IMG/VR virus record: IMGVR_UViG_3300037466_001997
Span: 132,142 to 196,141 of that record
Length of the DNA stretch: 64,000 nt
Source of the DNA: a virus
Lineage: Duplodnaviria; Heunggongvirae; Uroviricota; Caudoviricetes
Reading direction: 5' to 3' (one strand)
Shown here: positions 1 to 64,000 of the stretch, one piece after another
How positions within the stretch are numbered: position 1 is the first letter of the stretch
How the letters are laid out: each line of letters opens with the position of its first letter
Notes under the pieces: model-generated
Told to the model about the DNA's origin: nothing
Database searches by the model: none
What the model saw: the letters and a program-made list of their open reading frames with translations, nothing else
Program-made: the position numbers and the translations under genes

Positions 1-45
1 TCTGTTCGACAAGATCGCCGGTCATAAGATCGATAGGACGTTGGG

Positions 46-333
46 TTGACCAATAGAATTATCCAGTATTTGACCGACGATGATCCTAAAAACATCGAAG
101 AATTGAAGGATCGATTCCGCAACGGCGCTCCCACATGGGACTCCAAATTTGGAAATGCCGATGGTATCCAGCAACAATTCGATGAAATGCTGGCACAATT
201 TCCGGACGAACCACGGTTCATCATTTTCTCTTTGGAAGCTCTTGAAGTTCCATCAGAACCTGATTCGCAATTTCGCAGGATGCCGTTTCGTATCAACATG
301 TGGTCGGTTCGGCGTGATGGGACAATCGTTTAA
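46..333 (+). CDS. hypothetical phage protein
   Basis: 95-aa ORF, TTG start preceded by AGGA; no recognisable motif. Confidence 0.55.
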   Translation: MTNRIIQYLTDDDPKNIEELKDRFRNGAPTWDSKFGNADGIQQQFDEMLAQFPDEPRFIIFSLEALEVPSEPDSQFRRMPFRINMWSVRRDGTIV

Positions 334-394
334 AACTTGTAACGGCACGACAGAAAAAACTTGTAATCCCACGGCAGAAAAACATTGTAATACC
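332..394. repeat. tandem 24-bp imperfect direct repeats (2 full + 1 partial) upstream of the tmRNA promoter
   Basis: AAAACTTGTAACGGCACGACAGAA / AAAACTTGTAATCCCACGGCAGAA / AAACATTGTAATACC. Confidence 0.75.
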
Positions 395-396
395 CC

Positions 397-425
397 TTGA
401 CTCTCAATGCCGGATAGATTATACA
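397..425 (+). promoter_or_regulatory. sigma70-type promoter for tmRNA
   Basis: TTGACT-N17-TATACA immediately upstream of the tmRNA acceptor piece. Confidence 0.65.
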
Positions 426-430
426 TATAG

Positions 431-807
431 TCGTTGTGATGAAGACAACCGAAAGGTAGCTAGGACCGGGGGGCAGTACCCCGCTGGTCCACCACAACCA
501 CATCGACCACCGCAGGTGGCAAGCAGGGCTTAACACGGGATAGCGCATCCCGTGGCTCGATGAGGGATTGACGGGATGAAGTCCGGAACGACTCTCGTTG
601 ATTTGTCGATGTGGTTATGATGGGCCAGAAACAGGATCGACTACTGCGTAATAGGAAGTTGGAGCAACCGGCATTGTACCGCCGATATCGGGCTAAAACA
701 GTAAGTGCAAACGATAACGTAGCACATGAGTTTGCCGTCGCTGCGTAAGCAGTAGATGGTTAAGATCGGAGTTTTGGCGGTTGAACTTGTCAACAGAATC
801 AACCGCC
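431..807 (+). ncRNA. ssrA: circularly permuted (two-piece, alphaproteobacterial-type) tmRNA
   Basis: Acceptor piece ends GGGGCAGTACCCCGCTGGTCCACCA (CCA ends at 494). Coding piece starts GGGCCAGAAACAGGATCGAC (622). GGGCCAG/CTGGTCC forms the acceptor stem with G3.U. Tag ORF at 707-748. 3' hairpin GGCGGTTG-AACTTGTCAACAGAAT-CAACCGCC has the alpha-type CAACAGAA loop. Ends approximate. Confidence 0.93.
707..748 (+). other. tmRNA proteolysis tag reading frame (A)ANDNVAHEFAVAA*
   Basis: GCA AAC GAT AAC GTA GCA CAT GAG TTT GCC GTC GCT GCG TAA; ANDN start and AA C-terminus typical of ClpXP ssrA tags. Confidence 0.92.
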
Positions 808-809
808 GC

Positions 810-1007
810 TTCCTTTTTAGTGACTACACAGAGTTTTATAGATTGAGTAGCTACAATCTATATTTTTTCTGCCGGAAATGATGTAAGTCTGCCTCGATTG
901 TGCTAGCGACGGTCGAAATAACAGACGGATCGGGCGTTTCCCTAGCTCGCAAAGCTAGTAAAGGCATGGCAACGACCGGTATGGCTTGTGTGGTCACTAA
1001 AGAGGAA
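810..1007 (+). ncRNA. unidentified ~200-nt structured RNA
   Basis: 21-bp closing stem 810-830/987-1007 whose two mismatches are G.U pairs on the + strand; internal hairpins TATAGATTG/CAATCTATA, TCGATTGT/ACGGTCGA, CTAGCT/AGCTAG; no ORF. Confidence 0.6.
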
Positions 1008-1033
1008 TTTTGTAAATATAGGATTTACTTTTT

Positions 1034-1357
1034 TTGGGTGTAGATAGAACCGACTACCTTATGATAGGTGTCGATATTGGTACAGAAGATTTTGATTGGG
1101 ACGATTTTGAGAAGGAAGTAGAAGGCGCTCCCGGCGCACGTTTTGATGCCGTTTATGACGGCATGTCCGGAGAATACTTCATAGTTGGCGAAATTCTCGG
1201 ATCATCCGACGAATACGAAGGATGGAAGCTGACGAAGCTTGATCCCGACAATTTAGTGACAGATAGGGTTGATTTGGCTTCAAGAATTTCCGAAGCCATA
1301 GGTAAAGAAATATCCCCTTCCGATCTTGAATTAATTATTTTCACGCATTGGCACTAA
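1034..1357 (+). CDS. hypothetical acidic phage protein
   Basis: 107-aa ORF, TTG start. Confidence 0.65.
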   Translation: MGVDRTDYLMIGVDIGTEDFDWDDFEKEVEGAPGARFDAVYDGMSGEYFIVGEILGSSDEYEGWKLTKLDPDNLVTDRVDLASRISEAIGKEISPSDLELIIFTHWH

Positions 1358-1358
1358 T

Positions 1359-1520
1359 ATGAAAATTGAAGACACAGACAAAGATTTCAAATTGCTAGCT
1401 TACTACTATCTTTCTTTGATGGAAGGTGATACACACCTTATCGAGGATGCCTACGAACTATTGCGGAATCATGGCATTGTTGATGAAAATGGTGAGAGAA
1501 TTTACGAAGACGAAGATTGA
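1359..1520 (+). CDS. small acidic hypothetical protein (53 aa, MKIEDTDKDF...IYEDED)
   Basis: ATG 2 nt after the previous stop; its TGA overlaps the next TTG; below the ORF-track cutoff. Confidence 0.6.
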   Translation: MKIEDTDKDFKLLAYYYLSLMEGDTHLIEDAYELLRNHGIVDENGERIYEDED

Positions 1521-1759
1521 GCGATTTCTTTAATGATTTCGAGTCCCTCTTTGGTGATCACGAAAAGAAACGAGATTACACCAAGGAAGTCCAGCAAACA
1601 CAGGCTAATCCAGAAGCCAAGAAGCTGATACACATTCGGCTTGATCGGGATATTCTGGCATTTTTTCAGGCCGCTGGCGAAGGTTATCAGACAAGAATTA
1701 ACGCTGCACTCCGAACATTCATGGAACAGCAAAAGAAAAAGAATGCGAATCGTAAGTGA
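1517..1759 (+). CDS. BrnA-family (DUF4415) type II antitoxin-like protein
   Basis: C-terminal signature K-x-x-I-x-IRLDxDILxFF-x4-GYQTRINAALR. Confidence 0.85.
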   Translation: MSDFFNDFESLFGDHEKKRDYTKEVQQTQANPEAKKLIHIRLDRDILAFFQAAGEGYQTRINAALRTFMEQQKKKNANRK

Positions 1760-2096
1760 AGAAGAATTCTCTACCGTTTTAAGAGAACAGTTATCGGATG
1801 TGAGTTTTGGGGAATTTGGAGTCGTCACCGGTCCCGGTCGTTCCGGAGCGGTAGCGGCTGTCTATGCGTCTCACTTCCTGCATATTCCGTTTATCCCTTA
1901 TGGTGCTAATGCCCCGGTCCATCTTGGCCGATTGCTGATCATCGACACAGCCGAGCAAACCGGGAAGACCATTCGCAAAGCATCCCGGCGCTATGAAAAC
2001 ACTCCACATTCTGTCCACACTCTTTACAAAGAGCCGCCACGTGTGGCATTCTGGTATGAATCAACTAAACCGCAACACTACAAACACGAAAGATGA
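1743..2096 (+). CDS. small type I phosphoribosyltransferase-fold protein
   Basis: VVTGPGRSGAVAA and PRPP-loop-like LLIIDTAEQTGKT; likely start ATG 1743. Confidence 0.6.
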   Translation: MRIVSEEEFSTVLREQLSDVSFGEFGVVTGPGRSGAVAAVYASHFLHIPFIPYGANAPVHLGRLLIIDTAEQTGKTIRKASRRYENTPHSVHTLYKEPPRVAFWYESTKPQHYKHER

Positions 2097-2099
2097 ATC

Positions 2100-2336
2100 A
2101 TGGCACGTCCAACCAACTATAGAATGTGCGAACTTCGCAACGGCACGACGCACATGAAAACCTACATCGAAGAACGTGGCGCTGTTGTCGGCAAATTTGT
2201 CGAAGTGCTGGACGAAGAAATTTCCATGGAAGGCCGTTGGGAAGTCCTGTCCGTTGGTGACAAGCCTGTTTCTCATGAAGCACTTGTGGAAATCCAGAAA
2301 AATGAACGCAACCATCGCAAGGCAACAGATATTTGA
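2100..2336 (+). CDS. hypothetical protein
   Basis: 78-aa ORF tightly packed in the operon. Confidence 0.65.
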   Translation: MARPTNYRMCELRNGTTHMKTYIEERGAVVGKFVEVLDEEISMEGRWEVLSVGDKPVSHEALVEIQKNERNHRKATDI

Positions 2337-2566
2337 CACTACCAAACATTATTACGAAAGAAACGTTTTCTAGAGAAGTCGAACAATTCGTTATCACCAC
2401 TGGCGCAGACTATGTTGACGCCGTTCTGCACATATGCGAGCGGCGTGACATAGAACCAGAAACAGCGGCCAAACTTCTGAATTCGAACATCAAGGGTATG
2501 ATCGAAAAGGAAGCGACAGAAAAAAATCTGTTGGGTGAGAAGCCGCAATCCCTTTCTTTTGAATGA
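2333..2566 (+). CDS. gp33: T4 gp33-like late-transcription coactivator
   Basis: DYVDAVLHICE..DIEPETAAKLL...IK..IE.EA...NLL motif; 33-59-32 synteny. Confidence 0.88.
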   Translation: MTLPNIITKETFSREVEQFVITTGADYVDAVLHICERRDIEPETAAKLLNSNIKGMIEKEATEKNLLGEKPQSLSFE

Positions 2567-3177
2567 CCCTCGAAAAAATTAAAGAAATGTTCATGGCGTT
2601 GAAGCTCCACTTCACGTCAAAATACGATTTTGTGAAATATCACGGGCGCACCCGAGCTTCCAAGGTTCAAGCACGGGAACGATATGCCCTAGAGCGCATC
2701 GCTCGAAAATTCACCGATGAAGACCAATTAAAAAATTTTTTTGTTGCCAACATGGCCAATTCGTTTTTGACCAAGGGCAAAGTGGATACCTTCATCGGTA
2801 ACTACGCCACTAAGGAAGCCGTGGAAATCATGGATGTGGCTGACAACTGGTGGAATGCTACATCCTACAATCTGGCTACCGATCTTCGCACCCTATCCAA
2901 TCTCAACGATGACGGCAAGATTGGTGAAACCATTCGTTGCGTGGGTGGCGATCACCCGCAGATATTCACACAATATCTAGACGGAAAGATATCATTCAAC
3001 ACTATAGTTTGTGTTGTGATATGGCGACCGGTATTTCTGACATACTGGGAAAAGAACTGTGAAGATACAATATTGTTTGGGTCTTACATAAATTTCTTGA
3101 AAAAATATATCCCTTTAATATCAAAGGATAAGCAGAAAATCACCGAAATAATAGAAAAAACCTTGACTTCTATCTAA
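2563..3177 (+). CDS. gp59: T4 gp59-like helicase loader
   Basis: N-terminal ALKLHFT..YDFVKYHG motif; between gp33 and gp32. Confidence 0.88.
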   Translation: MTLEKIKEMFMALKLHFTSKYDFVKYHGRTRASKVQARERYALERIARKFTDEDQLKNFFVANMANSFLTKGKVDTFIGNYATKEAVEIMDVADNWWNATSYNLATDLRTLSNLNDDGKIGETIRCVGGDHPQIFTQYLDGKISFNTIVCVVIWRPVFLTYWEKNCEDTILFGSYINFLKKYIPLISKDKQKITEIIEKTLTSI

Positions 3178-3193
3178 TTTCGACGTATAAATA
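3163..3193 (+). promoter_or_regulatory. composite sigma70 / T4 late promoter for gp32
   Basis: TTGACT-N17-TATAAATA (late consensus at 3186-3193). Confidence 0.75.
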
Positions 3194-3290
3194 GACTTAC
3201 ATTATGTGATTGTGGATAAGAAAACATCAATCAGTCAAATCAAATTATATTATGAGAAAGGTGGATAAGACATAATACAGGAATATAAGA

Positions 3291-4172
3291 TTGTCTCTAT
3301 CTCTCTCCGACTTGAAAAAGTCACAAAAATCCCGTCTCGATAACCTAATCACCAAATCAAGCGCAACCGCTGAATCTGCCAAAGACGAACGTTTCTGGCA
3401 ACCGACAGTCGATAAGGCTGGCAACGGCAATGCCTTGATCCGCTTCCTACCGGTTTCTCCTTCCGATGGTCTTGACGCTCTGCCATGGGCAAAATATTAC
3501 GAACATGGCTTCAAGGGTCCAAGCGGGAAGTGGTATATTGAAAAGTCCAGAACGTCGCTTGGCGTTGGCGAAAAAGACCCTGTTTCGGAATACAATTCGA
3601 AGCTCTGGAATACTGGCGATGCCGCTCTGCAAGAGCAAGTTCGCAAGCAGAAGCGTAAGCTTGTTTACGTTTCTAACATCCTAGTCATCACTGATCCGGG
3701 CAATCCGGAAAATAATGGCAAGGTGTTCCTGTTCAAGTACGGTCAGAAAATTTTTGAGAAGATCAAAAATATCATGACTCCGGACGAAGCGCTTGGTGAA
3801 GAACCAAATGATCCGTTCGACTTCTGGACAGGCCAGAACTTCAAGCTTAAGATCAAGAAGGTTGGCGATTTCCGCAACTACGATGACTCAAGCTTCGCAG
3901 AAGTCAAGCCTCTGGATAAGGACGACAAGGTAATTGATAAGGTCTGGAATTCACAGTACAGCCTGAAAGAATTTACCGACCCGTCGAAGTACGAATCTTA
4001 TGACGATCTTCGCAAGAAGCTCTTTGACGTTCTACAGATTCGTGACGAAAGCGTGGCAACAACCGCCGAACGCCTGTCAATGGCCGTCGATGACGCCGTG
4101 ACCGAAAGCGCTTCGACAGAAGTTGCCGATGGTGAAGATACAGATTTGGATGAAATCCTGAAAGGGCTTTAA
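3291..4172 (+). CDS. gp32: T4 gp32-like single-stranded DNA-binding protein
   Basis: DERFW.PTVDKAGNG.A.IRFLP, GKWYIE, ENNGKVFLFKYG.KIF.KI, PFDFW.G.NFKLKI, acidic C-terminal tail. Confidence 0.97.
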   Translation: MSLSLSDLKKSQKSRLDNLITKSSATAESAKDERFWQPTVDKAGNGNALIRFLPVSPSDGLDALPWAKYYEHGFKGPSGKWYIEKSRTSLGVGEKDPVSEYNSKLWNTGDAALQEQVRKQKRKLVYVSNILVITDPGNPENNGKVFLFKYGQKIFEKIKNIMTPDEALGEEPNDPFDFWTGQNFKLKIKKVGDFRNYDDSSFAEVKPLDKDDKVIDKVWNSQYSLKEFTDPSKYESYDDLRKKLFDVLQIRDESVATTAERLSMAVDDAVTESASTEVADGEDTDLDEILKGL

Positions 4173-4262
4173 TCCAAAAAGCAGGATCATAGAAGTATCA
4201 CACGGTTCTCTTAGATCGTGCCTGCGAAACTAAGGGTGGTGGGCATACCTAAAGAGGAAGAC

Positions 4263-4739
4263 TTAATCGTCTTCCTCTTTTTCGTTGTCGTCTTGGGTTC
4301 CATCAATGGCCGAAACCAGTTGGTCGAGTGTGCCGCTGAACACGGCCTTGTCGATGTAAACGCCGTTGTTGGTTGGTGCGTCTGGCGCATAGGTTTTGCG
4401 CTTCTTTTCAAAATATTCCATTTTACGGGTGTAGATTTGCACCTGTTTTTCAGACCCGTCGATAATCGTCTTTAGAAGCCCGTTCAGAGCCGTGAAGTCC
4501 TTATCATCCTCCGAGTCGTTGGCAATCGCCAAAACCTTTTCAGCGGCTTCCCTAGCCCATTCTAGGGCATCTTTCATGTTAGCCGTAGCTTCTTCGAAAT
4601 CCTGTCTGATCTTGGCGTCGTCGCCATCATCCACAGGCGCAAGAGAGCCGCCTTGCGTCGTCGTCAATTCTTTTGATTCCTTTTTTGGATGTTCGCCGTC
4701 ATCATCGATATTCATTAACTCATGTAGTTTCTTAGTCAT
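4263..4739 (-). CDS. gp16: terminase small subunit (T4 gp16-like)
   Basis: DFE.A..N...A...A....IA.DSE helical core and C-terminal NN..IDKAVFSG; follows gp15. Confidence 0.8.
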   Translation of the reverse strand: MTKKLHELMNIDDDGEHPKKESKELTTTQGGSLAPVDDGDDAKIRQDFEEATANMKDALEWAREAAEKVLAIANDSEDDKDFTALNGLLKTIIDGSEKQVQIYTRKMEYFEKKRKTYAPDAPTNNGVYIDKAVFSGTLDQLVSAIDGTQDDNEKEEDD

Positions 4740-5614
4740 TTCGCTTTATCCGTTCCTGATACAGGATCATAGAACAGACCATCGTAATATTCATTGATCG
4801 TTTCTATGTAGCCGTAATCGTCTTCCGCATCAATTTGCTGATATGGAATAGTTAAACTTGGGTTCGATGTCGGCTGGCCATTAGCGGTCAAGCCGGGTGT
4901 TACCACGATACGGGCGTTACGACCATTCTTCAAAATTTCTTCTGTAGTGATAATGCCTGAACCGGGTATATTATGTATGTCAACTTGTACTCTTTTGATG
5001 ACACCAGACTTCTGCACCGGTCCGAAATACCAAGCATCCACCGAAAAATTCATGGTGTATTGCAGAACACGTCTTTCTTTAAAATCACCATCATAGATAT
5101 CTTGTTTCGCAATACCTTCCCCCATGTTGACACGGATGTCATATTTGTATGCCAGACCGGGGATCAAATCGAGGGTGGAAGTGAAGTCTGGGTTGAAATA
5201 CGGAATGATTTGTTCGACAATTTGTAGGGCATCATCGGTGTTCACCGCCATCACATAGAGTTCGAAATCAACCTTGTAAGCGACCGGCATGAACTGTTGC
5301 CAGACCTTGCCCTTGTCGTCCGAAATCGTAACCAGTTTGTGAATTGCATTATTTTTTCTGGAATCGTCTCTGGTGATGTTGCCGATTTCGAAACCGATAC
5401 GAGGCAACTGCATCTGCACCACTGGTTTGTCGGCAGGATGCCTATCGATCAAGGCATACCATTTCTGCTTTGGCGAATAGGTGATTGGAACCTTGAACTG
5501 TTGCAAGGAAGTCTTGTCGGCGCTCATTCTGTTAATGTAAATATCATTGAACAGATTACCGAACATAATCACGTATTTGCGGGTAGTCGAATGGTAGAAA
5601 TTAGAACCTAGCAT
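4736..5614 (-). CDS. gp15: tail sheath stabiliser / tail completion protein (T4 gp15-like)
   Basis: FYH...RKY..MFG.LFNDI, KVPITY.PKQKW, LPR..FEI, DALQIVEQI.PYF.P. Confidence 0.95.
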   Translation of the reverse strand: MLGSNFYHSTTRKYVIMFGNLFNDIYINRMSADKTSLQQFKVPITYSPKQKWYALIDRHPADKPVVQMQLPRIGFEIGNITRDDSRKNNAIHKLVTISDDKGKVWQQFMPVAYKVDFELYVMAVNTDDALQIVEQIIPYFNPDFTSTLDLIPGLAYKYDIRVNMGEGIAKQDIYDGDFKERRVLQYTMNFSVDAWYFGPVQKSGVIKRVQVDIHNIPGSGIITTEEILKNGRNARIVVTPGLTANGQPTSNPSLTIPYQQIDAEDDYGYIETINEYYDGLFYDPVSGTDKAK

Positions 5615-5617
5615 ATA

Positions 5618-6469
5618 TTACCACTTAAAACTTGTGTTTCTCTTGACGAATGGTGATGCTTCCGAAAAATCCACCACGCCATCGACTTCTTGTCTGAACA
5701 AATCGTTGTCCGCCGTTTTGTCGGAATTTTCTGGATTGATCGATTCATCAACAATGATGCCATCCTCACCATCGATCCCGATATCTTCGGCGGCTTCATC
5801 GGTGATCGGATCACGCAAGATGTCGCCAGAGAACAAATCTTCGATACTATCGATTTCAGTATCACCAGTTTCCAGTTTTTCTTGGCTGTACTGTAGAAGT
5901 TCGACATATAGATCGTAGGTTTGCAGAGCGCCACCCTGATAGAAAATCGAGTCGTGCTGAACGAATTTTATTTCGAACATGCGAGAAAATTGTGATATCC
6001 AAATTAGATCACCTTCACGTGGGCGATCATATGGAATGTAGTAACCTTCGATATTGCCTTCTTCCAAGAGGATACCATTCAACTGGTTTGGCAAGTATCG
6101 GCTGGTCATTTCTTGTTCGACAATTGTGTCATATTCCGTCATCAGATGTTCAACACGAACTTCATCCCAACGCTTCTGTGCGATGGTGAGTGTCATTTCT
6201 TCTTGGAACTGTGGTCCGAATTTCGACATCATGCGAGCGCCTTCGAAACCTTCTGCTTGGTTTACATAGGCTTCTAGGGCCACGGCATCATTATATGAGT
6301 TTACGGTAGATTCACCGAATAGATCATCCATGTTGACGGCTGTTCTGGGAAGATAGCTCACCCAAAGACCATACATCTTGATAGTGTCAACGATCAAGTC
6401 TTCATACAGCTTCTGTGTAGGACCATAGATATAGCTATTGACGTACCTATTCGGTGATCTTGAAGTCAT
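5618..6469 (-). CDS. gp14: neck protein (T4 gp14-like)
   Basis: Q.L.EDL....IK.YG..V.YLPR, LFGE, SKFG, RP.EGDLI, FEIKFV, FYQ.G. Confidence 0.93.
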   Translation of the reverse strand: MTSRSPNRYVNSYIYGPTQKLYEDLIVDTIKMYGLWVSYLPRTAVNMDDLFGESTVNSYNDAVALEAYVNQAEGFEGARMMSKFGPQFQEEMTLTIAQKRWDEVRVEHLMTEYDTIVEQEMTSRYLPNQLNGILLEEGNIEGYYIPYDRPREGDLIWISQFSRMFEIKFVQHDSIFYQGGALQTYDLYVELLQYSQEKLETGDTEIDSIEDLFSGDILRDPITDEAAEDIGIDGEDGIIVDESINPENSDKTADNDLFRQEVDGVVDFSEASPFVKRNTSFKW

Positions 6470-6472
6470 TTA

Positions 6473-9400
6473 TTATCTCTTTATGAAGTTATTCAAGTAT
6501 TTATCATATGACAAGTCGTTGTTTTCGTTGGGATTGGTTACGTTTCCTACTGGACCTATCGTTGTATTGGTGTTTTTGGAATAGCCTCTTGTTTCATTTG
6601 CACGAACAAAATTTGTCAAATAATCATCATATTTGAAATACAGTTTTACAGAAACTGTGATAGTTGCATGGCAAACGTCATCTTGCTCATGAACATTCAG
6701 AGTTGCCGTTCTACTTGAACGTGATCCAGTGGCAACACTGGTATCGTCTTCTTCATGAATATTTGAGTTGGCAGCTATACGAAGTGTGCCAGTTGTTGCA
6801 ATATCGTCATCGCCTTCTGTCACAGACAGGTATGCGTGGGTTGATTTTACTCCTGTCGCAATCATAGTATCGTCGGCTTCGAACATAGAAGCCAACGCAC
6901 TGATCATGATCATTGTAGCGGCTACAAGCGTATCATCTTGTTCCGTTACCGATGCAGAAGCTGCAATAGAAATTTTTGCAGCCGCCGAAATATTGTCGTT
7001 ATCTTCCGTTACGGCAAGCTGTGCGGTCGTGTTGCTGGTGTTGACGCTCGACAGAGTATCATCACCTTCCGTTATTGCGGCGCTTGCCTTGATAGCAAGA
7101 GCACCCGTCGAAGATGACGTATCGTTTGTTTCTGTTATCGAACTATTAGCTTTGATCGCTATAGTGGATGTTGATGAAACCGTATCAGCGGCTTCTGTGA
7201 TCGCCGCCGATGCACGATTTGTCGAGAAACCAGTTCCTGACAAAGTATCATCAGCTTCTGTGATTGAGGCAGAAGCTTTTATAGAAAGGGTTGCGGTTGC
7301 GGAACTTGTGTCGTCCGCTTCCGTAATATCTGACACGCCAAGATGGATGCCATTCGAACCCGCCACCAACGTATCATCATCTTCGGTGATTGAGGCCGAT
7401 GCTTTGATAGACGATGTACCAGTGGATGAAACTGTATCGGCAGCTTCTGTAATATTTCCGACAGCACTGATTGAAATTTTAGAAGCGGCTGAAACCGTAT
7501 CATCAGATTCTGTGATCGCCGCCGATGCACGATTTGTCGAGAAACCGGTAGCTGATAGAGTATCGCCAGCTTCTGTTATAGATGATGATCCGGTTAGGAG
7601 TATTGTTCCTGTGCCAGAGACAACATCATTAGCTTCTGTGATAGCAACCGCTGCACGGTTTGTCGAGAAACCAGTTCCTGACAAAGTATCATCTGATTCT
7701 GTAATCGATGCAGTGGCTTTAACCGCCACAGTAGAAGTTGAAGAAACGCTGTCATCGGCTTCTGTAATGGATGCAGTAGCTCTGACCAGAAGGCTTGAAG
7801 CTGACGAAAGTGTGTCATCCGCTTCCGTAATCGATGCAGAGCCTTTTATAGCTGATGTACCAGTGGATGAAACGGTATCGTCAGTTTCCGTAATCGATGC
7901 AGCGGCTTTGATTGTTACAGTAGAAGTTGACGAAACGCTGTCATCGGCTTCTGTAATGGATGCCGTCGCACGGTTTGTCGAGAAACCGGTAGCTGATACG
8001 GTATCATCTGTTTCCGTAATCGATGCAGCGGCTTTGACCGCCACTGTTCCGGTCGAAGAAACCGTGTCACTTGATTCTGTAATCGAGGCGCTGGCCTTGA
8101 TTGCAATGGTTGCTGTCGATGAAACTGTGTCGCCAGCTTCTGTGATCGATGCAGCGGCTTTGATCGTTATAGTAGACGCTGATGAAACGGTATCGTCGGC
8201 TTCCGTGATCGATGCTGTGCCAGAAATGGCACTTAGCAAAGTAGAAGATGCCGACAATGTATCAGCACCTTCTGTTATGGAAACAGAAGCTTTGATAGCT
8301 ATTGTAGACGTTGACGAAACAGTATCATTCTGTTCGACAATTATTGGCGTCGAACCATCATATGCAGTAATATTATAATCATTATAATCTAGGGACGCAA
8401 GGAAAGTACCGTCCGCAGAGCAACTGATTTCCCAATACTGTCCACTGTATGTGCTTGCTGGCGTTATAACAGAATATGTTGTGAAATGGTCTGTAGATTT
8501 GTATATCGCTGCAAATGTACTACCATCGCCACCAGAAACATATTGTATGCTACCGTCATCTGACAACGTTACGTAGTGGAATTCAGATGGACTGTTTATT
8601 GTTTTAGAAGTCCATGATGTACCACCATTTGTCGAATACAAGTAGGTATCTGTTACTGGTGTTGTGGACGAACGGGCCGTTATTGCAATAATTTGACCGT
8701 CAACAGAGCAATCAATGTCTTTATATGCCGAATTGCCGTTCGGGCCGGGCGATGGAATCGTTGTTATCTGAGTCCAACTGCTACCAGAATTAGTGCTTTT
8801 CCAAAGTCCTGTTAAAGTCAGACCATAGATGGTCGAACCGTCGCTTGATAGCGCAAAATCAACCCATGCTCTGGAACCAGCGGCAGTCAGTGACGCCCAT
8901 GTCGAACCCTGATTATATGAGATAACAGGATGTGCAGCGGTTGTACCATTGCGCTCACCAGCGATGATCACAGAACCATCGTTTGACATTCCGATAGCCT
9001 GCCAGTTGCCCGACAGTTCAGCGGAGGCTAGTGCACTTGTAGTGGTCCATGTTACGCCTCTATCGATAGATTTGTAAATGTCACCAAAAGATAGTGGAGC
9101 AATAAGAATGCTACCATCATAATTGCTACCAAATAGATAAGACTGGCCGATAGATATACTTGATAGACCAGTCTGTTGAGTCCAAGTTATACCTTTATCA
9201 GAAGATGTCCAAGGATAGTCATACGCACCAGCGATGATCAATGAACCATCTGGCACGACATATGCACTACCAGACCAATTGAACCCGTTATCGCCAGAAT
9301 TTGTTACATAAAACCCTTTCGGATTATTCGCTTTGATCGGCAGTTTAGCGGCAGATGAAATTGTATCGTCCGCTTCTGTTACGGACGCAGAAGCTTTTAT

Positions 9401-12355
9401 CAATACTGTTGAAGTAGAAGAAACAGTATCGCCAGCTTCTGTTACCGAACTAGAAGCTTTAATGAGAACAGTGGATGTTGACGAAACTGTGTCATCCGCT
9501 TCTGTGATCGAAGCGGTTCCGCTGACACCGGAACTAACTGTTCCGGTCGCTGAAACTGTATCGTCGGCTTCTGTGATCGCAGATGTTGCCTGAACCGCCC
9601 AAGCACCAGAGAAATCGTCCAACAACGGGTTCTGAACGGCTTGTCTAACGTGAACACCAACCTTCGTACCAGTCAGTGTTACACCAAGATTCATGCTTAC
9701 AATTTGAGTGCCGTTTTTAAGCACTCGAATGTTGTCGGTTCCCCAAATTCTGACATCAAAAACGTCGCCAGACACAACGCTTTGGTTGGTGTTGTAGAGG
9801 TTAGTGAAACTGCCTGCTACGACTTTCCAAATTTGGAAGTTAGAACCACTAGCACGAACACCGATATAGTTAGTCGATACGGTTGCATCGGCACGTAAGG
9901 TAACAAATGAGTTTCCAGTTGTATCTAGAAGCTTGAAAGAAACCCATTGATTTGTTTGTTGTAGATCGTAATAGTAATGATCGCCTGTCGCATCAGAAGT
10001 CATGTTCGACAACTGATTGGTTACAATCTGCGCACCACCACCAATACTACCATTTTTCTGCCAAGATGACAGACCGTTGGACATCAGCGCACTACTTTCA
10101 AGTACGCTGTTTGCACGATTGAAATTATCAGTAAATGCTACTGCCGAAAGGCCAATAGACGACGCTGTATCGTCAGCTTCTGTAATCGAGGCAGATGCTT
10201 TTAGAGCTACTTTTGATGCCGATGAAACTGTGTCATCCGCTTCTGTGATCGAACTAGCAGCTTTAATAGCGACCGTTGACGTGGCCGAAACCGTGTCATC
10301 AGCTTCTGTAATCGACGCCGTACCTTTTACAAGGATTGTGGCGGTCGATGCAACTGTGTCATCCGCTTCTGTGGAAGATTCGGTTGCTTTGATCAGAACA
10401 GTGGATGTTGATGCAACTGTGTCACCAGCTTCTGTTATCGAACTATTAGCTTTGATCGCAATAGTAGACGCTGATGCAACTGTGTCATCAGCTTCTGTTA
10501 TCGAAGATGTACCCTTGATAGCGACTGTTGATGTCGATGCAACGGTATCGGCGGCTTCTGTAATAGAGGCAGTACCAGAAATAGGACCAGCCGGTTCCCA
10601 ATTAGAGAAGCCAGAAGGTACAGCATATGTGAATCCGGTATAACCAAAGTTAACCGTAATGGCGATACCAGTTGTAACGGCTGCATAGACCGCAACATAA
10701 CGTGCTGTTCCGGTTAGTGCAGAGACATCCGCACCACCTACACCTGTGGCAGGGTTAGCAGTTCCGGAAGCATTCCAATTGCCGCCATTGATTCTGTACC
10801 AAACCAACTTGGCGACAGGATCGTAAGCCATCGACACAACGTCGCCAGCCGAAATTGGCATAAAGCCCCAGTTGGGGAAGGTTCCATTGATAGAACCAGA
10901 ACCGTTGTCGAATAGACCAAACGAATTGGCGTTATCGCCCGGAAAGTTTGACGTTGTTAGAATGGTTTCATTGCTGATACCAAGAGCAATTTTATTAGAG
11001 CTTGTTGCACCAACAGTGAATTCAACATAAGTTTTAGTTGATGCTCTGCTAGTTGTGCTTCTAACATTCTGATTTCCAGTGGAATTAAGAGTAGCAGTTA
11101 GATTTCCATTGGATAGCGTAAATCCAGAAGTTACAGTATTCGGATCAAGCGTACTTTTTACGATTGTCGATGCTGATGAAACTGTGTCATCAGCTTCCGT
11201 TATAGAAGCTGTACCTTTAAGGGCAATAGTCGATGCTGATGAAACTGTGTCACTAGCTTCCGTTATAGAAGCTGTACCAGAAACGCCGGTTGTTCTGACT
11301 GTATATTCGTTATATTTTATCGTTCCATTGTCATTGACAAAATATGGAATTACAACAGCACTACCACGTTGGTAGATTGCACCATCAATAGATAGAGACG
11401 AATCTGCCGCTGATACTGTACCAGCAAGTGAAGAAGTCTTTCCGCTCCAACTTAGTGACGGACTTGTGGAAGAAACAACATAGATGTCACTGTCGGTTGA
11501 GCTTCTATACAGTGCGTAATATTTTGTTGTACCACCAGAATCATAGAATGGACGAGCAATATCAGCGGTGCTATCAATCTGTGCACTAGAGCTACTGCCA
11601 GAAGAAGTTGTGTTCCACTTATCAGACCAAAGGAAATCTGCGTTACCATCCCAAATGGCCTGAAAGAGGAACGTACCGGAAGTTGCGGAACCACCAGTCC
11701 ATGTATTCAATACGTTGGAACTGTTTAACTGCTTTGCAGCTAGGTTGGTTGCTGCCTGCTTGAAGTAGAAATAGCTGTTGCTGCTACCATCAATGATCGC
11801 TTCTGGCATTGTGTAGTCAACTGTACCACCGGCATCAACAGCAACCGCAGCGGCCCACGTCGCTGTACCAGTTCTTCTGGAATACACGATACGTGCCCAT
11901 GATGAACCCATGGCCGCTCCCTGTGCACCATTGTACAGGATGATCGGTTGACTGTCTGATGTTCTATAGACAATAGAGCATCCGTAAGCGTTTGCCGCCG
12001 CATTTGTTTGTGGGTTAAAACTCGCCTGCACAAGTTCTTTAAGAACAAATGCATCGGTAGACATACTGAATGTTTGATAGTGTATATTTACAGATGTTCC
12101 AGAACCAGAACAGACGGCAAGATGTATAGTATCGCCAACCTGATAACCAGCAAGAAACTGAACAGCGGTAGCATAACCAGTGCTGGTCGCAATGCTTGAC
12201 CAAGAACTAGTTGGATCAGTCGCCTTAAATGCTTGTAGTGTACCGGGTGTTGTTGCGTCACGACCGAAGAAGTAATAGTTTCCACCTGATGATTGAAACG
12301 GACCAACAATTGGAATTGCGGTTGAAATGCCGGATATTGCTAATGGTAATGCCAT
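6473..12355 (-). CDS. 1960-aa repeat-rich fibre/scaffold protein with SPRY-like, ConA/LamG-like and BNR beta-propeller domains
   Basis: About 40 copies of a 21-aa repeat (IKA.ASITEADDTVSST.T..) in blocks of 2/7/4/27, separated by an SPRY-like domain (LSNGNLTAT...YVEF...GDVV..A.D...VW...NG.W), an FTDNFNRAN ConA-like domain and Asp-box repeats (S.D.G.TW). Confidence 0.8.
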   Translation of the reverse strand: MALPLAISGISTAIPIVGPFQSSGGNYYFFGRDATTPGTLQAFKATDPTSSWSSIATSTGYATAVQFLAGYQVGDTIHLAVCSGSGTSVNIHYQTFSMSTDAFVLKELVQASFNPQTNAAANAYGCSIVYRTSDSQPIILYNGAQGAAMGSSWARIVYSRRTGTATWAAAVAVDAGGTVDYTMPEAIIDGSSNSYFYFKQAATNLAAKQLNSSNVLNTWTGGSATSGTFLFQAIWDGNADFLWSDKWNTTSSGSSSSAQIDSTADIARPFYDSGGTTKYYALYRSSTDSDIYVVSSTSPSLSWSGKTSSLAGTVSAADSSLSIDGAIYQRGSAVVIPYFVNDNGTIKYNEYTVRTTGVSGTASITEASDTVSSASTIALKGTASITEADDTVSSASTIVKSTLDPNTVTSGFTLSNGNLTATLNSTGNQNVRSTTSRASTKTYVEFTVGATSSNKIALGISNETILTTSNFPGDNANSFGLFDNGSGSINGTFPNWGFMPISAGDVVSMAYDPVAKLVWYRINGGNWNASGTANPATGVGGADVSALTGTARYVAVYAAVTTGIAITVNFGYTGFTYAVPSGFSNWEPAGPISGTASITEAADTVASTSTVAIKGTSSITEADDTVASASTIAIKANSSITEAGDTVASTSTVLIKATESSTEADDTVASTATILVKGTASITEADDTVSATSTVAIKAASSITEADDTVSSASKVALKASASITEADDTASSIGLSAVAFTDNFNRANSVLESSALMSNGLSSWQKNGSIGGGAQIVTNQLSNMTSDATGDHYYYDLQQTNQWVSFKLLDTTGNSFVTLRADATVSTNYIGVRASGSNFQIWKVVAGSFTNLYNTNQSVVSGDVFDVRIWGTDNIRVLKNGTQIVSMNLGVTLTGTKVGVHVRQAVQNPLLDDFSGAWAVQATSAITEADDTVSATGTVSSGVSGTASITEADDTVSSTSTVLIKASSSVTEAGDTVSSTSTVLIKASASVTEADDTISSAAKLPIKANNPKGFYVTNSGDNGFNWSGSAYVVPDGSLIIAGAYDYPWTSSDKGITWTQQTGLSSISIGQSYLFGSNYDGSILIAPLSFGDIYKSIDRGVTWTTTSALASAELSGNWQAIGMSNDGSVIIAGERNGTTAAHPVISYNQGSTWASLTAAGSRAWVDFALSSDGSTIYGLTLTGLWKSTNSGSSWTQITTIPSPGPNGNSAYKDIDCSVDGQIIAITARSSTTPVTDTYLYSTNGGTSWTSKTINSPSEFHYVTLSDDGSIQYVSGGDGSTFAAIYKSTDHFTTYSVITPASTYSGQYWEISCSADGTFLASLDYNDYNITAYDGSTPIIVEQNDTVSSTSTIAIKASVSITEGADTLSASSTLLSAISGTASITEADDTVSSASTITIKAAASITEAGDTVSSTATIAIKASASITESSDTVSSTGTVAVKAAASITETDDTVSATGFSTNRATASITEADDSVSSTSTVTIKAAASITETDDTVSSTGTSAIKGSASITEADDTLSSASSLLVRATASITEADDSVSSTSTVAVKATASITESDDTLSGTGFSTNRAAVAITEANDVVSGTGTILLTGSSSITEAGDTLSATGFSTNRASAAITESDDTVSAASKISISAVGNITEAADTVSSTGTSSIKASASITEDDDTLVAGSNGIHLGVSDITEADDTSSATATLSIKASASITEADDTLSGTGFSTNRASAAITEAADTVSSTSTIAIKANSSITETNDTSSSTGALAIKASAAITEGDDTLSSVNTSNTTAQLAVTEDNDNISAAAKISIAASASVTEQDDTLVAATMIMISALASMFEADDTMIATGVKSTHAYLSVTEGDDDIATTGTLRIAANSNIHEEDDTSVATGSRSSRTATLNVHEQDDVCHATITVSVKLYFKYDDYLTNFVRANETRGYSKNTNTTIGPVGNVTNPNENNDLSYDKYLNNFIKR

Positions 12356-12934
12356 TTACAATACCTCACCACTTCCACGACGAATGACCAAATCCGGACC
12401 AACCATCTGTTTCCATTCGGCATCAGTCTTCCAGTTCAAACCACCGAATGAACTTGGTGTTGAACACGAAACCCAATGTGCAACTTTCCCACCGTACAAA
12501 TGCAATGCATTTACCAGAGCTATACATTCTTCGTCTGACAATATAGGCAAACAATCTTCTGTTATAACCCAATCGATATGACCACCAATTGCATTAAGAA
12601 CGTTAGCTCTACTTTGTTCTGTCAAGGAATCTTCATTCAAAATAGGAAGAACTGCGTTTTCATTCAAATTTTGCTGAATCCATCGTGAAATATCAGTATT
12701 GACAATCGGGCCAAGGCCCATATTAATCCAATCTTCTGCAACCCAACCAAAACCAGCACCGATAAGCGCAATGCGCTCGCCGGGTTGAATGTCCAACGCT
12801 TTGGCCAAAACAATATGATCATCGCCAAAAATTTGTTGTTTGGCGATGCGCTCGAAACCAACGTTTCTTCCATCAATCATACAGCTATACAGCTTTGACC
12901 AAGTAGATTCGACATTCATATCGACTAGAGGCAT
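12356..12934 (-). CDS. putative class I SAM-dependent methyltransferase-fold protein
   Basis: ERIALIGAGFGW motif I, NTDIS motif II, DWVITED. Confidence 0.55.
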   Translation of the reverse strand: MPLVDMNVESTWSKLYSCMIDGRNVGFERIAKQQIFGDDHIVLAKALDIQPGERIALIGAGFGWVAEDWINMGLGPIVNTDISRWIQQNLNENAVLPILNEDSLTEQSRANVLNAIGGHIDWVITEDCLPILSDEECIALVNALHLYGGKVAHWVSCSTPSSFGGLNWKTDAEWKQMVGPDLVIRRGSGEVL

Positions 12935-12956
12935 TATTGTTTCCCAGTTGTATATT

Positions 12957-12965
12957 CTATTTAGG
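12957..12965 (-). promoter_or_regulatory. variant late promoter (CTAAATA) for the methyltransferase and 1960-aa genes
   Basis: CCTAAATAG on the - strand just downstream of the terminator. Confidence 0.45.
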
Positions 12966-12970
12966 TCAAC

Positions 12971-12995
12971 AAAAAAGGCGGCACAAAGCCGCCTT
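12971..12995 (-). terminator. rho-independent terminator after the 134-aa gene
   Basis: AAGGCGGC-TTTGT-GCCGCCTT followed by TTTT on the - strand. Confidence 0.85.
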
Positions 12996-13020
12996 ATATT
13001 GTATTTCTATTGAAAAATGA

Positions 13021-13425
13021 TTAAGCGTTACCGGCTGTCAAAGTAAACGAAGTGACCGAGAAAGCCTGACCGGTTGCAAATGAAGTGTTGTCAACTGTCA
13101 TGTCGCCACCGCCACCAGTAGCTGTAACTGTTCCCTGTGCATGGCATGTGCCAGTCGATGAGAAGATACGGAAGTGACCGGCTGTACCGGTAGCGTCCGC
13201 AGATGTGTCCTGCCATGTACCAGACAAAGATTTTGTTCCGGCAGAAGCGTTGGCCATCCAGTCAGATGGTAGAGTACATGTTGCAAGAACTGTACCAGAG
13301 TTAGCGGCTGCGCATGAAGCAGGAGCCGCACCAGACTTGATCAAAAGAACCGCTGAAGTTCCGATTGTCGATTCAACCACGTCCAAACGTGCGTTACGTA
13401 CAGCAACAGAGTATTGTAGTGCCAT
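13021..13425 (-). CDS. small Ala/Thr/Gly-rich beta-sandwich virion protein (candidate fibre/bead subunit)
   Basis: 134 aa, MALQYSVAVRNARLD...ADATGTAGHFRI...SFTLTAGNA; own late promoter, GAGG RBS and terminator. Confidence 0.7.
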   Translation of the reverse strand: MALQYSVAVRNARLDVVESTIGTSAVLLIKSGAAPASCAAANSGTVLATCTLPSDWMANASAGTKSLSGTWQDTSADATGTAGHFRIFSSTGTCHAQGTVTATGGGGDMTVDNTSFATGQAFSVTSFTLTAGNA

Positions 13426-13457
13426 TATAGTATCCTCTTAAGAGTTAGATTTGTATC

Positions 13458-13465
13458 TATTTATA
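13458..13465 (-). promoter_or_regulatory. T4 late promoter
   Basis: exact TATAAATA on the - strand. Confidence 0.8.
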
Positions 13466-13469
13466 AAAC

Positions 13470-14225
13470 TTACAAGCCCGGCCCGAACATATCGGTCAAT
13501 GGAATCGAGAACGAATGAATCATTTCTTCTTCTAGTTCTTCTATTTCCTTTTCGGCTTCGTCAAAAATTCTTTGACCAGTTAGAGTACCGCCGCCAAGAA
13601 GCTTAACGCCTTCAACTAATTTCAAGTTAGCGCCCCATTGTCTCTTGACCAAAGCTGTGGCATAACGGAGAAGCCATTTGTCGGACCATACTTCTGGGAA
13701 TTCATCCGGATCGACGGTTTCATAACAATCAAACACCATGTAATCGCCAACGTTGTATTTTTTCCAATTGGTATCCACATAGATTTTGTTCATTTTTCTG
13801 TTGAAACGAATGCCGGGTGTGGCATTGAATAGTTCCTGAAACAGATTGATATGGCGAAGCGCTAAGTAATATGGGACAATAGAGGATGCAGTAAGATTGA
13901 AGAAATCGGAAAGCATCATCTGATAAGAAACGTCGAATAGATTCTGTGAACTTGACTGTCCAAAACCAAAGTTATCAACCATTTTGGTGATACCAATTAC
14001 GTTGGCTGGTACAGGGATGCATTCGTTTGCGATGTCGTCTGCCGTTAGTCTATACTTGTAGTACGCTGCTTGTGAGCCATCAAAGTGATAGTCTTGGTAA
14101 TATGATAATGCATCGTCAATACGATCTTCCACTTGTTCGGCATCGACGGCAATTTCCACGACAGGGAAGCCGAGACGGCGCATGATATATTCTTTGAATT
14201 GTTTTCTGTTTTGTGGCTGTGCCAT
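13470..14225 (-). CDS. gp13: neck protein (T4 gp13-like)
   Basis: K.YI.RRLG.PV..I.V..EQ.EDRID.AL..Y..YHFDG; WL..YATALVK.QWG.NL. Confidence 0.96.
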   Translation of the reverse strand: MAQPQNRKQFKEYIMRRLGFPVVEIAVDAEQVEDRIDDALSYYQDYHFDGSQAAYYKYRLTADDIANECIPVPANVIGITKMVDNFGFGQSSSQNLFDVSYQMMLSDFFNLTASSIVPYYLALRHINLFQELFNATPGIRFNRKMNKIYVDTNWKKYNVGDYMVFDCYETVDPDEFPEVWSDKWLLRYATALVKRQWGANLKLVEGVKLLGGGTLTGQRIFDEAEKEIEELEEEMIHSFSIPLTDMFGPGL

Positions 14226-14237
14226 GTTATTCCTCTA

Positions 14238-14846
14238 TTATCCAGATACAGGCCAAAGAGCGTCGTTTGTGTAATCGATTGGCACAGGTGAGGTTTGCTT
14301 GATCGCACGACCGGCGAAAATGCATTTGGTTTCCCATGCAGCGGCGGCTTGACCGAAAGCGAAACATGTTTGCGCATCCATCTGGTTCAGGCTATTGTCA
14401 TCGGCAATCCATACGAAATCAGATGTTCCGCCATGCCAGCGATAGTTTCCTGCTTGTGCGCCAGCGGCGACAGCGAAACCGGCCAAGGTAGCAGCACCGA
14501 TGATGCGAGCCTTTGATTCAGAGTCCATTGCATAGGATTTACCGTTGAAGACATATCCAGTTGCAATGCGGCGATCACGTTCGGCGTTGACTTCATCAGT
14601 GGTGATAACTCTATCCGTTAGAACCCATGTAAATTTTGGAATTCCGTTGGTCATAACCACAGTCTGTGACACACCAACCTTTCCATCTGGAATAGCATCA
14701 GCGGGGAGAATTGTTTTAAGAGTATAGGTGCCATTGTCCCAACCGGCATATGCAGGGGAAGTAATTGTATTACCTATAAAAAACGCTGAACCCTCCAAAA
14801 CTTGTTGAGCAACAGTCGAGTCTGATTTCTTTATTAGAGCGAGCAT
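14238..14846 (-). CDS. DUF4376-like tail fibre assembly protein
   Basis: VNAERDRRI..G..FNG, F.WIADDN....M, C-terminal DY...ALWP. Confidence 0.75.
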   Translation of the reverse strand: MLALIKKSDSTVAQQVLEGSAFFIGNTITSPAYAGWDNGTYTLKTILPADAIPDGKVGVSQTVVMTNGIPKFTWVLTDRVITTDEVNAERDRRIATGYVFNGKSYAMDSESKARIIGAATLAGFAVAAGAQAGNYRWHGGTSDFVWIADDNSLNQMDAQTCFAFGQAAAAWETKCIFAGRAIKQTSPVPIDYTNDALWPVSG

Positions 14847-15487
14847 TTTAGCCTTTCATATAATTCAATATCTTTCTCATAGTATTTATTCACCGCAGAC
14901 AAAGAGGCGGCGTCATAGAAGGTGTGGATGTAATCTTTTGTAAGATGACCACGAATGGATTTGTTTTTCCATTCGAGAGGATACTTGACATTGATATTGT
15001 TTTCTTCGACAAATTCATCTATGTGTTTTTGGATGTTATCGAATAACCACCATTTCCCTATCTGTTTTCCTTCGTACTCTAAAAATGATGTTTGCAGTTG
15101 ATTATGCCATGGTCGGTCCGGAAGATAACCATGTTCTGTGACAAGTTTCCTGAAATCATAGACCGTTAGCTTCGGTTCATTTGAAAATTTTTGTTTTTCT
15201 CTGTAAAGAAAAAGAGAAATCACACGTTCTACAGGATGTCGGATTACACCAACGACAGTCTCGGTAGGGTCCAGTAAACCATTTCGAATGGCATAGGTCA
15301 CATCCATATGAGAATGGTTAGCATGGGGTAACGGTACGTTCTGGGATTCTGGTAATATGTCATCAAAGTAATATGAGTAGGAATCTTCCGACTGAACTAC
15401 GTTCCATACGAAGAATTTTCGAACGGATGTCGAAGCATTTTTTGGAACGTTGATGAAATTGAATTTGAAACGCTTGATACTAATCAT
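14834..15487 (-). CDS. sulfotransferase family 2 protein
   Basis: 5'-PSB motif FINVPKNASTSVR; 3'-PB motif IRHPVERVISLF; C-terminal Y.KD.ELY. Confidence 0.85.
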   Translation of the reverse strand: MISIKRFKFNFINVPKNASTSVRKFFVWNVVQSEDSYSYYFDDILPESQNVPLPHANHSHMDVTYAIRNGLLDPTETVVGVIRHPVERVISLFLYREKQKFSNEPKLTVYDFRKLVTEHGYLPDRPWHNQLQTSFLEYEGKQIGKWWLFDNIQKHIDEFVEENNINVKYPLEWKNKSIRGHLTKDYIHTFYDAASLSAVNKYYEKDIELYERLKCSL

Positions 15488-16043
15488 TTAGAAGGAAAGA
15501 ATTCAATGTGAGGCGGATACCAGATGATTTGTATGAGTGCCACGTGACGCCAGTTCGACCAGCAAAGATCATTGTTCGATTTGGCTTCCATTCAATTTGT
15601 TTCACAAAATTTTTATTTTCGTCATAGATCAAAGTCCCTTCGTTGGTGAATGGGTAGAGATAGGTCACAGCCGACAGAACTTTGTCTTCCGCTTCGTCAT
15701 GAATAGGATGTTCTGAATTCTTCATGCATAGTATAACTTCACCATACGGTCGTAATTTTGAATATTTTCTGGTATTGGGAAAGCACGGAATAAACGAGTA
15801 GGTATCCCGACTTTTCAATAATTTTTGGGTTTCTGGAAATTTGGGATTGGTGTAAAGGTTCTCTTTGGATATGAAAATTCCCTCTGCCGACTTGGTTACG
15901 AACGCCGTTTGGTCGGTTTTCAGAACATGAAAAATTTCTCTGATAGCCGTGTCCACCATAGTTTCGTCAAAGTAATCGTCCACAGTCATATGGAACCATG
16001 GTTTAGTGGAAATCGACAACACGCTTTTCGATCCTTTCTTCAT
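15480..16043 (-). CDS. 2OG-Fe(II) oxygenase family protein
   Basis: HxD/E (IHDE), KVLS.V.YL, W.PNR..IF, distal His (TWHSY) and R (RLTLN). Confidence 0.82.
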   Translation of the reverse strand: MKKGSKSVLSISTKPWFHMTVDDYFDETMVDTAIREIFHVLKTDQTAFVTKSAEGIFISKENLYTNPKFPETQKLLKSRDTYSFIPCFPNTRKYSKLRPYGEVILCMKNSEHPIHDEAEDKVLSAVTYLYPFTNEGTLIYDENKNFVKQIEWKPNRTMIFAGRTGVTWHSYKSSGIRLTLNSFLLND

Positions 16044-16848
16044 AACCTTCTTTTGTTATATCTATACAAAGTTCATAGAGATACCACGACAGAAACCGGT
16101 TTAAATCGTTCGGATTCACCGGCTCAATATCTTCCAACTGGCGAGCGGTCGTGATCTTTGGTAAAATCTCTGAAAACGGAGTGGTATCATAGCTGGCACA
16201 TGACTTACCCCGTACCATGGCGTTGACACTTACGCTGGACCATGAACTGAACACTTTGTCAGCACTGTCTAGTAAATGATCTAGATTGCATTCCTTGTCA
16301 GCAAAAATAACATAGTCAGAATTTTGTATACAAATATCGGTCATCGGGTGTTGCTTGAAAACGGTATAGACTTTCCTTTCCTGTGCATAGTTCATGGCGT
16401 CTACCAGATGTCTATACTCGGCATCTATGTTGTCTTGCATCAGGAACAGGTTGTATTTGTCTGGTAAATCTAAAAATTTACCATTTTGAGAATACTTGGT
16501 TTTGATATTAAATGGTTTGATATCAACTTCTTTCCATAGATGCAGGAATGGATTTACCTTATCGAGGTATTGCAGATTCGGAGTGAACGGATAGAATTCT
16601 GTGTTTGGAGTACCGAACCGCCATGTTAGCGTATGTTCAAAATTCATTGGACAGTGAATTTCTGCAAAACAGCAATTACTAAGGTTGCGTTTTTCGAGAA
16701 TGCTATCGACAAGCTTGGCGATCTTCAACACATTTGGGAACATGTAGTGCATTTGTTGGATGTTGCGAACGCCGTACATCCAATGCAGAGCTAAATTATA
16801 ATTCGACTTTATACATGTATTCGCCATCACTACCCACATTCTCGGCAA
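16003..16848 (-). CDS. KpsS/KpsC-like (capsule biosynthesis) GT-B glycosyltransferase-like protein
   Basis: VFKQHP motif and LL..AD.V...SSV...A...GK; true start may be ~16779. Confidence 0.6.
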   Translation of the reverse strand: MPRMWVVMANTCIKSNYNLALHWMYGVRNIQQMHYMFPNVLKIAKLVDSILEKRNLSNCCFAEIHCPMNFEHTLTWRFGTPNTEFYPFTPNLQYLDKVNPFLHLWKEVDIKPFNIKTKYSQNGKFLDLPDKYNLFLMQDNIDAEYRHLVDAMNYAQERKVYTVFKQHPMTDICIQNSDYVIFADKECNLDHLLDSADKVFSSWSSVSVNAMVRGKSCASYDTTPFSEILPKITTARQLEDIEPVNPNDLNRFLSWYLYELCIDITKEGYEERIEKRVVDFH

Positions 16849-17497
16849 TTAATTCGCCACTGACATGTTTCTTGCGAACGCAAATTACCGGGCATCCTGC
16901 TTTAGTGGCATTGGTGATAGTTTTGTCTAGCCAAGATTCGTCCGGTCTGCAAATGAGGCAGACCGCATCTTTAAATTTGTATGTGAGCGCATCAGCCTTA
17001 GCGACCGGATATTCACATAGCTCTGGCGGGTTGATGTCGATACATGTCACGTCGAAACCGGCATCTGATAATATTTTGCCTGTGTGTCCGTTTCCCGCCC
17101 CACACTCGATGATCTTGCGCCCTTGAAACAGTTCTATCATCTTGTCGATAAAAGTTTGATTGGGTTCGAATAGGTGATTCGGCAGAACGGCTAAAATTTG
17201 GGCGAATTGTTCATCTGTGAGCGTTCTATCAGCGTAGTTCGCTATTATATCAGCTTCATGAGCTTTTTTATACTGATCAACAACCTTTTTTGTCCACTTT
17301 TTGGACGATTTTTCTATTAAATCCTTTATTTCAGGAAAAATATAGTTGTTTTGGGAAGCAGGCACCCATTTATTATCAACCACGTGAACGGGTGGAATTT
17401 CGAACTTCGAAACATTCTCATGCATTCCGAGAGAAACGAAATCAAATTTGAGAATCATGTACGGTTTAACGTACTCTATATTTCGTATTTCAAACAT
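16796..17497 (-). CDS. class I SAM-dependent methyltransferase
   Basis: IIECGAGNG motif I, VTCIDI motif II, ADAL. Confidence 0.75.
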   Translation of the reverse strand: MFEIRNIEYVKPYMILKFDFVSLGMHENVSKFEIPPVHVVDNKWVPASQNNYIFPEIKDLIEKSSKKWTKKVVDQYKKAHEADIIANYADRTLTDEQFAQILAVLPNHLFEPNQTFIDKMIELFQGRKIIECGAGNGHTGKILSDAGFDVTCIDINPPELCEYPVAKADALTYKFKDAVCLICRPDESWLDKTITNATKAGCPVICVRKKHVSGELIAENVGSDGEYMYKVEL

Positions 17498-18372
17498 TAT
17501 GCAGTAACAAATCTCATGCTTTGGACGAAGTTACTGTAAAAGTGGTATGTAGTGGTTGAACCAGCGCCGGTATGACCACCACCGCCGCCGCTTGATGTTG
17601 CGGTGTATCCGGTATCTGTGACAAAGGTTCCCGCAGCATCTATAGATTGCAAAGATATTTGTCTTGAATTACCACCATACGTGCTATTGGTTTCAAGTAT
17701 TCTTGTGTGGGCTGGTCCAGAATGACTAATCGTCGGTATGGTAGAATCAGTTATGTTGATAGCTCCCTTAACAAACACCAAATCATTCTGTAGAACAGAT
17801 AAACTTGTTGTGCTATGTGTTGCAGAGCTTGTGCTTGCTCCACCACCATAGAACGCATTGGAAACACCGCTCCACTGTCCCGGTAGAACATATACCATCT
17901 GGGCATTTGTATCCGCAGTGCTACTTGCTTTGTTGAAAGTTATATTGACGGATGTTAGATTGCTGAACCCAATCGGTACTTGGAATTGAAGCACCTTAAA
18001 TGTTGTACCTAACCCGGTTGTCTTGTTGTACAACAAAGTTTCGTCGGTTGCTGAATAAGCACCGCCGTTCACACTAACAACAGTAGTTCCGGGTGTTTTA
18101 CCTTCGTTCAGAACCAACAATGTTGTCCATCTACTTTGCAAAGTCAAAGCAGCTTGTGGATATGTTAATGTTCCGGCAACAGATGTTGAAGTTGCATATG
18201 TGGAATCGAACCCTTCACTAAAAGGACCAGCGCCAGCGTTTGTTTCGAAACCTTGTGTGATGGAAGTTTTCGATATCATAACATTTCGTTTTGAAATGGT
18301 TTTCAATGCTGATATTACATCAGAAACACCAATCAATGTGACGCTTGGTACGAATATAGGCGAAAAACTCAT
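17497..18372 (-). CDS. putative fibre tip / adhesin
   Basis: Thr/Ser/Gly-rich beta protein with a C-terminal GGGGG loop; directly downstream of the fibre gene. Confidence 0.55.
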   Translation of the reverse strand: MSFSPIFVPSVTLIGVSDVISALKTISKRNVMISKTSITQGFETNAGAGPFSEGFDSTYATSTSVAGTLTYPQAALTLQSRWTTLLVLNEGKTPGTTVVSVNGGAYSATDETLLYNKTTGLGTTFKVLQFQVPIGFSNLTSVNITFNKASSTADTNAQMVYVLPGQWSGVSNAFYGGGASTSSATHSTTSLSVLQNDLVFVKGAINITDSTIPTISHSGPAHTRILETNSTYGGNSRQISLQSIDAAGTFVTDTGYTATSSGGGGGHTGAGSTTTYHFYSNFVQSMRFVTA

Positions 18373-19707
18373 TTATTGCATGGCCTGTATGTGCAGATGC
18401 GTTCCTGTGCCACCTTTGGAAATGTAACACTTAAACTTGTTACCACTTGTTGTGGTAAAAGTATCGCCGGTAACCTTTGTCCAACCGGAAGTGGTGATCG
18501 CACCAGCAGAAGCACCGTTGGTGTATTCAACGATCATGGTCAAAGAACCGGTTGTTGTTGGTGGAGCAAGAGTATGTGCACCATTGTTGGTTACTTCACG
18601 GAAAGAACCGGTCAATGGGCTTGGTGTATATGTGCCAGATGACAAAGTTCCGTCTGAAACAGCGGTCGTTGGATAACCGGCTGTTAGTGTCTTTGTAGCA
18701 TTCGACTTTACTGTGTTTGCATCGTATCCTTGAACTGTCACACCAATCGCTTTTTGCAATTGAAGTGGTGTAATAGCCTTGGCATTGTTCGTTCCACCAA
18801 TTGTGTCTGTATAGACGGCAACTTGGATGACGCCAGATGCAGTGTTTGACGATGCACCAACTGTCAGAGACGGATTGCCAGCAACACCATCGGCATTCGA
18901 GATACCCAGTGGGGCTGAAACGGCAATGGAACGCTGTGCCCATGTGTCTGTAGAGATACGAACCGCAAATCCTGTCGATGCAAGAGCTTCGATAGCAGCC
19001 AAGTCGTTAACCAAGGAAATTGTAGGATTACCGGCTACACCGTCGCCATTGGATATGGTCACACCGGTTGATGGTGCAACGATTGTTCGTTGCGACCATG
19101 TATCTGTCGCCGTTCTCACAGCAAAGCCAGTGGATACGAACGATTCGATTGCGGCCAAGTCATTGGCCAAGGCGAATGTTGGGTTACCGGCTACGCCAGT
19201 GTTGTTGCTGATTGAGATACCAGACGATGGTGCAACAAGCGATCTTTGCGCCCATGTGTCGGCAGCGGTGCGCACTGCAAATCCGGTCGATGCAAGAGCC
19301 TCGATTGCGGCCAAGTCATTGACGAGAGTGATTGTAGGGTCGCCAGAAAGACCATCGCCATTTGTAACAGAAATACCAGTTGTCGGACCACTGATTGTTC
19401 GAACGACCATTGTGTTTGAACTGGTTTTGACAACGATGCCGTTAGAAGACAGAGAAGATACAGCGACAATATTTGGCGATGCCAATGTGCTGTTGATACT
19501 TGAAATCTGTGAATTGATTGTAACAACGTTGGCCGATAGTCTCGTTGTCGTGGTTTTCAGCGTGACAACGTTAGCAGAAATTGGAGGAATAGAATTGTTG
19601 ACAGCATTAATGTCAACAACCATTTTATTGGTATTGTTGGCCCACTGTCTAAAAGTGACAGGTGATGTACTTGAAATATCCAAAATCTGGGAAGTAATGA
19701 CCGGCAT
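18373..19707 (-). CDS. tail/collar fibre protein with four ~52-aa repeats
   Basis: N-terminal coiled coil; repeats NDLAAIEALASTGFAVRT...GVAGNPT; AS....G..Q.A fibre motif. Confidence 0.75.
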   Translation of the reverse strand: MPVITSQILDISSTSPVTFRQWANNTNKMVVDINAVNNSIPPISANVVTLKTTTTRLSANVVTINSQISSINSTLASPNIVAVSSLSSNGIVVKTSSNTMVVRTISGPTTGISVTNGDGLSGDPTITLVNDLAAIEALASTGFAVRTAADTWAQRSLVAPSSGISISNNTGVAGNPTFALANDLAAIESFVSTGFAVRTATDTWSQRTIVAPSTGVTISNGDGVAGNPTISLVNDLAAIEALASTGFAVRISTDTWAQRSIAVSAPLGISNADGVAGNPSLTVGASSNTASGVIQVAVYTDTIGGTNNAKAITPLQLQKAIGVTVQGYDANTVKSNATKTLTAGYPTTAVSDGTLSSGTYTPSPLTGSFREVTNNGAHTLAPPTTTGSLTMIVEYTNGASAGAITTSGWTKVTGDTFTTTSGNKFKCYISKGGTGTHLHIQAMQ

Positions 19708-19708
19708 T

Positions 19709-19915
19709 TTATTCCTTAGTTTCTAATGTATCAACTCTTTCAAGCAACTTTTGAACCAGATTTTCTAAGGCTTCTACTCTTGCTTCCAAAGTGGGAAGCA
19801 ATTGCGCAGCCTTTCTTCTTTTTCTATATGCTTCTAAAGATTTGTTATCTTTATTTATGAGTGCCCCGGTATTCTCTGCACGATAAAGACCGGGGACCGA
19901 TGTTTTTTCATCCAT
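19709..19915 (-). CDS. small coiled-coil protein commonly found after VrlC-like genes in T4-like phages
   Basis: L.R...TGALIN.D...AY...R followed by a coiled coil. Confidence 0.7.
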   Translation of the reverse strand: MDEKTSVPGLYRAENTGALINKDNKSLEAYRKRRKAAQLLPTLEARVEALENLVQKLLERVDTLETKE

Positions 19916-22900
19916 TATAGTTGTAGTGCGATCAATCTAAGGTCTGCTACTCTTGGAACTGTGGCAGAGTCCGATGAAATTAGAACAATCTTGACAGCAA
20001 ATTGTTTGAACCCAGAGAATGCAACACCCTTCGAGTTTGTGTACTGAACAGCGCCGTATAGACCGGTCATGATTGTGGTTGGGAAACCAAATTCGTATTC
20101 AATCCAATCGTTCTGATTTGAAATCGATGAATATACGTTGTCTGATGTTACCAACTGAATCCATGAATGGCTGTCAAACAAATCTGAGTCTTCATTATTT
20201 GCAATCTTCGCATAAACCAGAACATCTGTGTTTGGCGGACGATATGATGTCAAGTATACTTTCAAATCTTCCGCATCTTGGCCTTCTGCCAAGGTAATAG
20301 TCTTACAGATGTATTTGTTCTGCGCTGCGCCACCAGATGCAGCGGTTTCGCCGCTTGTGTTGGCGTTCACGACATTGTGGACAAACACGCCATGTGTTCT
20401 GTTCAAATCGATCACTGGTGACACGTAAGCTGTGCCAGAAACCATAGAGGCCGTTACCTGATTTGAACGTGCACTCGATATCAAATCCACTTCTTTCGAA
20501 CGACCCAGAAGGTTCTTTTCGGAAGTGAAGAAATTGTTATCATCTGGGATCACTGATATAGAAGTGGCATCCAATGAGTTACCATTTGATGTGCCCTTCA
20601 TTGTCCAGCTTAGGGACGTGCTTTGGAACACCAGATAGTTTGGTTCAAAGTCAACAACAGAATATTTGATCGGAATTTTTGAACCGATTGTGCCACGGTC
20701 ACCAGATGCCGAGCCGATAATGACTTCGCCATCTTCCCAATATCCAGTTGTATCACGCAATTCCAGATGGGTAAGCGATGATGTCACATTGCGATAGCTG
20801 TACAATGAACCGGAAGGACGTGTGGCTGTCGAAAGTGTAGCCGTTCCTCTTGTTGTTCCGGTTGAAGTCTTGATCGTCAATGTTTCGCCAGCGGTATAAT
20901 TCATGATGCTGTTAGCTGTCAGGCGATATGTGCCACCAGAGATAGCCACAACTTGACAGTTTGCATGTGAAGTGCTACCAATGATACGGTTACCAACGGC
21001 AACAGCCGCTGTGTTGCTTGTCAGAGTTATTCTGTTCTCACCCTTGACATATTCACCGAACTTATCGAAATCTGATGTCACTGACGACATGATGAATTTT
21101 TCGAATGGCTTGTTGGCAAAATTTGCAGTGCCAGTCGAGTTCGTAGTGAAGTTTGCACGATAGAATGTGATCTTCAAATCGGCGTTTGGAACTGGGGTCC
21201 AGTCCATATTGTTGTTGGTGTCAAACAGAGTACCAGTGTACTTTCTGTTAACAACCTTCTGTCCAGTTGTGATATCTGTTTCGCCAAGCTTCGTAATCCA
21301 GACGTAGGTATCTGGGTTTGTAGCAGTTGGGTGGATAACAACAGCATATTCTGTATTGTTGTACAAGAAGATTGGGCACTGGAAATATATTCTTGTGGCA
21401 ACAGACGCATCATCAGATACGTTGATATCACCTGATTCCAGAGATACAACAGAGTAAGGAACTGTGTTTCTAGTAATGTTACCAGAATTGTCAACTTCAC
21501 GAATTTCGAACCATGCACCATAAGTCGGATTGACCGCTTCGAAGTAAAGATCGAACGATGTTAGGAAGATACCTTCTTCTGTAACCGGAGCATTGATAAA
21601 GAATGTGTATGCCAAGCAGTCACGGTTACCAGTCGAAGAACCATTACCGCCGACGCCGCCTGTTGTTCTGTTAACAACTGGGTTGACAATTGTCACGTTA
21701 CCCTGAACGCCACCAGTCTGCGAAACGTCATCCTGTGAAGTAACTACCTTGTTCGTTGACAAGATCGTGTCTTGCTTCTGTTGAAGCAGACCAGAGGCTG
21801 TGAAATACGCCAAAGCGTATGTTGTTGAATCATCTTCGTTGGTTGGGCTGTCCGAAACACGAATTTTTTTCGTGCCTGTGCGGAAACGCTTACCCGAGTC
21901 TGGGAAGCGTAGCAGACCATAAGCCTTGCCGTCCGAACCGGAAGCCCAGTTCGCACCCTCAACACCGGTAGCTGTGTAGTTGACATCGGCTGGTGTCAGG
22001 TAATCCGACATCAGTTCGTCATCGACATATACCCAAAGACGTGTGTTTGGTTTGATGTCACGGGCCGACAACAGAACAATCTGTGGACGGATGTAAGGGA
22101 TGATCGAAACGTCAACAACCTTGTTGCCAAGATTTTCCGTTGATGAAACAACACTTGAAGTTGTGGTTGTGCCAGAGCGTGTCTGTGAACCGAACTGTTC
22201 GATTTTTGTCGATTGGCCAGTTCTATTGCTTGTTGTCTGTGCGGCTGTCAAAGCAGCGGCTTCTGTGGTATATGTTCCTACCAGAGCGCCAGTGCTGTTG
22301 TTGTAAACTTTATATCCGGTAATCGTTGTCTGCCATGAATCCCATGTTGTTTGCATAGGAGGCACACTTGTTGGTGTTGTTGAACCAACCATTGTGTCTG
22401 GTAGCTGAACGGTATCGACCCACACGTCCGAGTCCGGAGTGAGTTGCAACAAACCGATGAAGCTGTAGACAGCGTTTGTCGAATTTCTCGTGGTTGTAGC
22501 GAAAGGCTGTTGAATAAACGACACTTCCGAGTATGGAAGCGTAATCAGATTATTTGATTGCTGAACGCCAGAACCTGAAAGGTATTGATATCCAACCGAG
22601 TCCATGTCGAACTGTGGACGGATACTCTGTTCTTTCGGATCAACAACGATAGCGTAGTCAGGGTTTGTGATTGCACCCTGCGAATGGTCACGGAATGTAT
22701 CAACAAAGATACCATTCTTGAAACGATCTAGACCGTTAGCATCAAGAATAGAAAGATCAGAAGCTTGCTTTTCAAGCAAGTTCAATTGATTATAGTATTC
22801 AAGATTTGAAATACGTTCGTCCAGAACACCAATATCACGCTTGGTATAGTTTCTAAATGCTGTCTTCTTGACTGTGCAAGCCAAGTCTTGACGATTTGAC

Positions 22901-25749
22901 TGAACAGCATATGCTGGCGACAATGACGGATATGGCGCAATTGTCAAGGTAGCCAATGCCATGGCGTTTGGCGGTGTTGTCGGTGTGATAGGAACTGTAG
23001 CTGGCTGACCTTCTACAATAGAAATATTTCCTGCCGAGTCGATGATCACCAAATCTTTGCGTGACATGTAGTAGGAATAGTCGTATGTCACCTGTGCCGA
23101 TGGGACAGGAAGATGCAAGCCACCGGAAGGTGATGCAAAGCTGTCGGTCTTGGCCGGATTTGCTGATGCGCCCGCAACGGTTGTCGAGCTAGTTGCTGTC
23201 GCCGCTTTTACAGGACGGAAATCGAGGCAATTGCGAAGATCGTAACGAATACCGGTTGTTGGTGAGACATAGACCGGAATTTCCTGTGTTGTGATAGTAG
23301 TATCTGCAATTGTAGTGTCGTCAACTGGATACGAGTCAACGGAGAAGTAGCCCAAACCTTGTGTGAACGAAGGTTCAAAATGGTCAAGGCAAACCAATAG
23401 ATAGTCGCCAGCACCAAGAGGAACTGTCGGTGTGATCGAAGCATGATCATACATGTTGTCACGCTGGCCATTGTCAAACGTAAACGTATCTGTTACGTCT
23501 GTTCCGTCTGTCGAGGCAGTAAATGCCGAGCTTTTCTGGCGAATTGAGCGAATCTGGTAAACATCAGCAAGACCAAGGTTGTATGGTCCGGTTGTGCCAG
23601 AAGTTGCGGCATCGATCTTCACATAGCGTGTTGGGCGAAGAAGCTTCGCCGTTTCACGGGAAGTGGTTTTTGTCAGGCGCAATGTTGCTGTAGCAGCGGT
23701 TGTACCCGACAAAGTTTCCTTCATGTCGAAAGAAGCGCTTGTTGTGGAATTGACAGTGATTGTTCTGTCTGTTCCTGCATCAGCACCCTTGCCTGTAAAA
23801 TCGACAATATCACCGATCTTGTATTGCTTTGTCAGAGTCTGACCAGTCACAGTACCAGCAATAGCCGCTGTGGTTGTTAGAACAGTGTCCGACACAATCG
23901 AAGCGATGAAATATGTGCCTGTTACTGTCGAAATCGAAATTTTATCACCAACGTTCAAGCGAGTGAAGTTGGTTGAAGTACCATTTACAGTGGTATTAGA
24001 ATGTGTTGCAACAGTGCCACCCATTGTCTTGGTAGCAGCGGCATCAAGAGAAATGATAATATTTTCTTTTTCATCATCTGTCAAACCACCAATACCATAT
24101 GGGAATACTTCATCCGAAGCACCCGTATTGATGGTGAATGTTCCACCAGAAGCGATAGAGATTGGGAACGACTTGACGAATGAATAAGATGTATCGACAT
24201 TGCCGCCCGAGTCTCTTACTGTCTTGACAGCACCAGCGCCGATATCATAGATCGAAGCATCTAGAGAAGTTTCCAGCAATACGGCAGTGTTTGAAATAGA
24301 ATCAAGTACAACGTCTGCGCCAAGATCGGCTGTTGAAGCGTTGTTAAGATACAGGCTTCGAACAGAAGAAAATGCACCGTTCGACATTTGAACGTCGAAA
24401 AGATAAATGTTGTATTGTGCCGATGGTGTTCCGGCTACACCCGAATGAAGCTCGATACCACGAACTTTAGCTTTACCGATAGCCGCACCAGTCTGTGCGG
24501 CGGTCGAGAAACCAAGGCTTGTCAAACGTGTCTGTGGCGTATTGTATAGCCAAACAACGCTTGCGCTGTTCATATTCCATGAACCGCAAAGTTCTTTCAC
24601 ACGCAAATAGTTGCCCATGCGTGTGCTGGACACCTGATTGCTGATGTTCTGTGAATCAGTTGCTTTCCGAACGTCTGTGTATTTTGTTACCAGCGTTTCA
24701 ATGTCGTAACCCTTGACATATGCCAAGCCGGGTTCAACACCAGCCACAAGCAGAGAAGTGTTACCAGTTGTTGTGTAAAGACCTTCGTTCGTTCCATTAT
24801 CTTTGTGTTCACGAATACGAACGTTCAACCCCTTGGCATAAAAGTCACCGCAATCTACATCTGTTCTTCTAGCCAATTCGTCACGGATGCTGGAATATTG
24901 TGTACGTTCGTATGTGACTTCCAAAATACCGTCACGAACACGGAACAATTCAACAAAATTTGGTGGACCAGCGGTATCGGTCAAATCTGTCTTTGCCAGA
25001 ACCGCATCAAGTTTCAGGCGATCAGCGCCGGGAGCGGCATAGTTGTATGAGCCTAGAGCCGGATCATTAAGAGTTGTGTCGCCAGTAGCCTGAATGATCG
25101 ATTCGAAAACGTTGAAACCGACACGGCATGATGGCGTATTCGAGTAACGATCAAGGATAAGCTTCTGTGCTTCAAACTTGACAAAATGATCTTTTGAGAA
25201 CACAATACCGGCGTCAATGCTGAACATTGAACCCTTACCGGTCGGTGTTGTGGCATATACAACAGAATTGCCGCCAGTAGAGGTAAGTGTTTCACCAGCC
25301 GAGAATGTATTCGTTACATTGTCAGAACCCGATGAAGTGTACTTAACGAAAAGTGTCTTTGTGTTTGCAGAAGCTTGTAGACCATCTGCTACAGCCACGA
25401 CATAGGCTTTAACGCCAGTTACAGCGCCTGTGACTGTTGTTCCAAGGATGTTGCCGACTGTAACAGCACCACCGATATTGTTCAAGTCGTTGATTTTAAC
25501 GTAGTCAACGTCTGTATCAATGTGAAATTGGCCACCAGAAACCAGAGAACCTTCTTTGAAGATATGTTCTGCAAAACGGTCAATCTGTGTTTGCAGCATT
25601 GTCTGCAATTGGGTAAGTTCACGTGCCTGAACCGCCATTGAAGGCTTGAACAGAATACGATAAAACCCTTTGTCAGGGTCAAAATCGTCATAATATGGAT
25701 TTACATTCAGGTCAGTTTGAATCGTGAAGTTAGTGGTATTTGATGCCAT
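19915..25749 (-). CDS. large baseplate-associated virion protein (VrlC/DUF4815-like)
   Basis: PYYDDFD..K.FYRILFKP...VQARELTQLQT.LQ.Q, APGADRLK, RI.NLEYY..L.LLE, RFKNG..VD.F. Confidence 0.88.
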   Translation of the reverse strand: MASNTTNFTIQTDLNVNPYYDDFDPDKGFYRILFKPSMAVQARELTQLQTMLQTQIDRFAEHIFKEGSLVSGGQFHIDTDVDYVKINDLNNIGGAVTVGNILGTTVTGAVTGVKAYVVAVADGLQASANTKTLFVKYTSSGSDNVTNTFSAGETLTSTGGNSVVYATTPTGKGSMFSIDAGIVFSKDHFVKFEAQKLILDRYSNTPSCRVGFNVFESIIQATGDTTLNDPALGSYNYAAPGADRLKLDAVLAKTDLTDTAGPPNFVELFRVRDGILEVTYERTQYSSIRDELARRTDVDCGDFYAKGLNVRIREHKDNGTNEGLYTTTGNTSLLVAGVEPGLAYVKGYDIETLVTKYTDVRKATDSQNISNQVSSTRMGNYLRVKELCGSWNMNSASVVWLYNTPQTRLTSLGFSTAAQTGAAIGKAKVRGIELHSGVAGTPSAQYNIYLFDVQMSNGAFSSVRSLYLNNASTADLGADVVLDSISNTAVLLETSLDASIYDIGAGAVKTVRDSGGNVDTSYSFVKSFPISIASGGTFTINTGASDEVFPYGIGGLTDDEKENIIISLDAAATKTMGGTVATHSNTTVNGTSTNFTRLNVGDKISISTVTGTYFIASIVSDTVLTTTAAIAGTVTGQTLTKQYKIGDIVDFTGKGADAGTDRTITVNSTTSASFDMKETLSGTTAATATLRLTKTTSRETAKLLRPTRYVKIDAATSGTTGPYNLGLADVYQIRSIRQKSSAFTASTDGTDVTDTFTFDNGQRDNMYDHASITPTVPLGAGDYLLVCLDHFEPSFTQGLGYFSVDSYPVDDTTIADTTITTQEIPVYVSPTTGIRYDLRNCLDFRPVKAATATSSTTVAGASANPAKTDSFASPSGGLHLPVPSAQVTYDYSYYMSRKDLVIIDSAGNISIVEGQPATVPITPTTPPNAMALATLTIAPYPSLSPAYAVQSNRQDLACTVKKTAFRNYTKRDIGVLDERISNLEYYNQLNLLEKQASDLSILDANGLDRFKNGIFVDTFRDHSQGAITNPDYAIVVDPKEQSIRPQFDMDSVGYQYLSGSGVQQSNNLITLPYSEVSFIQQPFATTTRNSTNAVYSFIGLLQLTPDSDVWVDTVQLPDTMVGSTTPTSVPPMQTTWDSWQTTITGYKVYNNSTGALVGTYTTEAAALTAAQTTSNRTGQSTKIEQFGSQTRSGTTTTSSVVSSTENLGNKVVDVSIIPYIRPQIVLLSARDIKPNTRLWVYVDDELMSDYLTPADVNYTATGVEGANWASGSDGKAYGLLRFPDSGKRFRTGTKKIRVSDSPTNEDDSTTYALAYFTASGLLQQKQDTILSTNKVVTSQDDVSQTGGVQGNVTIVNPVVNRTTGGVGGNGSSTGNRDCLAYTFFINAPVTEEGIFLTSFDLYFEAVNPTYGAWFEIREVDNSGNITRNTVPYSVVSLESGDINVSDDASVATRIYFQCPIFLYNNTEYAVVIHPTATNPDTYVWITKLGETDITTGQKVVNRKYTGTLFDTNNNMDWTPVPNADLKITFYRANFTTNSTGTANFANKPFEKFIMSSVTSDFDKFGEYVKGENRITLTSNTAAVAVGNRIIGSTSHANCQVVAISGGTYRLTANSIMNYTAGETLTIKTSTGTTRGTATLSTATRPSGSLYSYRNVTSSLTHLELRDTTGYWEDGEVIIGSASGDRGTIGSKIPIKYSVVDFEPNYLVFQSTSLSWTMKGTSNGNSLDATSISVIPDDNNFFTSEKNLLGRSKEVDLISSARSNQVTASMVSGTAYVSPVIDLNRTHGVFVHNVVNANTSGETAASGGAAQNKYICKTITLAEGQDAEDLKVYLTSYRPPNTDVLVYAKIANNEDSDLFDSHSWIQLVTSDNVYSSISNQNDWIEYEFGFPTTIMTGLYGAVQYTNSKGVAFSGFKQFAVKIVLISSDSATVPRVADLRLIALQL

Positions 25750-25777
25750 TATTTTTCTTTGATTGAAGAACGTCTTG

Positions 25778-25785
25778 TATTTATA
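25778..25785 (-). promoter_or_regulatory. T4 late promoter
   Basis: TATAAATA on the - strand. Confidence 0.8.
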
Positions 25786-25792
25786 AGGAAAA

Positions 25793-27304
25793 TTACAAGG
25801 TTATAACTAACCTAAAGTTTTCTTCCTGATTGACAGAACGTACAATTGGTGAACGATTTTCGACATACAGCAATGAACCAGAAAACGACTTGAACGGACT
25901 GGACACAATGCTAGAGATATGTGCTGTAGCCGCAGAAGTACCACCAGATATATTTTCTGTAGTAAACGTTCCCAACTGGTTTGTTACAATAATGCAAGAC
26001 GAATTGGCATATTCAACGAAATTCGCTGTAGCCCCAGATGTTGCGCCTGTGATAACTTCGTCTGGCAAGAATGTACCGGAAGGTGAAGTTAGCACAAACT
26101 GTGGCGACACCAGATATGATGTGGCGGTTGCGAGCGAACCGTTGGCTAGCCGTGGATTTGCCAGAACGCCGACAATACGGAAGTCATTGTTAGAAAAGAA
26201 TTTTCCACCTTCTGTGCCAGAGAACTGGACATACATCATGACGTTATGGCCGCTCAATTCGTAAACCGGATTCGAACCATGGCCACCAGAAGGAGCCAAT
26301 TCGGCTGTAGCAGCGGCACCAGAACCACCAGACGTTGTGTTGGCTGTTATCGAGAGAGTGGCACGACTATAGCTCTGGCCACGGTTGATAACCTCGACAG
26401 TCTTGATCGAACCGTTCGAAACGGTAGAATATGCCGAGAAATTTACGCCATCACCAGAAATAGAGACTGTAGGAGAAATGATATAGGTTGATGCGCCAGT
26501 TGGGGCCACACTGAAAGCCGGGCTAACTGTTGCCAAACGGCTTGCGCCATTCCATCCTGTGATCGAACGCTTTTGTCCGGCACCAGTTCCGTTTGTGATG
26601 TAGATAGAAGAACCGACATAAACGCCGTTGGTGCTGTTGGCCGAAGATGCCACAGTGATTTTTGTGGTGTTTGATGAAACTACAGTACCAGTATTCTGCT
26701 TGTAGTTCGCACCACCAGATGTCACAATGGCTGTGTCAATGGCACCATTCACGGCGGCGGCTTGAACATTCCACTGGAAAGAGCCGTCATCGGCAGTAAG
26801 TGTCTTGACAGGAATGTAGCTTGTTGTAACGTATTTAACAGCATCGGCAGCGGAAATTTCACCCATGAATTTCCATCTATATCCATCACCAGTGGTGAAG
26901 ACTGTTGTCAAACGACCGGTAGGCTTTACTGTAGAATGGCCACCATTATTGTTATCCATGCACTTGTATACGTTATACTCGTCTGTCAGAACAAAGAATG
27001 CTCCACTCTGGAATTCAGTGTCTGATGTGTACTTGGCGTAAATTGTGCCTGATGTCCAATTGTTTCGAACAGCGGCGAATGTAACGTCACCAGCGGCAAC
27101 CTTCTTCGCTGAAATGATGTTGCTCCAAATGGAATATTCCGAATTTGAAACGGTATCGGTTGGTGTTGGTGGATTGTTGTCGTCCACCCATGGGCTGGTA
27201 CGACCAATGAAAATGTAGAGATTTTCTGGCGCAACTTCGTCAAACAATTCTTTCAATTGTTCGGCAGCAAAAAGGCGAAATCTCTTAGTAATGATACCAG
27301 TCAT
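25793..27304 (-). CDS. gp8: baseplate wedge protein (gp8-like)
   Basis: LY.FIGR..PW..D..PP.P, W..GT.Y, VYKC..N, DGY.WK.M, SG..LY.ENR.PI.R. Confidence 0.88.
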   Translation of the reverse strand: MTGIITKRFRLFAAEQLKELFDEVAPENLYIFIGRTSPWVDDNNPPTPTDTVSNSEYSIWSNIISAKKVAAGDVTFAAVRNNWTSGTIYAKYTSDTEFQSGAFFVLTDEYNVYKCMDNNNGGHSTVKPTGRLTTVFTTGDGYRWKFMGEISAADAVKYVTTSYIPVKTLTADDGSFQWNVQAAAVNGAIDTAIVTSGGANYKQNTGTVVSSNTTKITVASSANSTNGVYVGSSIYITNGTGAGQKRSITGWNGASRLATVSPAFSVAPTGASTYIISPTVSISGDGVNFSAYSTVSNGSIKTVEVINRGQSYSRATLSITANTTSGGSGAAATAELAPSGGHGSNPVYELSGHNVMMYVQFSGTEGGKFFSNNDFRIVGVLANPRLANGSLATATSYLVSPQFVLTSPSGTFLPDEVITGATSGATANFVEYANSSCIIVTNQLGTFTTENISGGTSAATAHISSIVSSPFKSFSGSLLYVENRSPIVRSVNQEENFRLVITL

Positions 27305-27329
27305 TGTTTATCCTGTTATAATTTAATTA

Positions 27330-27337
27330 TATTTATA
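27330..27337 (-). promoter_or_regulatory. T4 late promoter
   Basis: TATAAATA on the - strand. Confidence 0.8.
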
Positions 27338-27340
27338 CGA

Positions 27341-29974
27341 TCAGCCCTTGATCGCAAATGTAAAGCAACACCAATCTGACGTGAATGCTGTAGTATATGT
27401 GTTTGGATTGAATGATGAAGCCGTGCTTCTAGCTTGCACAATTTGTGTTGTGCAATTTGTCGAGTCACCATCTTGGTAAATCTGCGCCGAATCCATATTC
27501 GTAGGTAATGTAAATGCGGTCGTACTTCCGGATGCGTGACGGGTAGCCAGCCACAGATAATTCCCTAAACCGCCAGATGGTGTTATACTTGGTGGATCAC
27601 CATTTATAGCAGCCACGCCGGTAGAATGAGCTACTTCCAGTGTCGTAGCATTTTTAATACACAATGCATATTGGGTGTGTTTGACGGAAGTAGATGTATT
27701 AAGTGTCAATGCATCAGAACCGGTCGCAATCTTCCATGCGTATACGGCAGTCAAATCTGAACCTACCGCAACTGGCGTTCCAAGTGTCCATCCTGTGCCC
27801 GAACCAATAGTCACAGTAGGTGTACCGGCAAATGAAACCAATACGAGTAACATACTTCCTACAGGAACAATTCCGTTTGGCATCGACATATCATGGCCGG
27901 GATTACTTCCTGTAGGAATATCTGTAGGCATGGCAATGGCATGAGACGTGGAAGGAGTGTTATCGTACTTGTTATTCAAAGAATAAATGATAGGATATTC
28001 ATAAATGTCTGTTGCCGCCAACAAGTTATTTGCTGACATAGGAGGCAGCACTGTCATTTTTAGAATTTTTCCATCAATCCAATTGGTATCATCATAATGG
28101 CCGAGAGCAATATGAGATATACCGCTTGGAATCGGTGTATAGTTCACTTGTTGTGTATAAAGGCCAGTTCCGTTGACGGCCACAGAATATTCTCTATTGC
28201 CACCACCAACATTTCTGTTTATGGTCAATCCAATGTGATGCGGTCCTGTTTGCACTATGCCGGGGAGTTTGCCAACGTACCACCCGGTTGACAGTGTTTC
28301 CGACAAAGTATTGTTATCATACAACTGAAGACCAGAACTATTCAACCATGTCTGAACGTATTCTGTTGAAGAACTACTGTCAGTTCCCTCAAACATATCC
28401 AAAACAGGACTATTTGGGAAAGCAGTATATTCTATATCTAATAATATTGTACATCCATTTGTGACTTGTGAAATCATATCAGACAACAAGCTGCTTACCA
28501 TATCAGGAAGCTGAGTGGCTGATGGTGTCAGACCTGTGCCATCGATAGCGGTGCTAGCGTTAAATGAATATGGACCGCCAAGAACTGAACTTGCTGTAAC
28601 AGATGTTCCACCAGCGTAATAGTGATGTGCTACAAAGTCCAAGTAATCGGTTGCGCCAGACGGCAACCATCCTGTACCTCCGCTTGTAGGAACAGCATAC
28701 GTTTGATAATGCAAGTTGTTGGCTTGACCGTAAATGTATTCCTTGGAAAGCATCATAATGGTTGTGTTAACAACCTTTTGAGGGAAGACATAAGTATTAG
28801 CCGAATTGCCAGAATCAATGATTTTGAACGGAGTCCAATCAGATATGGTGAAAGATGGGACATCAGAACGGAAAATAATATTTTTTGACAAATCGGAAAC
28901 AGTGAAATCAGCGAAAGTTTCGTCAAATGGTGAATAGCTCAACCAAGTTGATAGAAAATCGCCAGACTGTGTGTCTTGCGTTCCTGTCTGTGTCGTCCAG
29001 ACCCTTGGTGCTGTGTTGCTTACCGCACCAAGATTTGACTGTTCCGGAATGATTAGTTCGTATGGAATAGATATTTTGGAAACATCACCAACGTTACCCA
29101 AATTCGAAACCAGAGACAGTGTAAGGTCAGAAAAATCGGCAAGTTCGAACATGTCAACGGCACCAAACAGCTTTGTACCGGCTGGATGGGTTAGTTGATT
29201 GGCGATGTTTTCATATTCAGCCAGAGCGTGTGAGCTTCTAATCTGATAAGAATATTCCTGATAGAAAAAGTTGTCTTCAAGCTTTTTATCGGACGAAAGG
29301 AAACCGTCTGTTCCTACCCAACTACCCGGATAGGTAACGAAGTCAATAATTGTGCCAATCTTTTCGCCCGTAGTATCATCGATAAGTTCTTCACCGATGC
29401 GGAAATCACCGAAGATGTTGTTGATGTATAGTTCGTCAGTCTTGACTTCACTAATGACATACGATAGGAACTTGTCTTTTCTCGCTGTGGCACCAGATGT
29501 TTCACCACGAACAACTATCAAACCTTCGACAATATTTTGGTCGGCGGTAAGATTGAGTTTTAGCGAACGCTCAATAACCCACTTACCATCAGAAGCTCTT
29601 AGGATATCCTTGCCGGGATAGTAGAATGACACGTTTTCGTCACCATACAGGATACGGAACAGCATTTTGTATGCTTTTTCCGTTCCTCTGGCACGGTAGA
29701 AATCGAGGATGTTCTTCATCAGAAGACGATCATCGACCTTTGTTACCGGAATGCTTTTCATAAATTCATTGCGCATGAATTTCAGATATTGATCCGGAAT
29801 AAGGTCAACGTCTTTGTATTCTGATAGTTTACGAGAAATAACAATCGGATTTTCGAATTGTTCCGCCCATTCATAATAAAGCTGAATGAAGTTTACCAGT
29901 TCACCAGCATCACGATTCCAGAAATCTGGAACCTGTGAATTTACGAAAATCGAAATGTTATTGCATTGTGCCAT
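27341..29974 (-). CDS. gp7: baseplate wedge initiator (gp7-like) with C-terminal beta-sandwich extensions
   Basis: F...YY.W.E, K.I..FYRARGT..AY..LFRILYG, D..FYQEYSY, HPAGTK.FG; between gp6 and gp8. Confidence 0.78.
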   Translation of the reverse strand: MAQCNNISIFVNSQVPDFWNRDAGELVNFIQLYYEWAEQFENPIVISRKLSEYKDVDLIPDQYLKFMRNEFMKSIPVTKVDDRLLMKNILDFYRARGTEKAYKMLFRILYGDENVSFYYPGKDILRASDGKWVIERSLKLNLTADQNIVEGLIVVRGETSGATARKDKFLSYVISEVKTDELYINNIFGDFRIGEELIDDTTGEKIGTIIDFVTYPGSWVGTDGFLSSDKKLEDNFFYQEYSYQIRSSHALAEYENIANQLTHPAGTKLFGAVDMFELADFSDLTLSLVSNLGNVGDVSKISIPYELIIPEQSNLGAVSNTAPRVWTTQTGTQDTQSGDFLSTWLSYSPFDETFADFTVSDLSKNIIFRSDVPSFTISDWTPFKIIDSGNSANTYVFPQKVVNTTIMMLSKEYIYGQANNLHYQTYAVPTSGGTGWLPSGATDYLDFVAHHYYAGGTSVTASSVLGGPYSFNASTAIDGTGLTPSATQLPDMVSSLLSDMISQVTNGCTILLDIEYTAFPNSPVLDMFEGTDSSSSTEYVQTWLNSSGLQLYDNNTLSETLSTGWYVGKLPGIVQTGPHHIGLTINRNVGGGNREYSVAVNGTGLYTQQVNYTPIPSGISHIALGHYDDTNWIDGKILKMTVLPPMSANNLLAATDIYEYPIIYSLNNKYDNTPSTSHAIAMPTDIPTGSNPGHDMSMPNGIVPVGSMLLVLVSFAGTPTVTIGSGTGWTLGTPVAVGSDLTAVYAWKIATGSDALTLNTSTSVKHTQYALCIKNATTLEVAHSTGVAAINGDPPSITPSGGLGNYLWLATRHASGSTTAFTLPTNMDSAQIYQDGDSTNCTTQIVQARSTASSFNPNTYTTAFTSDWCCFTFAIKG

Positions 29975-31848
29975 TAAAGGGTAACCGTATTAGATACACC
30001 ATCAACATCAATGAGAGTTGAATTACCTACAACATCCACAACTTTGTTGAAGATGATCTTGTTTTTACTTGTATCGAACATAGAAATAGTCGGTGTTGAC
30101 AGAAGAATAATTTGATTGTTCTGTGCGTATATATCTGTATTCAACGGTTGTGCCGATATCACAACTTCTTCGTTATAGTCTGTGAAAATGAATGACTGTA
30201 GGCTCAATTGGCCTGTGGAGTAATCAACAGTGCCCGCCGTTGTGTTGAAATATGTCTTGGCCGTTCCGTTCAGATAGTAGAGACGCAAAACACCGTTACC
30301 ATCATCGTCCAGATAGAGTGTATTATCAGAACCGGCTACGTTGAAGCCGTTCGATGAAATGCATCCCTGATATCCAGCATATGGATTATACAGTGGGTTC
30401 TGATAATCGATATTGTAATTGAATTTCGAATTCAGGACCGGAGCAAATCGCTTTTCTATGGTGATCGTCATTTGGTTCGATTCCACGGACGCATCTGAAT
30501 TGTCTATGGCTGTCGAAAGTCTTGAAAGTTTGAAGCGGTTGCCGAAGATGCCTAGCTGTGTTGATTCGAAGTTCTGAACGGCTGTAGCGATCTTGTTGAA
30601 TATCGCATCAACTTCCAATGTCGAGACAGAGGAATTATAGTTGACTGTAGCAACGGGCTTTACGAAAATGAACACTGGGTCAATGATAGCCGGATCAATC
30701 GACATAGGATTGAACTTCTTGATATCATTGATAATCGTTGTTTTTCTATTATTTGTTATAACGTACCCAGTGAATGGCTTGACCGCAATAATGGTCTTGC
30801 CATAGAGTGGCGGATTATGAGTTTCACCGCCCCAAACATTGACTGCTTGGATGTCTGAATAATTTGCTAGAATATAATTTTTGTAATCGCCAGCGGTAAT
30901 CAGGCGGTTCTGCATTTCGAAATTGCGAGGCGCATTGAACTTGATGGAGTCGATGGTTTCTTCATCCTGTCCGTCACGTGCTTTTTGCGCTACCGAAACG
31001 ATATTGCAGATGTATTTCGTAGTTGGAACAGCCTTGTTGTAGCCTGTATAGCCAATCTTTTGGAAATTAGATGCATTGTTAGGAGTTCCACCGTTACATG
31101 CACGAAACGTTACGACAACGATATTACCCGGCTGCAATGCTGCGCCAAGAACACCGTCACCAAAATACAGTTCATAGAACCCGTTCGAATTCTTTTGGAG
31201 GTAATAGACTGTCGATGTCGCCGCTACTTCTGTCGAATCTTTTACCAATGTGTATGTGGTAAGGGTTGTGGAACCGGCTGATGGCTGAACCTGAACCTTC
31301 ATGCTTTCAGTATCGACGCCAGCGACAGGAAGCTCAAAAAATTTCGAAGATGCATCGACAGTGAAACGATATGAAAGCACTTGACCTTCATAGATCGTGA
31401 TCGTCTTGACATAGACACCACCAGCCGACTGCACGGAATATTCTGTGTCGGTTGTGAAGTAGTAGTTAACACCATCAATGGTTGTTGAAAATTTTGTGTA
31501 TTGCGGAATGACGATTTCCGCAGGGGAGTCTGTCGGGGTAAACGAAACGACAAGCGAAGCTGATGCTGCACGGGCCGAACGTGGCGTGTAGTTCATCATT
31601 TTGGAAAGTGAGTATGTACTTTCCTTCATGATTGCAGAATCGAGGAACATTTCGTTCGCAACCATGTTCAGGTAGAACGAATTATAATATGTGTTGTATG
31701 CCAACACGTCCAACAATGTGGACATGGTAGAGCCTTCAAAATCGAAGTCCGTAAGCTCTGGTTTAGCTCTTAGAAAAGATTTGAGATTTTCCTTAATCTC
31801 AAAAAACCCAAGTTCTGAAACTTGAAGACTTGTGTTGGCATCAGCCAT
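29974..31848 (-). CDS. gp6: baseplate wedge subunit (gp6-like)
   Basis: L.F.EIK.NLK.FL...DFDFEGS...LLDVLAYNTYY...NM..NE.FLDSA; FGDGVLG; Q.R.IT..DY. Confidence 0.96.
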   Translation of the reverse strand: MADANTSLQVSELGFFEIKENLKSFLRAKPELTDFDFEGSTMSTLLDVLAYNTYYNSFYLNMVANEMFLDSAIMKESTYSLSKMMNYTPRSARAASASLVVSFTPTDSPAEIVIPQYTKFSTTIDGVNYYFTTDTEYSVQSAGGVYVKTITIYEGQVLSYRFTVDASSKFFELPVAGVDTESMKVQVQPSAGSTTLTTYTLVKDSTEVAATSTVYYLQKNSNGFYELYFGDGVLGAALQPGNIVVVTFRACNGGTPNNASNFQKIGYTGYNKAVPTTKYICNIVSVAQKARDGQDEETIDSIKFNAPRNFEMQNRLITAGDYKNYILANYSDIQAVNVWGGETHNPPLYGKTIIAVKPFTGYVITNNRKTTIINDIKKFNPMSIDPAIIDPVFIFVKPVATVNYNSSVSTLEVDAIFNKIATAVQNFESTQLGIFGNRFKLSRLSTAIDNSDASVESNQMTITIEKRFAPVLNSKFNYNIDYQNPLYNPYAGYQGCISSNGFNVAGSDNTLYLDDDGNGVLRLYYLNGTAKTYFNTTAGTVDYSTGQLSLQSFIFTDYNEEVVISAQPLNTDIYAQNNQIILLSTPTISMFDTSKNKIIFNKVVDVVGNSTLIDVDGVSNTVTL

Positions 31849-31851
31849 ATG

Positions 31852-32256
31852 TTATCTTGTCCGTTGTAAGAAGAAATTAATGGTGACAGCGTTAGGAAAA
31901 TTCAAAGGCTTGATAACCACTGTGACTTCAATGGCATTTTCATCATCTAATCTGTCTGTCAGAGAAATCTCTAGAAGTTCCGCACGTTTGGCATAGTTAT
32001 TTATCACGTCCTGAATGGCTTGTTTAACCGATTGAACCGTTATCGGATCGAAACTATCAAACAATGCATCATAAATTCCGCCATATACATTCGGGCGGAA
32101 CAATGTTTCATATCGATTGGTAAAAATTAGATTTTTGACTTGCTGCTTGATTGCATTTTCGTTCTTTACCACGGGCACAGCGCCTGTTTCAGGGTGTGCT
32201 AAGAACTTCAAGCTCAAATCTTTGAATACGTCTTTCTTGGTAATTGTGGATGACAT
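31852..32256 (-). CDS. gp25: baseplate wedge subunit (gp25-like)
   Basis: DL.L.F..HP, NE.AIK..VKNLI.T, C-terminal L.R.R. Confidence 0.92.
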   Translation of the reverse strand: MSSTITKKDVFKDLSLKFLAHPETGAVPVVKNENAIKQQVKNLIFTNRYETLFRPNVYGGIYDALFDSFDPITVQSVKQAIQDVINNYAKRAELLEISLTDRLDDENAIEVTVVIKPLNFPNAVTINFFLQRTR

Positions 32257-32550
32257 TTATGCCCCGATGGTAAATTTGGTTTGTGATGAAACCACTGTGC
32301 TTGCACCACAATATCGGGAATCACCGTGTCTATGGATTGCCTTATTAGCCACCGTCCATTTTCCAGAGCCGGTTGACGAGTTAGTCGAGCCGGAAGGGTG
32401 GAACAAGTTATCAACAGCCGCTACGGTATCGACAGTTGTCACCAACACACCGCCAACGGTCCATTTTGTTTGTGGAGGCGTCTGCAATGCACCACCACCA
32501 TGGCTATTAAGGTCGCCTACAAGCGCTAGAAGCGGCAAATTCAACTCCAA
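32257..32550 (-). CDS. PAAR spike tip protein (gp5.4-like)
   Basis: GD..SHGG, GS.K.TV..K.I.R.GD...CGA. Confidence 0.85.
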   Translation of the reverse strand: MELNLPLLALVGDLNSHGGGALQTPPQTKWTVGGVLVTTVDTVAAVDNLFHPSGSTNSSTGSGKWTVANKAIHRHGDSRYCGASTVVSSQTKFTIGA

Positions 32551-32565
32551 TATTTCAATCTATGA

Positions 32566-32610
32566 TATTTATATCAATGGGCTTGACTTTTTCAAAAGAT
32601 TGGCTATCTT
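32566..32610. promoter_or_regulatory. back-to-back late promoter (-) and sigma70-type promoter (+)
   Basis: TATAAATA on - at 32566-32573; TTGACT-N16-TATCTT on + at 32583-32610. Confidence 0.65.
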
Positions 32611-32635
32611 GGAATTGAAGACAGGGGAATTAGTC

Positions 32636-32983
32636 ATGAATTTGCTTGCTGAACGTATCGCTAATAAGCTCTGGGAAGATCACGACGCAGACGAATGGGA
32701 AGTCGCAACGCATCTTGCGCCCCGAGTCAGTACGCAGGGTATCGAGCTTCTGTTGCGGGAAGCCAATCACATAAACAGAGCCAAGCTGGCGAACAAGTTC
32801 GATGTTGTCGAGTGGATGGCCGAACGTGGCAAGACCAGCTACAAGACCCAGATTGAACAACTGAAAGCGGCGGGTTCCATCTTCCTGAACGATGGCGACG
32901 AAGTTCCGCCCGCTCTTGAAGCAAAGATCGAAGAAATTCGTCAGATGGCGCAGGACCGGTATGACGATTGGGCTTCTGATTAA
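32636..32983 (+). CDS. hypothetical protein inserted antisense in the baseplate operon
   Basis: ATG 32636 with AGGGGA RBS and own promoter; 115 aa, helical. Confidence 0.75.
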   Translation: MNLLAERIANKLWEDHDADEWEVATHLAPRVSTQGIELLLREANHINRAKLANKFDVVEWMAERGKTSYKTQIEQLKAAGSIFLNDGDEVPPALEAKIEEIRQMAQDRYDDWASD

Positions 32984-33573
32984 AAGAAGCCACGCAAAGC
33001 CGATAGACCCTCCGAAGTAATGCCTGTCAGCAAATCACTTGTCGTTATGGCGGGGTCTGGCAGGCTTGACGGCGCAATACCCAGTTTCAATGGGTTGATA
33101 TCGACGTGTATCCAAGACGTGGTTCCATTCACTAGGTTGATGGAATCGGCCATTCTTGTGAACTTCTGGACTTCCTTCGCCACATTGTACATGTTGTTTT
33201 CGAAACCAGCAATCTGGATATCGAAGCCACGTCCGATCAAATGAGATATTTCATTCGGTAGCGCATTCACCGGAATGTTGTTCATGAATGCCGCCTTGAC
33301 AATCAAGTCACGACCAAAATTTCCCAAAAGACCTTCCAACATACCTTCTGCACCGGCTTGAAGATTGGCGACAATCTGCCATAGAGGCATGTTCGATCCG
33401 CCAGACAAGTTCAGCGGCAATGAAGAATCGGGGATCAGTGTGGCTGTGAACTTCGGCATCCATTGTGCCGTGATGGGAGAATAAGCACCGCTTGTAAGGT
33501 GGGAGAGATTGAAATTCCTGCTTAATTGCATTCCCACATCGATGATCGTGTTCTGATTTATTTCAAACGCCAT
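32980..33573 (-). CDS. peptidase M15-like (Zn peptidoglycan peptidase fold) baseplate-associated protein
   Basis: QLS.NF.L..LT start; H-x6-D (SHLIGRGFD) and WIHVD Zn ligands. Confidence 0.7.
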   Translation of the reverse strand: MAFEINQNTIIDVGMQLSRNFNLSHLTSGAYSPITAQWMPKFTATLIPDSSLPLNLSGGSNMPLWQIVANLQAGAEGMLEGLLGNFGRDLIVKAAFMNNIPVNALPNEISHLIGRGFDIQIAGFENNMYNVAKEVQKFTRMADSINLVNGTTSWIHVDINPLKLGIAPSSLPDPAITTSDLLTGITSEGLSALRGFF

Positions 33574-33597
33574 GTGTTTCCTCTTGACTTCCTGATT

Positions 33598-33641
33598 TAT
33601 TTATGACCGCCCCTTGACTTCCCAAATATTTTGTGTATATT
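33598..33641. promoter_or_regulatory. back-to-back variant late promoter (-) and sigma70-type promoter (+)
   Basis: CATAAATA on - at 33598-33605; TTGACT-N16-TATATT on + at 33614-33641. Confidence 0.6.
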
Positions 33642-33677
33642 CGGGCTAGTTGTTATGAAAGAAAGGGGAACGACCCA

Positions 33678-34127
33678 ATGTGGAAGCTGATTAAATTCCT
33701 GTTCTTTGCGTGGTTGACAATATTTTTCATCATCCCGCTTCTGATCGGGCTGGCCATAAGCCAGTCTCATTCAGCGCCGTTGTTGACCAAGCTTGAACAA
33801 AGCTACATCACCGACGCCAACCATGCCTTGTATGTGTTCACACTGAACGCCAACTGCAATTATGTATCACAAACAACGTTGACTGCTGTCACCGATGGTG
33901 TGATTTCGACCGCCAAAGTTGCCGTTGGTGAACAACGCATGGACCAGTTCGACGCTACCGAAGGTCGTCAAGTCCTTATCAAGCTTGCCCAGATCGCCAA
34001 CTATATGAAAGGTCTGCACGGCAACGAACTGAAAGCTGTCTGCAAATCGCATCGAGCCGAGTTCAATCGAATCTATCGATACCTCGTCTCGCTTTCCGAC
34101 GAAAGCGGCGAATCAGCCGACAACTAG
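33678..34127 (+). CDS. membrane-anchored/exported hypothetical protein inserted antisense in the baseplate operon
   Basis: ATG 33678 with AGGGGA RBS; N-terminal hydrophobic helix; two Cys. Confidence 0.72.
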   Translation: MWKLIKFLFFAWLTIFFIIPLLIGLAISQSHSAPLLTKLEQSYITDANHALYVFTLNANCNYVSQTTLTAVTDGVISTAKVAVGEQRMDQFDATEGRQVLIKLAQIANYMKGLHGNELKAVCKSHRAEFNRIYRYLVSLSDESGESADN

Positions 34128-34783
34128 ACGCTGTATTTGTCCTTGCCAAGGTCTTCATGATACAAGACCTTGGCGTTTGCACCAGCCCTTTTGTAAAAAT
34201 AATCATACAATTCACGGTTTGTGCGCTTCTGGGTTTTCTCCCCACGCTTTTTGTTCAAAACCAAATCGTCTTTCTTTGTACCAGCCGATTGCGCTTCATC
34301 TTCCGGCTTGTTGACTGAATTGTCTAGAATTGTTTTTACTTGACTGGCACCGTTTACACAATGCGCCATGAACAATTCTGCATTCATAGGATCACGGCCA
34401 AGCGAGTTTCGAAGTTCTGGTACATATGAAATGATCTTCTGTGCGATACCGGAAGCATCGGAAGCATCAGAACGGGAAGTCATGTCGTTTTCCCAGTCGC
34501 AGGCAAACAGAAGTAGGTCATAGGGAACCTTGGTCTTGCGAGCCGCATCCGAGATATCTTCGAAAACCTTCTGTGGAATTTTGCCAGACAGCAACTGTTC
34601 CTTGGTGTTCGACATGTTTCGAGCCGAATTGATGGTGGCGATGACGCCATTAGCTGTGAAGAATGGATGCTCATGTCCAATGACGTTGGATTTCATCGAT
34701 TCGTCAATCGATTCTTCATGTGCTTCTTCGTCGGTTCCATAGTTTATCTGTGGATATTTCGGATCATTGATGTCAATAGCCAT
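34124..34783 (-). CDS. degenerate lytic-transglycosylase-like protein
   Basis: AA.K..V..D.L...A..E. and LGRDP..AEL.MAH...GA motifs resemble the SLT fold. Confidence 0.45.
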   Translation of the reverse strand: MAIDINDPKYPQINYGTDEEAHEESIDESMKSNVIGHEHPFFTANGVIATINSARNMSNTKEQLLSGKIPQKVFEDISDAARKTKVPYDLLLFACDWENDMTSRSDASDASGIAQKIISYVPELRNSLGRDPMNAELFMAHCVNGASQVKTILDNSVNKPEDEAQSAGTKKDDLVLNKKRGEKTQKRTNRELYDYFYKRAGANAKVLYHEDLGKDKYSV

Positions 34784-37218
34784 TATACATTTCTCTTGGT
34801 TGGGTCTGACTGGCCGTAGTTCTGCATGGCATCCTCTGCCGTGATCACATTATCTGGATTCTTGCGAAGGTATGGAACCTTCTTGACAATTGAACGGGCT
34901 GGCGCTGTGCCAAGATCGGTTGACTTGCCGGTCATTTCCGGAATTTCCTTGGCTTGGCCTTCCAACCAATGCAATGAAGCTGCATCAGCATGATAGCCAC
35001 CCTTCGAAAAGACCGTGGTATCGCCACCAGAAGACGTTGCCATATTGCCACCAGAACGTATCTTGATGTCTCCACCGGCTTCCATGGTGATGTTTGCAGC
35101 CGCCACGAAATCAATATTTTCGGCTTCGATAATCAAACGATTACATTTTATTTGCATCGTTTCGGCAACCAAAATATCTTTTTTGCCAGAGATATGTTCA
35201 ACCGAGTCGTTTCTCGATAGCATCGTTACCGTGCCATCGGCATGTAGGGTCATGTCAGATGTCGAGCGAATGCCGATATCGTCTTTCACCGACATTACCA
35301 TGCCGCCCATGGTTAGATGATATGTGTCGCCGGAAGTAACGTTGTACATGTTACCTTGACTTTTGATCAAAGTTGTACCTTCCGAACTGATTGCCAGACG
35401 TGAACCGCTTCTATGCTGTAGGTTAACTCTTTCCGCACCCGGCGTATCGTCCATTTCCCATAGATGGCCTGTCAAAGAGGCGTATGTAAAATTGAACGGA
35501 TACTGTGGAGCTTCTGACATTGGCGGTTCCCCGACAGTTCCCTTTTCACCCGCTGTAGGGAAACCGCCAATACGAGCGTCATTGTTCTTCAACAGTTCGG
35601 GTTGGAACATGTTGCCGTTGAAGCCAACGGCAGAGTGGTGTGTGGATGGTTTGCCTTGATAGCCGCCATATGGCAGTGAACCGGAAGCATCACGAAAACC
35701 ATTCTGAATGGAAGCGTTACCGGCACCAGCACCGCCAAGGTATTCTTGGGCTTTGGCCAGTCGTCTTGCCGTGTCGGCATCGCCATAATAGCCACCGGCA
35801 CCGGGAAGTGCATAACCTTCATAGCTGGCCATCGCTTGGTTGGCAGCATCAAGCGAAGTCGCATTTTTCAAAGCATTGCCTGAACCAGCACGGGCACCGC
35901 CCGGAGCCAATTCGGACAAGAAATAGTCTATCTGACCAGATGCAGAGCCACCGGCACCAGATGCCAGCATACCGGTCTTTCTATCACCCAACCATTGGAA
36001 CATACCGGTTGCACCAATGCCGTTTGTGATCGTAGGGCTGAACCCGGATTCCGAATATGCGTGTGCCTGTGCGGCGGCAATGGCATATTCGTTATAGCCT
36101 TGTGCCCGCATTTTTTCGGCAAGCAAATCCTTGGCTTCATTTGCCGTTTGTGGTTCGTTTGTTGTCGAACCGGTCGTGGTCGGGTCGGTGTTGGCCGAGC
36201 TTGTCGAATTGTTTGATGTCTGGGTGTTCGACGTGCGAACATCCTTCAATCCCGGTTTGCCCGGATACCATCCGGCCTGCTTGATCGCATCAATGAACCA
36301 TGCCGCTTTAGCGCCGTTCCAAGTGCGTCCAGAGCCTGTATCGATGTGGATGAAGGTAGGATACAGCCCAAAGCCCACAAAGCCGCACTGGACCGCTGTC
36401 TGTGCGAATCTGGCTAGGTTGCCTTGATCGCTACCGCCAATCGAGGAATAGGGGATATCGAAGGCACGACCATGCAAATGCTGCGAATTTTTTGCAGCGC
36501 CTTGAAGCGTTGCGTTATAGGCAGGGGTTCTGTACGCCGAATTGATCTTTGGTGGCGTTCCCCAACGTCTCGCCAGTTCTTCCAAGGCAAGCGCCGACGC
36601 ATAGTGAATGAACAGCGACGAATCGGCATCTTTACAAGCCAAGCCGTAGTCGCCACGGGCTGGCGTTGATTTATAGATTTTCAGCGGCCAATTTGGAATA
36701 TTTTGTTTTGTTAAGTGCGAGCCATCATCAGCAATGGTCGAGCCACCGCCCGGATTGATTTGTGGCTGTGGATAAAATTCACCAGTGACCGAATTTGGAT
36801 TTGGTGGCGTTGGCGCACCAGAATAGATCGAGTCCTTTGTGTGATAGCCAGCCGCAGAGTTGCCGATGGTCGATGATGGTCCAGATGGCGCATGAACACG
36901 TGGCATGGCACCAAGCACAAGCGGAAATTGTGCAGTCTCGCCATCCAAGAAAATGACAAACACCCATGAGTCCGGCTTCAAATAGTTTGGTGAAAATCCG
37001 ACACCAGAGGTTGAAGCGGATGATTGCAGAACCTGTGCCCATGGCAAATCGACTGTCGGAACCTTGGACCTGTCGGCAGGATGGAAACCAAAGCAACGGA
37101 CCTTGACACGTCCGAGCGTGAGTGGGTCTGCAATGTCTTCAACGACACCAATTGCAAATACGGAATTACCCTTGCCTAAGAAATTTTCGAAATTTTCCAA
37201 TTTATACCTTTTCGCCAT
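34783..37218 (-). CDS. gp5: baseplate hub spike (gp5-like) with peptidase M15 and tail-lysozyme domains
   Basis: OB-fold GVVED..DPL.LGRVKVRCFG.H...LPWA; SAYR...N...GAAKNSQHL.GRAFD...FIHID; ES.F.P...GA.G.FQW...R; YP.N....GH..E.DDTPGAER; beta-helix C-terminus. Confidence 0.92.
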   Translation of the reverse strand: MAKRYKLENFENFLGKGNSVFAIGVVEDIADPLTLGRVKVRCFGFHPADRSKVPTVDLPWAQVLQSSASTSGVGFSPNYLKPDSWVFVIFLDGETAQFPLVLGAMPRVHAPSGPSSTIGNSAAGYHTKDSIYSGAPTPPNPNSVTGEFYPQPQINPGGGSTIADDGSHLTKQNIPNWPLKIYKSTPARGDYGLACKDADSSLFIHYASALALEELARRWGTPPKINSAYRTPAYNATLQGAAKNSQHLHGRAFDIPYSSIGGSDQGNLARFAQTAVQCGFVGFGLYPTFIHIDTGSGRTWNGAKAAWFIDAIKQAGWYPGKPGLKDVRTSNTQTSNNSTSSANTDPTTTGSTTNEPQTANEAKDLLAEKMRAQGYNEYAIAAAQAHAYSESGFSPTITNGIGATGMFQWLGDRKTGMLASGAGGSASGQIDYFLSELAPGGARAGSGNALKNATSLDAANQAMASYEGYALPGAGGYYGDADTARRLAKAQEYLGGAGAGNASIQNGFRDASGSLPYGGYQGKPSTHHSAVGFNGNMFQPELLKNNDARIGGFPTAGEKGTVGEPPMSEAPQYPFNFTYASLTGHLWEMDDTPGAERVNLQHRSGSRLAISSEGTTLIKSQGNMYNVTSGDTYHLTMGGMVMSVKDDIGIRSTSDMTLHADGTVTMLSRNDSVEHISGKKDILVAETMQIKCNRLIIEAENIDFVAAANITMEAGGDIKIRSGGNMATSSGGDTTVFSKGGYHADAASLHWLEGQAKEIPEMTGKSTDLGTAPARSIVKKVPYLRKNPDNVITAEDAMQNYGQSDPTKRNV

Positions 37219-38656
37219 TGCTATTTGGCCAAACCGGGGTCACTGGCGTAGCAGAGCTTCCATTTGTGCTGATTGGGCCAGTAGGACGGGCCGGAAATTC
37301 GGCTGTGACTTCCTGTCCTTCCGACAGACTTTCTGTAGGATTGGATGGCAGAACGTCTTGATCATATGCGTTCTTGACACACTGCATCACACATGAATAA
37401 CCGCTTCCATTGTATATATGACGAATGCCAAGCACCAAATATTCGCCGGAAGTATATCTGTTTATCTTTCCTTCAATATCTGTAGTTGCACCCCATTCTG
37501 GGAACTGTAGATTGACACGATCACCGGCACGGCGTTCAGTGTCGCCGGGTATGGTAACTTCCACCAGAACGTTATCCAGCAAACCAAAAGAACCAGCCAT
37601 GATATGGTAATAATCTGGTTTTTGGTCCTTATCCACGCCAGACCCAGACTTGTTCGTCATGAACAAGTTTTGCATTGACGTTTTGGCATTGACATAATTG
37701 TTATCTTGAGAAATAAACTTACCACCTTTTCCGGTATGCTTGATGTCACCGAAATTGGTAATATAATCATATGCTTGTTGTGTAAATTCAGAGTAGATCG
37801 GATCAAGGTAATAGCTGGTATTTTCCCAACCACCCTTGACACCAACCCGGTCTGCATTGAACAGATGGATGAATTCGAAATGATCGAATTTCAACATGTC
37901 ATATGGTTTGGTCGATTGACGGGCACCGCCGCCAGCACCCGTGCCTGCATCGTCTCTAGGAGAGGAATCAGGACGTTCCCAGTTCTTCAAGGTTGACCAG
38001 TATTTGTCTATTACCGGATGACGCTTGGTAATCAGTTCGTCCACGGTAACGAATTGAAATCCATCACAATTTTCGAAATAAAGAAAGTTTGACGCTTTGT
38101 ATGTGGCGCTTTTGGATTCTCTGATCAGGAAGTCGATGGCCTTGGTAGGCTTCATGTTCGGAATGACGATGGTTCTTTGACCTTCTGTTTCCGAGGCAGT
38201 CAATGTCTTCTGTGATTGCAGATATGTTTTGTGGATGTCCTGAACCATTTCAGACGTGGTTTTCTGTCTGTATGATTGCTGAACACGGGTTTGGAGATTG
38301 GTAAGATATTCAGCCGACGCCAGATGGATGATATAGCCCATCATTCTTGGCTTGATACGATGCCCATTTTCAACGGACATGACACGAAACGTCACATCAA
38401 TATCTTTCAGAACCGAATCATGTGGCGTCTTGAATTTGATATGAACTGTTTCTTGTCCGACAATTGGAACGATGTTGACGAGAGACAAGGCGTCACCGAT
38501 AAGCAAGTCTCCGGTCAAAAAAGGCGAAGTCAGGCTTTCATAGATAGAAAATTCCCTGACAACAGCCTTCAAATCGAAGGGATCACCGCCAAGGTCGCTC
38601 TGGATTGTGATGGAATCGATAAAAATCGATCCGGCTGGAAATTTTTGTTCTGCCAT
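37202..38656 (-). CDS. baseplate hub protein (gp27-like)
   Basis: IYES...PF.TG.L.I.D...PI.GQE, F..FEN..G..F, I.IPG.....AGD, SG.YL....H; between gp53 and gp5. Confidence 0.75.
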   Translation of the reverse strand: MAEQKFPAGSIFIDSITIQSDLGGDPFDLKAVVREFSIYESLTSPFLTGDLLIGDALSLVNIVPIVGQETVHIKFKTPHDSVLKDIDVTFRVMSVENGHRIKPRMMGYIIHLASAEYLTNLQTRVQQSYRQKTTSEMVQDIHKTYLQSQKTLTASETEGQRTIVIPNMKPTKAIDFLIRESKSATYKASNFLYFENCDGFQFVTVDELITKRHPVIDKYWSTLKNWERPDSSPRDDAGTGAGGGARQSTKPYDMLKFDHFEFIHLFNADRVGVKGGWENTSYYLDPIYSEFTQQAYDYITNFGDIKHTGKGGKFISQDNNYVNAKTSMQNLFMTNKSGSGVDKDQKPDYYHIMAGSFGLLDNVLVEVTIPGDTERRAGDRVNLQFPEWGATTDIEGKINRYTSGEYLVLGIRHIYNGSGYSCVMQCVKNAYDQDVLPSNPTESLSEGQEVTAEFPARPTGPISTNGSSATPVTPVWPNSNGEKV

Positions 38657-39222
38657 TACTTCAATATGGTCTTCAATTCGGCTTCAATTTGTGGAATGAA
38701 GTTCTTCTTGATCAGAGAGATATGACGTTTGCTTTCATTCAAATCATGTTCATAGTCATAGCAATAGACCAATTTACGATCTTCATCTGCTAGTCCAAGA
38801 TATGTAGTCTTATCTACACGCAATGAGCGTTCTTCGATTATGGTTCCATCGACATTTACTGTTCTTGGTTGAATGATTTGATAGTAAGCGTAAATTCTCT
38901 GGGTAGCAGCGGGGACAGAACCATATTTCTTTTCCAGATATGCTTCAAATTCATGGGTGGAAAGCGGCCAATCAAAATAAGGGTCGATGCAGAAATTGGT
39001 CAAAAGAATAAGTTCAGACAGTTCCGGTCGCTGATAATAGCGCTGCGCAACCATGAATGGTTTTTCACCGTCTCTTACAGTGTATTCAAACAAAATTTCA
39101 GTGTATTTCAATACAATATCACGAATCTTGAAACGAAGCATGATGTTGGTAGCTGAAATTGGCTGACCATTTCTGTTTATATCGTAATCTATTTTTGGAA
39201 AAGGATCGAAAAACGCCGCCAT
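38656..39222 (-). CDS. gp53: baseplate wedge subunit (gp53-like)
   Basis: F..FP...Y, Y...DGE.P...A...Y, N...DP.FDWPL, YE...NE.KR.I. Confidence 0.92.
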   Translation of the reverse strand: MAAFFDPFPKIDYDINRNGQPISATNIMLRFKIRDIVLKYTEILFEYTVRDGEKPFMVAQRYYQRPELSELILLTNFCIDPYFDWPLSTHEFEAYLEKKYGSVPAATQRIYAYYQIIQPRTVNVDGTIIEERSLRVDKTTYLGLADEDRKLVYCYDYEHDLNESKRHISLIKKNFIPQIEAELKTILK

Positions 39223-40130
39223 TAGTAACCTTTCGAAATGTCTTCTTTGGTAAGAATAGAAAGTTCCTGAAATTCCAAGTCTAGAGTGACTGAAAGAGGA
39301 ATATTCAACCCAGAATCTGTTCTGATATAGGATTTTGTACCTTCACCATGAGGATTATAAGTAACATTTCTAAGAGCGCATGTCAGGATTTTAAACATGT
39401 ACTTGTCGTCACCGTTGCCAATAGTAATTCGCCAAACATCCGGGTATTTGAACACGTTGTCTTGGAAGGCAGCATCGAATGACGGGTGCATACCGTACTT
39501 GAATTCCTTCACGATTGCCGCAATCGTATCGGCTTCTTGCTGATTTGAAGGAATAAATTTATATGAAAATTGAAATGATCTGAAATCTGGTGAGCGATAC
39601 AAAACCGCCTTATACGGGTTAACCGCAAGGCCGGTCACACGGGAAAACGTGTTGTATACCGTATCGAAATCCTGTGCTTTGTCGAGTGCCCACGCCTGCA
39701 AAAGGTCTTTGCCTTTTTCGGCAGTAAACTCATTGCCAAACTGAACAACAGCGTCCTTCAAGCCGCTGAATCCCTTACCTTTAGCATTATTGTAAATGTT
39801 CGCTGCATCCCCAGACAAGGTGTTACCCAACACACCAAGATTTTCATTTTCCCAGTCGGCGTTGTAACTCACCTGTAGATTTATGGGGGTTGGCAGGGAA
39901 ATGAGAGAACCGGCTTTTGATTCTACCGGCGCTGTTCTGGCATCAGAACGGGAATATTCGTAACGCTGAAAATGGATAATGTGGTTCCATTCAGTCGTTA
40001 GCGTTTTTGGAAACGTAAGCGGCGGCGATGTGCTGGAAGACGAGCTACTGTCAGTAGTTTGACTACCTTCAATTTGTGAAGCGCCAGTATATTTCGTTGT
40101 TGAAGTTACTTTTGTGCCGACCAAGTTCAA
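39222..40130 (-). CDS. gp48: baseplate tail tube cap (gp48-like)
   Basis: NP....LY..P.FRSF.F.YKF.P....EA..I..I...FK....P, YP.V..I, L.L.F.E. Confidence 0.85.
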   Translation of the reverse strand: MNLVGTKVTSTTKYTGASQIEGSQTTDSSSSSSTSPPLTFPKTLTTEWNHIIHFQRYEYSRSDARTAPVESKAGSLISLPTPINLQVSYNADWENENLGVLGNTLSGDAANIYNNAKGKGFSGLKDAVVQFGNEFTAEKGKDLLQAWALDKAQDFDTVYNTFSRVTGLAVNPYKAVLYRSPDFRSFQFSYKFIPSNQQEADTIAAIVKEFKYGMHPSFDAAFQDNVFKYPDVWRITIGNGDDKYMFKILTCALRNVTYNPHGEGTKSYIRTDSGLNIPLSVTLDLEFQELSILTKEDISKGY

Positions 40131-40153
40131 ATGCCTGTATTAATAGCTTGAAT

Positions 40154-40170
40154 CTATTTAGCTATAAATA
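40154..40170. promoter_or_regulatory. divergent late promoters (gp4 on +, gp48 operon on -)
   Basis: TATAAATA on + at 40163-40170; CTAAATA variant on -. Confidence 0.7.
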
Positions 40171-40175
40171 CGGAC

Positions 40176-40676
40176 ATGGACAAATTTCTACTTCCGGAAG
40201 AAGACATAAAGAAACGGCGTAAGGCCAAATCTAAAAGGTCTAAGTATCCAACACCGAGATATTTTATCCCGGTTAATCCCCAGAAATATGTAGGGAATGC
40301 AAACGCCATTGTCGCCCGCTCAAATTTAGAGCGTCGATTCTTCAAAATTTTCGATATGAATAATAATGTATTGCAGTGGGGAAGTGAGGAAATGCATATC
40401 AAGTACCTATCATCCGTTGACGGGAAGGTACATCGCTATTTTCCTGATGTGGTTTTGAAGCTTAAGGACCGGACCGGCAAAACCAAAATTTATGTGATCG
40501 AGATTAAGTGCAAAGCACAGTGCAATCCGCCTAAGAAGCGGAATTCACAAAAATATCTAACGGAAATGGTGACGTATCAGACCAATCAGGACAAATGGCA
40601 AGCAGCAAAAACGTTCTGCGAAAAGCGTGGTCTGATTTTCTATGTTCTAACCGAGGAACATCTAGGCGGATTCTAA
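40176..40676 (+). CDS. gp4: head completion nuclease (T4 gp4-like, TnsA-like PD-(D/E)XK)
   Basis: P.NP.KY.G....I..RS..E..F, W.SEE..I.Y.S..D...HRYFPD, EIK, N..KW.AA. Confidence 0.93.
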   Translation: MDKFLLPEEDIKKRRKAKSKRSKYPTPRYFIPVNPQKYVGNANAIVARSNLERRFFKIFDMNNNVLQWGSEEMHIKYLSSVDGKVHRYFPDVVLKLKDRTGKTKIYVIEIKCKAQCNPPKKRNSQKYLTEMVTYQTNQDKWQAAKTFCEKRGLIFYVLTEEHLGGF

Positions 40677-40850
40677 AAAATTGCTGTCTTTCTGTTGAAG
40701 TTCAGCAATGATGTCCGGATACTTGTTTTCAATGGCGTCACATAATGCCATTTCTACAGTATAATCTTCTTTAGATTTAAACTTGTTACTTAAGTCAACA
40801 CAGGCATTTGTATATACTAAAATTATAGCTTCTTTATGTCTTTCAGTCAT
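40662..40850 (-). CDS. hypothetical protein
   Basis: likely start MTERHK overlapping the upstream stop. Confidence 0.5.
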   Translation of the reverse strand: MTERHKEAIILVYTNACVDLSNKFKSKEDYTVEMALCDAIENKYPDIIAELQQKDSNFLESA

Positions 40851-41106
40851 AGTCCCGTAATATGTAAGCCAAAGGGATTTGGCGAATTTCCATATCAGTA
40901 TATAGACGGGAATGAACAAGTTCTGTAACATTTTTATCTCTGTTACATTGGGGCGATCCCAAATTCTTTTTTTGGATATTTCGTTGATAAAACACTGCGC
41001 CCTTATCAGGATGAACAATCCACCAAAAATCCACCAAAACTTCATAGCCGGTTTTCGGCTTCTGCAATTCCTCTAACGGAACGAAGCGGAGATAATTAGC
41101 GTTCAT
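40843..41106 (-). CDS. hypothetical protein
   Basis: MNANYLRF...SPQCN; packed operon. Confidence 0.6.
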   Translation of the reverse strand: MNANYLRFVPLEELQKPKTGYEVLVDFWWIVHPDKGAVFYQRNIQKKNLGSPQCNRDKNVTELVHSRLYTDMEIRQIPLAYILRDYD

Positions 41107-41401
41107 TTTCCAGATGATCCACAAATGTTTTCGCCGCACGAATCCAGTAGAAACCCGCCATACCGAGTGTGCAGGCAAGGATGTTGGCCAAAGCGTCCAT
41201 CTTGCCTTCCATGACGGCAACATCACGCTTGGTGGTTTTATGGGAACGGATCAGATTTTTGTGTGTCCGGTAGAGGTTCATCAGACGAACCCACACCAGA
41301 GACTGGGTGGAATCGAAATCCCACCCCGCTGGTGCTGGCCATTTTTGCGGCCCTGAAAGGCTGTCGATTGTAATTGTTTGGGTTTCGAATTCAGCGATCA
41401 A
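41096..41401 (-). CDS. hypothetical protein
   Basis: 101-aa ORF with overlapping start/stop. Confidence 0.6.
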   Translation of the reverse strand: MIAEFETQTITIDSLSGPQKWPAPAGWDFDSTQSLVWVRLMNLYRTHKNLIRSHKTTKRDVAVMEGKMDALANILACTLGMAGFYWIRAAKTFVDHLENER

Positions 41402-41628
41402 TGCATCTTCTCCCGATCGATCTTATCGTCCATCCATTCACGCTTGGGATCGAACCCCTTGACACCACACCATTCCTCGAATCGAGCCTGCATGAGCTTG
41501 AATTCGTTGAACTTGATCATGTCTGGCGCTTTCATGTCGAACAGCTTGACAAGACGGTTGCACACCGAACGCAAAGAAAATTCGATTTCCGACAAGCTAG
41601 CAGACGGGTTGTCTTTTTTCTTTGGCAT
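41398..41628 (-). CDS. hypothetical protein
   Basis: 76-aa ORF with GAGGG RBS. Confidence 0.6.
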   Translation of the reverse strand: MPKKKDNPSASLSEIEFSLRSVCNRLVKLFDMKAPDMIKFNEFKLMQARFEEWCGVKGFDPKREWMDDKIDREKMH

Positions 41629-41833
41629 TGTCCCTCACAATGAGTTTCATACGACCGTATATAATGAAATTTTTGGGAGTTTCAAGGTTATTTTCGTTTC
41701 TCAACAAGACCGCTTCCATCGGCGCTTGTTTGGCGAATTCAAGGGTTCTCAATATGATGCGAACCTCTACAAAACTACATATAGCTTCCATTACTACCGT
41801 GCCGGTCTTACGGCATCGAATTTCCCAGAGCAT
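41597..41833 (-). CDS. hypothetical protein
   Basis: likely start MLWEIRC. Confidence 0.45.
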   Translation of the reverse strand: MLWEIRCRKTGTVVMEAICSFVEVRIILRTLEFAKQAPMEAVLLRNENNLETPKNFIIYGRMKLIVRDNAKEKRQPVC

Positions 41834-41853
41834 CGAATTTCCCAGATTTAGGA

Positions 41854-42165
41854 CTACAGAGATTTGAACCGGAAGTAGGAGGCAAAAATTCCCTCGATAT
41901 TGGCTTTCCCTATCGGGTTCTGCGAATGCACGTAATAGCTGAAATTCGCAGGAGTAAGAACATCGTTCTTGATATCCCAATCAATCAGCCACCTTGCCAA
42001 ATCGTGTCCAGTTTTTTTGTTCTCCCCCAAATCGTGATCGAAACTTATATATGATGGAGCGCCTTGCGCTTCTATCACCGCAATGGCATCTTCTACAGAC
42101 CGAACGACAACCCATTCGCCATCGGTAGGGTCACGTTCATCGTCTATGAAAAGTCTGTATGTCAT
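41854..42165 (-). CDS. cyclic-phosphate-processing receiver-domain-like protein
   Basis: LFIDDER.P, ISFDHDLG, TG.D.A.W, VHS.NP.G. Confidence 0.8.
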   Translation of the reverse strand: MTYRLFIDDERDPTDGEWVVVRSVEDAIAVIEAQGAPSYISFDHDLGENKKTGHDLARWLIDWDIKNDVLTPANFSYYVHSQNPIGKANIEGIFASYFRFKSL

Positions 42166-42277
42166 GAGGGAAACTAGCGTGAAAAATGATATGAGTCAAC
42201 CGCACGTGAGGCTATTGACATTATTATACATTTCAGCTATGTAAAGTCAGAGAAAGAATTTGGAAGGAATTTTAGTA

Positions 42278-42493
42278 ATGACTAAATTCAAAGACAACAA
42301 ACAGCGGTACATTTATGATCTTTACACGGTAGAACCGCCGAAGCAGAAGGGAAGCGGGCTTTCCGCTTACTACTTCCGTGCTATCGAGTTTCCGGATAAA
42401 AGGAATCTGGCACCAGAGCGTACATCGCTTGCCTATGCCGCCTATGCGGCAGGCCGGGATTTCGCCAAGCGCCAGAAAGCAGCCAATCAATGA
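42278..42493 (+). CDS. hypothetical protein
   Basis: ATG with AAGGA RBS; upstream TTGACA promoter (~42215). Confidence 0.65.
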   Translation: MTKFKDNKQRYIYDLYTVEPPKQKGSGLSAYYFRAIEFPDKRNLAPERTSLAYAAYAAGRDFAKRQKAANQ

Positions 42494-43281
42494 GTGATTT
42501 GACAGAGTTTCCTGCCATCATCGATCTGTCTGGTTATAACCAGAAAATGAGAAAATCTTTTCTGGAAAAGACCTTCTTTCTGACCAAGATACCGGCGACG
42601 GTCTATCTGGATTATGGTTGTGCTGATGGCAGCATGATCGAATTCATGACCAAGCTGTTTCCGGAATTTCATTATTTTGGCTATGACAATGATCCGAAGA
42701 TGATCGAAATGGCCAAGAATTTGAAAGTTCCAAATGCTGTTTTTTCGGCCAATTTCGATGAATTGGTCACGGCTATGAAAAAGATTGATGGGATTAGAGC
42801 GGTAATTTGTTCGTCGCTCATTCATGAAGTCTATGCCTATCAGGTAGGCGGTTCGGTGGTCCAATTCTGGAACAGAATCAACAACAACTTCAATTATGTC
42901 TGCATTCGAGACATGGCTATGACGAGGGAGGCGGAAGGATATGACGTTTCCTCCCATGACATCTGGGCACTTGCCAATTATTATCTGAAAGAAAAGGATG
43001 ATGTCTATATCCTGAACGATTTTCAGAAGAAATATGGGGAAATCACTAAGTTAAAGCAAATGACCCATTTCCTTCTGAAATATCGGTACAAGAACAATTG
43101 GGAGCGTGAGCTAAACGAAAACTATTTTCCGCTCCCAGTCGAAGAATTGCTGAAACAATTCGCCACCGTCGAATACAAGAATCACTATCTTCTACCGTTC
43201 CTGAAAGAAAAGGTTAAGCAGGATTTTGGCATCGAACTTAAGGAGCCTACGCACATTCAGCTTATTGCCAAGCTACGTTAG
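42490..43281 (+). CDS. class I SAM-dependent methyltransferase
   Basis: YLDYGCADG motif I, YFGYD motif II, SSLIHEVY. Confidence 0.8.
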   Translation: MSDLTEFPAIIDLSGYNQKMRKSFLEKTFFLTKIPATVYLDYGCADGSMIEFMTKLFPEFHYFGYDNDPKMIEMAKNLKVPNAVFSANFDELVTAMKKIDGIRAVICSSLIHEVYAYQVGGSVVQFWNRINNNFNYVCIRDMAMTREAEGYDVSSHDIWALANYYLKEKDDVYILNDFQKKYGEITKLKQMTHFLLKYRYKNNWERELNENYFPLPVEELLKQFATVEYKNHYLLPFLKEKVKQDFGIELKEPTHIQLIAKLR

Positions 43282-43354
43282 GTCCAGTTTGCACAACGGT
43301 TCGATCAGGACTGTTGATGTATAGCGGATAAGTTCAGCCGAATTCGGGACGATC

Positions 43355-43555
43355 TTATAGTTTCTGTATGAGATTACAGAACTTGGCGGCGTCCCGAACT
43401 TGTTCTTCGGTATCAAACCAAATTCGATTTTCTGGAAATCCCCATTGGTATTGAGCCGCCGACCAGTCATCATCGCCAAGGTAGAGATAGACGTTGCCGT
43501 CCGTGTCTTTGGCCAAAACACGGGCACAAAATTTTATAACGTCTTTCATCAGCAT
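43355..43555 (-). CDS. hypothetical protein
   Basis: 66-aa ORF coupled to the upstream gene. Confidence 0.5.
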   Translation of the reverse strand: MLMKDVIKFCARVLAKDTDGNVYLYLGDDDWSAAQYQWGFPENRIWFDTEEQVRDAAKFCNLIQKL

Positions 43556-43776
43556 CTGGCGAGGAAATCCCCCGATGGTCGTTCGGTCTTTTGAACCGAT
43601 TGGTGGATATCGTTCAGCTTCTTTTGCTGGCCTTCCGGGTAGGAAGGATCGATATCGTGGACGAACACCATGTTCAGGTGTGCTTTGATAAGCTTGGTCT
43701 GGCGTTCATTTAGGGTATCGGGTTCCTGTAACTCGAATAGACCCTGTAGCCAGTAACAGAATTCAACTGCCTTCAT
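43549..43776 (-). CDS. conserved phage hypothetical protein (FCYWLQG motif)
   Basis: EFCYWLQGLFEL...IK.HL.MVF.H.ID. Confidence 0.65.
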   Translation of the reverse strand: MKAVEFCYWLQGLFELQEPDTLNERQTKLIKAHLNMVFVHDIDPSYPEGQQKKLNDIHQSVQKTERPSGDFLARC

Positions 43777-43999
43777 TTTCATCTTTCCTATACAATTTGG
43801 AAAAGTACGAACGTTTAGTGAGTGTGTCAATCGAATCGACGCTTACTCGCAACACCAACGGAGCGCCATTTTCTGGAATTTTTCTGCCGCCCGCCAAAAA
43901 CAGATGGTCATACAAAAGTTCAATTTTTTCGTCTGGCGTTAAGTCTTTGATTTGGAATTTAAAATCGGCGTACTTAGGCTCTTTTTTAAGAGGCCACAT
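43763..43999 (-). CDS. hypothetical protein
   Basis: 78-aa ORF with GGAG RBS. Confidence 0.55.
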   Translation of the reverse strand: MWPLKKEPKYADFKFQIKDLTPDEKIELLYDHLFLAGGRKIPENGAPLVLRVSVDSIDTLTKRSYFSKLYRKDENEGS

Positions 44000-44284
44000 G
44001 GGGAAACTCCGTAACCAGAAGGACTATCCAACCCAAGGTAGTCAAAAGTAATATCACAAGCTCTGTCGATGTGCTAAACCGCCTGAAAACGCCTGCATTA
44101 CCAAGGCAAGTGATTATGAAAAGGATGAATGCTAAAATTATTACCACTTTAACCCGATCAGTATTAAGTTGCAAAAAGGATGATACAGGCGATAATGAAA
44201 AAGCAGACGCCAAATCCTGCCATGAAGTATTTTAGATTTGTCTTATACATGTCTCACACTATCAAATGTTAAGCCAAATGTCAA

Positions 44285-44449
44285 CTAGCGCAGAATATAT
44301 TTTGCACAGTTCGATTGATCTTTATTGACATGCCAGTTAGCACATTTCCATTCCTCTGGCGAGAGAAGGAAATAATGACTTCGAACGTAAAGGTTTGAAA
44401 ACGCTGCTAGGGTGAGAACCATCAGCCACGCAATAAGGAAACGGTTCAT
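44285..44449 (-). CDS. small membrane/exported protein (54 aa)
   Basis: MNRFLIAWLMVLTLAAF...C...C; ATGA overlap with the upstream gene. Confidence 0.5.
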   Translation of the reverse strand: MNRFLIAWLMVLTLAAFSNLYVRSHYFLLSPEEWKCANWHVNKDQSNCAKYILR

Positions 44450-44577
44450 CGACCGTCCTTAGCGATATCCTGTTTCAATAGATTTCCAGCGGCTATGAAA
44501 ATTTCCGGGTCGGAATGATGCCAAGAAGCACACCCCGCCAAAACCGAACACACTAGAGCTATGCGAATGAAAGTCAA
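44446..44577 (-). CDS. small lipoprotein (43 aa)
   Basis: TTG start with AAGGA RBS; lipobox LAGC. Confidence 0.55.
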   Translation of the reverse strand: MTFIRIALVCSVLAGCASWHHSDPEIFIAAGNLLKQDIAKDGR

Positions 44578-44600
44578 TAAAATTTCCTTAAAAATAGAGC

Positions 44601-44629
44601 TTGCAAACCAAATACGACTCACATATATT
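44601..44629 (+). promoter_or_regulatory. sigma70-type promoter for the sRNA
   Basis: TTGCAA-N17-TATATT. Confidence 0.7.
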
Positions 44630-44635
44630 GTTTCC

Positions 44636-44795
44636 ATCACAGACGGTCTTCCGTACCCCCTCCTAGCGGTTATGGGATCATCCCCCTTCCCATAACCCCG
44701 TCTGTGAGGGGCGAGATAGTAGGTAAAGTCGGTTGGTAGTGTCCCCTCACAACCGTCTTGACCCATCAGTTCGAATAACTGCTATCTCGCCCCAT
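44636..44795 (+). ncRNA. candidate sRNA with three C-rich anti-Shine-Dalgarno loops
   Basis: Stems 44637-46/44698-707, 44668-77/44688-97, 44708-22/44779-93, 44730-35/44750-55; unpaired CCCCCUCCU, UCCCCCU, UCCCCUC. Confidence 0.7.
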
Positions 44796-45041
44796 TTACC
44801 TTTGCATCAGAACATTTGCGGCGGTTTCATAGCCGAACGCTAGTTCATACTGTTCGTTTGCCTTGGCAATCAGTGCCTTGGCAGAAGCCAGCAAAGGGGC
44901 AGCTTCCTTCATTGCTTCTTCTATGATTGCATCGGCTTCTTGCTGATGCACGTTTGATTCATCCAAATATTTTTGAGCTACAGTCCGCAAATTTTTTGCA
45001 GTGGAGCGGAGCGTTTCCGCTTGAACCTCGAAATCGGTCAT
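44796..45041 (-). CDS. hypothetical coiled-coil protein
   Basis: MTDFEVQ...; ATGA-type overlap with the upstream gene. Confidence 0.6.
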   Translation of the reverse strand: MTDFEVQAETLRSTAKNLRTVAQKYLDESNVHQQEADAIIEEAMKEAAPLLASAKALIAKANEQYELAFGYETAANVLMQR

Positions 45042-45388
45042 TTGTACCAGTACCAGAGAATTACCCAAATGAGCTTGCACACGATGTGCATAGCTTGATC
45101 AATGTTGTAGGCCAGATGTGGCCTGTTTCCAAAAACTTTGTCAGATTTACAGAAGTCGATGACCCAGTGGGCCGAAAATTCCATGATGGCGAACTCGACA
45201 CTGTTCATGGCCAGTCCAACAAATCCGGCATGTACAATGGCGTGTGCTGTCAGGCAATGATACCACGGAATACCCGTGATCGGTGCCAGATGGTTCTTGC
45301 CTTTGGCGAGGAAATCACCCTGTAGAGGATAATCCGCCAGAACATGAAAGAAGACTAGCAGAAGAAACAGGGTGATCGGATAAGGCAT
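45038..45388 (-). CDS. DUF3307-like membrane protein
   Basis: H..ADYPLQ, L.AH..VH, H..ID..K, DQ..H. Confidence 0.82.
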   Translation of the reverse strand: MPYPITLFLLLVFFHVLADYPLQGDFLAKGKNHLAPITGIPWYHCLTAHAIVHAGFVGLAMNSVEFAIMEFSAHWVIDFCKSDKVFGNRPHLAYNIDQAMHIVCKLIWVILWYWYK

Positions 45389-45391
45389 GGG

Positions 45392-45619
45392 TTACCGAAT
45401 CTTTCTATTCCAAATAGACATGTCAGCGATGTAAAAACAAATATGCATTATGGCGGGGATAGGCCATAGTAATGCTAGAAAAAATACAAGCACAACACGG
45501 CCATATGTGTCAGGATCATATATTTGCCACAAAATTATAACACCGATGCCGAAATAGATCAGCCCTAAGCAAATCAGTGCACCAAATAGCGGCATTATAT
45601 TGATGGAAATATCAACCAT
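45392..45619 (-). CDS. small membrane protein
   Basis: two hydrophobic helices, LWP motif. Confidence 0.6.
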   Translation of the reverse strand: MVDISINIMPLFGALICLGLIYFGIGVIILWQIYDPDTYGRVVLVFFLALLWPIPAIMHICFYIADMSIWNRKIR

Positions 45620-45783
45620 TTTCTGGTGATGCCTTCCATCCCACGATGATCACCAGTGGCCATATGCAAGCCCACAGGAACATCGCCAAGAATTCTCTCA
45701 TGTTCTTGACCCTTCCGCCAAAAACCAGCAAGAAAAGTCCAGAGATATAATACGAAACTAAAATCACAATCACTGGGTTTCAC
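45595..45783 (-). CDS. hypothetical protein
   Basis: 62-aa ORF downstream of TTGACA...TATAAT (~45803-45830). Confidence 0.45.
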   Translation of the reverse strand: MKPSDCDFSFVLYLWTFLAGFWRKGQEHERILGDVPVGLHMATGDHRGMEGITRKWLIFPSI

Positions 45784-45826
45784 CTTAGAAAGACTATTTC
45801 ATGATTATACGTTATGATAATGCCTG

Positions 45827-46045
45827 TCAAGTGGCTTCTGACAGCGTGATCGGTCCAAGTTCAATTTCCGGAGTAACACGCTTCATGAGAATAGAAACCA
45901 TAGGTTTTCCCTTTCTCTCCGCATATTCTGTCGAAATGATTTCCCAACCACCTTGGCCGAATTCATTCAGCTTAGTAACATAGGCTTGTGTATCGACTAT
46001 GTTGCCCTTTTCTACTAATTCTACTCTATATTCAAATCGCTGCAT
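45827..46045 (-). CDS. DUF4177-like protein
   Basis: FEY.V...LNE.G..GWE..S...KR. Confidence 0.75.
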   Translation of the reverse strand: MQRFEYRVELVEKGNIVDTQAYVTKLNEFGQGGWEIISTEYAERKGKPMVSILMKRVTPEIELGPITLSEAT

Positions 46046-46077
46046 CTTTTGCTCCTATACTTAATTATATAGGCGTA

Positions 46078-46449
46078 TTACCATTTTGGTGTTGGAAAAG
46101 TATCCTTGATTTCTTGAAGTTCCTTCAACATCGCTTTTCTTTCATCATAGCGACGTTTGTTCTTCTTGAAACCATCCTCGAAATAATCATACCAATACTG
46201 GTATGCGCCTAGCACTTCCCCATCCAAGGTTTTCATGAATTCTTCAATGGTCTTGAAATTCCTTGCAACTTCTTCAATCCGTGCATCTGAATCTGTCGGA
46301 CTGCTTATCAGCTTGTCGTACATAGCTTTCCATGCAAGGTCTTTCTGTGCTTCCGATGGTCGAAGCGGACTTGGCGCAGACTCGAATAACTTTTTAAACC
46401 AGCGCATTACCATGACACACGCACGATGTAGTTGCCGGGAAGAATCCAT
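46078..46449 (-). CDS. hypothetical protein
   Basis: ORF in packed operon; start uncertain. Confidence 0.55.
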   Translation of the reverse strand: MDSSRQLHRACVMVMRWFKKLFESAPSPLRPSEAQKDLAWKAMYDKLISSPTDSDARIEEVARNFKTIEEFMKTLDGEVLGAYQYWYDYFEDGFKKNKRRYDERKAMLKELQEIKDTFPTPKW

Positions 46450-46718
46450 CCCTTATTACACATGTCGTTCAAAACTGTGCTAAGTCCCCAAATCTCGACA
46501 TTACCATTTTTCAAAATTTTCTCGATGTCATCGCCATGGAATTGATCAAGCTCACCGTCTATGGTCATTTCATGGGATGTGTCGTTCGAAGCCTCTAGAT
46601 TGCCTTCGAAGTTGGAAAGATTATATTTTTCAGCGATGAAGTCATTGAGATTGAAGATATCGACGTGCCAAACTGCCTTGGAAGAAAAAATCTGTGGTTG
46701 TTCCAAAATTAAATCCAT
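46407..46718 (-). CDS. conserved phage hypothetical protein
   Basis: SND..H...L..L...G....GNY...VSW ending; promoter upstream. Confidence 0.65.
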   Translation of the reverse strand: MDLILEQPQIFSSKAVWHVDIFNLNDFIAEKYNLSNFEGNLEASNDTSHEMTIDGELDQFHGDDIEKILKNGNVEIWGLSTVLNDMCNKGWILPGNYIVRVSW

Positions 46719-46775
46719 ATGTGAGAAAATTGATAATTCCCCACATATGCCACATGATTGACAGAATGTCAATAC

Positions 46776-47105
46776 CTATTTGTATTTACCCGAATTCATA
46801 ACCGACGCCATCTGGTGCCGCTGCATATCAGCTACCAGTTCTTGCGTCATCGCCTTGGTATAGGCCAGTTGTCCGCCGAAATATACACAGGCATGTTGAA
46901 GGTCAGAGACAACCACCGTTTGTGCAGTGGTGAATGCCTGTCCACCAATGCCACCAAACCCAAGCGCCGTGCTACTCCACGTTTGCGGGAAAGAATACAC
47001 TTCGACATCGTGCAAAGTCGGTCGTCTGGATTTGCCACGATCTTCTATGTTCGGCAAATCTTTGAGAAGTGCCGAATAGATCGACGTGGCGATAACATCA
47101 AGCAT
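46776..47105 (-). CDS. conserved phage hypothetical protein
   Basis: FPQTWSSTALGFGGIGGQAFT.A.T.V motif. Confidence 0.7.
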   Translation of the reverse strand: MLDVIATSIYSALLKDLPNIEDRGKSRRPTLHDVEVYSFPQTWSSTALGFGGIGGQAFTTAQTVVVSDLQHACVYFGGQLAYTKAMTQELVADMQRHQMASVMNSGKYK

Positions 47106-47412
47106 TGTTTTCCTCTGGTGGGAAGAAATCTTCCGGAAGAAGTTCTGTCGAAGCTTCACCAGTCTGTAAAAAACGAACCTTTTGGAAAGTTATCGTATAA
47201 CCATCCACGTCATATTGCATGTAGCTGATTTGTTGCTGTCTTAGTGACTTGGTTTGATCGCCAAGCTTTTGGTCCAACAGCCATTCCCGATAACGGGTGC
47301 CTTCCGAGAACCCCAGTTTCGGAAGCAGGCATAGACCAATGAATATGCCCAATGCTATCATGGCGAGCAGGACGACAACCAAGCATACGATTTCCAGCAC
47401 AAGCCAGCCCAT
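47098..47412 (-). CDS. membrane protein
   Basis: N-terminal TM helix; AAGGA RBS. Confidence 0.6.
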   Translation of the reverse strand: MGWLVLEIVCLVVVLLAMIALGIFIGLCLLPKLGFSEGTRYREWLLDQKLGDQTKSLRQQQISYMQYDVDGYTITFQKVRFLQTGEASTELLPEDFFPPEENNA

Positions 47413-47446
47413 GGCTAATCCTTTGTTGTTGAACCTTCGGTGATGG

Positions 47447-47644
47447 TCACAGGCGAAACCCCCAATAGATAGGCCAGATAAGACCGGCGAAAGCCGAATC
47501 CTTCAAGTTCGTTCGAACGCATTGCCCCAACGGAACTGTTCCACACGAATCATGATGGAACGGAATGGCGAAGTCAAATGTCAACACCGCACCCAAAAGA
47601 TACAGCAAAAACAATCCCTTAAGCGCTATCGACATGGCACACAC
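47447..47644 (-). CDS. small membrane protein
   Basis: hydrophobic, WPIYW ending. Confidence 0.55.
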   Translation of the reverse strand: MCAMSIALKGLFLLYLLGAVLTFDFAIPFHHDSCGTVPLGQCVRTNLKDSAFAGLIWPIYWGFRL

Positions 47645-47835
47645 GCTGTCATATCGTATTCATCGAACACCACTTCTTCGACCGCATAGGGAGGCCCGTC
47701 AAACCAGCTACTGTCAGGACGATTGATCAGTATGGCCACGATAACACGAGTCCCTATGTCTGTGCAGCGCCATCGGCTACGCCAACGGGGTTCAGAAATA
47801 AATTCTTCACCAATTTTGAAATCATCTTTGATCAC
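47626..47835 (-). CDS. hypothetical protein
   Basis: F.IG.EF...WRCTDIGTR....WF.GPPYAV.E.VFDEYD; GTG start inferred. Confidence 0.6.
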   Translation of the reverse strand: MIKDDFKIGEEFISEPRWRSRWRCTDIGTRVIVAILINRPDSSWFDGPPYAVEEVVFDEYDMTACVPCR

Positions 47836-47943
47836 GGAAACCACCCAAACAGATGCCAGAAAACACCATGGCCGGTGATGGCCATGATGGTTGTGTTGGT
47901 CACGACTCCAACTGCCATGCAGAGGAAGAACGATTGCCACATG

Positions 47944-48246
47944 TTATTCAACCGTCGATGGAACCTTGTTGGTATTGGCATCCATGCGGGCTTTGGCGAT
48001 CTTGTCGAAATTGTCTTCGATCAGTTCACCAAGCTTGGTGATGATTTGTGCACGGCGAGTTTGGTTGCCGCCGTCCGTCAGAAGACCATAACGAAAGAAA
48101 TTGTCCAGTTCGCCACGAACCGAACCAATGATGCCTTTCAGGCGATTGGTTCGCTCGATTGCCCTGTCAACGGCTGTAGCATCACTGGCATTCTGATGCA
48201 TAGAGCCATCCTTGGCTTTAAACATCGTGACTGTGACTTGTTCCAT
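47944..48246 (-). CDS. hypothetical protein
   Basis: 100 aa; AAGGG RBS; promoter TTGATT-N17-TATATG upstream. Confidence 0.65.
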   Translation of the reverse strand: MEQVTVTMFKAKDGSMHQNASDATAVDRAIERTNRLKGIIGSVRGELDNFFRYGLLTDGGNQTRRAQIITKLGELIEDNFDKIAKARMDANTNKVPSTVE

Positions 48247-48307
48247 TGGGTTGTGTCCCTTTCTCTACATTGTCACGCATATAGCGTTAACTTATAGGAA
48301 AATCAAG

Positions 48308-48520
48308 CTATTTCTTGATTTCCCCGGATTGAAGTTTGACCAGATATCGGATGGTCTGTGAAAGAGTGGGCCTGAACCCAAACTGTTCCACCAGTTCATC
48401 CGCCATGGAATTGAGTGTTTCCACCAAGTCCCCATCGACTGTGATGTTTTTATATTTCTTTTTGTCGTCATCATCCGATTTGGATTTTTGCATTTTCGAA
48501 ACCTTCGCATCAAAGGACAT
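48308..48520 (-). CDS. small ribbon-helix-helix-like DNA-binding protein
   Basis: KYKNITVD.DL...L....  ...TLSQTIRYL pattern. Confidence 0.55.
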   Translation of the reverse strand: MSFDAKVSKMQKSKSDDDDKKKYKNITVDGDLVETLNSMADELVEQFGFRPTLSQTIRYLVKLQSGEIKK

Positions 48521-48708
48521 CAGTGCACCGTCCCCGTTTCAGCGAACGGGTTCAGGTATTCGCCGGGATACTGGCTTGCCCGCACATACTGGTAAGCCTT
48601 CTTGACGTAATTTTCGAACGGTTCCCGTTCCGTGGGATCACGCCGAAGATATTCCGAGCGGGCAATCAGCGTTGCCCGCTTATCGAGTTCAGTCCAAGCC
48701 GGATTCAT
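48520..48708 (-). CDS. hypothetical protein
   Basis: 62 aa, GAGGG RBS. Confidence 0.6.
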   Translation of the reverse strand: MNPAWTELDKRATLIARSEYLRRDPTEREPFENYVKKAYQYVRASQYPGEYLNPFAETGTVH

Positions 48709-48717
48709 ATTCGTCCC

Positions 48718-49329
48718 TCACAGAAACATCGTGGCATACTTCGAATTGAAGATTGCCCAGTAATTGATTGCGTTGAATTTCAGATTTTTGAGCGCCCGCT
48801 TGGCCTTCGAATATTTGATCTTGGCCTTCACGTCCACATCAAGGTTCTTGGTGTAGGTCCACACCACATTTTTGAAACGGCCCTTTTCGTCCCTTTCATC
48901 GTCCAGAGCCACGCCACACTTGGTAGCCTTCGTCAGCGACCATTCCGAATAGCCGGTTCCATAGGTGCGTTCAGCACCAATCCAGAACACCTTGCCGGTC
49001 TTACCCTTGTCGGCCTTTTTGCCCCGAGCGATCACGACCGTATCGCCCTTTTCCGGAACAGCAAGGTCTTTCAGGAATTTGGCCCAGATGATCTTGCGCA
49101 TGTATTTGTAAGCGTATTCCGCCGCCTTTGCCGTCGATTCCGGCGTGGCATCAACACGGGCCGAACCGCCACCACCGTAGCGAGTCGAATTGTAATAGAA
49201 CTTGGTGAGCGACTTGGTGTCTTCATCCCATGCGATCACATAGAAATCCGAATCGTGGTAACCATTTTCCTCACGTTCCATGATCACGCCGCCGTCGAAC
49301 TTCACTTCACCACCAAGCAGTACCGCCAT
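48718..49329 (-). CDS. basic early protein with KOW-like motif
   Basis: KGDTVVIARGKK.DKGKTGKVFW; AGGAGG RBS; own promoter. Confidence 0.7.
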   Translation of the reverse strand: MAVLLGGEVKFDGGVIMEREENGYHDSDFYVIAWDEDTKSLTKFYYNSTRYGGGGSARVDATPESTAKAAEYAYKYMRKIIWAKFLKDLAVPEKGDTVVIARGKKADKGKTGKVFWIGAERTYGTGYSEWSLTKATKCGVALDDERDEKGRFKNVVWTYTKNLDVDVKAKIKYSKAKRALKNLKFNAINYWAIFNSKYATMFL

Positions 49330-49358
49330 CGAACCCTCCTAAAATCATCTTCAACTCT

Positions 49359-49387
49359 CATATATCGAAACTATTCGAGAATGTCAA
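49359..49387 (-). promoter_or_regulatory. early promoter
   Basis: TTGACA-TTCTCGAATAGTTTCGA-TATATG. Confidence 0.75.
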
Positions 49388-49434
49388 CGGATAATTTGAG
49401 AAAAGTCCAGTGAAAAATGAGAGACAAGAAACGC

Positions 49435-49975
49435 TTGCAAATGGCCGAACAAATGGGTATCCAGACCCAAAATCCATTGTCCGGTGTTCAACGTGTTCTC
49501 CAACCGTCTGCCGGACAACGCCGCCCCTGCGAACGCCCTATGCCCATCCCGGCAAAAAAGTGATCGCAGGGGCGGTTGATTTTTGTGTGGGGTGATCTAG
49601 ATCAAAAGTGTCAAGGCATGGTGCCTTGATTCGTCCAGAGAGCCATTGCATCCCCGTGCAATGGCAAGCCCGTGGGGTATTCATCCACCCCAAGCCAGCG
49701 CCCCACGGGCTACTTTTCTTCTTGACAGAATCATCCTGTGTGGTTAGACAATTTCCTCATAGCCAGAGCTTTCCGGCTATGATCACAAGAACTTAAACCC
49801 CGCTTATCCTGAGTGTTTCTAACGCCGATTGATTCATGCAGGATAAAGCGGGGATTTTTTGTGACTTGATTTTCCCCAGATATGCGCTAAAAAGAATTGT
49901 CCGGTGATCGGATAACCCATGAAGGGTTGGCAAAGGGAGGGTCGCCGGTTTATTTCCTACCCACGGCGACCCTTT
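49435..49975 (+). ncRNA. tandem cluster of ~4 candidate small RNAs (promoter-hairpin-hairpin-U tract units)
   Basis: Promoters TTGCAA-N17-TATCCA (49435), TTGACA-N17-TAGACA (49722), TTGATT (49866); GC-rich stems with long C-rich loops, each followed by a T run; no convincing ORF. Confidence 0.55.
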
Positions 49976-49984
49976 CTCGTATGT

Positions 49985-50017
49985 AAAAACCCCGCCAGCC
50001 TTTCGACCAGCGGGGTT
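49985..50017 (-). terminator. terminator for the minus-strand early operon
   Basis: AACCCCGC/GCGGGGTT hairpin followed by a T run on the - strand. Confidence 0.6.
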
Positions 50018-50069
50018 CTCACCGATCCCATTCAAGGTGGCTCGTTCACCTTGTCAGGATGTTTCGTGT

Positions 50070-50279
50070 CTAATCTTGTGGGTCCAGATTGTCAAGATAA
50101 TTTTTGAGCTTGCTTCGAATGCTATTTGAAAGCAAGGCAAATTCGACCAAGGTTACATCACCACGATTGGCGATTCTCGACAAAATCTGTCCGGCACGGT
50201 TCAGATGATAGTCGGCATCCTTTCGCAACTCTGCGATATCACTGGAAGTCAGTGATGTTCCGGCTGAACCGTAGCTCAT
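50070..50279 (-). CDS. hypothetical protein
   Basis: MSYGSAG start in TAATG overlap. Confidence 0.55.
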   Translation of the reverse strand: MSYGSAGTSLTSSDIAELRKDADYHLNRAGQILSRIANRGDVTLVEFALLSNSIRSKLKNYLDNLDPQD

Positions 50280-50566
50280 TATCGCCTCACAAACACGACA
50301 ACCGCCGAATTCTTCCACATGACCCCTTGGATATCCCACCCAAGGTTGTGAAGCTGCTTGGCGGGAACATTAGCGAAATCCACTTCATCATTGTTGTTGG
50401 CGGTCAGGCAAAGCAGAGCTTGCGACATGTCACCAACAGCGTTGGAATAGTCGAACAGGTCGGTTTCCCAACAGAAGAAAAATGGTTCGTTGGGATTTCC
50501 ACCCACACTTTCGACCAACTTTTTCAAGCGGTCTGAATTCTTTGAATTCTTCGTATACAGTCTCAT
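50279..50566 (-). CDS. hypothetical protein
   Basis: 95 aa; GAGGG RBS; own promoter. Confidence 0.65.
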   Translation of the reverse strand: MRLYTKNSKNSDRLKKLVESVGGNPNEPFFFCWETDLFDYSNAVGDMSQALLCLTANNNDEVDFANVPAKQLHNLGWDIQGVMWKNSAVVVFVRR

Positions 50567-50589
50567 GACACCCTCTCGATTACATTTTC

Positions 50590-50618
50590 TATATAATCGA
50601 GATATTCGAGAATGTCAA
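50590..50618 (-). promoter_or_regulatory. early promoter
   Basis: TTGACA-TTCTCGAATATCTCGAT-TATATA. Confidence 0.75.
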
Positions 50619-50983
50619 GTGTCCATCACGATATCAATTGAAACCAGTTCATAGTCTTCAACCACACCAGCTTCATTGACCTTGCCGATACCTCGAATCG
50701 CCGTTCGCAATCCAACTTTGGCCGCATCCATTTCGTGCACAATGTTTCCAGTCGGTGTGTCGAGCGTTCGCACCGTGCCAATCATCTTACCATCCTCGAA
50801 ACGGATGTTTTCCACGATATGCGAAATTCTGTCTGGGGAAAGGCGCAACTCAACGCCTTGCCCAATCTCGCCATAGACACCGCTTGCCAGTTTTTTCACA
50901 CTGGCTTCCAAATCTTCCTGCTTATAGATTCGGCCTATCCTGTCCACCAGCCCGGCTTCCAAGATCGTGAAATCTTTTTTCAT
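50615..50983 (-). CDS. prohead protease (gp21)-like paralogue, catalytic residues apparently lost
   Basis: GRIY, YGEIGQ (vs GEL.HP), DRISH, G....LDTP.G.I, AIRGIG (vs SSRG.G), DY.L...DIV. Confidence 0.7.
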   Translation of the reverse strand: MKKDFTILEAGLVDRIGRIYKQEDLEASVKKLASGVYGEIGQGVELRLSPDRISHIVENIRFEDGKMIGTVRTLDTPTGNIVHEMDAAKVGLRTAIRGIGKVNEAGVVEDYELVSIDIVMDT

Positions 50984-51299
50984 TAATTTTTTCCATTGCT
51001 TCGTATCGGTCGGCAAGATCGGAAAATTTTGTGATTCCAAACAATGCCTGTGTGTGTTGACGGCTCATGCCTGTGAGACGAACCAAAGGTGTTCTTTCCC
51101 TATCCGTTCGGTCATATCCTTCGGCATATTCCAAGTCCCCATCAGAAGGCCCGGCCCGCAAGATGGAATTCGTCACTCTGGGATCATGCGAATGCATGAA
51201 CTGGGTGACGGCACATCCGAACGAATTTATCGGATTGTATGTGTCATCGCCACGGGAGCGGCAATATTCCAAAAAATCTTTGACTGAAAAATTTTTCAT
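50922..51299 (-). CDS. hypothetical protein
   Basis: 125-aa ORF, FL.....Y......CA..QF. Confidence 0.6.
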   Translation of the reverse strand: MKNFSVKDFLEYCRSRGDDTYNPINSFGCAVTQFMHSHDPRVTNSILRAGPSDGDLEYAEGYDRTDRERTPLVRLTGMSRQHTQALFGITKFSDLADRYEAMEKINEKRFHDLGSRAGGQDRPNL

Positions 51300-51505
51300 T
51301 CGAACACTCCACTATCCAAACCCCAACAACCGACGCTCGAATTGCCTTGGCCATACGCCTTGGTGTTTTCGTCGGCAAGAAGATCACGCCAGTAATGGCA
51401 TTTGGCTGGCGTGTCAAAGACTTCCGGATACACTTTTTGCTGCACATTCCCAACATCAGAACCATGCAGAGTTGTATATACAGATATGATGATTATCCAG
51501 TGCAT
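51296..51505 (-). CDS. small exported protein with Cys pair
   Basis: MHWIIII signal; F.T...C ... C. Confidence 0.55.
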   Translation of the reverse strand: MHWIIIISVYTTLHGSDVGNVQQKVYPEVFDTPAKCHYWRDLLADENTKAYGQGNSSVGCWGLDSGVFE

Positions 51506-51506
51506 C

Positions 51507-51710
51507 CTAGAAGCTCCAATAGTGAGTCGGCGGGCCGCTGTCATGACCATACCAGAAAGCGGTTCCATCACCCTTTATCATACATTTCGTTGGCTTGGGA
51601 TTGTTCTTCGATTTCATGATCAGCGGCTGATCGAACAACGAAAAATTTTCGTCAATCTCTATCCAGTGTGGAACGTGTCTGGGATAGGTCTTGTCACCAA
51701 CTTGATACAT
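51507..51710 (-). CDS. hypothetical protein
   Basis: 67 aa, PTHYW end. Confidence 0.55.
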   Translation of the reverse strand: MYQVGDKTYPRHVPHWIEIDENFSLFDQPLIMKSKNNPKPTKCMIKGDGTAFWYGHDSGPPTHYWSF

Positions 51711-52282
51711 CAGTCTATTACCTCTGGCAAAGAATTGATGAAATCCTTTGTGACGGCATTCAGCGTCTCAATTTTTGTCTCATAGTCACTGAACAGAGTT
51801 TCTTCTGAATATTCAGCGCCTTCCCGAAACCAATAGCCGACAATCGGCAAATCTTTTCGGTTATCAACAACGTCGAAGATCGAATCCGGAAGCCCGACAG
51901 CTTTCAAAGCGTCCATAAACTTTGGTCTGTCCCCACTATTTTCACGCCAAATTTTGTTGAACAAATCGACGTTTTCGCATTGCAGCTTGGTCATGACTCT
52001 GGCTTCAAAGACCGTGCAGCCTTTGATGTTCCTCTCGACACGTAACCAAGGTGCGCCCCGGATTTGGAAACGCATCTTTTCCCATTCCCCGATTTCTTCA
52101 TTCAGGGAATCGATCCATATCCAAAAACATCGCTTGCCGTCGATTGTGCACTCACCATAATATGGTTGCCCATCCCAACTAAACCATTTTGTTAAATTGA
52201 CAGGCGGTTCTATCTGTGGCTGGAAATCGGCCCGTCGCCTGTCCGATAGTTCAACCGAACCAAACATCACGATACCAGCCAC
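51710..52282 (-). CDS. hypothetical protein
   Basis: 190-aa ORF in packed operon. Confidence 0.65.
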   Translation of the reverse strand: MAGIVMFGSVELSDRRRADFQPQIEPPVNLTKWFSWDGQPYYGECTIDGKRCFWIWIDSLNEEIGEWEKMRFQIRGAPWLRVERNIKGCTVFEARVMTKLQCENVDLFNKIWRENSGDRPKFMDALKAVGLPDSIFDVVDNRKDLPIVGYWFREGAEYSEETLFSDYETKIETLNAVTKDFINSLPEVID

Positions 52283-52641
52283 TGTTCCAAGCCACGGGCG
52301 ATCAATTCCAATACCATATCGTTTGTCGTCTTGCCAGAACGAACGGCGGCACCCTGAATCATGGAAAAAATTTCTTTTTCCATAAAAATTGGTTGCGCCA
52401 CACTGGTTTTCTTGGATTCGGTCAAAGCCTTGGTCAAGGCATTGTTCAGCTTGTCGGCAGCGCTATAAAGCGTCTTGGCCTTTTCCTGATTGGTGTTTAT
52501 CTTTCCCGGTTCCGGCGTGAACGGCTTCTTTTCGTCTTCCGCCTTCGCCCGCTTGGCAGCACGAATGGCAGCGGCACGAACCGCTCTTATCTCGTAATAG
52601 GAAAGCGTTACCGGAACTTCAACGTTGGCGATATCACTCAT
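52267..52641 (-). CDS. hypothetical protein, possible C-terminal RHH DNA-binding domain
   Basis: C-terminal I...A.RSGKT.N..V..LI.RGL. Confidence 0.6.
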   Translation of the reverse strand: MSDIANVEVPVTLSYYEIRAVRAAAIRAAKRAKAEDEKKPFTPEPGKINTNQEKAKTLYSAADKLNNALTKALTESKKTSVAQPIFMEKEIFSMIQGAAVRSGKTTNDMVLELIARGLEQWLVS

Positions 52642-52922
52642 TCGACTGCCATCACAGGTTGTTCAAAGATGTTGATGATTTCCGTTTCCGACGCCGGATA
52701 AAATCCATCGCCGGGACAGACATAAAAATTTCCAAACGAGTCGGCCCAAGAAATTTCGCCATTCGGTCCCCTGCCTTCGGCAACCATGGCAATCCGGGCA
52801 GGAACCTTGCCGACACGGACAAAGCCGAATCGTCCAGTGAGCTTGTAGGTGACGCCACGAAACGTGCCCGTCACATAGAATTGCCGCCCCTTGACGGTCA
52901 CGCATTTACCGAAATCGGTCAT
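52638..52922 (-). CDS. hypothetical protein
   Basis: 94 aa; ATGA overlaps. Confidence 0.6.
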   Translation of the reverse strand: MTDFGKCVTVKGRQFYVTGTFRGVTYKLTGRFGFVRVGKVPARIAMVAEGRGPNGEISWADSFGNFYVCPGDGFYPASETEIINIFEQPVMAVE

Positions 52923-53239
52923 GACAATCTCTCTATCGTTTTGTCAATCAAATCCAGCACTTCGGCATGGGTCCGGTTTTTGTCGTCATTCCAAGCTAAT
53001 AGATCGGTTGTCGCCCCAAATTCGCCAAGCCCTAGGGTGTCGCACAAGGCTTTCCGCAACGAACTGTATTGGATAAACCCATCCGAAACATAGGACATGC
53101 CGCCCGCCAGACACCAGCAAGAACCTTCCTCGATATCGCAACGGTCACCAGCGATATCTCTGGCGAATTCGCCCTTCGTCCAGTGCTTTTCGGGAGCGAG
53201 CAATCCACGCAATGTTTTTAGATTATCGATGACGGTCAT
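52919..53239 (-). CDS. CxC/ND/H paralogue 1 (DUF6197-like)
   Basis: HWTKG..ARD, CWCL.G, WND...RTHAEV..LID..I. Confidence 0.75.
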   Translation of the reverse strand: MTVIDNLKTLRGLLAPEKHWTKGEFARDIAGDRCDIEEGSCWCLAGGMSYVSDGFIQYSSLRKALCDTLGLGEFGATTDLLAWNDDKNRTHAEVLDLIDKTIERLS

Positions 53240-53580
53240 TGGCTGGCCTTTGCCTTTTCAATCGCCAAATCCAAAGTTCGAATGATATCGGCATGGGTTC
53301 GGTTGTTGTCGTCATTCCATCCGGGCACGAAACCAGTTCCACCCAAATCCCGAATAGCATCGGACAAATAGTCCTTGGCCTTATACCATGCCGTCACATT
53401 TTCCGAACCAATTGTTGCCCGGTTCAAGGCACCATAGAGACAAAAGCAAGTGGCTTTTGGGTCACTAAATGAACAGACTTCGCCATCCTTGGCGAGACGT
53501 GCATTGTCCCCTTGAATCCAGTTCCTAGGCAAGGCCAAAAGTTTTTTGGTTTCCACCAGTGCATCAGAAGGAGTCATCAC
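53236..53580 (-). CDS. CxC/ND/H paralogue 2 (DUF6197-like)
   Basis: NWIQG..AR, CFCLYGA, WND...RTHADI...LD.AI. Confidence 0.75.
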   Translation of the reverse strand: MMTPSDALVETKKLLALPRNWIQGDNARLAKDGEVCSFSDPKATCFCLYGALNRATIGSENVTAWYKAKDYLSDAIRDLGGTGFVPGWNDDNNRTHADIIRTLDLAIEKAKASQ

Positions 53581-53984
53581 TTTTCCCAGTAAGGTTTGAT
53601 GAAGGAACCGGCGTCTTCCATGGCCCGCATCATGTTGCCCATTTTCTCGATGATCGGTTCGGCTTCATCCTTCATGCGCTTTTCCAAGCGCCGCTGAACT
53701 TCCGCTTCGACATCGGAATATTTTTCCTCGATTTCCTTACAGATGGAAATATAGGTATCCATCATGAATTTGTCAAATTCGGCAAACGACAATTCCACAT
53801 CGTTCACTGTCACCTTGGCAGTAAAGATATAGTTGCCATTATGTCTGTCGATAGTATCGGCAACCTTCTTGACAGTATCCGTATTGGAATGCATCAGCCA
53901 ATGGTTCACCATCTTCTCTGTCGAGTTGATGCCAAAGCGCATTGACAGAATCGAATCCACAATTTCTTTTTTATCTTCGGTCAT
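53577..53984 (-). CDS. hypothetical coiled-coil protein
   Basis: 135 aa, overlapping start/stop. Confidence 0.65.
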   Translation of the reverse strand: MTEDKKEIVDSILSMRFGINSTEKMVNHWLMHSNTDTVKKVADTIDRHNGNYIFTAKVTVNDVELSFAEFDKFMMDTYISICKEIEEKYSDVEAEVQRRLEKRMKDEAEPIIEKMGNMMRAMEDAGSFIKPYWEK

Positions 53985-54328
53985 GTTCGACCAATCCCTT
54001 CGATCATCGCACCGATTTCCGGCAATGACATTCGTTTCCGATCATTGGCTTCGACAATCGTTGACTGGGTTGCTATATTAAAACCCAGTTCGTACATCAG
54101 TTGTGCGAACGCATTCCATTGATCGGAAGACACCACCATGTCATGGCTCTGTTCATTGATCGTAATATTGTTCTTATACAGAACCTCCGGAAACTGTGTT
54201 TTGAGTACATGGCACAGAACGCCAAGCGCACAATAACAATCTTCACCGGCTTTCAGGCGTCCGAATGTCTGCTTGTATTTGCCAGACTTAAGCTCGGAAA
54301 CCCAAGCCTCTCTTAATGCGTTGGTCAT
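53981..54328 (-). CDS. conserved phage protein (W..ALRSG.Y.Q..G.L / C.LGV.C / ND family)
   Basis: WVSELKSGKYKQTFGRL, CYCALGVLC, AND...SLPEI. Confidence 0.7.
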   Translation of the reverse strand: MTNALREAWVSELKSGKYKQTFGRLKAGEDCYCALGVLCHVLKTQFPEVLYKNNITINEQSHDMVVSSDQWNAFAQLMYELGFNIATQSTIVEANDRKRMSLPEIGAMIEGIGRT

Positions 54329-54329
54329 A

Positions 54330-54731
54330 TCATAGCGCCTTCATTGTCTTGGGTTCAGAACCATCATAATGGGCGATGGCCTTGTCAAAAATTTCCATCA
54401 CATCGGCGTGTGTGGTTTTGTAGTGGTCATTGAACTGGGCAAAATACCGCATTCTTTTACCGTCTGTCGGTTCCGGATAGAGTGCCCGGAAGGTCAGACA
54501 GATATCACGTAAGACCGATATTGCTTCCGGCGTGGCAACACCAAATTCATCAATGCCACCAAGATTATAAGCGGCCCGATGAATTGCACCAGACATGCAC
54601 CATTTGCAGGCTTGTGGCGAACGCAAAGAAGTCAGGCGACCCAATTTATCAACGGCCAGATAGCCCTTGGTCCAGTGCTTCGGATCAGCTATGAGCGCCT
54701 TGGCGGTTGTGACAACTTCAAGCGCCTTCAT
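54330..54731 (-). CDS. CxC/ND/H paralogue 3 (DUF6197-like)
   Basis: HWTKG..A.D, KWCMSGA, FND...TTHADV...FDKAI. Confidence 0.75.
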   Translation of the reverse strand: MKALEVVTTAKALIADPKHWTKGYLAVDKLGRLTSLRSPQACKWCMSGAIHRAAYNLGGIDEFGVATPEAISVLRDICLTFRALYPEPTDGKRMRYFAQFNDHYKTTHADVMEIFDKAIAHYDGSEPKTMKAL

Positions 54732-55165
54732 TTCACTGCCTTTATCAATTCGCCAACCACGGCCCGCAGCTTCTGTTCTTTCTTTTCCATTTCAATTTCT
54801 TTCGCCGTCTTATCCCGAGGCTTCTTGCCAATGCGGTTGGCTTTCCACCATTTGCGAAGATTTGGCACAGAATCGATAGTTCTGTCAACATGCTTCGCTT
54901 CCAAAATGGTGCAAAGGCCGATCAGCATGTTCTTCAAATCATCATTGGTCGTTCGGTCCGTCCGGAATTCAGATTTCTTTTCCGGACTGGATTTGATAAT
55001 GTTCCTTTTGAAAGTACAAAGGAAATACCAGAAGCCTTTGTCGGTTTGTGTTGTATAGGTCACCAGTTCCCATCCTTCCACACCATGTCTGTTAACCCAT
55101 GGCATAAAAGTTTTGGGATCACCCTGATGCATTTCCTGCTTATATTCAAACTTGGTGTAGCTCAT
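54728..55165 (-). CDS. protein with N-terminal DUF4177-like domain
   Basis: FEYK...N..G.EGWELV....FKR. Confidence 0.65.
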   Translation of the reverse strand: MSYTKFEYKQEMHQGDPKTFMPWVNRHGVEGWELVTYTTQTDKGFWYFLCTFKRNIIKSSPEKKSEFRTDRTTNDDLKNMLIGLCTILEAKHVDRTIDSVPNLRKWWKANRIGKKPRDKTAKEIEMEKKEQKLRAVVGELIKAVK

Positions 55166-55440
55166 GCTCGAACGAATCCTAGTGTTGCGAGAACGTCGGA
55201 TGCCACATTTTCCATTTGGCAGACTGTGACATACATACTCAAGACGTATTCTTTGTTTTGATGATCGAATTCGAAACCATAGTCGTCATTGCCCCAGACA
55301 CAACACCGATAGAAACCATTCGACATTGGACCGATGAACGAGACATGTACGAACGAACGGTTTTGATGCCGAGCATCACTAGCAATCTTGAACTCGCTGT
55401 ACCAACGTTCAAGCGTTGGTTTGAAACAGTCGATTTTCAT
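55162..55440 (-). CDS. hypothetical protein
   Basis: VWGNDD.G.E motif; packed operon. Confidence 0.6.
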   Translation of the reverse strand: MKIDCFKPTLERWYSEFKIASDARHQNRSFVHVSFIGPMSNGFYRCCVWGNDDYGFEFDHQNKEYVLSMYVTVCQMENVASDVLATLGFVRA

Positions 55441-55619
55441 TTCGTCACCGGCCTGATTTGCTTCACGAACGCCTTGTCCATACGCTGTTCAACATAGGTC
55501 GTTCCATGTTCACGAATGGTCATGACGAAGCCGTTGATTTCCAGCACGTCGAACCACGTTGCGTCTGGCAGTTCGTTGAAGGCAACGACATCGCCAACCT
55601 TGGGATTCAAACCTTTCAT
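55437..55619 (-). CDS. small SH3-like hypothetical protein
   Basis: PKVGDVV; GAGG RBS. Confidence 0.55.
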   Translation of the reverse strand: MKGLNPKVGDVVAFNELPDATWFDVLEINGFVMTIREHGTTYVEQRMDKAFVKQIRPVTK

Positions 55620-55620
55620 G

Positions 55621-55986
55621 TCAGGCAACCTCTGGCACAGTGAGATTAAATTTTGTGGCAAAGGCGAGCATGTTTGCCTTCACCATTTCAGCCTTGCCAG
55701 CGGCATTGTCATGAGCATCCTGCAAGCTCTGCAATGCATCTATATCGACATTCTGGAATAGTTCATCCCAGTTGGGGTCTTTGTTGATCATGGAAATAAC
55801 ATCGGCATTGTTTTCATGCATCGGCATATACTCGTCAGGCACACAATGGCCAATGGCACATTTCAAGCCATGTGGACCACGATACATGCAATCGAAATTG
55901 CCGTTGGCGGACTGGATAAAACCCTGCTTGGCCATGCCGACATAGGCCACGTCGAAAACGGCTTGAAGATTTGCATATGGACGCAT
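55621..55986 (-). CDS. conserved phage protein (C.YR...G.KCAIG / LQ..HD family)
   Basis: CMYRGPHGLKCAIG, LQDAHD; own promoter at 56013-56041. Confidence 0.7.
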   Translation of the reverse strand: MRPYANLQAVFDVAYVGMAKQGFIQSANGNFDCMYRGPHGLKCAIGHCVPDEYMPMHENNADVISMINKDPNWDELFQNVDIDALQSLQDAHDNAAGKAEMVKANMLAFATKFNLTVPEVA

Positions 55987-56012
55987 CAGATAAACCCTTT
56001 CTATTGTCCTTC

Positions 56013-56041
56013 TACATATTCGATATATTGGAACTTGTCAA
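56013..56041 (-). promoter_or_regulatory. early promoter
   Basis: TTGACA-N17-TATGTA. Confidence 0.65.
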
Positions 56042-56044
56042 TGC

Positions 56045-56422
56045 TCATTCATTCCCAAAATGCCCTCGTTCTTTGGCTTGGACAATGGCCTTGTCGAGCA
56101 TGGTCATGACATCGGCATGAGTCGTTTGTACCCGGTCATTGAAAGTCAGGATGCCAGTGCCAGCTTCTTTCGCAAGCACAGTGCGAAGAATATCCTGTGC
56201 CGACAAAAGGTCTTGGTTTGTGTCTCTCTCGTCTGGGTTCAAACCCGAATGCTTCGGCGGACAAACCTTGTAGAATGCACCAACCAAACACCAGCAAGTC
56301 GCATCATCGGCAAAAGGCGCTGTGAGCGAACCGTCTTTCCTTGCCGCCATGACATACTTTGTCCAATGCGTTTCATCAGACAGAAGCTCACGAACACCTG
56401 TCAGGATTTCAGTTGGTTTCAT
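56045..56422 (-). CDS. CxC/ND/H paralogue 4 (DUF6197-like)
   Basis: HWTK...A...G, CWCLVGA, FND...TTHADV..MLDKAI. Confidence 0.75.
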   Translation of the reverse strand: MKPTEILTGVRELLSDETHWTKYVMAARKDGSLTAPFADDATCWCLVGAFYKVCPPKHSGLNPDERDTNQDLLSAQDILRTVLAKEAGTGILTFNDRVQTTHADVMTMLDKAIVQAKERGHFGNE

Positions 56423-56786
56423 TTGGTTTTGCTCTTTCGATTGCCTTGTCTAGAACTTGAAGAATTTCTTCATGTTTACGGTTGGAATCGTCATTGAAGT
56501 CGATAATGGAAATATATGCAAACTCTCTGTTAAACTTCAGTGCGCTGATGGCATTCAGTATCTTGTCTGTCACCCCGGATGCTTCGATCTTGTAGGGCTG
56601 AATGGCCCTGTCAATAGCGCCTATCAGACAGAAGCAAAACGCCCTGTCGTCCAGCGTATCAACGACTTGGCCATTCCTGTCAGCCGCCGACACGCATTGT
56701 GTCCAGTGCTGGCGCTCTTGAAGAATCTTGCGAGTGTCCCGCAAAACATTGTAGATTACGGTATCTTTGGCTTGGGTCATATCCAT
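56409..56786 (-). CDS. CxC/ND/H paralogue 5 (DUF6197-like)
   Basis: HWTQ...A...G, CFCLIGA, FND...RKHEEI..VLDKAI. Confidence 0.75.
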   Translation of the reverse strand: MDMTQAKDTVIYNVLRDTRKILQERQHWTQCVSAADRNGQVVDTLDDRAFCFCLIGAIDRAIQPYKIEASGVTDKILNAISALKFNREFAYISIIDFNDDSNRKHEEILQVLDKAIERAKPNETN

Positions 56787-56787
56787 T

Positions 56788-57048
56788 TCACTTTTTGAAT
56801 TGTTTGGTTTTACTCTCCGCCCAGCGTATCAGCGCTAGCACTTCACGGGCCGCAAATACAGGACAATCGGCAGCGTGTTCGACATCATCTACCGTATGGT
56901 CGAGCGCATCCACACAATAATGGCAATATTCACATTCCAAAAATGTGTTTGTTTTCTGAACCGCCCGTTCAAGAAGTGTCTCACAAACCAGTTTGAGCTT
57001 GCCGGTTCCCTGTCGGCTTAGCAATAACGATGCCATTTCATTATCCAT
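56788..57048 (-). CDS. small putative Zn-binding protein
   Basis: C.YC ... H..DCP; start MDNEM inferred. Confidence 0.55.
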   Translation of the reverse strand: MDNEMASLLLSRQGTGKLKLVCETLLERAVQKTNTFLECEYCHYCVDALDHTVDDVEHAADCPVFAAREVLALIRWAESKTKQFKK

Positions 57049-57049
57049 T

Positions 57050-57343
57050 TCACTTTTCGAGTGCGTATCGAACCGATTTGCCCAGATGCAAACCAGACAT
57101 TTGCATTTCGGCCCGCTTGTCTTCCAAGACATTCCAACGCTGATAATCTTCCGGCGATAGATCGTCCAGATTCTTACGCTCGGAAGTCAGCAATATCCCG
57201 CCAATCATAATGTCCCGTGGCAGGATTGCGTCCATTTCATCGATGATGGCAGCGTATTCAGGGGTGCAAGGCGTGAACCCTTCACCATTCGGCCATTCTA
57301 TCGCATCCTTGAAGTCCGGCATTGGATTTCCCCTTTGTGTCAT
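57050..57343 (-). CDS. hypothetical protein
   Basis: ORF downstream of TTGACA-N17-TATGTA (57349-57377); start may be MPDFK. Confidence 0.6.
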   Translation of the reverse strand: MTQRGNPMPDFKDAIEWPNGEGFTPCTPEYAAIIDEMDAILPRDIMIGGILLTSERKNLDDLSPEDYQRWNVLEDKRAEMQMSGLHLGKSVRYALEK

Positions 57344-57544
57344 GGTTCTACATATTCAATATATTTGGCGATGTCAAGAGCCGGGCAACGGTCAATTTGA
57401 CCGGAACGACCATTCCATTTTGATTATGGGAATAAAAAATTTTCCATCCGGCAAGCCCGTCGCCTTGACTCATTTCGGAATCGGCGTATGTGAGACGAAA
57501 CCGATCACAAAAACTTTTCGGTTCATTCCAGAAGGAGAAACACG

Positions 57545-58132
57545 ATGGACAACACCGACAAACTGCCGAAATTCCTTGATGAAATCGGCAAGATCATCAA
57601 AGCCACATTTGGCAATCGCAACATGGAACGTTCGGACAGGACGGCGGACAACTACGCCAAAGCCAAGAAAGCGGTGTTTGCTGCGCTTCCGGAATTGGCC
57701 ACGAAACACCCAGTCATTTCGCCCATTTTGGAAGCGATGGTTCATAAGGCGTTCGATGCCTATGCCTTCACGAACAATATCAAGCCAAACAAGGGTTTGA
57801 TCGACTACAATAAAAGGTTGAAAGCCGACAAGGCTTTGACACGGGGCGAAATCGAGCAAAATACCACAGGCGGATTGGCATACAATCATTCATGGGTTGA
57901 GTTGGTGAACACCAGTCCAATTCCAATGGACCCAACGGCAATCGTTGGTGACTATATCGATGATGACAAAGCCGCTAAAATTTTCGAGCGTAATATGCTC
58001 GCTTATGCCAAGCAAGGCGCTGGTTTCATCAAGCTCACCAATCCTGATTTGCGCCGTGAACAGAAGCGGCTCAAAAAGGCAGCGAAGGCCACTGCAAACG
58101 TGAACGGAAACGAGGCCCATGTCGCTGGCTAA
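57545..58132 (+). CDS. hypothetical protein
   Basis: AAGGAG RBS; promoter TTGACT-N16-TATGTG at 57465. Confidence 0.75.
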   Translation: MDNTDKLPKFLDEIGKIIKATFGNRNMERSDRTADNYAKAKKAVFAALPELATKHPVISPILEAMVHKAFDAYAFTNNIKPNKGLIDYNKRLKADKALTRGEIEQNTTGGLAYNHSWVELVNTSPIPMDPTAIVGDYIDDDKAAKIFERNMLAYAKQGAGFIKLTNPDLRREQKRLKKAAKATANVNGNEAHVAG

Positions 58133-58910
58133 GCTACGCAAGCGTTCGCTAGAGGCGTACAATTGGACGCCACAAAAAGCGACAGAAGCCGCCATCAAGG
58201 AATGGAATAAGCTGTTGCTTGTGTCGCAGCACGTTTCAAATCTTGGTGACGGCGAGGTTGCCAAGCGAAAGACGGAAGAAATTTTTCAACGCTTGGCCGA
58301 GCAATTCGGCTGTGTTTCGCCCAACATTGGGGATCGATTTCCCCATCTGGTCGAGAAATATTTCAAGCCGATTCGGGATCGATTGGTAAAGCCGCCACCA
58401 GTCAATGAAACGGTACACAAGGCCGATGAAGCGAACACGATAATCTTGGAAAGCGACGAAAAACTTCCCAAGGTCAATAGAAAGAAAGGCAGCAAGCGGA
58501 AGCGAGAAACACACAATGCGATTCGGAATTTGGTCGAGTACATGGCCAAGTTCGAAGCCTTCGACTACATTTGGCAACGATACGTTTTCAAGGAAGGTGA
58601 AGGCCAGCCAAAGCGGCTTTTCTGGCTTGCCGAATACCAGCTATTGAACGGCGTTCCAAACGTTCGCTATGGCCCTAATGCCAAGTCAGGAAAGAACGAG
58701 AAAACCAGATATGGAATTCTTCACCAAAAGCTTTCCCGAAACGGCGTTCAGGGTCATGGATATGTGTTGAAGCATAGCAGGCGAAGGGATCAGAACTTCG
58801 GACCTATGGGGAAACAGGGATATCCAGAATTGAAAATCTGGACCATTGTTGTCATCCCGCCTGAACGGCAACTGACTTATCAGCCGAATGTTGTTGAACC
58901 CGATCAATAG
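58119..58910 (+). CDS. hypothetical basic protein
   Basis: GAGG RBS, coupled to the previous gene; Lys/Arg-rich. Confidence 0.7.
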   Translation: MSLAKLRKRSLEAYNWTPQKATEAAIKEWNKLLLVSQHVSNLGDGEVAKRKTEEIFQRLAEQFGCVSPNIGDRFPHLVEKYFKPIRDRLVKPPPVNETVHKADEANTIILESDEKLPKVNRKKGSKRKRETHNAIRNLVEYMAKFEAFDYIWQRYVFKEGEGQPKRLFWLAEYQLLNGVPNVRYGPNAKSGKNEKTRYGILHQKLSRNGVQGHGYVLKHSRRRDQNFGPMGKQGYPELKIWTIVVIPPERQLTYQPNVVEPDQ

Positions 58911-59652
58911 CTTTCGAATAGTAATCTTCATCCTTCTCAATACAAATCCACTTCCGGTTTGTATTGATGGCAGCTATTGCTGTTGTTCCTGAACCAGCCG
59001 TGTTGTCCAATACCAAGTCGCCTTCCTCTGAATATGTTCTAATCAGATATTCAAACAAGGCGACTGGCTTGGCTGTCGGATGAATACCGAGTTGATCAGT
59101 AGAAAATTCCAAGATGGAATGTGGATAGCCGGTTTTATTTCTTTTGAATTCACCATGACCGGGCCGCTCTGAAAACATGACATCAGTCTTTTCCGAGGCT
59201 TTCTTGACCACAGTCTTTTCCTCGATATCGATCAAGCCTTGTGGATTATACGGCATTCTGGAAGCTGACTGGGAAGCATGAACCGTTGTCCCGGTCGAGA
59301 ACACCAGAACGTTTTCATGTTTTTTCATCGGCTTGTTTTTGGCATGGGCGAAGTTTGTCGGCCTGTTTTTAACCCATATCCATTCATATTTAAAATCTTT
59401 GATGTTGGATGCAATCAGGCTTGTTGTGAATGGTTGCGAGGCAGTGAATACCATTGCCTTGTTCGGCTTCATGATCCGATAATATTCTTTCCATAGCCGG
59501 TCGAGTGGAATGACGGAATCCCATGGGCAAGCTGTTGTCCCGTAGGGTAGATCGACTAGCAGCAAATCAACGGAATGATCAGCTAGCTTTGCCATCGCTT
59601 CGAATGTGTCGGAATTGAAAAATATACCGGTGGTGAAACTTTTGAAATGCAA
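58852..59652 (-). CDS. DNA N4-cytosine/N6-adenine methyltransferase (beta class)
   Basis: VDL...DLPYG catalytic motif, HPT.KP..L, VLD..AGSGTT SAM motif. Confidence 0.93.
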   Translation of the reverse strand: MHFKSFTTGIFFNSDTFEAMAKLADHSVDLLLVDLPYGTTACPWDSVIPLDRLWKEYYRIMKPNKAMVFTASQPFTTSLIASNIKDFKYEWIWVKNRPTNFAHAKNKPMKKHENVLVFSTGTTVHASQSASRMPYNPQGLIDIEEKTVVKKASEKTDVMFSERPGHGEFKRNKTGYPHSILEFSTDQLGIHPTAKPVALFEYLIRTYSEEGDLVLDNTAGSGTTAIAAINTNRKWICIEKDEDYYSKAIDRVQQHSADKSVAVQAG

Positions 59653-59877
59653 AAACTGGAAGTCCTAGAGGAAATATCTCTAGGTATATAGACAGCATAA
59701 AACCGGGAAAAGTCCGTTACATCCCCGAGGCTAAGAGGAATATAACGGACTCTCCCGTACCCCAGTAGAGCCATTTGCCCTGAAAGCTTCCGGCCCACCC
59801 CAACGATTAAGATATTAGCATTTTCTCATGAGCTTAACAAGCATTTTCTTAAGGAAAAGGGAAATTGGGAATTGTCC

Positions 59878-61779
59878 TTAGCAACCCGAATCATCCGGAA
59901 GATCGCCAATGAGCGGTGACCGGCGTTTCAAAATATTTTTAATTCCATCGTTGCGAGTCGGTACCGGGTCCAGCGGTGATGGCGTCTTGTCCTTGGCATT
60001 GATCGAGGCACCCGGCTTGAACAACACCTTGGAATATTTTTTCGTAGGATCATAATCATCGAAATATGGTTTCACGGAAACATCAGTGCCTTGGGCTGGA
60101 TACACATCCACCAGCTTCTGCCAATGGGGCGAAAGATTCGTCCAATCCTGTTCTATATGTTCCTCTGCCCTTTCTTCGGCAGTGAGTTTGTTTGCAGCCC
60201 ACATCGAAGAAAGATCAATCATGGTCTGTTGTGCATCCCGCAAGTCAGCCATGGTAGCAGCATAACCGAAATCGAGATAGGTCCGTCTGTTCTTGTCATA
60301 GGTCAATTGCCATTCAACCGGAGCTTGATCACCAAGCTTTTCCACAACTGTTTTGACATCAGACCAACGAACTGTCACAAGGGCAAGGTCTTTGTATGAG
60401 GCATGTTCTTTCAGTATATCCGCCATACGGACTGGTAGAGAATAATATTCCTCTAGATCATCACCAGTAGAATTTTGTTCCGAGTCACTCAAGGGGTTGC
60501 TGGAATTATTTTCTACAGATGTTTGCTTTGGTGGATAATAATTTCCCGGTGTTGTTCTCGTATCGGCAATCTGGAATACATCTGACATATTTTCTACCTC
60601 TTTTATGCGATCATCGAGGCGTTGAATATCAGCCATAGTATAGGTTCTAGCACCCTCTGGAACTACTTCATTCCGATCATAACCTTCGCAACATTCTTCT
60701 TTATATTGCTTCCGTAGTTCCCAAATAGATTTCTTTGGGGCGAAGTCAGCATCAGAAATTGGGAAAGATATACCAAATTTATCTACTGCCGCTTTAGTCC
60801 GCTCATCCATCACTTGTTCCCACAAAGATTGATATGGTTTCTTCGGTTCAGTCTTTGTGATCGAGACATCATGCACAGCCTCTGCTACCGGTGACAGTGG
60901 CATTGGCGGTTTCTTCACTGGGTAATACAGGAAGTTCCCCTGTGAGAATGGAACGAAATCATACAGATTCATGCCAGCGATTGCCTCATACAGGGATTTC
61001 TGTTGTTCCGTGGTCCAGCCAAACATGGTCCAACTGCTTTTATCGCCTACCGGTTCAAGCTTGATTCCTTCGTCAGTCAGGAATTCCGAGAATGATCTAG
61101 TGTCATGTTGGACTTTTGGTCGAGGCTTCTGGCCGGGTACTCCAATGGCCGAATATTCCTCTTTTGGAATATTATTCCCAGATACTTCGGGTTGAGTGGA
61201 ATTATTTTCCTCTACACTCAAGGGAGACTCGGAATTATTTTCTACAACGGTATTAGCATTGAGAATATTTTTGCGTATCCTGTCTGCCATATCCAGTTCA
61301 AGCCATTGATCCGGGTCTTTACCTACCCGTGGCGGACCTTTTTCATCAACGTGTGTCAAACCATCTAATACTTGATCTATCCATGGCTTTTCGAATGTTT
61401 CACGTGAAACAGTTCTATCAGTGGCGGTGGCTGTTGTTGATACCACATGCCATGGAATGAATCCCGGTGTTATTGTTTGCTGTGTTTGCGAAACCTGTGG
61501 GAATGTTGGCATACTGCTACCGGTGCCATGGCATGATGGACAAGTTCCCTCACCTGATGTCGTCCATCCATTGGGTACTCTGCCAGTTCCATGGCACATA
61601 ACACAGCGATTAATACTGCCTATACCGTTATTCACTGGTATTGTGATATTCGTTTCTCTAATGAATAGTGCACGGAATGGTTCTAATTTGAATAGTTTCC
61701 ATCCATCATTGCCCAATTCATTGAATTGTTTTTCTATATCATTTTCTATGATAATATATTTGTATTCGTATTTTTTCAT
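59878..61779 (-). CDS. 633-aa mosaic protein: DUF4177-like N-terminus, CxxCxGxG zinc finger, long low-complexity region
   Basis: YEYK...NELG.DGW.L; CVMCHGTG...CPSCHGTG; repeated VENNS..PLS..E.NST. Confidence 0.65.
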   Translation of the reverse strand: MKKYEYKYIIIENDIEKQFNELGNDGWKLFKLEPFRALFIRETNITIPVNNGIGSINRCVMCHGTGRVPNGWTTSGEGTCPSCHGTGSSMPTFPQVSQTQQTITPGFIPWHVVSTTATATDRTVSRETFEKPWIDQVLDGLTHVDEKGPPRVGKDPDQWLELDMADRIRKNILNANTVVENNSESPLSVEENNSTQPEVSGNNIPKEEYSAIGVPGQKPRPKVQHDTRSFSEFLTDEGIKLEPVGDKSSWTMFGWTTEQQKSLYEAIAGMNLYDFVPFSQGNFLYYPVKKPPMPLSPVAEAVHDVSITKTEPKKPYQSLWEQVMDERTKAAVDKFGISFPISDADFAPKKSIWELRKQYKEECCEGYDRNEVVPEGARTYTMADIQRLDDRIKEVENMSDVFQIADTRTTPGNYYPPKQTSVENNSSNPLSDSEQNSTGDDLEEYYSLPVRMADILKEHASYKDLALVTVRWSDVKTVVEKLGDQAPVEWQLTYDKNRRTYLDFGYAATMADLRDAQQTMIDLSSMWAANKLTAEERAEEHIEQDWTNLSPHWQKLVDVYPAQGTDVSVKPYFDDYDPTKKYSKVLFKPGASINAKDKTPSPLDPVPTRNDGIKNILKRRSPLIGDLPDDSGC

Positions 61780-61968
61780 ATCTTCTCCCGAGCGTATGTC
61801 GATATTTTGGGCATTTCCAAAAATATCACGTAATCATAACTATACAATTATACGTTAGATATCTAATCTATAACTAAAGACTTATATATTGAAAAGCAAC
61901 TCTTAGGAGGAATGGCCCAAGAATTATCCAAGCAATCCAAGCTACAATCTCAACAACAAACATTTTGT

Positions 61969-62271
61969 TTAGGAGTCCCGTGCACATAGAATTTCCACAA
62001 AGGATTGGTCAAGCGGGGACTCCGTATCGTTTTTGAGAAATTCCAATTCGTCATCCGATAGGGTCAGGAGTACCGATGCCAGATACGCCCCTAGATAATC
62101 CTTGTTTTCCAAGGCATAGTTCAGACAAAACTCTATGGAACCACGATCAATATTGTTATCGTCCAGCGCTATATGCAGGCTACCCCACGTGGCGTTGTAT
62201 TCCAGATATGCATAGAATATCTGGGTAATCTTTTCATAGGTTGTGAAGTCCAGCGGTATTGTCTTAGCCAT
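61969..62271 (-). CDS. hypothetical protein
   Basis: WGSLHI.LDD.N...I.FC motif. Confidence 0.65.
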   Translation of the reverse strand: MAKTIPLDFTTYEKITQIFYAYLEYNATWGSLHIALDDNNIDRGSIEFCLNYALENKDYLGAYLASVLLTLSDDELEFLKNDTESPLDQSFVEILCARDS

Positions 62272-62710
62272 GATAATACAGTGTTGCCCCTCCGGTCCCT
62301 ATTAGAATATGGGACTCCCGGTAATTTTCCCATTCCGTATTTGTGATCATTTTTCTGTTGCTGTAGATCGTAACCAATTTGGTTCCATCTGGATTGGTGA
62401 AGCTTGAACGATTGGCAAAAGGCACATCGATATCAACGATAACCTCTCCCCTAGGCGTTTCATATGGAACCGTATGTTTTGATTTCTTGCCAGTCAGGGA
62501 CTCCGTCCAATACTTGGGATTCAAGCAGGCATTTTTCCATGGATGGTCTATAACAGAATCCCAATAGCCGATTACTTCCTTAGTCTTGGAATTCACGGAC
62601 TCCCGGTATATCATTTCGATAATACCGGGTTCGGATTCCGCAGCATTGCACCAAGCGAGGATTCGGGTTCCTCTAATCTTGGGAGCGGTGTTAAATGGTT
62701 GCCACGTCAT
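62264..62710 (-). CDS. hypothetical protein with WQP..TAP (DUF551-like) start
   Basis: MTWQPFNTAPK.RGT.IL...P..W. Confidence 0.6.
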   Translation of the reverse strand: MTWQPFNTAPKIRGTRILAWCNAAESEPGIIEMIYRESVNSKTKEVIGYWDSVIDHPWKNACLNPKYWTESLTGKKSKHTVPYETPRGEVIVDIDVPFANRSSFTNPDGTKLVTIYSNRKMITNTEWENYRESHILIGTGGATLYYHG

Positions 62711-62931
62711 TGGGGAGCTACACTCACGCAATCGACACGTTCATCAGTCAGGGTCCATCTGGGTCCGCCACCCCAGAAACTTTTCTTGGATTCATCATAT
62801 TTCATCAGAAGGGTTGTCTTGGCGTTCATGCAGGAATCCATGGAATCGAAAGGGACGATTGTTGGGACATCATTACCATTGATTGTGCCAGCATTGGAAA
62901 AGATAACCAATAGTGCCATTACTTTGATCAT
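62707..62931 (-). CDS. small exported protein with Cys pair
   Basis: hydrophobic N-terminus; F.SM..C..A ... C. Confidence 0.55.
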   Translation of the reverse strand: MIKVMALLVIFSNAGTINGNDVPTIVPFDSMDSCMNAKTTLLMKYDESKKSFWGGGPRWTLTDERVDCVSVAPQ

Positions 62932-63125
62932 TCTTTGAAACTATCCTTGATGACCATGAATATGAAAAGAACGGCCAGAAGTGGCCATAATACAGATACC
63001 AGCATCGACATGATCTTGATATCCATGTCGTCTTTACCGGCATATGGTGTATGTTGAGCGCAGAAGCTGAACATGTAGAAAACTGGAATGATGGCAAGAA
63101 AATATAGAATAGTTGCGGGCAGCAT
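62928..63125 (-). CDS. small membrane protein
   Basis: two TM helices, LWP motif. Confidence 0.6.
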   Translation of the reverse strand: MLPATILYFLAIIPVFYMFSFCAQHTPYAGKDDMDIKIMSMLVSVLWPLLAVLFIFMVIKDSFKE

Positions 63126-63430
63126 TAGTCGTCGTAATCCGTCTTTTTTGGTTTCGGTCTTTTCATGTAATTATTCAATTCTCTATACTCTCTGGTATCG
63201 GAATTGCGTTCTGTTACTCGGTCGCTGCAACATGCATTGTGGAAGGCTTCCAACTCTGTCTGTTCAAGCATGGTGAAGCCGACATACCGGTACACTTCCT
63301 TGTTGCCATAGGAATCGGTCGCAATGCTCATTTTGAAGGGAGCGAAATATTCAGCGTCGATTGTGATCCGGTGGATGTCTTCATCGGTATGATCAATCCA
63401 ATCCACATATGGCGCAGTGTTGTGATACAT
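63125..63430 (-). CDS. hypothetical protein
   Basis: likely start MYHNT. Confidence 0.5.
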   Translation of the reverse strand: MYHNTAPYVDWIDHTDEDIHRITIDAEYFAPFKMSIATDSYGNKEVYRYVGFTMLEQTELEAFHNACCSDRVTERNSDTREYRELNNYMKRPKPKKTDYDD

Positions 63431-63438
63431 GTTTTGTT

Positions 63439-63687
63439 TTATTCCGGGCCAATGATATCCTTGCCGATGATATAGGCAAAGACGCAAAGCATGAGTAGCA
63501 AAAAGAAGCCTAGCAGGACGAAGATGAAGGCGGGGAAGAATGTTACGATGGTAATCAGACCAGCGAGCGCAGCACAGAAGCTCCCGACAACAAGCAAGCC
63601 CATGCCAAAGCGTTTGGCTTCCAGTGCAAAGCGTTTATAGGGGTCTTTGTCTGGGTCATATGGCGGCTCTAGATATTCAGTTGCCAT
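63439..63687 (-). CDS. membrane protein
   Basis: two TM helices. Confidence 0.6.
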   Translation of the reverse strand: MATEYLEPPYDPDKDPYKRFALEAKRFGMGLLVVGSFCAALAGLITIVTFFPAFIFVLLGFFLLLMLCVFAYIIGKDIIGPE

Positions 63688-63919
63688 TGTCTACCCATAA
63701 TTTTTCTATGCGCTTGGCTTCTTGATGGTCGGCATAGAGAATGCGAGCAACGAAGCCAACGACATAGACGATAAAGCCGATCATGCCAGCTGCAAACAGG
63801 ATTTGCAGCACGGGCAATATGAGCGGAATCGATGTCAGCCAAACGATGAAAGTGACAAACAGGACGAAGCCGCTGCACAGGAGCGAGCCGATTCCAAAAT
63901 TTTTTAAATGTTCGATCAA
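63677..63919 (-). CDS. membrane protein
   Basis: two TM helices; TTG start with AAGGCGGA RBS. Confidence 0.6.
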   Translation of the reverse strand: MIEHLKNFGIGSLLCSGFVLFVTFIVWLTSIPLILPVLQILFAAGMIGFIVYVVGFVARILYADHQEAKRIEKLWVDNGN

Positions 63920-64000
63920 AAAAATCCGCCTTTATAGATGTCGAGAATCATCCATCCGAGGATATAGGACAGGATGCCGATCAAGATGAAAAATACGATT

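What the first reader, a model, noticed from the sequence alone, without database searches (positions are those of the whole stretch)
6473..13465. Candidate templated 'bead-on-a-string' virion filament: a 40-repeat scaffold plus a separately expressed 134-aa subunit, inserted between gp13 and gp14
Seen: the 1960-aa protein has about 40 copies of a 21-aa beta-strand-like repeat (IKA.ASITEADDTVSST.T..), in blocks of 2, 7, 4 and 27. The 134-aa Ala/Thr-rich gene sits between its own exact TATAAATA promoter (13458-65) and a strong terminator (12971-95). The downstream methyltransferase and 1960-aa genes appear to have only a variant promoter, so the small protein should be made in large excess. Known: gp13 and gp14 are normally adjacent neck genes, and T4 neck whiskers (Wac) are coiled coils, unlike this. 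Inference: each repeat donates strand(s) to one copy of the small subunit, like pilus donor-strand complementation but with a single ruler chain. That would give a flexible neck or head filament whose length is set by repeat number and which displays lectin domains.
Basis: partly seen in the sequence, partly recalled or inferred. Interest (0 to 1): 0.85.

Follow-up and report, generated by a model that had tools for sequence, protein, structure and literature searches.

The report
Long beads-on-a-rope fibre, T4-like phage
An uncultured T4-like phage carries the genes for a 'beads-on-a-rope' virion fibre of a kind already solved in a few other phages: pairs of a small protein are predicted to thread onto 40 repeats of one long chain, which would give a fibre several times longer than the solved ones.

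Summary
Observation confirmed: 40 repeats of 21 aa in blocks of 2, 7, 4 and 27, and the 134-aa gene with its own late promoter and terminator. The mechanism is largely right but known. The 134-aa protein is a homologue of the A1002 gp40 fibre bead (PDB 44NX, E 1e-12). It shares its fold with the Bas63/Sf14 whiskers and GP4 gp80, which sit as dimers on a 'rope' that completes their beta-sandwich. A model of four beads on two repeats scored 0.76 (best control 0.00; 116/157 solved and 2/215 mismatched pairs pass; likeness to solved complexes may explain it). Likely two beads per repeat, so about 80:1, not 40:1. Repeat proteins lie beside 65 of 80 bead loci, and beads beside 19 of 20 repeat loci. 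Against: repeats alone give a low-confidence beta-helix (pLDDT 59); no virion data. Different from solved fibres: T4-like setting, 40 sites (solved: 2-11), four globular domains in line, no Gp77 collar match (anchor unknown), and a methyltransferase-fold gene that travels with the tip domain. This scan has noted rope-and-bead cassettes on other DNA at least 21 times, one with about 61 repeats.

The parts
13470..14225 (-). gp13-type head-tail adaptor (flanking gene)
   Evidence: phrog_211 Ad2, E 2e-37
13458..13465 (-). T4-type late promoter TATAAATA of the bead gene
   Evidence: same site before the bead gene in L001 and L007; motif identity recalled from T4
13021..13425 (-). 134-aa bead subunit (N-terminal helix + incomplete beta-sandwich), predicted dimer
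   Evidence: phrog_3758 virion structural protein E 1e-35; profile hits 44NX_B E 4.7e-10 and 1.3e-12; model pLDDT 89.9; fold matches 9RKV, 9C39, 9MT4, 8JOU
12971..12995 (-). Intrinsic terminator after the bead gene
   Evidence: hairpin + T-run also after the bead gene in L001, L003, L007
12958..12964 (-). CTAAATA late-promoter variant for the methyltransferase-rope operon
   Evidence: kept in L001 and L007
12356..12934 (-). 192-aa class I methyltransferase-fold protein, stop codon abutting the rope start
   Evidence: Atlas features and structure; homologues only directly upstream of the rope's N-terminal domain type, 21 of 21
6473..12355 (-). 1960-aa rope (scaffold) protein
11285..12355 (-). 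Rope N-terminal domain (aa 1-357), likely BNR-type beta-propeller, likely distal tip
   Evidence: 4 of 12 homologues hit BNR_2, best E 1e-4; the window copy itself none
11159..11284 (-). Repeat block 1 (2 x 21 aa), used in the complex model
10586..11155 (-). SPRY-like beta-sandwich domain
   Evidence: PF00622 E 2e-4, 21.8 bits, under the 26.3 cut-off
10142..10582 (-). Repeat block 2 (7 repeats)
9596..10138 (-). About 180-aa globular domain of unproven fold (jelly-roll suspected)
   Evidence: phrog_2804 virion structural protein E 1.5e-4; Atlas lead PelX_N 0.93 in 1 of 30 hits; homologue P0288
9338..9595 (-). Repeat block 3 (4 repeats)
8360..9334 (-). BNR/Asp-box beta-propeller domain
   Evidence: PF15902 E 2.9e-10 above cut-off, BNR_6, BNR_2
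6650..8359 (-). Repeat block 4 (27 repeats)
6473..6649 (-). 58-aa C-terminal tail, likely virion anchor
   Evidence: 56-69% identical in L001 and L007-type ropes at the same gp13-gp14 site; different tail where the cassette lies by the portal; anchor role inferred
5618..6469 (-). gp14-type head closure (flanking gene), with its own ATAAATA site at 6498 inside the rope's end
   Evidence: PF11649, phrog_460

Best explanation
The cassette most likely builds a chain-like virion fibre in which dimers of the 134-aa protein are predicted to thread onto the 40 repeats of the 1960-aa rope, one dimer per repeat. Each repeat has two short strands around a TE..D turn. In the model each strand fills the open edge of one bead's beta-sandwich, between bead strands 108-113 and 120-134. 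One rope would carry about 80 beads; the bead's own promoter, terminator and codon use fit that demand. By analogy with Bas63 and A1002 the C-terminal end is likely the anchor and the N-terminal propeller the tip, with SPRY-like, unknown and BNR domains as nodes along the chain, probably for binding cell-surface or soil polymers. Repeat number would set the length: about 110 nm at A1002 spacing (about 300 A for 11 dimers), at most about 280 nm if fully extended. Shown: sequence anatomy, homology, fold match, co-occurrence. Predicted: binding and 2:1 ratio. Inferred: virion location, neck anchor (about 55%; head or portal vertex about 30%), length rule, adhesion role.
For: Profile of bead homologues hits PDB 44NX_B, 147 aa (E 4.7e-10; 1.3e-12); A1002 gp40 is 147 aa and is in 44NX, so I take it to be gp40. 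Fold search: 9RKV_A Z 14.4, Sf14 neck 9C39_K Z 10.8, GP4 8JOU_a Z 7.0; Bas63 connector chains TM 0.46-0.65 by query. Bas63 paper: whisker dimers wrap the rope 'such as beads on a string', rope completes incomplete sandwiches. Complex: ipSAE 0.76, best of 3 controls 0.00; mark reached by 116 of 157 solved and 2 of 215 mismatched pairs (rough here); runs agree in 97% of contacts, partner pLDDT 90-91; all four copies touch, each on its own roughly 10-residue stretch. A1002 rope 243-468 holds 11 dimers, 20.5 residues each (my arithmetic). Tandem repeat ORFs in 65 of 80 bead loci, 0 on the opposite strand, 0 of 83 after shuffling; 12 of the 15 misses have under 3 kb downstream. Bead gene in 19 of 20 repeat loci (8 are contigs already found, 11 of 12 new ones). 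GP4-type Gp77 adaptor directly follows the rope in L020, L033, L040, L083. Repeats and two beads are fused in one chain in P0151 and P0266. Bead codon use ranks 3 of 208, rope 25.
Against: No virion, RNA or protein data. The complex pass may come from likeness to solved fibres, and I imposed four copies. Seven repeats alone fold as a three-strand-per-repeat beta-helix at pLDDT 58.8, pTM 0.59, so autonomous folding is not excluded. The repeat profile matches no PDB chain. The closest fold, 9RKV_A, is probably the 7-7-1 garland protein, described without a rope, and no rope was identified in VP1. Three bead loci with 7.5-10 kb downstream have no detected repeat protein. No Gp77 collar and no Pfam Gp80 match in this genome.
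Confidence: 0.85

Rival explanations
1. The repeats fold on their own into a triangular beta-helix stalk, and the small protein is a separate cap or decoration.
For: AlphaFold2 best model of 7 repeats is a regular three-strand helix; very regular 21-aa period.
Against: That model is low-confidence (five models 33.5-58.8 pLDDT, 2 residues above 70). Two repeats reach pLDDT 90-91 with beads and 26 with an unrelated partner (a different method). Blocks of only 2-4 repeats are common, and two-way co-occurrence is strong.
Confidence: 0.07
2. The bead works mostly without the rope, as a garland or decoration dimer on baseplate or capsid, and only a few repeats are occupied.
For: Best structural match is a 7-7-1 tail-fibre-complex chain, probably the garland; 3 long bead loci lack a detected rope.
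Against: Closest sequence match is the rope-bound gp40; every repeat keeps the same pattern; bead-repeat fusions exist.
Confidence: 0.05
3. The pair forms a fibre that is not attached to the virion (released at lysis or displayed on the infected cell).
For: No known collar gene here; some distant bead homologues start with signal-peptide-like sequences (read by eye).
Against: Late promoters, place in the neck operon, PHROG label 'virion structural protein'; no evident signal peptide on either window protein; C-tail changes with genomic context.
Confidence: 0.03

Closest known systems
Chain-like fibre of Pseudomonas podophage A1002: gp40/gp41 dimers on nozzle-rope gp39 (PMC13730344; PDB 44NX)
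   Same: Bead is a sequence homologue of the 147-aa chain (E 1e-12); about 20.5 rope residues per dimer; augmented beta-sheet with the rope; globular domain at the free N-terminal end.
   Different: 11 dimers of two bead types on a rope fused to the nozzle; here one bead type, 40 sites in four blocks, stand-alone rope, myophage; rope sequences show no detectable likeness.
Collar-whisker of Bas63 and Sf14 (PMC12609058, PMC11821841; PDB 9MT4, 9C39)
   Same: Same bead fold (Z 10.8 to 9C39_K); dimers threaded on a rope at a myophage neck.
   Different: Two dimers per rope; rope is the N-terminal arm of an Ig-like collar protein; no in-line domains. No such collar matched here.
Fibre I of Ralstonia podophage GP4 (gp80 dimers, separate rope, gp77 adaptor; PDB 8JOU; paper not read, known and Pfam PF23140/PF23148)
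   Same: Separately encoded rope; fold match Z 7.0; Gp77 follows the rope in several related loci.
   Different: Five dimers; the bead here does not hit PF23140 (0 of 47 homologues) and the genome has no PF23148 match.
Garland of Agrobacterium phage 7-7-1 (PMC12796354; PDB 9RKV_A, assignment inferred)
   Same: Best fold match (Z 14.4, rmsd 2.3 A, 131 residues) and profile hit E 2.4e-5; homodimer.
   Different: Baseplate ring of 36 dimers with no rope described.
Bead-chain neck fibre of cyanophage A-1(L) (PMC10966104)
   Same: Beaded neck fibre with a distal carbohydrate-binding module.
   Different: Trimeric beads joined head to tail, no rope; not among the fold hits.

Membership tests
GP4/Bas63/A1002 rope-and-bead (chain-like) fibres | Small bead with N-terminal helix and incomplete beta-sandwich, homologous to gp40/whisker/gp80 | tested here: met
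GP4/Bas63/A1002 rope-and-bead (chain-like) fibres | Rope chain with about 20-residue docking units encoded with the bead | tested here: met
   40 x 21 aa; co-occurrence 65/80 and 19/20
GP4/Bas63/A1002 rope-and-bead (chain-like) fibres | Rope strands complete the bead sandwiches, one dimer per unit | tested here: inconclusive
   Predicted only: score 0.76 vs best control 0.00, four copies on two repeats; may reflect likeness to solved complexes
GP4/Bas63/A1002 rope-and-bead (chain-like) fibres | Fibre present on the virion | not testable with these tools
   Uncultured phage; only the PHROG label and gene context
GP4 fibre I proper (Gp80 + Gp77 collar) | Bead in Pfam PF23140 Gp80 | tested here: not met
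   only an Atlas lead at 0.85
GP4 fibre I proper (Gp80 + Gp77 collar) | Ig-like Gp77 fibre-tail adaptor | tested here: not met
   0 matches in the 196-kb record; a diverged collar could be missed
T4 Wac/fibritin whisker | Trimeric coiled coil with foldon (PF07921) | tested here: not met
   Repeats modelled as beta; no PF07921 match in the genome
Autonomous beta-solenoid stalk | Repeats fold stably alone | tested here: inconclusive
   pLDDT 58.8 beta-helix
Class I SAM-dependent methyltransferase (192-aa gene) | Rossmann-like MTase fold | tested here: met
   Atlas TM 0.67-0.73 to Methyltransf clusters; 2 of 8 homologues have weak Pfam hits
Class I SAM-dependent methyltransferase (192-aa gene) | SAM binding and methyl transfer | not testable with these tools
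   No assay; substrate unknown

The most novel reading that the evidence does not exclude
T4-like soil phages build 110-280 nm rope-templated fibres of about 80 beads, strung with swappable adhesin nodes and plugged into the T4-type neck by a short new anchor tail with no Gp77 collar. The methyltransferase-fold protein is a dedicated partner of the tip propeller, modifying it or riding on it, and the pair moves as a unit between different rope and bead types.
Probability: 0.3. Interest if true: 0.65.

Novelty: new variant of a known kind. Interest (0 to 1): 0.4.

Why it matters
The solved rope-and-bead fibres hold 2 to 11 bead dimers. This cassette suggests that the same design scales to 40 sites with globular domains in line and reaches T4-like myophages. 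The bead family is large (over 8000 hits at 90% clustering; 4302 clusters at 50%) and nearly unannotated, and the 21-aa repeat gives a sequence handle for reading fibre length from genomes. It is a simple two-gene system for testing a tape-measure rule for fibre length in E. coli, and a possible length-programmable protein scaffold. The methyltransferase-tip coupling is a specific, testable lead. The principle itself is published and recurs often in this scan, which caps the interest.

Tried and rejected
Single-sequence PDB search with the bead gave only chance MS2 coat hits; profiles were needed. The whole rope, its N-terminal profile and the repeat profile found no PDB chain. Sigma-70 promoter scan was at chance level (30 vs 32). 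A mixed alignment for folding rope residues 1-922 was misaligned and dropped, so the N-terminal and third domains were not folded. A viral scan for the third domain found nothing. A-1(L) bead-chain fibre and phiKZ whiskers were read and set aside as other architectures. Wac-like coiled coil rejected. 'Variant promoter is weak' not supported. A rigid regex found far fewer partner proteins than the profile because a 20-aa repeat variant exists (vs 37). No RNA holder listed. Contigs of four DNA runs cover pieces of the cassette with no listed differences, but none spans it, so the repeat count has no independent check; the one joint has a 24-letter side and likely comes from another organism. Paper searches showed no T4-like rope fibre and no methyltransferase tied to a fibre tip; the library lacks most subscription papers, one search was seen as a listing only, and no supplements were opened.

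Full report
Observation. The window is part of a 196,141-base virus record with T4-type genes: portal, protease, scaffold, major head protein, sheath and tube, and gp13, gp14, gp15 types. Between gp13 and gp14 lie three genes on the minus strand: 134 aa, 192 aa and 1960 aa. The 1960-aa protein has 40 copies of a 21-aa repeat in blocks of 2, 7, 4 and 27, 66-76% alike in DNA. The 134-aa gene has TATAAATA 33 nt upstream and a terminator behind it; CTAAATA follows, 24 nt before the 192-aa gene, whose stop codon abuts the rope's start codon. The variant promoter also precedes the sheath and scaffold genes, so it need not be weak. The case for excess bead rests on the terminator, kept in L001, L003 and L007 but not seen in L018, and on codon use: against a reference of head, sheath and tube genes the bead ranks 3 of 208 genes, the rope 25 and the methyltransferase 62 (the reference genes themselves are ranks 1, 4 and 8).

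The small protein. It is phrog_3758 'virion structural protein' with no Pfam family. Profiles of 46 and 47 homologues hit PDB 44NX_B over the full length (E 4.7e-10, 1.3e-12) and 9RKV_A (E 2.4e-5). In PMC13730344 (abstract, passages and sections 9, 11, 12 read) 44NX holds the A1002 fibre proteins; gp40 is 147 aa, the length of the hit, so I take the hit to be gp40. There, 11 fibre dimers bind in tandem to a rope-like domain of gp39, each forming an augmented beta-sheet with it. The AlphaFold2 model (pLDDT 89.9) matches 9RKV_A (Z 14.4, rmsd 2.3, 131 aligned), Sf14 9C39_K (Z 10.8, rmsd 2.4, 108 aligned) and GP4 8JOU_a (Z 7.0, rmsd 4.1, 103 aligned), and five Bas63 connector chains. PMC12609058 (passages) describes Bas63 whisker dimers wrapped on a collar rope like beads on a string, the rope completing incomplete sandwiches, two dimers per rope against five in GP4. 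The GP4 and VP1 papers were not read.

Do the repeats bind it? Four bead copies with the isolated two-repeat block (rope aa 357-400) scored 0.76 against a best control of 0.00; 116 of 157 solved and 2 of 215 mismatched pairs reach the mark, roughly applicable here; runs agree in at least 97% of contacts and the peptide's pLDDT is 90-91. All 44 residues are in the interface. The best-placed pairs put copy 2 near residue 8, copy 1 at 17-19, copy 3 at 23-31 and copy 4 at 34-38, always at bead strands 108-113 and 120-134. That is two beads per repeat, in line with 226 residues for 11 dimers in A1002. I chose four copies, and like complexes are solved, so the model shows likeness, not binding. Against: seven repeats alone, with a 16-row alignment, gave a beta-helix with three strands per repeat at pLDDT 58.8 (five models 33.5-58.8). 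This keeps the solenoid reading alive at low odds.

Co-occurrence. Of the best 80 of 209 viral loci with a bead gene, 65 have a same-strand ORF with tandem 20- or 21-aa repeats; none was called on the other strand or after shuffling. Of the 15 misses, 12 have under 3 kb downstream and 3 have 7.5-10 kb. Many loci are near-duplicates, so these are not independent counts. Two of three cultured phages were missed by the profile but carry 20-23-aa periodic proteins (Pan4, Mwe-JY26). Searching with the repeats gave 20 loci, 19 with a bead gene; the miss has 1.8 kb upstream; 8 of the 20 were contigs already found. Repeat numbers in the bead loci run from 2 to 35. In L020, L033, L040 and L083 the gene after the rope is Pfam Gp77, the GP4 fibre-tail adaptor. 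P0151 and P0266 fuse repeats to two bead domains, and P0138 and P0142 fuse two beads, which fits a dimer unit.

What differs. The rope has 40 sites broken by globular domains: a likely BNR-type propeller at the N-terminus (4 of 12 homologues hit BNR_2), a SPRY-like domain under Pfam's cut-off, a domain of unproven fold and a BNR propeller. The genome has no match to Gp77, Gp80 or the fibritin foldon. The 58-aa C-tail is kept in relatives that have the cassette between gp13 and gp14, while L003/L056 have the cassette next to the portal with another tail; I infer the tail is the anchor and that the site is open. The 192-aa protein has a class I methyltransferase fold. Its homologues occur in 21 of 115 loci, each directly upstream of a gene with the rope's N-terminal domain (21 of 26 such loci, about 10 distinct lineages against 3 without; none of the other 89 loci). 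The pair also sits with other bead types, including a true Gp80 in L111 and a Gp77-linked rope in L113. So it follows the tip domain, not the bead. Its activity is untested.

Verdict. A real feature and most likely a rope-and-bead virion fibre (0.85). The principle is published; eight paper searches found no T4-like case, within a library that lacks most subscription papers. Earlier scan notes describe the same kind in at least 21 genomes, with ropes of about 42 and 61 repeats, so the length is no record within the scan. New variant of a known kind; interest 0.4.

Noticed in passing
L001:11075-18252 (same contig as L088): The rope of a close relative is split inside its BNR propeller: a 1327-aa ORF ends with the first half, a 677-aa ORF starts with the second half and carries 21 repeats and the C-tail; a 374-aa gene lies between. 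Either two ropes join by rebuilding a propeller, or the gene is broken.
   Followed up: partly
window 12356-12934 and L027, L104, L106, L111-L114: Methyltransferase-fold gene is always directly upstream of the rope's N-terminal domain type, across unrelated phages.
   Followed up: partly
L107:1480-1818: Where the methyltransferase is missing, a CxxCxxCC-type small gene (PF03692, E 0.005, under cut-off) stands in the same place; its link to flagellin methylases is recalled, not tested.
   Followed up: no
P0151, P0138, P0142, P0266: Tandem bead-bead fusions, some with signal-peptide-like starts; P0151 joins a beta-helix-like and a LamG-like domain (read by eye), three repeats and two beads in one chain: a possible secreted, self-complementing form.
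   Followed up: partly
L003:10001-18931, L056: The same bead-methyltransferase-rope cassette (2616-2658 aa, 33-35 repeats) lies beside the portal and prohead core genes, with a different C-tail.
   Followed up: partly
window 14834-17497: Sulfotransferase (PF03567) and weak methyltransferase genes with two unknown genes sit upstream of gp13 in the late region and are kept in L001 and L007: a possible virion or glycan modification cassette.
   Followed up: no
window 18373-19707: 444-aa repeat-bearing structural protein (phrog_697) at about the place where T4 has wac; could be the ordinary neck fibre or the rope's anchor.
   Followed up: no
P0122: A 1140-aa protein joins the same N-terminal domain, a long Ala/Ser/Val-rich stretch of another type and a C-terminal Gp77 domain, as in the Bas63 collar-rope layout.
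   Followed up: partly
L081:12177-12983; L082:9337-11229: Cultured phages Seuss and Pan4 carry the bead and a 21- or 20-aa periodic protein: ready test systems.
   Followed up: partly

Follow-up and report, generated by a model that had tools for sequence, protein, structure and literature searches.

The Caulobacter RNA GsrN, in the part of its published description that was accessible (PMC5869019), carries a loop with six tandem C residues that binds G-rich mRNA sites, as compensatory mutants confirm for katG. It is under sigma-T control and activates katG, and the BLASTn search given in that part of the report finds it in Caulobacteraceae only (PMC5869019). AbnZ of Caulobacter crescentus, according to the accessible part of its report (PMC11724286), is built of three stable hairpins and represses tamAB by base pairing through their C-rich loops, for which stable tetraloops have been substituted; the same part of the report gives Hfq as not needed and overexpression as toxic (PMC11724286). 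The cuckoo family (ar14, RSs0680/CcsR, NfeR1) is described, in the part of the source that was accessible, as having two to four adjacent simple hairpins of 24-50 nt with no multiloop, each loop displaying CCUCCUCCC (PMC4615179). Little is known of base-pairing RNAs in strictly lytic phages, and the portion of the literature that surfaced deals mostly with prophage sRNAs and with transcriptome surveys of a few lytic phages. Stable structures are also found between the genes of operons, as in the intercistronic hairpins that serve as RNase III sites in T7 early mRNA and in the REP-type stabilisers, while lambda OOP is a short cis-antisense RNA whose template is the other strand of an operon of that phage.

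The element analysed here belongs to a 196,141-bp IMG/VR virus genome that is complete per CheckV, the final 64 kb of which make up the analysed stretch (called the window below). The phage is T4-like, as its large genes match T4-type families of the baseplate and tail (wedge subunits, the hub with lysozyme, the tube cap and the sheath stabiliser), and among cultured phages Ochrobactrum phage vB_OspM_OC has the closest wedge protein (43% identity). The window encodes a tmRNA (Table 1), upstream of which lies a promoter-like TTGACT-17 nt-TATACA. A degenerate pattern of the tag peptide, with two residues left free, was searched against a species-representative genome collection and matched 56 stretches: 47 named Caulobacter, 6 Caulobacteraceae/Caulobacterales, 1 Brevundimonas and 2 'Proteobacteria bacterium'. 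Since the tag pattern matches Caulobacter-type genomes, a Caulobacter-like host for the phage is a reasonable inference, with the tag peptide as its single basis; nucleotide similarity between the tmRNA and Caulobacter is confined to ~79% over 61-63 nt around the tag. Contigs of four soil/rhizosphere DNA runs also contained the region; the runs come from four studies, and one may be the source. With 0 differing letters, they offered no variation to use. The sequencing runs found to hold the element stretch included no RNA run.

Table 1. Positions of the element, its parts and the neighbouring features, counted from the first letter of the 64-kb window.
Feature	Position	Strand	Description
tmRNA, alphaproteobacterial two-piece	about 393-839		130 bits to RF01849; also found by ARAGORN, at 401-839; tag ANDNVAHEFAVAA
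Small predicted lipoprotein gene, downstream of the element	44446-44577	-	begins MTFIRIALVCSVLAGC; start TTG 44577, 6 nt after AAGGAA
Sigma-70-like promoter match	44601-44629	+	TTGCAA (44601-06), 17 nt, TATATT (44624-29); 9/12 match
Domain 1	44637-44707	either	10-bp outer helix TCACAGACGG / CCGTCTGTGA; 21-nt one-sided internal loop
C-rich patch 1	44656-44664	+	CCCCCTCCT / CCCCCUCCU; internal loop of domain 1; mean unpaired probability 0.97
Inner hairpin of domain 1			10 bp, GGTTATGGGA / TCCCATAACC; 10-nt loop
C-rich patch 2	44678-44687	+	TCATCCCCCT / UCAUCCCCCU; whole hairpin loop of domain 1; unpaired probability 1.00
Alternative pairing	44703-44711		TGTGAGGGG / UGUGAGGGG at the domain junction; perfect 9-nt complement of CCCCTCACA (44743-44751)
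Domain 2	44708-44793	either	12-14-bp outer helix (GGGGCGAGATAG / CTATCTCGCCCC = 12 bp)
Interrupted hairpin in domain 2	44722-44764		
C-rich patch 3	44739-44749	+	GTGTCCCCTCA / GUGUCCCCUCA; apical loop of the domain 2 hairpin; unpaired probability 0.72
5-bp hairpin in domain 2	44767-44781		
AUUUACCUUUGCA	44794-44806	+	after domain 2; at best a weak U-rich tail, not a canonical terminator
81-aa gene, upstream of the element	44796-45041	-	no family match; stop 44798-44796, 2 nt before domain 2
Promoter-like TTGACA ... TATAAT	45801-45830	-	head of the operon running through the element

According to the energy model, 44637-44796 is a non-random, exceptionally stable two-domain fold. The plus strand between 44630 and 44800 reached -72.0 kcal/mol, compared with a mean of -40.5 ± 3.6 for 200 dinucleotide shuffles (z -8.67), none of which was as stable, and the two multi-stem domains of the original prediction are thereby confirmed. 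Domain 1 contributes -29.6 on the plus strand and -30.6 on the minus strand, with all pairs Watson-Crick, and domain 2 contributes -41.6 and -43.8, respectively. In domain 2, a three-way junction with the 5-bp hairpin is possible at equal energy (-72.0 kcal/mol). The minus strand of the element reached -75.2 kcal/mol (z -6.34), again with 0 of 200 shuffles as stable. As nearly all pairs are Watson-Crick, with one G-U among the 48 predicted pairs on the plus strand, the minus strand folds equally well, and therefore the structure alone gives no strand assignment. One A-C mismatch on the plus strand is a G-U pair on the minus strand, where it extends a helix.

The sequence features named in the original prediction, namely the promoter hexamers, the three C-rich stretches and the complementary 9-mers, were all found in place. 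It had further described the C-rich stretches as three exposed loops; the exposure was borne out by the unpaired probabilities given in Table 1, but patch 1, which reads AGGAGGGGG on the minus strand, lies in an internal and not in a hairpin loop. The proposed alternative pairing of 44743-51 with 44703-11 is an exact complement, though it is absent from the minimum-energy fold and would require the breaking of both outer helices. The 58 unpaired bases of the plus strand comprise 23 C, 19 U, 10 A and 6 G. Moreover, the five runs of at least four C within 160 nt are the densest such cluster in the genome, which holds 215 runs (1.1 per kb on average). The element has a G+C content of ~54% with C4-C5 runs, and its C-over-G excess of +17 is not extreme, as 160-nt windows elsewhere in the genome reach +48. 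Partial repeats are present inside it (CAGACGG / CCGTCT and CCCCTCACA).

The predicted start of transcription from the sigma-70-like promoter match, ~A44636, falls one base ahead of the first helix. Promoter matches of the 9/12 grade occur 27 times in 40000-59999 against 27.9 ± 4.4 expected, which is chance frequency. Of 40,000 shuffles of the 59-nt spacer (71% A+T), 9.5% contained any such match and 1.8% contained one that ended 4-9 nt ahead of the helix. For the TTGCAA-N17-TATATT promoter proposed originally, position is thus a stronger point than grade. A terminator scan flagged neither strand of the element; the tails flanking it are AUUUACCUUUG on the plus and UGGAAACAAUAU on the minus strand, with no combination of hairpin and U-run. 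The possibility that the element is an intrinsic (Rho-independent) terminator was rejected because no U-run directly follows a G+C-rich hairpin. Textbook terminators exist elsewhere in the phage, e.g., at ~49797-49856 on the plus strand. Since there is no minus-strand terminator in or after the element, transcription of the operon is expected to continue across it.

The element sits in a 218-nt gap, the sole large one in a packed minus-strand run of small, mostly membrane-protein genes whose other junctions are tight or overlapping. The immediate flanking genes are on the minus strand, which agrees with the orientation opposite to the neighbours described originally. The downstream gene carries a putative LAGC lipobox, read by eye, and PHROGs and Pfam returned nothing for this short form of the lipoprotein. 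Its frame has no stop as far as 44766, and the records include a 63-aa form starting at ATG 44638. The 106-aa ORF of 44446-44766 has a sole homolog, a 63-aa protein that is 100% identical and comes from one 9,090-bp contig of the same phage. By its sequence, the element is apparently non-coding. Recoding from the 81-aa gene into the lipoprotein frame was considered and dropped, as an in-frame TAG lies between them.

The gap belongs to a cassette of 1.9 kb (~43,990-45,860) with genes of 62, 75, 116 (DUF3307), 81, 43 and 54 aa. Two IMG/VR relatives, with a wedge protein 77% identical, are collinear with the window as far as 43,987 and from 45,858 onwards; in both, an unrelated segment of ~2.3 kb, 70% identical between the two, replaces the cassette. 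Because the two nearest relatives carry unrelated DNA at this place, the element can be assigned to a replaceable or hyperplastic cassette. Two further regions of the window were also recorded. For the 103-aa protein encoded at 41854-42165, Pfam gives cREC_REC, the cyclic-phosphate processing receiver domain (E 9e-24), and PHROGs gives phrog_1479. Within 52929-56498, a 65-nt direct repeat is present in five copies with 62-72% identity, which probably represent a paralogous gene family; several tblastx pieces of this repeat region match in both relatives.

Relatives of the element were searched for at several levels. Nothing in 50,697 phage records matched it by blastn, and within its own 196-kb genome the element was found alone, as a single copy, both by BLAST and by a covariance model built from this one sequence (model R1). 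As R1 is built on a single sequence, distant relatives could be missed. The three-loop pattern matched five stretches in IMG/VR, four of them C/T-rich low-complexity DNA and the fifth (L022) folding well. Three exact seeds of 15-16 nt gave 8, 12 and 4 loci there, and R1 matched nothing beyond the seeds. The neighbouring genes were used in the same way: related loci were not found for the 81-aa neighbour and the tail-tube-cap gene, and relatives of the DUF3307 neighbour were present in 15 viral loci and 24 metagenome loci (JGI), at an identity of at most 59%, and in 0 genome contigs. Neither blastn nor R1 detected the element in the DUF3307-relative loci (43 loci, 234,298 bases; best E 6.8), and a crude sliding-energy scan of these loci gave nothing outstanding. 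Likewise, R1 matched nothing in the two nearest relatives, and neither the element nor its neighbours had a counterpart there. R1 gave 0 matches in four named Caulobacter/Brevundimonas genomes and one in 151 Caulobacteraceae genomes, at E 0.059, which is chance level. A repeated regulatory cassette or mobile element (PeSL-like, MITE-like) was rejected, as the element is single-copy and no repeat family in 40000-64000 includes it.

The comparison with Rfam 15 (4227 models) over the whole window returned tmRNA models only at the gathering score. When the E-value was allowed up to 10 for 44300-45100, four weak matches were obtained, the best of them with 18.4 bits against a cut-off of 53.5. The tmRNA was also the sole ARAGORN find in the window, so the element is not tRNA- or tmRNA-like. 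The Infernal search against Rfam that had been suggested as a check thus named no family at the element, at the gathering score or at E up to 10. Membership of the AbcR or cuckoo/ar14 families, which the original prediction had brought in as known C-rich-loop RNAs, is not supported, as no Rfam model matches (theirs included, if the library has them); the cuckoo motif and architecture, moreover, are not shared by the element.

Candidate targets were sought within the phage itself. AAGGA is among the commonest motifs upstream of the phage ORFs, and such sites, of a weak type, dominate; GGAGG lies upstream in 2 of 203 crude ORFs, so that strong GGAGG-type sites are few. When the three patches were paired with the genome of the phage, the best duplex energies were -27.1, -16.4 and -20.0; five shuffled versions of each patch gave a range that includes these values, so that the phage genome holds no target better than those of shuffled loops. 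The two AGGGGA ribosome-binding sites named as possible targets (32636 and 33678) both exist, but each offers a 6-nt match and is one of 18 AGGGGA on its strand. A mimic of the 16S rRNA 3' end, formed by patch 2 and its stem, was rejected as well: the best local alignment with the last 45 nt of a Caulobacter 16S scored 16, a value that 251 of 2000 shuffles and 380 of 4900 phage-genome windows also attained, which is chance level.

Other hairpins with C-rich loops were observed in the window. In a 225-nt spacer between two minus-strand genes, 59711-59751 forms a 9-bp hairpin whose loop begins with CAUCCCC; the spacer overall is weakly structured (z -2.0) and has no match in the two relatives. 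The 9-mer CCGTACCCC, common to the element and this spacer at 59.7 kb, was set aside, as it has three genome copies, one of them inside an ORF, and its sharing is at chance level. CAUCCCC has nine genome copies (seven on the plus and two on the minus strand), three of which, at 44679, 49649 and 59720, begin or abut perfect-hairpin loops, a count made post hoc. The gene-poor region 49420-50080, of ~650 nt, is highly structured (z -5.6 on the plus and -5.4 on the minus strand) and has no Rfam match. It holds canonical terminators on both strands, a possible plus-strand ORF of 48 aa (49417-49563) and two adjacent plus-strand hairpins with C-rich loops, at 49642-49665 (UCCCCG) and 49667-49711 (loop including CAUCCACCCC). 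A piece of its plus-strand terminator, 49815-49859 (45 nt), recurs inverted in a relative (G001) with 87% identity.

Our preferred reading, which we hold tentatively and at somewhat less than an even chance, is that the element is a plus-strand sRNA of ~160 nt that pairs through its three C-rich patches with G-rich, Shine-Dalgarno-like mRNA sites. The promoter at 44601-44629 would fire with a start at ~44636, and the 3' end of the RNA would lie near 44795-44806, set either by a weak terminator or by processing. The C-rich patches may serve as seeds, by analogy with GsrN, AbnZ and the cuckoo RNAs, and the targets would be mRNAs of the host, probably a Caulobacter-like bacterium; infection would alter the translation or the stability of these mRNAs. 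This reading is suggested by the placement of the promoter, the better z on the plus strand, the G-poor and C-rich unpaired bases and the precedent in the probable host lineage. The densest C-run cluster of the genome, the 218-nt gap in a packed operon and the lack of homologs, beyond the 63-aa protein of the phage itself, for the ORF that crosses the element point the same way. It is weakened by the 9/12 grade of the promoter, the lack of a plus-strand terminator, the folding of both strands and the lack of a homolog and of an Rfam match. The duplexes with the phage genome at the level of shuffles, the predominance of AAGGA-type sites and the derivation of the host from the tag peptide only also weaken it. 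The element can be regarded as a sharply defined structured orphan and as a reasonable candidate for an sRNA, with a strand, transcript and function that are predicted.

The same fold could instead work on the minus strand, as part of a polycistronic mRNA whose likely start is the promoter-like site at 45830-45801, where it would be a processing site, a protection of the 3' ends of the upstream genes or a barrier to lipoprotein translation. We consider this rather unlikely, though more probable than the other two alternatives. All neighbouring genes share this orientation, with a TTGACA...TATAAT site at the head of the unit, and no minus-strand terminator would keep transcripts from crossing the element. 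The minus-strand fold of -75.2 kcal/mol (z -6.34) gains a longer helix where a plus-strand A-C mismatch becomes G-U. Domain 2 starts 2 nt past the 81-aa stop codon, while the end of domain 1 coincides with a GUG-AUG that is in frame with the lipoprotein. However, a 160-nt structure of two domains is far larger than the usual intercistronic hairpins, the promoter placement on the plus strand (1.8% of shuffles) would have to be a coincidence, the z is weaker than on the plus strand, and no known cis-regulatory family matches. Direct occlusion of the lipoprotein start is not evident either, because the better-placed start, TTG 44577 with its AAGGAA, lies 59 nt past the structure in unstructured, AT-rich DNA. 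In a variant of the minus-strand explanation, a stable RNA would be excised, and its G-rich loops AGGAGGGGG, AGGGGGAUGA and UGAGGGGAC could sponge host sRNAs of the GsrN/AbnZ type; two of the minus-strand loops hold G5, and the GsrN loop, in the accessible part of its description, holds C6.

A plus-strand transcript might also act in cis, the complementary operon mRNA being its target, with a loop-loop contact followed by a duplex that is cut or that blocks the lipoprotein and the later genes, as is familiar from lambda OOP and the plasmid copy-control RNAs. This draws on the same promoter evidence as the trans-acting sRNA. Moreover, the Watson-Crick pairs (one G-U of 48) give matching hairpins with complementary loops, as expected if both strands are used, and the RNA would cover AGGAGGGGG and reach AUG 44638, the start chosen by the gene caller for the 63-aa form. 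Yet the likelier start, TTG 44577 with AAGGAA, is outside the antisense RNA and under its promoter, and the three similar C-rich patches would go unexplained, which makes regulation in cis distinctly improbable in our view. Of similarly low probability is an origin at the DNA level, in which the element would be a set of young palindromes (an inverted duplication, a mobile or recombination scar) or a protein or replication site on DNA, with no function as RNA. Helices of 10, 10 and 12 bp with no mismatch and almost no G-U are typical of DNA palindromes and unusual for an old structured RNA; the cassette setting with unrelated DNA in the relatives, the single copy with no homolog and the partial internal repeats (CAGACGG / CCGTCT and CCCCTCACA) fit as well. 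A scar would not be expected, however, to have nested helices, C runs clustered in the unpaired parts and an adjacent promoter-like site, and the flanking direct repeats or extra copies that a mobile element would leave are lacking. The identity of the region in contigs of four runs means that it is stably kept, although zero divergence says little.

The element may allow a bolder interpretation, which we rate as doubtful: a virulent T4-like phage of a Caulobacter-like soil bacterium would carry a multi-seed RNA that hijacks the host's code of C-rich loops and G tracts, the plus strand mimicking host sRNAs such as AbnZ or GsrN and shutting down envelope or stress genes, or the G-rich loops of the minus strand sponging these sRNAs. 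If this were true, the phage would possess an RNA-level device for host takeover with no sequence relatives, and its use of the C-rich pairing device of host regulators would make takeover at the RNA level clear to see and open to testing.

The comparison with the known systems is therefore made at the level of design. To our knowledge, no intercistronic hairpin or OOP-type RNA has three similar exposed C-rich (or G-rich) patches, and intercistronic hairpins and cis-antisense RNAs are usually single and 30-80 nt long, whereas the element has 160 nt and two domains. The use of C-rich loops as a pairing device, on which the original prediction had built, is proven in the likely host lineage by GsrN and AbnZ, as far as the accessible parts of their reports go. 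With GsrN, as described there, the element would share the exposed C-rich loop suited to G-rich tracts in mRNA leaders, its own patches being predicted as exposed; GsrN, however, has one such loop with C6, the element has three patches with C4-C5, and homology was not found. AbnZ, in the accessible part of its description, resembles the element in displaying C-rich loops on several very stable hairpins and in coming from the likely host lineage, but one patch of the element is in an internal loop, its helices are nested and branched, and R1 detected no similarity. The cuckoo RNAs, in the description accessible, have in common with it a modular build, a C-rich anti-Shine-Dalgarno-like motif repeated two to four times in unpaired regions and the alphaproteobacterial setting. 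In contrast to them, the helices of the element are nested within two closed domains, with a possible three-way junction, and CCUCCUCCC is absent from 44601-44800, the nearest sequence being CCCCCUCCU in the internal loop. On the best reading, by analogy, the element would work most like the AbnZ, GsrN and cuckoo RNAs while being a member of none of these families, and it would fall among the base-pairing RNAs with C-rich seeds or among the intercistronic structures rather than represent a new kind.
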